Shown here in pieces: positions 1 to 34,060 of a stretch of 34,060 nucleotides of DNA. The first letter of the stretch is position 1. Every line of letters starts with the position of its first letter. This DNA comes from Macrostomum lignano (Eukaryota). A program made the position numbers and the translations under genes. The DNA lies in NCBI GenBank assembly GCA_002269645.1, contig NIVC01003884.1, forward strand, positions 37,748-71,807. The letters are read 5' to 3'. The notes beneath the pieces were generated by a model. The model made no database searches. It was not told the DNA's origin and saw only the letters and a list, made by a program, of their open reading frames with translations.

Positions 1-345
1 CCTAATCTCTCCTTTAATCTCTGCCTTATCTCTCCATAAACTCCCCCTAATCTCGCATTTAATCTCTCCCTTAATCTCACCTTTCATCTCTTCCGTGTTC
101 TTTACCCTAATCTCCCCCTTAATCTCTCATACTCTCTCCTTCAATCTCTCCCTCAATCTCTTCCTTAAACTCGCCCTTACTCTCTCCATTTATTAGTCCC
201 TTAATCTCTCCATTTATTAATCCCTTAATCTCTCCATTTATCTCTTTCTTCCCGTAATCTTTCCCTTAATCCACAATTCACCTGTATCTCTACTTTAATC
301 TCTCTAATCCCTAAACTCTTTTTCTGCTTCTATTAATTTATTTCT
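1..345. repeat. Degenerate pyrimidine-rich repeat (CCTTAATCTCTC-like units)
   Basis: Recurrent ccttaatctctc / ccctaatctc motifs with almost no G; runs off the window start. Confidence 0.85.
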
Positions 346-856
346 TCATCTCTCCCTTTCATCTTGCCAGAGTAGCCACTGGGGGGGAGTTGCTGGCAGA
401 AGAGTCGACTTACGAGACCTGAGCGTTACCTTGGCTTGGATTAGAAAAGCTTTGTTGAGCTCGCAGTCATATTGGGTAAACAGATGAAGCTCTGGCTTAA
501 AAGCTTTTCCAAGATCTCTGTTTGTCTTCTTCACTGGTGGCTTCCGCGCACTCGGTGATTAATTGGTCTCAAAAATGTGATTGAAAACTGTGGCTGACAG
601 AGGCTTGGCACTTTGCCAAACTCCGCCTGCACTTTCGGCTTCCGCTGTTCGACTGCCGGAGCCGATCGACTTTTCACCCCAGGGCTCGAATCTCTTCCCC
701 TGCTGCTATCCCCGTTCTCATCTTGTCTTCATCACGACTGCAGCTTCCTAATTACACACTTCGCGTGCAGTGCCGGCCCCGTGTCCTCCTGAGCTGCACT
801 TTTATGGCTTATTAATAAGAGCATGCTTGTACTTTTATTTGATTGATAAATAAGAG

Positions 857-948
<92 letters not shown>
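857..948. repeat. (TAGA)n microsatellite
   Basis: About 23 perfect TAGA units. Confidence 0.98.
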
Positions 949-949
<1 letters not shown>

Positions 950-990
950 GCAGACACTAATGCAGACACTAATGCAGACACTAATGCAGA
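948..990. repeat. 12-bp tandem repeat (ATGCAGACACTA) x3.5
   Basis: Read directly; lies just upstream of the AK8 splice acceptor. Confidence 0.9.
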
Positions 991-1011
991 CCCTACGCAC
1001 CGCCACCCCAG

Positions 1012-1338
1012 GGTGTTCTTCATGGAGCTGGGCAACGCACAGGTGCTGGAGCGGCTGACCAACCGCATGACGGACCCGGTGACGGGCCGCCGCTACCAGA
1101 GCATCTACGACCCGCCGACCGACGCGCAGGTGAAGGAGCGGCTGATGCAGCACCGCGCGACACCGAGGCCGAAGTCAACCGACGCCTGTCGCGATATTCA
1201 ACATTCCGCGAGGAGCTTCGCGATTTCTACGCCTCGAAGTCGCTCGCGCTGGACGTCAACTGCGACCAGGACGTGGAGACCGTGTTCGAGACGCTGGAGA
1301 GCCACATCGTGACTCCGCTGCCAAAGAACTTCGATTGA
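1012..1338 (+). CDS. AK8: Adenylate kinase 8-like, terminal coding exon (1-nt frameshift near 1154)
   Basis: Acceptor ccccag|G at 1010-1011. Translation RVFFMELGNAQVLERLTNRMTDPVTGRRYQSIYDPPTDAQVKERLMQH, then after a -1 shift (P)RDTEAEVNRRLSRYSTFREELRDFYASKSLALDVNCDQDVETVFETLESHIVTPLPKNFD*. This matches the AK8 C-terminus as I recall it (RVFF..ERL..R..DPVTG.RY..Y.PP; GDQD..TVFE.IES.I..PLPK). Upstream exons were not found in the window. Confidence 0.82.
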   Translation, partial: GVLHGAGQRTGAGAADQPHDGPGDGPPLPEHLRPADRRAGEGAADAAPRDTEAEVNRRLSRYSTFREELRDFYASKSLALDVNCDQDVETVFETLESHIVTPLPKNFD

Positions 1339-1473
1339 TGGAGTCGTTCGAAGGTGTTTTTGCTAAGCCGACTCGGTCCGGGCCGTCACGGACTGTTTTA
1401 TTCATATAATAACTCGACTGTTTTTCTACTTTTTACGTGAACTGCCTTGAATTGCTTGGTTTTGTTTTTTGAG

Positions 1474-1479
1474 AATAAA
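1474..1479 (+). promoter_or_regulatory. Putative polyadenylation signal of AK8-like gene
   Basis: AATAAA about 135 nt after the TGA. Confidence 0.55.
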
Positions 1480-1552
1480 TAAAACCCATTAGGTAATTAT
1501 GCGCTCTTTTCCAGACTGATTGCTGAAGACATCAACTTCACTGATTCACTGC

Positions 1553-2030
<478 letters not shown>

Positions 2031-2454
2031 GAAATTGAGTTCATTTCGGCAAGAAGCTCAGACACGGCAGCCATAAACGGCTCGCAGCTGATCTATGCCC
2101 GCCATAATTAGCCGCATTCGCCCTCACAAGAGCCCCCCACAAAAGGCTGCTTCGCAAAAGCCGCAGGGTGCGAATGGGGAAGGATTATCCCAATTGCCGG
2201 ACTCGTAAAAGATTTCCCCTTTGATCAGCGGATGCGCGGAGAACCCGCCAAGAAGGCCAAGCAGAGGCGAATGCCAGCCCGCGCTGAGTGAAGATTTTCG
2301 CCCTGGGCTGAAAAACCAAAATTTGATATTCAGGCGAATCGCCACTTTTGAAGTTTTCTTTAATCTGATTTGTGCTTTGATCCATTCTCTAAGCCGCATC
2401 TTGGCACCGGAATATCGGCGGTGCATACTATTGTATATGCAGCGCAGTAAGGTG

Positions 2455-3592
2455 CTGTAGATAGGCACTGTAGATAGACACTGTAGATAGACACTGTAGA
2501 TAGACACTGTAGATAGACACTGTAGATAGACACTGTAGATAGACACTGTAGATAGACACTGTAGATAGACACTGTAGATAGACACTGTAGATAGACACTG
2601 TAGATAGACACTGTAGACAGACACTGTAGATAGACACTGTAGATAACACTGTAGATAGGCACTGTAGATAGACACTGTAGATAGACAGTGTAGATAGACA
2701 CTGTAGACAGGCACTGTAGATAGACACTGTTGATAGACACTGTAGATAGACACTGTAGATAGACACTGTAGATAGACACTGTAGACACTGTAGACACTGT
2801 AGATAGACACTGTAGATAGGCACTGTAGATAGACACTGTAGATAGACACTGTAGATAGACACTGTAGATAGACACTGTAGATAGACACTGTAGATAGACA
2901 CTGTAGATAGACACTGTAGATAGACACTGTAGATAGACACTGTAGATAGACACTGTAGATAGACACTGTAGATAGACAGTGTAGATAGACACTGTAGATA
3001 GACAGTGTAGATAGACACTGTAGATAGACACTGTAGATAGACACTGTAGATAGACACTGTAGATAGACACTGTAGATAGACACTGTAGATAGACACTGTA
3101 GATAGACACTGTAGATAGACACTGTAGATAGGCACTGTAGATAGACACTGTAGATAGACACTGTAGATAGACAGACACTGTAGATAGACACTGTAGATAG
3201 ACACTGTAGATAGACACTGTAGATAGACACTGTAGATAGACACTGTAGATAGACACTGTAGATAGACACTGTAGATAGTCACCGTAGATAGACACTGTAG
3301 ATAGACACTGTAGATAGACACTGTAGATAGACACTGTAGATAGACACTGTAGATAGACACTGTAGATAGACACTGTAGATAGACACTGTAGATAGACACT
3401 GTAGATAGACACTGTAGATAGACACTGTAGATAGACACTGTAGATAGACACTGTAGATAGACACTGTAGATAGACACTGTAGATAGACACTGTAGATAGA
3501 CACTGTAGATAGACACTGTAAATAGACACTGTAGATAGACACTGTAGATAGACAGTGTAGATAGACACTGTAGATAGACACTGTAGATAGAC
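2455..3592. repeat. 13-bp minisatellite (TGTAGATAGACAC), about 87 copies
   Basis: Period read directly; the ORF track shows a 13-aa period, equal to 3 units. Confidence 0.97.
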
Positions 3593-4067
3593 TATATTCA
3601 GCGGCTATAGAGTCCATCAAGTACTCAGTATCTGTCAGCACAGCTGATTGATCTCCGAACAGCCAGGGTCAACAAGAGCAGCAGCTCAGCCAGCTGTCAA
3701 TAAGACATCGACCAGGAAGTGGGCGAGTTCTGCATACAGAGCTACTCGACGCGCTGTGCGTGACTCCGCGGAGCGACTCGCTCCCGCTGTAACCTCCGGG
3801 CCCTACAATTTGAAGCCTAGTCCGGTCCGCGCGTTCACCGCAAGAGGCTGGATTGCATGCCTGAGGCCTCGAGTTCGCGAGCCCTACCAGAATAATTAGA
3901 GAGTCTGCAGGACTGGCAGCCACTGATAAGGGGAGATTTTCCATTGCTGCTGAAATTATCAGAAGGCCTTCCACTATCTGAATCTGAATGAGCAGTTCAC
4001 TGGAGTCTCGATTCACCAGTGCTTAAACATTCTGGTGTCAACATGAGAACGATGCGTATGCTTGGAT

Positions 4068-4097
4068 AAGCACGCAGTCATACGCGCAGGCAGACAC
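4068..4097 (-). mobile_element. SINE 3'-end remnant
   Basis: aagcacgcagtcatacgcgcaggcagacac closely matches aaacacgcagtcatacgcacaggcacacac at the SINE end near 28779-28808. Confidence 0.55.
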
Positions 4098-4109
4098 AAA
4101 AAGGTTAAA

Positions 4110-4580
4110 CAACCAATCAAAACCCTAACCAAAACCAACCTAAACAAAACCCTGACCAAAACTCTAACCAACACCCTAACCAAAACCCTAACCAACACCC
4201 TAACCAACACCCTAACCAACACCCTAATCAAAACCCTAACCAACACCCTAACCAAAACCCTAACCAACACCCTAATCAAAACCCTAACCAACACCCTAAC
4301 CAAAACCCTAACCAACACCCTAATCAAAACCCTAACCAACACCCTAATCAAAACCCTAACCAAAACCCTAACCAACACCCTAATCAAAACCCTAACCAAC
4401 ACCCTAACCAAAACCCTAACCAACACCCTAATCAAAACCCTAACCAACACCCTAACCAACACCCTAACCAAAACCCTAACCAAAACCCTAACCAACACCC
4501 TAACCAAAACCCTAACCAAGACCCTAACTAAAACCGTAAACAAAACCCTAAAAAACCCTAAAAAACCCTAACCAATACCC
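4110..4580. repeat. Interstitial telomere-like 12-bp repeat (CCCTAA + CCAACA/CCAAAA/TCAAAA)
   Basis: Nearly every unit contains canonical CCCTAA (TTAGGG) alternating with a variant hexamer; about 38 units. Confidence 0.9.
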
Positions 4581-5223
4581 CAATCCTGTCTCTCAGTTAT
4601 ACCTTTCGAAGACTCACTCATAAACTCTCTATTTCGACACCCCCGACTCACAGCCAGAGTCGATACAGACAGATACTTCAGGCGCATAGCGCTTGCATGC
4701 AGACACATTTAAAGGCCCATAATCGGACTCATAAAGCTTCAAAATTTCCAAAGGGGAAGGCTACTTCATACTCATAATTGCAGCTTTTACAATAGAGCAA
4801 CCATTTCTCTCTCGGTGAATGCCGACCTCCCAGGGAATCTTTGCCGACTGAGATCAATACGGTCCATTGGCTAATCTCATACCGCTCCATTGTGCGGCCA
4901 TTGCACTCGCTTGAAAATCCGCACAGCTCACAAGCAACTTGGACACTGGAGCACTCCTGTGAGCCCGGGTGCCAGTTTTATAATGCCACTTTCCCCAGAG
5001 CGGCGCCAGTGACTGACTGGCAGGGCGCAACACTTGCTGAGAAAGGGAAGAAACCCCAATGCAGCTCAATAGGAGAGTGTCGTCTGCTCACAGCTCACTT
5101 GTCAGGGCAGCCTGGCAGGTCGCGCTGTCCAATATCTGGTGCCACTCGGCACTCGGCTATGAATTTTTAATAGCCACATTTCGCCAAGCAATCTTAATGA
5201 ATGTTGTACTTATAGGCCGCTTT

Positions 5224-5623
5224 TGTATCTGGCTTAACCACGCTTTGTATCTGGCTTAACCACGCTTAGTATTTGGCTTAACCACGCTTAGTATCTGGCT
5301 TAACCAAGCTTAGTATCTGGCTTAACAACGCTTAGTATCTGGCTTAACCAAGCTTAGTATTTGGCTTAGCCACGCTTAGTATCTGGCTTAACCACGCTTA
5401 GTATCTGGCTTAACCACGCTTAGTATTTGGCTTAGCCACGCATAGTATCTGGCTTAGCCACGCTTAGTATCTGGCTTAACAACGCTTAGTATCTGGCTTA
5501 ACCAAGCTTAGTATAAGGCTTAACCAAGTTTTAGCATACGGCTTAACCAAGCTTAGTGTAAGGCTTAACCAAGCTTAGTATAAGGCTTAACCGAGCTTAG
5601 TGTAAGGCTTAATCGAGCTTAGT
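5224..5623. repeat. 22-bp minisatellite (GTATCTGGCTTAACCACGCTTA), about 18 copies
   Basis: Period read directly; units drift to gtataaggcttaaccaagctta at the right end. Confidence 0.95.
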
Positions 5624-6847
5624 AGCTCGTATAAAGGTATGGCGTATGATTAATTTTTTACTTTTCATTCGGACCCTGGGTCAGCAGTCGCTCACACTTA
5701 TACGAGCTCAAAATTCTTACGATTGCGAATATTTCGAATCGCTTTACTCCAGCACAAAACCTCTGCAGTAGTCAGTGGCATAAACTAAGGGCTTATTATT
5801 TAATATGAGTTGGCTTTTCTCTCAGCCAGCTCTCAGTTACTTGCTCAAAGGAACTCTGACATTCTCGAATATTTAATAATTTGATACGAAGCTTCAGGCA
5901 GGGAGTAAAAGTGCATGAAGAAAGGGTCAACTAAGGTCAAATATAACCTCGAATTACTTTCCTCCCTTCTCGAGCGCCAGCAAGAGAGGAGTGGCTTCCC
6001 ATTTCGCTTCATATTTTCCCAGATCCGTGCTCATTAGCATGCAGGCTCACGGTTGTTCCGGCTCTGCTTCGCCAGAGCGGACCGGCCAATGAATACATTG
6101 ATTTACCACGAAGAAAGTCAACATCTTCGTTTTGCCGATGTCTTCTTTCAGCAGCAGCAGCCAGCTGTGTAGCCAACCGCCTGGCTTCAGTTCTGCATTT
6201 TTATATTTACTGTTTGTTATACTCGATAAAATCTCGCACAGCGTTTACAAGTTTGAACAAAAATGTTTTTTTCAAATTGGTTATGAAAGAATGGTAGCTG
6301 GGGAAAAATAAATATATCTGACGTACTTCTACACGTATAGAGAAACCCTTGGCCATGGCAGGACGCTCCACCGATAGGTGCGACTGCGAGCCGTGAAAGA
6401 ATGATGAGAATCTGTTAAGTTGACAGCGATTTTTTTTTTAAATGTAAGTGAAACAACAACGGATTTGAACAAATTCAGTAACTAAAAAATGCGATGCGCG
6501 GGAGAATTCAGACACATTTGAGGCGAGATCTGCGATGCGGTAGAGTGCAGTAGATTAAGGACAGGTATTCTACTTTAGGTGTCCGTGGTAGAAGATAGCG
6601 CAGTGCTTGGATATTGCTGCTTCTGCTGCAGCTAAATTTCGCGTGGGTCTAAAACCGCATCCAAACCAGTTCGAAAAAAAATTAGTTTTAAGAATGCGAA
6701 ATTGAAGTTAAATCTGTTACAGAAGGTATAATATTATTAATATTTAAAAACGTTAATGAAGTTGGGAAAAACGGCGTACTTCATTCTTCCTACGGATAAA
6801 TTAATGGTGGGATTCGCCGGTGCTTCTAGGAATTCATATTCTCCGGC

Positions 6848-6853
6848 TTTATT
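6848..6853 (-). promoter_or_regulatory. Putative polyadenylation signal of SSUH2-like gene
   Basis: AATAAA on the minus strand about 35 nt after the stop codon. Confidence 0.55.
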
Positions 6854-6887
6854 AACGACCATGCAGCGATCTTATTTGTTACTTCAC

Positions 6888-7242
6888 TCACAGCACGGCG
6901 CAGCTGGAGCGCGCCAACTGGGGACAGAAGCACTTTTGTTCGTTGCCGTAGATCCACAGGGTGCCGTTTCGACCACGCCAGGTGTAATCTACCTGAGTCA
7001 CGGGCACCGCGTGCAGCACCTGGCGCTGGCGCAGGATTCGAGCCTCGGTGCGTTTTGCCTGCTCGGCGTGATAATCCAGCATGGCCTGGGACAGCTGGCG
7101 CACCTCCTTGGAGAACTGCGTCAGCGGGAGGCCCTCCGCGGCCGAGTCGGTCTCGTGCAGCAGGACGCCGGTGACCTTCGACAGGCGACTCTCCAGCAGG
7201 TCCATGCGCTCGCACATCAGCTGGTTGGACGAGATGCTGTCG
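6888..7242 (-). CDS. SSUH2: SSUH2-like protein, exon 4 (terminal; ends in CaaX motif CAVL)
   Basis: Acceptor cattccag|C; the phase-2 join gives VRF-DSISSNQLMCE...ARILRQRQVLHAVPVTQVDYTWRGRNGTLWIYGNEQKCFCPQLARSSCAVL*, matching the SSUH2 C-terminus as recalled (RVLQQRQTIELIPLTEVHY...YIYG...CTIV). Confidence 0.85.
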
Positions 7243-7306
7243 CTGGAATGATGACAGCGATTTGATTGAATCGACGCGGGCGAAAGATTAAAGAAAAAAT
7301 AGTGAA

Positions 7307-7917
7307 CCAAGCTACATCTCCCGAAGATCCAAGCTACAACAGTCTTAAACACACCAAGCTACATCTCCCGAAACCCCAAGCTACAACAGTCTTAAACACA
7401 CCAAGCTACATCTCCCGAAGCCCCAAGCTACAACAGTCTTAAACACACCAAGCTACATCTCCCGAAGCCCTAAGCTACGACAGTCTTAAACACACCAAGC
7501 TACATCTCCCGAAACCCCAAGCTACGACAGTCTTAAACACACCAAGCTACATCTCCCGAAACCCCAAGCTACGACAGTCTTAAACACACCAAGCTACATC
7601 TCCCGAAGCCCCAAGCTACGACAGTCTTAAACACACCAAGCTACATCTCCCGAAGCCTCAAGCTACGACAGTCTTAAACACACCAAGCTACATCTCCCGA
7701 AACCCCAAGCTACGACAGTCTTAAACACACCAAGCTACATCTCCCGAAACCCCAAGCTACGACAGTCTTAAACACACCAAGCTACATCTCCCGAAACCCC
7801 AAGCTACGACAGTCTTAAACACACCAAGCTACATCTCCCGAAACCCCAAGCTACGACAGTCTTAAACACACCAAGCTATATCCCACGAAACCCCGAAACC
7901 CTAAGCTACGACAATCT
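7307..7917. repeat. 47-bp minisatellite, about 13 copies, in SSUH2 intron 3
   Basis: Unit ccaagctacatctcccgaaaccccaagctacgacagtcttaaacaca; contains CCAAGCTAC twice, suggesting a dimeric origin. Confidence 0.97.
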
Positions 7918-7945
7918 GTTCAGTTCACATAAACTGAAAACTCAC

Positions 7946-8409
7946 AATCGGACGGTGAGCTGCATGTAGCGCTGCAGTTTGCCCTTTCCCAGGCAGGCCT
8001 TGCAGTGCAGGTGGCCGACCCCGGTGCAGTAGGGGCAGCCGTACTCCCCGGTCTCGTTGCACTCGTGACACGCGTGCCGGCCGTACACCGCCTGCGACGG
8101 AAACTCCAGTCGGCGGCTGCCAGGCCCGGCGAAGTCACCGCCGAAGCAGGTATCGCAGTCGGCGCGGCCGCTGCCGTGACAGGCGACGCACACCTGCCAG
8201 CCGCGCCCGTTGCAGGCGGAGCAGAGGATCACCCTGGCCGTGCCCGGGATGGCCACGCGCTGCTCGGAGCTCTCGAACGGCCTGCCGCCCGGTCGGCACT
8301 CGATGTCCCACAGCGACTGCGGGAACTGCCGGCAGGCGTTCTTCAAGTTCTCTAGCGGCTCCACGGCCGAGTGAACGTTGCGGGTCTCGACGTACGTGTC
8401 TAGCGAGTA
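7946..8409 (-). CDS. SSUH2: SSUH2-like protein, exon 3 (CxxCxGxG zinc-finger repeats)
   Basis: Acceptor gtccgcag|TAC, donor CGATT|gtgagt. YSLDTYVETR...LWDIEC...CSACNGRGWQVCVACHGSGRADCDTC...CHECNETGEYGCPYCTGVGHLHCKACLGKGKLQRYMQLTVR. Confidence 0.88.
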
Positions 8410-8817
8410 CTGCGGACAGCGGGCAGGCTTGAGCTCTCAGACTCCGAATGCACTCCTCAAAATCTCCCATAACTTTGAGAGCTTTAATCTCTTTGGTAAT
8501 GAGGCATCGAAAGCAGAGAAATTTTACATTCGTCTTAATTCTCTACTGCAGAGACTCGTCCATCATCTATCATTTTTCAAGCTCTAAAGTGATGTCGTTC
8601 ATGTGAAATTTCCCTTGAGAGGCGACGAGCTAGCCAAGTGGCAAAGTGACTGGTTGGCCGCATTACCCCCTCCCGAGTTGTTATAAAATTTACGACGAAA
8701 AGTAAACCCGGAAATTCCGAAGAACCTTGCACCCCACTGAACTTGATGTATCTCTCTATTCTAATCTGGTATTCCACCTGAACCAGTGCGGCTGTGCAAC
8801 CCGCAGACTCCACCAAC

Positions 8818-8947
8818 CTGGAAAGCCCTCCGCTGGCTGATATTCCGGAATTTAATCTCTTTGATCTTGCCGCCGCACAGCAGGAAGTGCCTCCTGGCCC
8901 AGGCCTTCAAAGCGAGCCGGCACTCGTCTTCAGTGGCGGGGCTCAGA
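8818..8947 (-). CDS. SSUH2: SSUH2-like protein, exon 2
   Basis: Acceptor aacttgcag|T, donor TTCCAG|gttggt (phase 0, matches exon 3). LSPATEDECRLALKAWARRHFLLCGGKIKEIKFRNISQRRAFQ resembles SSUH2 TEEVAREAL... Confidence 0.8.
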
Positions 8948-9915
8948 CTGCAAGTTTGATTAAATGAGGGTTGAGCGCAGGTGAAAATTACTGTTAAACA
9001 AATTAATAACATATAGGCTAATTATAGGTAGCATTAGTTACGTGTCCTACAGTAGAGAACTCAAATTAGATTTGCTTTTCATCTGAACAACTGCGAGTTG
9101 ACAAAAATAATCCCTCTGAAAAGTGAAACCAATTTTCAGTCGCTAGCAACAAAGGGTGACAGAAAGCTACCCTTAAAAATAGCTGTAACTGCACACAGCT
9201 CGCCTAACGAGAGCAGGAGCGGCTCACAGTGAGGAAAAACACGGAGTAGAAGACGGAACAGAGAGGGCTGGCCTACAACTGCCTACACGCCCTCACTGGG
9301 AGCCCCAGCTGTTGGTTGTCAAAGCAACACCGACAGAGTAGAGAGGGGAGATGCAAAAGCCTGAGCATGCACGGCCGCAGGAAATTGGCTTTGAGTTGCT
9401 CAAGAGAGTACAAATCCAGCGCACGCGCCTCTCGCATGCCTTCATTCCCTATTCAAAAGTTCCCAACTCAGATCTCCGGTTCTCGTGCGCCTAAGGGAAG
9501 GACATTGCGTAGCAAACGGGTACTCTTCAAAATAGTGAAAAACATTTTCCCTAGTATAGTAGAGAGAGAAGTAGGGGACACCGGAATCCAGTTCATTCCA
9601 GTTGACACGGTCGCGGTTTGAGGGGGTGGCGCGGCGACTGTGTTTATTACGACTGGGGGCGTGGCGTGCGGTCCTGGGGCTGGACGGGATTGATGGCCCC
9701 GGAATGGTGGATTTTTTTCATTTTTTGCTTGCGGAGAGCTCGGCCCGCCCACCACCCTGGGAGCGGAAGCGGCACTGTTTGCCAAGCCGGCAGCCAAGAG
9801 TACTTATTCGGTACAGACCCCCGACCAGGCTGATGCAGCTCAACTGCTTGCACAATATTGCGCAATGTCTCTATTGAGTCAGAGTAGTGCAAGAACTGCT
9901 ACACGCTTTCAGAAA

Positions 9916-9990
9916 CAACCAACCAACCAACCAACCAACCAACCAACCAACCAACCAACCAACCAACCAACCAACCAAACCAACCAACCA
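9916..9990. repeat. (AACC)n microsatellite in SSUH2 intron 1
   Basis: About 18 AACC units. Confidence 0.95.
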
Positions 9991-10046
9991 ATTAGCTAAC
10001 CAAACAATAAAACAAGCAAAAAACTAAAAAGGCAGCCAAGCATCAC

Positions 10047-10273
10047 CTGCACAACGCGGCACCAAAGCAGGACTCATTAGCCGAGGTGGTGCTCATCAGG
10101 GACTCCGCACAGGACACCCGGTAGTCGGGCAGTCGCAGGTTGTTATCGAAGTCGCCGCAGCCGGAGTCGCAGTCGTCGTCTTCCGCTTCGTCGTCCCGCT
10201 GGAAGGAGATTTTTCGTCTGCCTCGGCGTTCCACGATGCCGCAGTCGAGGTTGTCAAAGTTTGGCGACTCCAT
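10047..10273 (-). CDS. SSUH2: SSUH2-like protein, probable exon 1 (acidic N-terminus)
   Basis: gccATGG start context; donor TGCAG|gtgatg is phase 2, matching the exon 2 acceptor. Four exons total 227+130+464+355 = 1176 nt, an open 391-aa frame. Assignment rests on phase and codon style, not on recognised homology. Confidence 0.62.
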
Positions 10274-10811
10274 GGCAGCAGGCGTCTTCTGTTCTCAACT
10301 GGCTCAAAATCCTCTGGCCTCCCTCGCTGCGAATTCATTCAGATTCCCTTTTTATTGGGGAAATCGCTCCGTGCAATGGGCGGTGCGTGAGTGGGAGGGT
10401 GCACGCCGGCCAGGGAGAATAGCGGAGGAACTTGGGGTGGGCGTCCGGTCGGTTGCTGGGCGGGTCCCGGGGCGGTTTCTGGCAATTTGCGTACCTACCC
10501 TCTCTCGGGGCAAGGCGGCTCTGCACTCCCCAAGCCTACACCGCGCACTGAAGGAGGAAGGGAGCCAATTGACAGGGGGAAACCCGCCAATCTGAGGGCA
10601 ACGCTATCACTGACGGGGCAAGTGCACTACAATGTAGTTAGAACGCTCGTGGCCTCAGCTGTTTAAACACTAAGTCCTCTACTATAGTGGAATGTGAAAA
10701 TTAACTTATGAAAATGAAATAAATTAAAATTCCCTTAAGTATAGTTATAAAATCGTTTTTCAACTTTACAGCGTTATTTTGAACTACCGCAGATACAAAA
10801 ACTGGAAACAA

Positions 10812-11465
10812 ATCTAGATCTTTACATCCTTTATCTAGACCTCCACATCCCCAAGCTAGATCTCCACATCCCCTATCTAGATCTCCACATCCCCCATTAA
10901 TTATAGATCTCCGGGTCCAAGATCTCCACATCCTCAATCTAAAATACGAGCTCGTAGATTTCCACATCCCCAATCGGCATCGACAGGAAGATTTTGACAT
11001 CCCCAATCGGCATCGACAGGAAGATTTTGACATCCCCAATCGGCATCGACAGGAAGATTTTGACATCCCCAATCGGCATCGACAGGAAGATTTTGACATC
11101 CCCAATCGGCATCGACAGGAAGATTTTGACATCCCCAATCGGCATCGACAGGAAGATTTTGACATCCCCAATCGGCATCGACAGGAAGATTTTGACATCC
11201 CCAATCGACATGCAGATCTCGACATCCCCAATCGACATGCAGATCTCGACATCCCCAATCGACATGCAGATCTCGACATCCCCAATCGACATGCAGATCT
11301 CGACATCCCCAATCGACATGCAGATCTCGACATGCCCAATCGAAATGCAGATCTCGACATGCCCAATCGACATGCAGATCTCGACATCCCCAATCGACAT
11401 GCAGATCTCGACATCCCCAATCGACATGCAGATCTCGACATCCCCAATCGACATGTAGATCAGCA
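10812..11465. repeat. Compound minisatellite: about 4 degenerate 21-bp, 7 x 33-bp and about 9.5 x 27-bp units sharing an ACATCCCC core
   Basis: 33-mer ggcatcgacaggaagattttgacatccccaatc; 27-mer gacatgcagatctcgacatccccaatc; 21-mer tctagatctccacatcccc-like. Confidence 0.93.
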
Positions 11466-12084
11466 TACCCACAATTCAGAAGTAAGCATACAACCCACTG
11501 CATGCACACGACACAAACTGGTCCACCGTTCCATTAGCTCCAAGCCAGTCTAAATTTAACCGCAGAATCTATTTTTTGTCCCACAGTCCTTTCAAGTCCG
11601 CTTAATTCCTCCTGATATGCAGACTGTAAACAGGCTAAAATGTGAAGCGCTGTCGCGAACGGCTGTGCATGTCCGGGATCGGGGATCAGGTCTCCGCGGC
11701 GTCGCGTTGGGAAATATTGCCCTCTTACCCTGTTAATGATCCCTGACGCCATTGTGACCAAACCAATTTTGTTTTGACTTCATAACAGCGGCGATCCAGG
11801 ACGCAGTTCTGCGCTGGGCAGCGACAATACGACTATTTTAAAAGGCTGACTTATTTATCGTAAACACGCCACCGGCATAAACGGGCTTTCGGGAAAGCCA
11901 GCTCGCGTGCGTAAGCCGGCTGGAGGCTCCCTCCGTGTTTTTCTGGATATTTCACAAAACGGCACTATGACGAAATAAATATCACGCGACTCTCTACGTA
12001 ATTAGCAAGGTGGGCTTTTTATAGCTCGCACTCTACGTCTGTTCAATAATATTTGCGATTTAGATATTGACTGCTGCTTGCCGG

Positions 12085-12570
12085 CTGTCTTCTCTCCCAC
12101 ATCTCCCTCTCACCTCTCCCTCCCACCTCTCCTTCTCACCTCTCCTTCTCACCTCTCCCTCTTAATCACCCTCTCACCTCTCCCTCTTAATCACCCTCTC
12201 ACCTCTCCCTCTCTCTCTCACCTCTCCCTCTTAATCACCCTCTCACCCCTCTCACCCCTCTCACCTCTCCGTCTCATCTCTCCTTCTCACCTCTCCCTCT
12301 CACCTCTTCTTCTCACCTCTCCCTCTCACCTCTTCTTCTCACCTCTCCCTCTTAATCACCCTCTCACCCCCTCTCACCCCCTCTCACCCCCTCTCACCTC
12401 TCCCTCTTACTCACCCTCTCTCTCTCAATTCTCCCTCTCACCTCCCTCTCTTAATCACCCTCTCACCTCTCCCTCTCACCTCTCCCTCTCACCTCTCCCT
12501 CTCACCTCTCCCTCTCACCTCTCCCTCTCACCTCTCCCTCTCACCTCTCCCTTTCATCTTTCCCTCTCAG
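12085..12570. repeat. CT-rich degenerate repeat (CTCTCACCTCTCC / CTTAATCACC)
   Basis: Polypyrimidine tract with recurrent 13-bp-like units. Confidence 0.9.
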
Positions 12571-13267
12571 TCTTCATACTCATATGTTAGCTCACAATGT
12601 CAATGTCACAACGCCGCAAGTCAGCCGCTCAGTGCACACACACACACACACAAACGTGCACGAGGCACTTATTGGCCAAGTGTGCAAAAACTTGCACATA
12701 TTGGGACTGCTCCGACACACGAAAAATCACACACACACACGTCCCCACACAGGCAATTTTCAACCCACCAAATAGATTTTTATTGACAACATGCTTTTGG
12801 CTTACTGAAAACAGTTGGAAAGCATTTTTCGAGGTGCATTGAACTCACAACAGATTGTACATGTATACTTGTCTAAAACAGAATTAAAAAACCCTGGTGT
12901 CTTGCTGAATTCCACTAAGGCAATAATATCAGCACGTCAAATTTCACCAGATAATTTCAGCGATCATAGATTATAGAAGACAGGATGGTAAATGGCAAGG
13001 GACTTTAAGGTTATCGAAGACAAACGACATTGACACATATCAAAAAAATTTTACGATCTGAATAAACAAAATTTGCTACATTTAGTGCCACTGGGAAAAA
13101 ACAATTCTGTAGCGAAACTCCACTGTTCATAAAAATGTACTTTATTGATTATGACACAATCACTAGAATTACTCAAAAGGTACATGTCAGCTATTCGGAC
13201 CCACAGAATGCTACGTAAAAGGATGCGGAAATGAACCACACTATAGCAGAAGCCAGCACACACTATA

Positions 13268-13563
13268 GTATGGGGCTGTCCCAACAATTTCACCATAGCC
13301 AGTGTGGATAGGGCTGTCCCAACAATTCCACCATAGCCAGTGTGGATAGGGCTGTCCCAACAATTCCACCATAGCCAGTGTGGATAGGGCTGTCCCAACA
13401 ATTCAACCATAGCCAGTGTGGATAGGGCTGTCCCAACAATTCCACCATAGCCAGTGTGGATAGGGCTGTCCCAACAATTCAACCATAGCCAGTGTGGATA
13501 GGGCTGTCCCAACAATTCCACCATAGCCAGTGTGGATAGGGCTGTCCCAACAATTCCAGCATA
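13268..13563. repeat. 38-bp minisatellite (ccatagccagtgtggatagggctgtcccaacaattcca), about 7.5 copies
   Basis: Period 38 confirmed (13293 to 13331); no spacers. Confidence 0.96.
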
Positions 13564-13635
13564 GCTTGAAAAAGAATATACACAAATACTATAAAAAGCA
13601 AATGCTAGAGCTCTACCGCGGTCATTGCACCGGAT

Positions 13636-13641
13636 TTTATT
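13636..13641 (-). promoter_or_regulatory. Putative polyadenylation signal of the exon-array gene
   Basis: AATAAA on the minus strand about 120 nt after TAA at 13762. Confidence 0.4.
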
Positions 13642-13761
13642 AGAAACAGACTGCAAAAAATGCGTCCTCTAAATAATATTCCAGTGAAGCACACAGCAGT
13701 TAATCGGCTTCTCGATTCAGAAAATTAAAAAAATAACCAGCTCCGCCAAAAAACTCATGAA

Positions 13762-13785
13762 TTAACTGACTGCTGCACAGATAGC

Positions 13786-13827
<42 letters not shown>

Positions 13828-13949
13828 GGCTTGTGAGCAGCAAGTGAACCAAATGACGGATGCAGCGGCGAGATCAGAATGCTCGCTGCTGATCGTTAAA
13901 GCGCATTCTTGTCTCTTAGGCATGTCGCTGGCGTTGCTGACTTCAGAAT
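13762..13949 (-). CDS. Unique terminal exon of the array gene
   Basis: Same acceptor as the array exons; SEVSNASDMPKRQE...FTCCSQ(A)16ICAAVS*, in frame, followed by non-repeat sequence and AATAAA. Confidence 0.5.
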
Positions 13950-16900
13950 CTGCGAGGAAAAGAAATCAATTAAGATAGGCTTGCATTAGTAATCATTAAT
14001 AGGCTATAAAGGAACCCTTTAATAGAACGTGTTCAACTAATGCTGGGTCTGTTTTGAAAAGTCAGAACTCAGAAGTAGTCGCGATTAGAATCAGTATTGT
14101 CCCAATAAGTGCGACCCAACAAATGCTGTTCAAAAAATAGGCCTGGCTGCAATTTCCCAATAAATGCCCAACAAATTACTAGCCTTGAGCTAGGCTGGGC
14201 TGTGTTTACTATTCAATGCGTTTGTAGCTTGTGTCCCAACAATGCCACTGAGATTGTTGCATTGCTTTTCAATTGTGCTCTACCAAGTAACACAAGTACT
14301 CTGGTGTACAATACTTCTACAGCAGATAATACTCACCCAAAACAGATCGTCTCTTTCTCTTTAATCCTGTGCCGGACGGGTTTTCTTCAGATCCACCAGA
14401 AAATTCACAAATAGACTGACTGCCTGCACGGATAGCGGCTGCTGCTGCTGCGGCTTGTGAGCAGCAAGTGAACCAAATGACGGATGCAGCGGCGAGATCA
14501 GAATGCTCGCTGCTGATCGTTAAAGCGCATTCTTGTCTCTTAGGCATGTCGCTGGCGTGGCTGACTTCAGAATCTGCGAGGAAAAGAAATCAATTAAGAT
14601 AGGCTTGCCTTTAGTAATCATTAATAGGCTATAAAGGAACCCTTTAATAGAACGTGTTCAACTAATGCTGGGTCTGTTTTGAAAAGTCAGAACTCAGAAG
14701 TAGTCGCGATTAGAATCAGTATTGTCCCAATAAGTGCGACCCAACAAATGCTGTTCAAAAAATAGGCCTGGCTGCAATGTCCCAATAAATGCCCAACAAA
14801 TTACTAGCCTTGAGCTAGGCTGGGCTGTGTTTACTATTCAATGCGTTTGTAGCTTGTGTCCCAACAATGCCACTGAGATTGTTGCATTGCTTTTCAATTG
14901 TGCTCTACCAAGTAACACAAGTACTCTGGTGTACAATACTTCTACAGCAGATAATACTCACCCAAAACAGATCGTCTCTTTCTCTTTAATCCTGTGCCGG
15001 ACGGGTTTTCTTCAGATCCACCAGAAAATTCACAAAGAGACTGACTGCCTGCACGGATAGCGGCTGCTGCTGCTGCGGCTTGTGAGCAGCAAGTGAACCA
15101 AATGACGGATGCAGCGGCGAGATCAGAATGCTCGCTGCTGATCGTTAAAGCGCATTCTTGTCTCTTAGGCATGTCGCTGGCGTGGCTGACTTCAGAATCT
15201 GCGAGGAAAAGAAATCAATTAAGATAGGCTTGCCTTTAGTAATCATTAATAGGCTATAAAGGAACCCTTTAATAGAACGTGTTCAACTAATGCTGGGTCT
15301 GTTTTGAAAAGTCAGAACTCAGAAGTAGTCGCGATTAGAATCAGTATTGTCCCAATAAGTGCGACCCAACAAATGCTGTTCAAAAAATAGGCCTGGCTGC
15401 AATGTCCCAATAAATGCCCAACAAATTACTAGCCTTGAGCTAGGCTGGGCTGTGTTTACTATTCAATGCGTTTGTAGCTTGTGTCCCAACAATGCCACTG
15501 AGATTGTTGCATTGCTTTTGAATTGTGCTCTACCAAGTAACACAAGTACTCTGGTGTACAATACTTCTACAGCAGATAATACTCACCCAAAACAGATCGT
15601 CTCTTTCTCTTTAATCCTGTGCCGGACGGGTTTTCTTCAGATCCACCAGAAAATTCACAAATAGACTGACTGCCTGCACGGATAGCGGCTGCTGCTGCTG
15701 CGGCTTGTGAGCAGCAAGTGAACCAAATGACGGATGCAGCGGCGAGATCAGAATGCTCGCTGCTGATCGTTAAAGCGCATTCTTGTCTCTTAGGCATGTC
15801 GCTGGCGTGGCTGACTTCAGAATCTGCGAGGAAAAGAAATCAATTAAGATAGGCTTGCCTTTAGTAATCATTAATAGGCTATAAAGGAACCCTTTAATAG
15901 AACGTGTTCAACTAATGCTGGGTCTGTTTTGAAAAGTCAGAACTCAGAAGTAGTCGCGATTAGAATCAGTATTGTCCCAATAAGTGCGACCCAACAAATG
16001 CTGTTCAAAAAATAGGCCTGGCTGCAATGTCCCAATAAATGCCCAACAAATTACTAGCCTTGAGCTAGGCTGGGCTGTGTTTACTATTCAATGCGTTTGT
16101 AGCTTGTGTCCCAACAATGCCACTGAGATTGTTGCATTGCTTTTCAATTGTGCTCTACCAAGTAACACAAGTACTCTGGTGTACAATACTTCTACAGCAG
16201 ATAATACTCACCCAAAACAGATCGTCTCTTTCTCTTTAATCCTGTGCCGGACGGGTTTTCTTCAGATCCACCAGAAAATTCACAAAGAGACTGACTGCCT
16301 GCACGGATAGCGGCTGCTGCTGCTGCGGCTTGTGAGCAGCAAGTGAACCAAATGACGGATGCAGCGGCGAGATCAGAATGCTCGCTGCTGATCGTTAAAG
16401 CGCATTCTTGTCTCTTAGGCATGTCGCTGGCGTGGCTGACTTCAGAATCTGCGAGGAAAAGAAATCAATTAAGATAGGCTTGCTTTAGTAATCATTAATA
16501 GGCTATAAAGGAACCCTTTAATAGAACGTGTTCAACTAATGCTGGGTCTGTTTTGAAAAGTCAGAACTCAGAAGTAGTCGCGATTAGAATCAGTATTGTC
16601 CCAATAAGTGCGACCCAACAAATGCTGTTCAAAAAATAGGCCTGGCTGCAATGTCCCAATAAATGCCCAACAAATTACTAGCCTTGAGCTAGGCTGGGCT
16701 GTGTTTACTATTCAATGCGTTTGTAGCTTGTGTCCCAACAATGCCACTGAGATTGTTGCATTGCTTTTCAATTGTGCTCTACCAAGTAACACAAGTACTC
16801 TGGTGTACAATACTTCTACAGCAGATAATACTCACCCAAAACAGATCGTCTCTTTCTCTTTAATCCTGTGCCGGACGGGTTTTCTTCAGATCCACCAGAA

Positions 16901-19900
16901 AATTCACAAAGAGACTGACTGCCTGCACGGATAGCGGCTGCTGCTGCTGCGGCTTGTGAGCAGCAAGTGAACCAAATGACGGATGCAGCGGCGAGATCAG
17001 AATGCTCGCTGCTGATCGTTAAAGCGCATTCTTGTCTCTTAGGCATGTCGCTGGCGTGGCTGACTTCAGAATCTGCGAGGAAAAGAAATCAATTAAGATA
17101 GGCTTGCTTTAGTAATCATTAATAGGCTATAAAGGAACCCTTTAATAGAACGTGTTCAACTAATGCTGGGTCTGTTTTGAAAAGTCAGAACTCAGAAGTA
17201 GTCGCGATTAGAATCAGTATTGTCCCAATAAGTGCGACCCAACAAATGCTGTTCAAAAAATAGGCCTGGCTGCAATGTCCCAATAAATGCCCAACAAATT
17301 ACTAGCCTTGAGCTAGGCTGGGCTGTGTTTACTATTCAATGCGTTTGTAGCTTGTGTCCCAACAATGCCACTGAGATTGTTGCATTGCTTTTCAATTGTG
17401 CTCTACCAAGTAACACAAGTACTCTGGTGTACAATACTTCTACAGCAGATAATACTCACCCAAAACAGATCGTCTCTTTCTCTTTAATCCTGTGCCGGAC
17501 GGGTTTTCTTCAGATCCACCAGAAAATTCACAAAGAGACTGACTGCCTGCACGGATAGCGGCTGCTGCTGCTGCGGCTTGTGAGCAGCAAGTGAACCAAA
17601 TGACGGATGCAGCGGCGAGATCAGAATGCTCGCTGCTGATCGTTAAAGCGCATTCTTGTCTCTTAGGCATGTCGCTGGCGTGGCTGACTTCAGAATCTGC
17701 GAGGAAAAGAAATCAATTAAGATAGGCTTGCTTTAGTAATCATTAATAGGCTATAAAGGAACCCTTTAATAGAACGTGTTCAACTAATGCTGGGTCTGTT
17801 TTGAAAAGTCAGAACTCAGAAGTAGTCGCGATTAGAATCAGTATTGTCCCAATAAGTGCGACCCAACAAATGCTGTTCAAAAAATAGGCCTGGCTGCAAT
17901 GTCCCAATAAATGCCCAACAAATTACTAGCCTTGAGCTAGGCTGGGCTGTGTTTACTATTCAATGCGTTTGTAGCTTGTGTCCCAACAATGCCACTGAGA
18001 TTGTTGCATTGCTTTTGAATTGTGCTCTACCAAGTAACACAAGTACTCTGGTGTACAATACTTCTACAGCAGATAATACTCACCCAAAACAGATCGTCTC
18101 TTTCTCTTTAATCCTGTGCCGGACGGGTTTTCTTCAGATCCACCAGAAAATTCACAAAGAGACTGACTGCCTGCACGGATAGCGGCTGCTGCTGCTGCGG
18201 CTTGTGAGCAGCAAGTGAACCAAATGACGGATGCAGCGGCGAGATCAGAATGCTCGCTGCTGATCGTTAAAGCGCATTCTTGTCTCTTAGGCATGTCGCT
18301 GGCGTGGCTGACTTCAGAATCTGCGAGGAAAAGAAATCAATTAAGATAGGCTTGCTTTAGTAATCATTAATAGGCTATAAAGGAACCCTTTAATAGAACG
18401 TGTTCAACTAATGCTGGGTCTGTTTTGAAAAGTCAGAACTCAGAAGTAGTCGCGATTAGAATCAGTATTGTCCCAATAAGTGCGACCCAACAAATGCTGT
18501 TCAAAAAATAGGCCTGGCTGCAATGTCCCAATAAATGCCCAACAAATTACTAGCCTTGAGCTAGGCTGGGCTGTGTTTACTATTCAATGCGTTTGTAGCT
18601 TGTGTCCCAACAATGCCACTGAGATTGTTGCATTGCTTTTGAATTGTGCTCTACCAAGTAACACAAGTACTCTGGTGTACAATACTTCTACAGCAGATAA
18701 TACTCACCCAAAACAGATCGTCTCTTTCTCTTTAATCCTGTGCCGGACGGGTTTTCTTCAGATCCACCAGAAAATTCACAAAGAGACTGACTGCCTGCAC
18801 GGATAGCGGCTGCTGCTGCTGCGGCTTGTGAGCAGCAAGTGAACCAAATGACGGATGCAGCGGCGAGATCAGAATGCTCGCTGCTGATCGTTAAAGCGCA
18901 TTCTTGTCTCTTAGGCATGTCGCTGGCGTGGCTGACTTCAGAATCTGCGAGGAAAAGAAATCAATTAAGATAGGCTTGCTTTAGTAATCATTAATAGGCT
19001 ATAAAGGAACCCTTTAATAGAACGTGTTCAACTAATGCTGGGTCTGTTTTGAAAAGTCAGAACTCAGAAGTAGTCGCGATTAGAATCAGTATTGTCCCAA
19101 TAAGTGCGACCCAACAAATGCTGTTCAAAAAATAGGCCTGGCTGCAATGTCCCAATAAATGCCCAACAAATTACTAGCCTTGAGCTAGGCTGGGCTGTGT
19201 TTACTATTCAATGCGTTTGTAGCTTGTGTCCCAACAATGCCACTGAGATTGTTGCATTGCTTTTGAATTGTGCTCTACCAAGTAACACAAGTACTCTGGT
19301 GTACAATACTTCTACAGCAGATAATACTCACCCAAAACAGATCGTCTCTTTCTCTTTAATCCTGTGCCGGACGGGTTTTCTTCAGATCCACCAGAAAATT
19401 CACAAAGAGACTGACTGCCTGCACGGATAGCGGCTGCTGCTGCTGCGGCTTGTGAGCAGCAAGTGAACCAAATGACGGATGCAGCGGCGAGATCAGAATG
19501 CTCGCTGCTGATCGTTAAAGCGCATTCTTGTCTCTTAGGCATGTCGCTGGCGTGGCTGACTTCAGAATCTGCGAGGAAAAGAAATCAATTAAGATAGGCT
19601 TGCTTTAGTAATCATTAATAGGCTATAAAGGAACCCTTTAATAGAACGTGTTCAACTAATGCTGGGTCTGTTTTGAAAAGTCAGAACTCAGAAGTAGTCG
19701 CGATTAGAATCAGTATTGTCCCAATAAGTGCGACCCAACAAATGCTGTTCAAAAAATAGGCCTGGCTGCAATGTCCCAATAAATGCCCAACAAATTACTA
19801 GCCTTGAGCTAGGCTGGGCTGTGTTTACTATTCAATGCGTTTGTAGCTTGTGTCCCAACAATGCCACTGAGATTGTTGCATTGCTTTTGAATTGTGCTCT

Positions 19901-21303
19901 ACCAAGTAACACAAGTACTCTGGTGTACAATACTTCTACAGCAGATAATACTCACCCAAAACAGATCGTCTCTTTCTCTTTAATCCTGTGCCGGACGGGT
20001 TTTCTTCAGATCCACCAGAAAATTCACAAAGAGACTGACTGCCTGCACGGATAGCGGCTGCTGCTGCTGCGGCTTGTGAGCAGCAAGTGAACCAAATGAC
20101 GGATGCAGCGGCGAGATCAGAATGCTCGCTGCTGATCGTTAAAGCGCATTCTTGTCTCTTAGGCATGTCGCTGGCGTGGCTGACTTCAGAATCTGCGAGG
20201 AAAAGAAATCAATTAAGATAGGCTTGCTTTAGTAATCATTAATAGGCTATAAAGGAACCCTTTAATAGAACGTGTTCAACTAATGCTGGGTCTGTTTTGA
20301 AAAGTCAGAACTCAGAAGTAGTCGCGATTAGAATCAGTATTGTCCCAATAAGTGCGACCCAACAAATGCTGTTCAAAAAATAGGCCTGGCTGCAATGTCC
20401 CAATAAATGCCCAACAAATTACTAGCCTTGAGCTAGGCTGGGCTGTGTTTACTATTCAATGCGTTTGTAGCTTGTGTCCCAACAATGCCACTGAGATTGT
20501 TGCATTGCTTTTGAATTGTGCTCTACCAAGTAACACAAGTACTCTGGTGTACAATACTTCTACAGCAGATAATACTCACCCAAAACAGATCGTCTCTTTC
20601 TCTTTAATCCTGTGCCGGACGGGTTTTCTTCAGATCCACCAGAAAATTCACAAATAGACTGACTGCCTGCACGGATAGCGGCTGCTGCTGCTGCGGCTTG
20701 TGAGCAGCAAGTGAACCAAATGACGGATGCAGCGGCGAGATCAGAATGCTCGCTGCTGATCGTTAAAGCGCATTCTTGTCTCTTAGGCATGTCGCTGGCG
20801 TGGCTGACTTCAGAATCTGCGAGGAAAAGAAATCAATTAAGATAGGCTTGCTTTAGTAATCATTAATAGGCTATAAAGGAACCCTTTAATAGAACGTGTT
20901 CAACTAATGCTGGGTCTGTTTTGAAAAGTCAGAACTCAGAAGTAGTCGCGATTAGAATCAGTATTGTCCCAATAAGTGCGACCCAACAAATGCTGTTCAA
21001 AAAATAGGCCTGGCTGCAATGTCCCAATAAATGCCCAACAAATTACTAGCCTTGAGCTAGGCTGGGCTGTGTTTACTATTCAATGCGTTTGTAGCTTGTG
21101 TCCCAACAATGCCACTGAGATTGTTGCATTGCTTTTGAATTGTGCTCTACCAAGTAACACAAGTACTCTGGTGTACAATACTTCTACAGCAGATAATACT
21201 CACCCAAAACAGATCGTCTCTTTCTCTTTAATCCTGTGCCGGACGGGTTTTCTTCAGATCCACCAGAAAATTCACAAATAGACTGACTGCCTGCACGGAT
21301 AGC

Positions 21304-21338
<35 letters not shown>

Positions 21339-24300
21339 AGCAGCAAGTGAACCAAATGACGGATGCAGCGGCGAGATCAGAATGCTCGCTGCTGATCGTT
21401 AAAGCGCATTCTTGTCTCTTAGGCATGTCGCTGGCGTGGCTGACTTCAGAATCTGCGAGGAAAAGAAATCAATTAAGATAGGCTTGCTTTAGTAATCATT
21501 AATAGGCTATAAAGGAACCCTTTAATAGAACGTGTTCAACTAATGCTGGGTCTGTTTTGAAAAGTCAGAACTCAGAAGTAGTCGCGATTAGAATCAGTAT
21601 TGTCCCAATAAGTGCGACCCAACAAATGCTGTTCAAAAAATAGGCCTGGCTGCAATGTCCCAATAAATGCCCAACAAATTACTAGCCTTGAGCTAGGCTG
21701 GGCTGTGTTTACTATTCAATGCGTTTGTAGCTTGTGTCCCAACAATGCCACTGAGATTGTTGCATTGCTTTTGAATTGTGCTCTACCAAGTAACACAAGT
21801 ACTCTGGTGTACAATACTTCTACAGCAGATAATACTCACCCAAAACAGATCGTCTCTTTCTCTTTAATCCTGTGCCGGACGGGTTTTCTTCAGATCCACC
21901 AGAAAATTCACAAATAGACTGACTGCCTGCACGGATAGCGGCTGCTGCTGCTGCGGCTTGTGAGCAGCAAGTGAACCAAATGACGGATGCAGCGGCGAGA
22001 TCAGAATGCTCGCTGCTGATCGTTAAAGCGCATTCTTGTCTCTTAGGCATGTCGCTGGCGTGGCTGACTTCAGAATCTGCGAGGAAAAGAAATCAATTAA
22101 GATAGGCTTGCTTTAGTAATCATTAATAGGCTATAAAGGAACCCTTTAATAGAACGTGTTCAACTAATGCTGGGTCTGTTTTGAAAAGTCAGAACTCAGA
22201 AGTAGTCGCGATTAGAATCAGTATTGTCCCAATAAGTGCGACCCAACAAATGCTGTTCAAAAAATAGGCCTGGCTGCAATGTCCCAATAAATGCCCAACA
22301 AATTACTAGCCTTGAGCTAGGCTGGGCTGTGTTTACTATTCAATGCGTTTGTAGCTTGTGTCCCAACAATGCCACTGAGATTGTTGCATTGCTTTTGAAT
22401 TGTGCTCTACCAAGTAACACAAGTACTCTGGTGTACAATACTTCTACAGCAGATAATACTCACCCAAAACAGATCGTCTCTTTCTCTTTAATCCTGTGCC
22501 GGACGGGTTTTCTTCAGATCCACCAGAAAATTCACAAATAGACTGACTGCCTGCACGGATAGCGGCTGCTGCTGCTGCGGCTTGTGAGCAGCAAGTGAAC
22601 CAAATGACGGATGCAGCGGCGAGATCAGAATGCTCGCTGCTGATCGTTAAAGCGCATTCTTGTCTCTTAGGCATGTCGCTGGCGTGGCTGACTTCAGAAT
22701 CTGCGAGGAAAAGAAATCAATTAAGATAGGCTTGCTTTAGTAATCATTAATAGGCTATAAAGGAACCCTTTAATAGAACGTGTTCAACTAATGCTGGGTC
22801 TGTTTTGAAAAGTCAGAACTCAGAAGTAGTCGCGATTAGAATCAGTATTGTCCCAATAAGTGCGACCCAACAAATGCTGTTCAAAAAATAGGCCTGGCTG
22901 CAATGTCCCAATAAATGCCCAACAAATTACTAGCCTTGAGCTAGGCTGGGCTGTGTTTACTATTCAATGCGTTTGTAGCTTGTGTCCCAACAATGCCACT
23001 GAGATTGTTGCATTGCTTTTGAATTGTGCTCTACCAAGTAACACAAGTACTCTGGTGTACAATACTTCTACAGCAGATAATACTCACCCAAAACAGATCG
23101 TCTCTTTCTCTTTAATCCTGTGCCGGACGGGTTTTCTTCAGATCCACCAGAAAATTCACAAATAGACTGACTGCCTGCACGGATAGCGGCTGCTGCTGCT
23201 GCTGGCTTGTGAGCAGCAAGTGAACCAAATGACGGATGCAGCGGCGAGATCAGAATGCTCGCTGCTGATCGTTAAAGCGCATTCTTGTCTCTTAGGCATG
23301 TCGCTGGCGTGGCTGACTTCAGAATCTGCGAGGAAAAGAAATCAATTAAGATAGGCTTGCTTTAGTAATCATTAATAGGCTATAAAGGAACCCTTTAATA
23401 GAACGTGTTCAACTAATGCTGGGTCTGTTTTGAAAAGTCAGAACTCAGAAGTAGTCGCGATTAGAATCAGTATTGTCCCAATAAGTGCGACCCAACAAAT
23501 GCTGTTCAAAAAATAGGCCTGGCTGCAATGTCCCAATAAATGCCCAACAAATTACTAGCCTTGAGCTAGGCTGGGCTGTGTTTACTATTCAATGCGTTTG
23601 TAGCTTGTGTCCCAACAATGCCACTGAGATTGTTGCATTGCTTTTGAATTGTGCTCTACCAAGTAACACAAGTACTCTGGTGTACAATACTTCTACAGCA
23701 GATAATACTCACCCAAAACAGATCGTCTCTTTCTCTTTAATCCTGTGCCGGACGGGTTTTCTTCAGATCCACCAGAAAATTCACAAATAGACTGACTGCC
23801 TGCACGGATAGCGGCTGCTGCTGCTGCGGCTTGTGAGCAGCAAGTGAACCAAATGACGGATGCAGCGGCGAGATCAGAATGCTCGCTGCTGATCGTTAAA
23901 GCGCATTCTTGTCTCTTAGGCATGTCGCTGGCGTGGCTGACTTCAGAATCTGCGAGGAAAAGAAATCAATTAAGATAGGCTTGCTTTAGTAATCATTAAT
24001 AGGCTATAAAGGAACCCTTTAATAGAACGTGTTCAACTAATGCTGGGTCTGTTTTGAAAAGTCAGAACTCAGAAGTAGTCGCGATTAGAATCAGTATTGT
24101 CCCAATAAGTGCGACCCAACAAATGCTGTTCAAAAAATAGGCCTGGCTGCAATGTCCCAATAAATGCCCAACAAATTACTAGCCTTGAGCTAGGCTGGGC
24201 TGTGTTTACTATTCAATGCGTTTGTAGCTTGTGTCCCAACAATGCCACTGAGATTGTTGCATTGCTTTTGAATTGTGCTCTACCAAGTAACACAAGTACT

Positions 24301-27016
24301 CTGGTGTACAATACTTCTACAGCAGATAATACTCACCCAAAACAGATCGTCTCTTTCTCTTTAATCCTGTGCCGGACGGGTTTTCTTCAGATCCACCAGA
24401 AAATTCACAAATAGACTGACTGCCTGCACGGATAGCGGCTGCTGCTGCTGCGGCTTGTGAGCAGCAAGTGAACCAAATGACGGATGCAGCGGCGAGATCA
24501 GAATGCTCGCTGCTGATCGTTAAAGCGCATTCTTGTCTCTTAGGCATGTCGCTGGCGTGGCTGACTTCAGAATCTGCGAGGAAAAGAAATCAATTAAGAT
24601 AGGCTTGCTTTAGTAATCATTAATAGGCTATAAAGGAACCCTTTAATAGAACGTGTTCAACTAATGCTGGGTCTGTTTTGAAAAGTCAGAACTCAGAAGT
24701 AGTCGCGATTAGAATCAGTATTGTCCCAATAAGTGCGACCCAACAAATGCTGTTCAAAAAATAGGCCTGGCTGCAATGTCCCAATAAATGCCCAACAAAT
24801 TACTAGCCTTGAGCTAGGCTGGGCTGTGTTTACTATTCAATGCGTTTGTAGCTTGTGTCCCAACAATGCCACTGAGATTGTTGCATTGCTTTTGAATTGT
24901 GCTCTACCAAGTAACACAAGTACTCTGGTGTACAATACTTCTACAGCAGATAATACTCACCCAAAACAGATCGTCTCTTTCTCTTTAATCCTGTGCCGGA
25001 CGGGTTTTCTTCAGATCCACCAGAAAATTCACAAATAGACTGACTGCCTGCACGGATAGCGGCTGCTGCTGCTGCGGCTTGTGAGCAGCAAGTGAACCAA
25101 ATGACGGATGCAGCGGCGAGATCAGAATGCTCGCTGCTGATCGTTAAAGCGCATTCTTGTCTCTTAGGCATGTCGCTGGCGTGGCTGACTTCAGAATCTG
25201 CGAGGAAAAGAAATCAATTAAGATAGGCTTGCTTTAGTAATCATTAATAGGCTATAAAGGAACCCTTTAATAGAACGTGTTCAACTAATGCTGGGTCTGT
25301 TTTGAAAAGTCAGAACTCAGAAGTAGTCGCGATTAGAATCAGTATTGTCCCAATAAGTGCGACCCAACAAATGCTGTTCAAAAAATAGGCCTGGCTGCAA
25401 TGTCCCAATAAATGCCCAACAAATTACTAGCCTTGAGCTAGGCTGGGCTGTGTTTACTATTCAATGCGTTTGTAGCTTGTGTCCCAACAATGCCACTGAG
25501 ATTGTTGCATTGCTTTTGAATTGTGCTCTACCAAGTAACACAAGTACTCTGGTGTACAATACTTCTACAGCAGATAATACTCACCCAAAACAGATCGTCT
25601 CTTTCTCTTTAATCCTGTGCCGGACGGGTTTTCTTCAGATCCACCAGAAAATTCACAAATAGACTGACTGCCTGCACGGATAGCGGCTGCTGCTGCTGCG
25701 GCTTGTGAGCAGCAAGTGAACCAAATGACGGATGCAGCGGCGAGATCAGAATGCTCGCTGCTGATCGTTAAAGCGCATTCTTGTCTCTTAGGCATGTCGC
25801 TGGCGTGGCTGACTTCAGAATCTGCGAGGAAAAGAAATCAATTAAGATAGGCTTGCTTTAGTAATCATTAATAGGCTATAAAGGAACCCTTTAATAGAAC
25901 GTGTTCAACTAATGCTGGGTCTGTTTTGAAAAGTCAGAACTCAGAAGTAGTCGCGATTAGAATCAGTATTGTCCCAATAAGTGCGACCCAACAAATGCTG
26001 TTCAAAAAATAGGCCTGGCTGCAATGTCCCAATAAATGCCCAACAAATTACTAGCCTTGAGCTAGGCTGGGCTGTGTTTACTATTCAATGCGTTTGTAGC
26101 TTGTGTCCCAACAATGCCACTGAGATTGTTGCATTGCTTTTGAATTGTGCTCTACCAAGTAACACAAGTACTCTGGTGTACAATACTTCTACAGCAGATA
26201 ATACTCACCCAAAACAGATCGTCTCTTTCTCTTTAATCCTGTGCCGGACGGGTTTTCTTCAGATCCACCAGAAAATTCACAAAGAGACTGACTGCCTGCA
26301 CGGATAGCGGCTGCTGCTGCTGCGGCTTGTGAGCAGCAAGTGAACCAAATGACGGATGCAGCGGCGAGATCAGAATGCTCGCTGCTGATCGTTAAAGCGC
26401 ATTCTTGTCTCTTAGGCATGTCGCTGGCGTGGCTGACTTCAGAATCTGCGAGGAAAAGAAATCAATTAAGATAGGCTTGCCTTTAGTAATCATTAATAGG
26501 CTATAAAGGAACCCTTTAATAGAACGTGTTCAACTAATGCTGGGTCTGTTTTGAAAAGTCAGAACTCAGAAGTAGTCGCGATTAGAATCAGTATTGTCCC
26601 AATAAGTGCGACCCAACAAATGCTGTTCAAAAAATAGGCCTGGCTGCAATGTCCCAATAAATGCCCAACAAATTACTAGCCTTGAGCTAGGCTGGGCTGT
26701 GTTTACTATTCAATGCGTTTGTAGCTTGTGTCCCAACAATGCCACTGAGATTGTTGCATTGCTTTTGAATTGTGCTCTACCAAGTAACACAAGTACTCTG
26801 GTGTACAATACTTCTACAGCAGATAATACTCACCCAAAACAGATCGTCTCTTTCTCTTTAATCCTGTGCCGGACGGGTTTTCTTCAGATCCACCAGAAAA
26901 TTCACAAATAGACTGACTGCCTGCACGGATAGCGGCTGCTGCTGCTGCGGCTTGTGAGCAGCAAGTGAACCAAATGACGGATGCAGCGTTGTAAATGCAG
27001 GATGCAGGATGATTGG
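13762..27016 (-). CDS. Putative 22-exon gene segment encoding a tandem-repeat protein (79-aa unit with poly-Ala, Cys and KRKRR); 5' exons not found
   Basis: Each unit has acceptor tttcttttcctcgcag|AT and donor TTG G|gtgagt bounding a 237-nt stop-free phase 1/1 exon (e.g. 14573-14337). Entry exon 27016-26834 (183 nt, phase 1/1); terminal exon 13949-13762 ending in TAA. One copy carries a +1 indel at 23203. No homology recognised and no expression evidence. Confidence 0.55.
13766..26988. repeat. Tandem array of about 21.2 x 624-bp near-identical units
   Basis: Equivalent positions at 14109, 14734, 15359, 15984, 16608 ... 25981, 26606 (spacing 624/625, one of 636). Only a handful of variant sites distinguish the units. 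Confidence 0.98.
26834..27016 (-). CDS. Unique entry exon of the array gene
   Basis: Different acceptor (atttacaacag|CC), also phase 1; NHPASCIYN-AASVIWFTCCSQ...KRKRRSVL; 183 nt, a multiple of 3. Confidence 0.45.
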
Positions 27017-28774
27017 CTGTTGTAAATTAATTGATAAATAAGGTGATCGTGCCGCCTCTCTTATATTTCACTGAGCTCAGAGTATTACTAGGCTGCTTAT
27101 TATTTTTTTCAACGTACAAAAAATACGACATATACGAGTACGAGACAATACTTACTGGACAATGAAGGCAAATCTGTTTGTTATAGAAGAAAACGGTAGC
27201 TTATCGATATCAACGTATCTGGAATTTTAGAAAAGTACATATGTAAATTCCAGTTAAGTTTTTATTTAATCATAAAATTTTAAAAAGAATTTTAAATTCT
27301 ACTTACATATGTGTAATGGTTCCTAGCCAAGTCTTTTCATGCCAGGTCATGCATGGAAACTCTTGTGACGTGGCACATTTTGTCTGTGTAGTGCAGGTCT
27401 CGTAAATGAATTATATTCGCTTGAACATATGCAGTACCGCCAGTACGCCGTTTGTCAAAGGGAACTTCTACATGTACCTTTCCGTTAGAATTGGCTCTTC
27501 CTCTTGTAGGCCTCAACTTCAGTGTAAACTTTATCCCGACTCCCTTGCGCCCGCCTCTCCTCCCCGCTTCCCCCCGCCGCGATAGGAATGTACGCGTGGC
27601 CTGGGTAAGGGATTGCCTGGGTCTTGTACACGCTTGTCCTAACACTTCTGCACTGTACGTGGGTTTATCTTTACGATCCAAGATAAGCAGAATTGTTTTC
27701 CAGGAAGGCCTAGTAGTTAGTTTTGGGCCAAACTAGTCATCGATTTCGACTTTACAGTGACAGTGACACGCAAACATGTGCTAGCAGTCCATGCAGTCAT
27801 CTTAAGTTTCTTGGTATCTCAGTACATTTCAGTATACCAGACGATAATTATCATAATTCTAGGAAAAATTTTTCTACATAGTATAGCTGCCCAAACCCAG
27901 GCCAATAAGGAAGTCATTTAAAGCCTTAGAGATTAAACGTTTCCCTCTAATACTCGTCCTCGGTTTTCTCGGGAAATGCAAAGTTTTTCTTTGCCCTTTA
28001 TTTCTTTGCTCTAAAAGCGCTTCATAAGACTGTGAGAATTTCCACCGGAAAACTACCTCACTCAAAGTGTCACTTTACGTTAATGGCCTCCAGTCACTAA
28101 CTTGAGTCAGTTAATACCCATTCACATATGACAAATAGATTAATGCAGCTGACTGAAAACGAGAATTTCAGTTAAAATGGCCGAGGGCACAGGCGGATGT
28201 AACCTTAATTTGCCATGTTTCGTGTATAAGTGAAATTGGAAGCTAATGAATTTAGATGCTAGCTGTTTCTATGCAAAAATCTAAATATACTAAATCTATA
28301 AGGTTTGTATGCTTGATTGTAATATTCTAAATCTGTATTAAATTATTTCATATTTAGTAAACACGATGCCAAATGTCAGTGGATCCTTTCAAGTGTTGAT
28401 TGGCAGCCCTGTAGGGAACCTTTATCTGTTACTTGTAGTAGACTTTCTTGATATTGTAAGAAATATTGTAATAAAACGAGAATTCCGATTTGAGACCCAA
28501 TTGTTCTGTTGGATCAGACCATCAGTTCGCATAATTTTTTAAACTTCTTAGGACACTGCAAATCATTAGATTCCCCGTGTTTGATTAAAAATATGAAAAA
28601 ATGACATTGATTTTTGAAAGGAGAATCGAAAGACGGTTCCAATGAATATTTTTTCATTTCAATAGAATTCATTTTTGGAAGTGTCGGGACGCACTTATTG
28701 GGCCTGGCCCAACACATTTTTGGTCCTAATAGCACGGGTCAGTTTATACACGCTTGTCCGAAGAAATGCCTAAT

Positions 28775-28983
28775 GCACAAACACGCAGTCATACGCACAG
28801 GCACACACTCACACAGGAGTGTACAGCGGCCCTAACTTTATTTACCGTTAGGCATGTACACTTCATTGCACGAGCAGAGCCAAGCCGAGATTCCAATTTA
28901 ACCCCAAATTTAATGCGACTTTGAATCGACCCTGGGCCGCTGGCACATTGGCACTCCGCGCTCGACCACTAGGGTGCGGCCCC
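28775..28983 (-). mobile_element. tRNA-derived SINE, copy 1
   Basis: Head GGGGCCGCACCCTAGTGGTCGAGCG...CCAGGGTCGATTCAAA with degenerate A- and B-boxes; body shared with the copy at 33285-33525. Confidence 0.75.
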
Positions 28984-29017
28984 AATGTAACTTATATAAG
29001 CCATAATGCCGCAATCT

Positions 29018-29027
29018 CAACAACAAT

Positions 29028-29069
<42 letters not shown>

Positions 29070-29110
29070 AACAATAACAACAATAACATCAAAACAACAA
29101 CAACAACAGT

Positions 29111-29191
<81 letters not shown>

Positions 29192-29200
29192 AATAATAAT

Positions 29201-29234
<34 letters not shown>
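29018..29234. repeat. (AAC)n microsatellite (LINE 3' tail)
   Basis: About 70 AAC/AAT units abutting the LINE 3' end. Confidence 0.95.
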
Positions 29235-29235
<1 letters not shown>

Positions 29236-29827
29236 AATACGCGTTCAGCGTCACAGGGCGCGCCTCAAGGCCAAGTCGCCAGCCGAATCCGGTGCGCCGG
29301 CGTCAGCCAGCAGGCAGACGGTGCCTGCAACGGTGCCTGCAGCGTCAGCAGCAGCACCTGCTGCATCGGCTCTGTGCAGTACAACTCGGCGCGGATGATG
29401 TGGCCTGCCAGCTGGAGTCGCCGACGGCGCAACAGGTCGCTTGGACGGACCAGGCCGGTGCGGTGATACAAAGCCGCGTTGGTCACTCGCTCGTAGCCGA
29501 TCTTGAAGGCAGCGCGCAGCTGGCCAGCGTGCGCCGCGTCAACTTGTTGCTCGAGCGACTCCGTCAGCGTCCAGGTCTCGGCGTTGTACAGCAGGACGGT
29601 CTCGATCACCGCCTAGAACAACGCCTTTCTCTGGTCTCGGACTGCAGGACTGCCCTCGCAGAACGAAAGGCAGCCCAGGCAAGCCCGCGGCGACGCCGCA
29701 AATCCACGCGGACGCCGGGAACCAGACCGCTGAGGTAGACGAACTGCTGAGAACGCGGAAGCTCTGTCGCCTGTCCATCAGCGCCTCGGCACAAAATCGC
29801 AGCCTCGATGTCGTCCGGCACGCAGAG
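29020..29827 (-). mobile_element. 5'-truncated, frameshifted RTE-type non-LTR retrotransposon with (TTG)n tail
   Basis: QQFVYLSG...RRGLAWAAF and ETVLLYNAETWTLT...LRAAFKIGYERVTNAALYHRTG...RRRRLQLAGHIIR are the post-RT motifs typical of RTE/CR1-type LINEs. Imperfect 10-bp flanking repeat cgcaatctca (29010-29019) / cgcaatatca (29828-29837). Confidence 0.85.
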
Positions 29828-30169
29828 CGCAATATCAGAAACATAAACTTGAAATCAACAAGCTAATACGAGCTATTTACCCATTTTTAATCCTTAGCGG
29901 AGTTTAATCTTTAATCCTAAGGACAGCTAACTTCATGTCGACTATAACCAGACGCAACGAATATTTTTGCAGCATTTACATGTAAGCCCAACGAGACTAT
30001 TTCCACAGGTGAGCTTATATGAAGTTTACTCGTGGACAGCCTAAGGTGAAGCGTAAAGGTGCTCACAGTTTGATCAAGTTCTTACGGCAAATTTTGGGCA
30101 TCAACTACAAATTAGGCATGTATATAAATAAGTAAATGAAACAAAACCGTAATTAGCGAAGTAAAATGT

Positions 30170-30179
30170 TTTATTTATT
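30170..30179 (-). promoter_or_regulatory. Putative polyadenylation signal(s) of protease gene
   Basis: Overlapping AATAAATAAA about 130 nt after the stop codon. Confidence 0.55.
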
Positions 30180-30306
30180 ATATACTCTTTTCCTCTAGTA
30201 TATATTAGCCGTGATTGGAATTAACGGCTGCATCAATTAGCTATACTTCAACCTGGTGGTTCACATTCTCTATATCGATGGTCCATACACCGCTCTCCAA
30301 GCCAGC

Positions 30307-30783
30307 TTAGGTGTACCGGTTGATGAAGCTGGCGTAGCGCACAACATTGGCATACAGGGAGGTGGTGGAGCTGATGCCAGAGTTCACGCCCAGCTGGTAG
30401 TAGGTGCTGCCACTCCTGTACACCATCGGGCCGCCGCTGTCGCCAAAGTAGATGGAATTGGGCTGGCGGGAGCTGCAGAAGTAGGCGGATCCGCAGCCAG
30501 AACGGGTCAATGTGGTCTCGGCGTAGTTCAGAACGTTTGAAATGCCGTTGTGGTCGCCGCCGTAGCCCATGCTGATGATGGCGGAGCCGGCGCTGGGCTC
30601 GGAGCCGCTGAACAGCGCGATCGGCTGGACATTGCTGTTGAAGGCGATGTCGCTGCTGGTCTTCAGGACGGCCAGATCGTAGTCGCGAACGACGGCGCAG
30701 CCGCTGCCGGTGGGGTAGCCGGGGTAGATGTAGGTGTTGGAAACCCGGTAGCTGGTGCCACGGCCAGCGCGGACGGTGCCGAC
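30307..30783 (-). CDS. S1 (chymotrypsin-fold) serine protease, exon 2
   Basis: Acceptor tttattgacag|GTC (phase 0). VGTVRAGRG...YPGYPTGSGC..RDYDLAVL (Asp102)...MGYGGDHN...SIYFGDSGGPMV (Ser195)...YANVVRYASFINRYT*. Confidence 0.93.
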   Translation of the reverse strand, partial: VGTVRAGRGTSYRVSNTYIYPGYPTGSGCAVVRDYDLAVLKTSSDIAFNSNVQPIALFSGSEPSAGSAIISMGYGGDHNGISNVLNYAETTLTRSGCGSAYFCSSRQPNSIYFGDSGGPMVYRSGSTYYQLGVNSGISSTTSLYANVVRYASFINRYT

Positions 30784-30916
30784 CTGTCAATAAAGAGTCA
30801 CGCGAACAGCTGCTTGAAAGCTTCTAAATATATGCTGCCAGCTGGAACTCAAGCACTACAAATTCTTACTCAATACAGGTGGCTACTCCGCCGTATCAAT
30901 TTTACTGTTGACTCAC

Positions 30917-31123
30917 CTCAACGCTGCTCGGCGCCCGGTTGCAGACGCAGTGAGCGGCAGTCAGAATGGTTCTCTTGTTGAGAACAGAGGCGGAGCAGCC
31001 GGAGATCTTGGCCATCCAGGGGAATTGGCCCAAGGCGGCATTCTGTCCGTTGAGGATGTAGCTGTCCAGAGGGTTGGCAGCAGCCACCGCCAGCAGGCAG
31101 GCGAGCGCAATCAGAAACTTCAT
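30917..31123 (-). CDS. S1 serine protease, exon 1 (signal peptide, short propeptide, His57)
   Basis: MKFLIALACLLAVAAA-NPLDSY|ILNGQNAALGQFPWMAKISGCSASVLNKRTILTAAHCVCNRAPSSVE; donor GAG|gtgagt. Joined CDS is 684 nt, 227 aa. Confidence 0.93.
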
Positions 31124-31219
31124 TTCCGGTTTGATTGAACCAGTGTGCGACACCGAGATTGAAGAACGAACCGATTCACTGTTGCTGTTCGAATTGCTTC
31201 TCCCAGCGACACGCAGGCA

Positions 31220-31229
31220 TATTTATTTA
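31220..31229 (-). promoter_or_regulatory. TATA-like element upstream of protease
   Basis: TAAATAAATA about 100 nt upstream of the ATG; supported by position only. Confidence 0.3.
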
Positions 31230-31769
31230 GAAGTTGCCGACGTGAGGAAAGCAGATTTTTGCTTGGGAACAAAGCACGCGTCAACGGCGACAACTTTGCA
31301 ATTCAGATAAGCTGCTTGCAATAGCTCAATTGTGCTATTCGAATTTTCTATTGAAGCATTGTAACGGCCCATTGGATAAATTTTTAACACTCTTATCGCT
31401 GGTTCGAGTAGCGCGTGCGCTTCTCGGTTCGTTTTTCGAAAAGTTTCCCAGCTTTTGATTGAATAAGCGAATGCAGTTTGCGAGTGTTTTGAATTTTTGC
31501 TGAATAATGCTCGTAGCTTTGAAGTTGCTGGTTTCTGCAGAGTTTAAACATTCTGCTTTTCATAGAATTCTGCTATTAATGTTCAATTTTTAAGTTAGCT
31601 TTCGCGTGTCCATCTCATCTTATTCTAATTCGGTGCATGGAAAACAAAAGTACATGTATATTTCACATTATGGCATGCGTCCTATTTGTGATTTCTGTGT
31701 TTTATTTAACTTAGACTGATGCGGAGGAGCAACATCAGTCCCAGAATCGTGGAACATATGCTAGGCCCA

Positions 31770-31935
31770 TGGGCTTGTGATCGAAGCAAATAGACAAAGG
31801 TGAACACCCAAAGGACATTGCGATGTTGCTGAATATAAAAGAAAAGACGGTTTACAGCATCCGTCAGCGCGTTGAAACCACTGCAGCAGAGATCCTCTGC
31901 GAAGGGGCGGCAATCGCCAAAGCAAGTTGCCTAAT
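31770..31935 (+). mobile_element. Possible decayed Tc1/IS630-superfamily transposase N-terminal HTH
   Basis: Across two frameshifts: LVIEA/IDKGEHPKDIAMLLNIKEKTVYSIRQRVETT.../PLRRGGNRQSKL, resembling the IA..L.I...TVY.I..R...RGG.R..KL paired-type HTH. No TIRs or DDE domain seen. Confidence 0.5.
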
Positions 31936-32159
31936 GAATATCTAATGGTCTATTTTCGATTCGCTGATGGATGGAGAGCTGAGCCATAAACTAAATTTCA
32001 TGAGAAGAAGGCGAGAAAGAAATTGTTCACTTTAATATGGGGCGAGGGTCTCGAGGCGAGCGAAGCCATTACATGCAACCTCTGACTTTCTGACCACAGA
32101 ATGCGCATTATAAAGCCATTATCTTATACTCGTAATTGTAATTCAACCCTTTGTTGTGA

Positions 32160-32600
32160 AGGCCGACCGTACAACTGAAAGCTACAGCTTCCAAGTTCAT
32201 CCAGGAAGGTGGCTCGGTGAAGCAGCGTTGTGCAAATGCGAAAGCAGACCTAGAGAAATTGCGCGTCTACTTTGACAGGAGTACACCGGTAAAGTTGCAG
32301 CAGGAAATGTACTTTGTGTTGGAATTTCACCTTTGGACTGCGAAGACGCGAATGGCTCCGTAAGCTGACGGTAAATTAAATTCCATTTAGAGATGTACAA
32401 CCAATGGACGACGAACATTTAGACTGGCACCTATGGAGACCAAACATGCCCGTGGAAGTTTAGAGACGCGGACTTCAGAAGATCGGAAGCAGAGCGTGCT
32501 TGTTGTAAAGTTTGAAAGCAGGTGTCCGAATGAGTGCGTGAATCTCTACCTGAAGAAGATCGAAGAGGCAAAGAGCAATTGGCTTGATCCGCATACCTCT
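32160..32600 (+). mobile_element. Decayed Crypton-type tyrosine recombinase (DUF3504-like) fragment
   Basis: LKATASKFIQEGG...DLEKLRVYFDRSTPVKLQQEMYFVLEFH / GLRRREWLRKLT / TTNGRRTF..METKHARG...RCPNECVNLYLKK parallels DUF3504 motifs (DL.KL..YF..TP..LQ..V.F.L..HFG.RG.E.LR.L; TKN..G; CPV....YL.K). Frameshifts and an in-frame TAG are present. Confidence 0.7.
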
Positions 32601-33284
32601 AATAACCCCTCCAAAATGATACAATCAACAACACGCGTCGAGCCTCTCTCTGCTCTCTGGATTAACCATGGCCACATTTTATTCCACACAAAACACATAT
32701 GGACAAAATACAGCATTCATGAACACATTGGTATATTTATTAAATCAATAGAACAAACTTACTATTTACTACGAGTATTAGAGCTGATAAGTAAGCCAAC
32801 TACTTCTATTCAAGAAGTTAGCTTAAGAATTCTAGAAAAGCAATACATATTTGGGAAGTCAGCAGAAAGTGTTCCATACATATGCACATACAGTACACTG
32901 ATAAGCAAATGCTCTGACGATCTGGCAAATCGATTAGAGTTCTACCCATACGAGTATCAGGTGCAGAACGCCTTGGACACGGTGCAGGCGTCGCAGACAA
33001 CTCGAAACGGTTGCCGCAGCAGCCGGCAAGTCTTCCTCTTGCACTCCGGATGCGTGCCCGGGTAAGTGACCGAGCGAACGCTGTACGGCCTGCCGCAGCA
33101 CATCACGCTGCAGAGAACCTCCCTGCGGTACTGGCTGCTGTCTTCACTTGGCAGGCCCTTCAGCAGGCTCTGACCGACAGGCGTGTTATCTGGGAGGCAC
33201 TCTCTGTGACGGGTTAGGCATGCAGTGTGACAATGTTAGATTGTTGAACAAGTTCAGCTCAGCCACATTCTAAACAAATGAGCG

Positions 33285-33525
33285 CGCGGATACGTACGCA
33301 GGCACACACTCACACAGGAGTGTACAGCGGCCCTAACTTTATTTTTATCGTTAAGCATGTACACTTCACTGCGCCTTGCGGGGTTGGCTCTCAAGGCCGT
33401 TAATTGCACGAGCAGAGCCAAGCCGAGATTCCAATTCAGCCTCAAATTAATGTGACTGCACTTGGAATCGAGCCTGGGTCGCTGGCACACCAGAGCAGCT
33501 GCGCTACCGCTGGGCTACGGCCCCC
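33285..33525 (-). mobile_element. tRNA-derived SINE, copy 2
   Basis: Head GGGGGCCGTAGCCCAGCGGTAGCGC (A-box TAGCCCAGCGG)...GGCTCGATTCC (B-box); body GGAATCTCGGCTTGGCTCTGCTCGTGCAA...GTTAGGGCCGCTGTACACTCCTGTGTGAGTGTGTGCCTG shared with copy 1. Confidence 0.8.
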
Positions 33526-33824
33526 TATGTATCAAGGACTACTCAAGTAGAAAGTTTTCAAGCCTGGCGCACCTTCCATGCGTGACGGAGCAGTAATCCA
33601 GCGAGTGTTCATGAAATAGTAAAAGCGTCTTCTTTGGCAGCCCTTTGACAATCCGGTGACCAATGCATCGGGGACCAAGCGACAGAGGGTTCGTTGGCTG
33701 ATGTTACCGAAAGCGGCGTCCGGACAGAGCTCCTCGTATCTGCGTAGCCTGAGCGATCGAATATGGCCCTGCGCATCTGGTGCTAGAAGTGAGGGACGAA
33801 TTTTCGGAGGTGATTATAGCTGCG

Positions 33825-34060
33825 ATTTCTAATGCAGAGTGACAAGAGCCGCGGATCTCTGCATACGGATCAGTAAAGATGCAGAGTGACAAGATCATAA
33901 AGCCTCGGATCTCTGCATACGGATCAGTACAGATAGATGTAGAGTGACAAGATCATAGAGCAGGATCTCTGCATGCGGATCAGTACAGATAGATGTAGAG
34001 TGATAAGATCATAGAGCAGGATCTCTGCATGCGGATCAGTACAGATGCAGAGTGACAAGA
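33825..34060. repeat. 52-56-bp minisatellite running off the window end
   Basis: gatctctgcatgcggatcagtacagatagatgtagagtgacaagatcatagagcag; period 56 between 33964 and 34020. Confidence 0.92.

Follow-up and report, generated by a model that had tools for sequence, protein, structure and literature searches.

Is the 13-kb tandem repeat of this Macrostomum lignano locus a gene that was amplified exon by exon, as the initial annotation proposed, or a satellite whose units happen to be spliced? A repeat search of the window (the whole 34,060-nucleotide stretch analysed) resolves the array, which spans about 13.8–27.0 kb, into 21 head-to-tail copies of a 624-bp unit comprising an exon and an intron. 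The copies are 99–100% identical and their start-to-start spacing is 624–625 bp, with one of 636 bp. The array is not reported by TRF for the sole reason that the longest TRF period is 500. The minus strand displays 21 exact TTTCTTTTCCTCGCAG acceptors (CGCAG) and 21 exact GTGAGTATTATCTGC donors (GTGAGT), which confirms the acceptor and donor initially described for each unit, and 18 of the 20 internal exons have the described length of 237 nt. The remaining two measure 249 and 238 nt, the latter having been overlooked when a 237-nt exon was ascribed to every unit. A single one of the three frames is open in each exon and both exon ends lie in phase 1, with G+AT restoring an Asp codon across the junction; the symmetry claimed for the exons therefore holds in the window units. 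The unit peptide SEHSDLAAASVIWFTCCSQ is found in the array, which is organised as follows.

14337–26445, minus strand: twenty internal exon–intron units, with exons from 26445–26209 through 14573–14337, introns of 387–388 nt and the unit peptide DSEVSHASDMPKRQECALTISSEHSDLAAASVIWFTCCSQAAAAAAAIRAGSQS(L/I)CEFSGGSEENPSGTGLKRKRRSVL
21204–21452, minus strand: 249-nt exon, in frame, in which expansion of a (GCA)n run replaces Gln by Ala and adds four further Ala
23088–23325, minus strand: 238-nt exon, frameshifted by a 1-nt insertion in its GCA run, with a variant ending in CCSQASSSSSRYPCRQSVYL and a stop
26834–27016, minus strand: 5′-most partial exon, homologous to the array from unit position 84 onwards (about 26987), lacking an in-frame ATG and preceded by an in-frame TAA
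13612–13949, minus strand: terminal exon, beginning at 13949, with the stop TAA at 13764–13762 and AATAAA at 13641–13636

The initial annotation joined the twenty internal and two end exons into a product of about 1,700 residues. This protein is unlikely. The 22 spliced exons yield no product of that length because the first exon of the window copy lacks an in-frame ATG and is preceded by an in-frame TAA, and the frameshift in the 238-nt exon further divides the frame. The best ORFs of the predicted 22-exon transcript comprise 442 aa, from exon 2 to exon 7, and 1,163 aa, from exon 8 to exon 22, and no uninterrupted ORF runs from start to stop through the window array. The variant ending of the 238-nt exon also occurs in the UniProt models P0007 and P0013, which come from an independent assembly. 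The window terminal exon carries a 1-nt deletion relative to its sisters (which end in AIRAGSQLIDEFSGGAGYFLSF and a stop), leading to an earlier stop after AICAAVS. At the other end, beside the array, the window copy has lost a 705-bp 5′ segment that every sister copy whose 5′ side is readable (seven in all) carries.

The behaviour of the units as exons is better documented. Removal of the predicted GTGAGT...CGCAG introns from the genomic spans of NCBI models in sister arrays yielded proteins identical at every residue to P0009 and P0005 and nearly identical to P0004. The junction in these models, RRSVL–D/A–SEVS, is exactly that predicted for the window, in agreement with the initial proposal that the units act as exons joined at this point. 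The NCBI models derive from genome-guided RNA-seq assembly with StringTie/TACO (PMC5730564). Judging from the provenance of this RNA-seq-guided annotation, the array is transcribed and spliced at the predicted sites. The initial annotation also envisaged isoforms with differing numbers of repeats; these stay a prediction, as the database models of the array are all partial, with 2–5 units each.

The array is embedded in a dispersed element with defined ends, composed of the following parts.

12656–28778, minus strand: whole dispersed element, 16,123 bp, with its 5′ end (GTGCATTAGGCATTTC...) at 28778 and its 3′ end (...CCTCGTGCAC) at 12656; the sisters have the same ends
28720–28778, minus strand: 5′ terminal inverted repeat, imperfect, about 55 nt
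12656–12715, minus strand: 3′ terminal inverted repeat, with GTTT and then a (GT)n run outside the element
27017–28719, minus strand: unique 5′ part of the element, with splice-like signals, lacking the 705-bp sister segment next to the array
13273–13565, minus strand: 38-bp minisatellite of 7.7 copies in the 3′ part of the element, whose core TTGTTGGGAC is also present in the intron of every unit

Aligned locally, the 5′ end and the reverse complement of the 3′ end reach a score of 48, against a mean of 23.2 (sd 4.4) and a maximum of 37 for shuffles. All 50 matches to the TTGTTGGGAC core lie inside the element, against 0.25 expected. Sister loci display the same element ends and unique flanks that are 96–100% identical, and the sequence beyond the ends is wholly different. 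The element measures 8,005–9,831 bp in loci L001–L003 and is found in at least six distinct right-flank and five distinct left-flank contexts, which include a myosin gene span (L003, same strand), the span of a TIR_2-domain gene (L002, opposite strand) and a cathepsin neighbour. All fetched arrays whose ends fall within the locus share a start at unit position 84 and an end near 152–202, and the unique flanks of the element common to all arrays amount to about 1.8 kb (plus 0.7 kb) and 1.1 kb. On this sequence evidence, all arrays are apparently descended from one ancestral array. No target-site duplication could be called because every copy has GTTT and GT-rich low-complexity sequence on both sides, and no empty site was encountered. 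No transposase was found. The sole listed long ORF of the unique 5′ part (27337–27681) has no Pfam match; the sole listed ORF of the 3′ part (13051–13656) spans the 38-bp minisatellite. Inverted repeats and identical ends in several unrelated contexts fit a putative non-autonomous TIR (class II) transposon and suggest mobility by transposition.

The array has the properties of a satellite or macrosatellite, with near-identical long monomers, within-array homogenisation and a copy number that differs between arrays: sister arrays range from 7 to 21 units and carry array-specific variants. Across 10 arrays, 34 of 124 exons are broken and 90 are intact. A nonsense and a frameshift lesion have spread within their arrays: in L011 a TGG>TAG change affects 11 of 16 units, and in L004 the same 1-nt deletion is found in 6 units. 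Some arrays are almost free of lesions, such as those of the window (19/20 exons intact) and L010 (6/6); every array of at least six exons except L010 holds at least one broken exon, the sisters having 1 to 13 each. As Mlig_3_7 is a PacBio-based assembly, sequencing error could account for some of the single-unit indels; it cannot account for variants common to several units. Exon substitutions comprise 11 nonsynonymous changes (one of them nonsense) against 2 synonymous, at 12 variable sites in 237 nt. This density of 5.1% is not below that of the intron (13 variable sites in 387 nt, 3.4%). The pattern looks neutral and gives no sign of purifying selection, within the limited power afforded by small counts and copies only 2–4% diverged, at which weak purifying selection could escape detection.

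The idea of a gene amplified exon by exon is thus retained in part. The symmetric exons and the junction found in the models stand, but the broken ORF, the neutral substitutions and the dispersed, inverted-repeat-bounded element speak against a single gene for a protein of about 1,700 residues. The array is probably a young, M. lignano-specific macrosatellite, transcribed, spliced and transposon-borne, whose ORF is a by-product of the amplification of one symmetric exon. The carrier would be a non-autonomous mobile element with imperfect terminal inverted repeats, 8–16 kb long according to its unit number. The exon would most likely derive from the initial coding exon of a gene for a secreted protein, with a short leader, an ATG, the signal-like LAAASVIWFTCCSQAAAAAAAI and a phase-1 donor; we infer this origin from a signal-peptide exon. 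The intron consists in part of the short repeat motif of the element itself, and the unit would have been amplified and homogenised through unequal crossing-over. With a leader that is open by chance and an exon length divisible by three, cis-splicing of adjacent units would then produce a continuous frame as a by-product. The frame appears to lack selective upkeep; nonsense and frameshift variants build up and spread among the copies, and the window copy has lost its 5′ exon region. Any products translated from the unit's own Met would presumably constitute no conserved functional protein.

The unit peptide itself bears on the strongest alternative, a real gene family encoding secreted repetitive polyproteins that furin-like proteases would cut after PKR and KRKRR. 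Such precursors would release many four-Cys peptides of about 58 residues and evolve rapidly in copy number, the broken copies being pseudogenes. Each unit does combine a single open frame and symmetric phase with a Met, dibasic motifs (KR/KRKRR) and a moderately hydrophobic stretch, LAAASVIWFTCCSQAAAAAAAI, where hydropathy over 19 residues reaches a maximum of 1.5. Spliced models exist, several of which UniProt names 'Secreted protein', and the diverged unit P0044, 47% identical, still has an open frame and still ends in GLKRKRRSVL. However, none of the copies yielded an N-terminal start or signal exon, and in the intact sister copies translation from the ATG of the spliced leader across the first-exon acceptor would follow the other frame (VHPHSN...) and end inside the same exon. 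A hydrophobic stretch in every unit is also odd for a cleaved precursor, and the neutral-looking substitutions, the homogenised nonsense and frameshift variants and the broken exons described above likewise argue against a maintained family. Homologues are confined to M. lignano: a search of 5.8 billion proteins gave significant matches in this species only, and an exhaustive search of 1.84 billion representatives added nothing credible from other organisms. A single unit has no Pfam match, and the scattered Pfam matches of the five-unit P0001, none of them significant over any stretch alone, are read as repeat artefacts. The unit peptide matches no PDB sequence, and its AlphaFold2 model (mean pLDDT 42) has no confident fold. 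We regard a gene family as fairly unlikely.

Strong splice sites around a 3n exon that contains a 79-codon open frame, a Met, a hydrophobic stretch and dibasic motifs are nevertheless what a real secreted polyprotein would be expected to look like. An element spreading phase-symmetric spliced exons could also have some copies that encode a recent, fast-evolving, copy-number-variable secreted polyprotein, or that supply a cassette exonised in frame into host genes; this we consider unlikely.

At the opposite extreme, the repeat could be a purely non-coding satellite, whose RNA arises incidentally by read-through or from host introns, is occasionally spliced and yields lncRNA or targets of nonsense-mediated decay, without a translated product. 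The broken frames, the neutral variation, the partial nature of every model and the elements lying within host gene spans on either strand (myosin and TIR_2-domain) are all compatible with this. Against it, the strong donor and acceptor consensus is kept in 21/21 window units and nearly all of 133 sister introns, the multi-exon models fit the junction exactly, and the stop followed about 120 nt downstream by AATAAA resembles a proper 3′ end. This reading, which departs from that of a spliced, transposon-borne macrosatellite only on whether anything is translated, appears quite improbable.

Far less probable still is a mobile cassette of symmetric exons that, on landing in sense in a phase-1 intron, would add 79-residue modules in frame to the host mRNA by transposon-driven exon shuffling. 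The dispersed element does carry phase-1/phase-1 exons with strong sites, the L003 copy shares the strand of its myosin host, and UniProt attaches host-gene names (Dymeclin, UCH, BAF250_C, Rho-GAP) to models that consist of array sequence only. However, no protein chimeric between host and array is present among the search matches, and NCBI annotates the array transcripts apart from the myosin gene. Mis-assembly of long noisy reads, to which arrays at contig ends (L005, L007, L009, L010, L011) and frequent single-unit indels might point, is barely credible as the source of the array or its copy number, given identical boundaries in at least eight Mlig_3_7 contigs, array-derived proteins in the independent ML2-based UniProt set and unit variants ordered in blocks along the window array, as a real array predicts.

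Taken as a transposon-borne spliced macrosatellite, the array combines features of several known systems. The human LPA kringle IV-2 repeat is an exon–intron VNTR within a gene. As in that repeat, the unit here comprises a whole exon plus intron, symmetric phases allow copies to be joined in frame, and the number of copies differs between alleles or loci. A start, a signal peptide, a conserved domain fold and an ORF that is both intact and under selection characterise LPA; in contrast, the ORF described here lacks a defined start, is broken in nearly all arrays, shows neutral evolution, codes for an orphan peptide without a predicted fold and resides on a mobile element. Transposons with internal tandem arrays include Drosophila Tetris, foldback elements, DINE-TR1 Helitrons, bivalve 'pearl' elements and human SVA. 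The present element shares their defined ends, a length set by the internal array and an array built partly from its own motifs (here the TTGTTGGGAC core), but its repeats are exon–intron units with an open frame, spliced to one another in annotated transcripts. ORF-bearing macrosatellites such as D4Z4/DUX4 and RS447/USP17 hold a complete gene in each unit. They resemble the array in their long monomers, high within-array identity, copy-number variation and hard-to-judge coding potential, whereas here each unit contributes one exon and the ORF arises only after inter-unit splicing. Dibasic-processed polyprotein precursors are known from neuropeptides, antimicrobial peptides and notothenioid AFGP genes; like them, the array has identical peptide units divided by KR/KRKRR and amplified from a small ancestral segment. 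It differs from these precursors in that no N-terminal signal exon was found, the hydrophobic stretch recurs per unit and there is no signal of conservation or selection.

Repeat maskers would discard such an array, yet the M. lignano annotation lists dozens of partial 'hypothetical protein' genes derived from it (the copies of transcript cluster Mlig029855, numbered g1 to at least g39, and others), so gene counts are inflated. Treating the array as one transposon-borne spliced macrosatellite cleans up this annotation. It also provides a tractable case of how a spliceable open frame arises and spreads without selection for a protein, in a species that offers transgenesis, RNAi and rich RNA-seq data, and is relevant to the de novo birth of genes and to the shuffling of exons by mobile elements. 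If some copies did encode a polyprotein or were exonised into host genes, the element would represent a natural early-stage case of transposon-mediated exon birth and shuffling.

The 624-bp units form an array of 21 head-to-tail copies that occupies ~13.8–27.0 kb of the window, with 99–100% identity between copies in a repeat search of the window. Unit length is 624–625 bp, apart from a single unit of 636 bp. As the longest period of TRF is 500, the 624-bp array is not listed by TRF on the window and was located by the repeat search together with regular-expression scans. The minus-strand acceptor TTTCTTTTCCTCGCAG and donor GTGAGTATTATCTGC display 21 exact matches each, one per unit, and both agree with the M. 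lignano splice consensus of a GT[G/A]AG donor and a CAG acceptor (PMC8629364). The units and splice signals described in the initial annotation are therefore right, and its reading of the exon is also borne out: a single frame is open and both ends are in phase 1, with Asp encoded across the junction by G|AT. The proposal of twenty symmetric internal exons of 237 nt holds for the number of exons and for the length of 18 of them, while one exon measures 249 nt, and a frameshifted one of 238 nt had been missed.

Features of the array and of the element that carries it
28778 (GTGCATTAGGCATTTC...) to 12656 (...CCTCGTGCAC), minus strand: element in the window, 16,123 bp
~27016–26834, minus strand: 5′-most partial exon, in-frame TAA upstream, no ATG
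23325–23088, minus strand: 238-nt exon, frame shifted, ending ...ASSSSSRYPCRQSVYL*
21452–21204, minus strand: 249-nt exon, Ala in place of Gln and four additional Ala, (GCA)n run
13764–13762 (stop TAA) and 13641–13636 (AATAAA), minus strand: terminal unit with a diverged tail
Between units: junction CGATCTGTTTTGG|ATTCTGAAGTC, variant |CTTCTGAAGTC
Each unit: unit peptide DSEVSHASDMPKRQECALTISSEHSDLAAASVIWFTCCSQAAAAAAAIRAGSQS(L/I)CEFSGGSEENPSGTGLKRKRRSVL
Intron of each unit and 38-bp minisatellite at 13273–13565: sites of the core TTGTTGGGAC

Conceptual splicing of the 22 exons yields an mRNA of 5,274 nt with two ORFs, one of 442 aa spanning exons 2–7 and one of 1,163 aa spanning exons 8–22. The single gene for a protein of ~1,700 aa that had been proposed is not recovered, because of the frameshift in the 238-nt exon and of a 5′ exon with an in-frame TAA and no ATG. 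The window copy displays three defects, namely the 238-nt exon, a 1-nt deletion in the terminal exon, which ends in …AICAAVS* rather than …AIRAGSQLIDEFSGGAGYFLSF*, and the complete loss of a 705-bp segment. This segment (6193–6897 of L001, a locus with a sister array) separates the upstream flank from the first partial exon in 7 of the 7 sister loci having the 5′ side. In the sisters it contains the acceptor CACAG|GTTCATCC (L001 6889/6890), exactly where the UniProt models P0023–P0025 begin (VHPHSNSPLHPSF...). Since the M. lignano spliced leader terminates in ATG (PMC8629364), trans-splicing at this acceptor would open a second frame (MVHPHSNSPLHPSFGSLAAHKPQQQ…) that stops in the first exon; if trans-spliced, the transcript would thus carry this alternative frame and not the long frame that is open across spliced units. 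In all copies the only start found for the long frame is the Met within each unit. The spliced-leader sequence (PMC8629364) is absent from the unit, and Rfam and tRNA scans across the window gave no match, which rules out an SL-RNA, 5S or tRNA array.

Use of the predicted splice sites is indicated by gene models on the sister arrays. A three-unit query retrieves 25 protein matches, all from the free-living flatworm Macrostomum lignano, which include UniProt models of the older ML2-based annotation and the NCBI models BOX15_Mlig026960g1, Mlig003618g1 and Mlig029855g13; the copies of cluster Mlig029855 are numbered to at least g39 and spread over many contigs. The predicted junction RRSVL-D/A-SEVS(H/N) is present in many of the 25 proteins. 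The NCBI annotation of Mlig_3_7 is a genome-guided RNA-seq assembly employing StringTie, TACO and de novo transcripts (PMC5730564). Removal of the predicted GTGAGT...CGCAG introns from annotated sister-gene spans regenerates every residue of the models P0009 and P0005, as well as P0004 except for the length of its poly-Ala run, so the junction predicted in the initial annotation is already in use by transcript-based models. Transcription of the array and splicing at these sites are supported by transcript-based gene models rather than by the reads themselves. All array gene models are partial, with 2–5 units each, the expected outcome of short-read assembly over a repeat. Some UniProt models use extra GT-AG sites within the exon (GGCA|GTCAGT, ACCC|GTCCGG and CAGCAG|CGAGC) and read the second frame (SILISPLHPSFGSLAAHKPQQQ...RPAQD*); these sites are either real minor isoforms or gene-predictor choices. 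The models P0014 and P0020–P0025 (UniProt A0A1I8JIZ4 and others) consist of array sequence only, yet are named Dymeclin, UCH domain, BAF250_C and Rho-GAP, which may mean that the ML2 annotation has the element within the genes so named, or may be an annotation artefact. A search of the literature and supplements for the gene identifiers, or for any description of the array repeat, gave no match.

The unit peptide, with the stretches QECALTISSEHSDLAAASVIWFTCCSQ... and GSQSICEFSGGSEENPSGTGL and the junction peptide SVLDSEVSHASDMPK, contains a Met at residue 10, four Cys, the dibasic motifs PKR and KRKRR and a stretch of moderate hydrophobicity (Kyte-Doolittle value of 1.5 across 19 residues). 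A Pfam search with a single unit gave no match, and the scattered Pfam matches of the five-unit model P0001, none of them significant as a stretch alone, are read as repeat artefacts. A PDB sequence search with the unit found no relative, and AlphaFold2 on 2.5 units gave no confident fold (mean pLDDT 42). Neither large protein search, including the exhaustive, profile-free search of other species, revealed a homologue outside M. lignano; the sole non-flatworm-like match of the exhaustive search, P0045 (E=3e-4), is an unrelated repeat protein. A diverged M. lignano unit, 47% identical, is found in P0044 (UniProt A0A1I8FV09), where it is open, spliced to a canonical unit and ends in GLKRKRRSVL, identical to the canonical sequence. 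P0044 has no encoding contig on record and is absent from the fetched loci, and a search for further relatives found none; its sequence points to a possible older subfamily or source gene.

Maintenance of the frame was assessed in ten arrays, which contributed 124 exons and 133 introns, an exon being counted as broken when its length is not divisible by three or when it contains a stop. Broken exons number 34 of 124, and every array with at least 6 exons contains at least one, with the sole exception of the partial L010. In L011, 11 of the 16 units carry a TGG>TAG change (W to stop), and in L004 an identical 1-nt deletion (…ENPSAQD*) is found in 6 units; defects common to many units of one array indicate real variants spread by homogenisation, not read errors. 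When substitutions are limited to variants present in at least 2 units, the exon displays 12 variable sites per 237 nt, with 11 nonsynonymous changes (nonsense included) and 2 synonymous, and the intron 13 per 387 nt, while indel positions outside the GCA run number 3 in the exon and ~10 in the intron. As judged from these sequences the pattern is one of neutral evolution, with the caveat that divergence is low (2–4%) and the counts are small. The symmetric open exons and the spliced models would also suit a genuine family of secreted polyproteins, many copies of which have become pseudogenes; in view of the broken exons and the substitution pattern, we consider this explanation possible but unlikely.

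The array is carried by a dispersed sequence, as revealed by comparison of eleven loci on at least eight contigs of GCA_002269645.1. In the loci containing the array end, window included, arrays start at unit position 84 and stop at ~152–202, and the number of units ranges from 7 (L001) up to 18 or more in the sisters, compared with 21 in the window. Unique flanking sequence of ~1.8 kb upstream and 1.1 kb downstream is common to all loci at 96–99% identity, and outside sharp boundaries the flanks are unrelated between loci (at least 6 distinct right flanks and at least 5 left). The sister copies L001–L003 measure 8.0–9.8 kb. One copy has the same orientation as the myosin gene whose span encloses it, one is antisense to the TIR_2-domain gene in whose span it lies, and one adjoins a cathepsin gene. 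The element ends form an imperfect inverted repeat of ~55 nt (local alignment score 48 vs shuffles with mean 23.2, sd 4.4 and maximum 37), and neither LTRs nor long direct terminal repeats were found there. GTTT and a GT-rich microsatellite flank both sides of every copy examined, so a target-site duplication is not callable. In the unique 5′ part a single long ORF is listed (27337–27681), and it has no Pfam match. The window contains 50 copies of the core TTGTTGGGAC vs 0.25 expected, all of them within the element and in one orientation, and the related motif CCAATAWGTGC is located near both element ends and, inverted, in each intron; thus the intron part of the monomer looks assembled from the element's own short repeats. 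We conclude from these sequence features that the array is the internal macrosatellite of a putative non-autonomous, terminal-inverted-repeat type element, and we infer the mobility of this element. Non-LTR retrotransposition, suggested by a variable (TG)n at the 3′ side, was set aside because GT-rich sequence is present on either side, the copies retain their introns and the ends form inverted repeats. A 24-mer, GTGTGCCTGTGCGTATGACTGCGT, lies just beyond the 5′ end in the window (~28779–28810) whereas L005 and L009 have it just beyond the 3′ end. A long target duplication divided among sister copies is one possible explanation, and a further repeat acting as a preferred target is another.

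The surroundings of the element in the window (1–13565 and 33853–34046) are dense in unrelated micro- and minisatellites with periods of 4, 8, 12, 13, 22, 27, 33, 38, 47 and 56, several exceeding 400 bp, which fits the 15% of the M. lignano genome made up of simple and tandem repeats (PMC5730564). At 4118–4580, 38.7 copies of the 12-mer CAAAACCCTAAC include the telomere-type hexamer CCCTAA, which reads TTAGGG on the complementary strand, and could represent an interstitial telomere-like minisatellite or indicate a subtelomeric location. CxxCxGxG-type motifs recur in a Cys-rich ORF (7942–8364 and 6888–7352, minus strand), whose Pfam matches to DnaJ_CXXCXGXG, GRXCR1-2_C and BSD2_CRD are weak and below threshold; it is probably a host-gene exon on the same strand, downstream of the element, and presumably resembles SSUH2-like proteins. 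A (CAA)73 run adjoins an ORF (…LLYNAETWTLTESLEQQ…RRRRLQLAGHIIRAE…) at 29018–29235 and 29265–29832, which we take to be like the C-terminal part of non-LTR retrotransposon ORF2 proteins; a Pfam search with this ORF gave no match. Positions 29332–29832 are 85% identical to L001 18513–19026, identifying another dispersed repeat.

The layout of the unit, with a short leader, an ATG, a hydrophobic stretch and a phase-1 donor, looks like the first coding exon of a secreted protein. Phase-1 introns following signal peptides are a recognised bias. Such a signal-type exon may have been duplicated in tandem together with its upstream acceptor and downstream intron, and a continuous frame across units would then require only an open 27-nt leader and an exon length that is a multiple of three, by rough estimate about a one-in-five coincidence. 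Tandem duplication of this kind would explain the frame symmetry without selection for a giant protein. The explanation we favour, with reasonable though not strong confidence, is a species-restricted, transposon-borne macrosatellite whose exon-intron units are transcribed and spliced and whose by-product ORF drifts neutrally. Behind the polyprotein family, and each less likely than the one before, come a satellite transcript that is purely non-coding, exonisation into host genes and, last, an assembly artefact. The preferred macrosatellite unites features of the three closest known systems: exon VNTRs, of which LPA KIV-2 is an example, transposons that contain internal satellites, and macrosatellites bearing an ORF.
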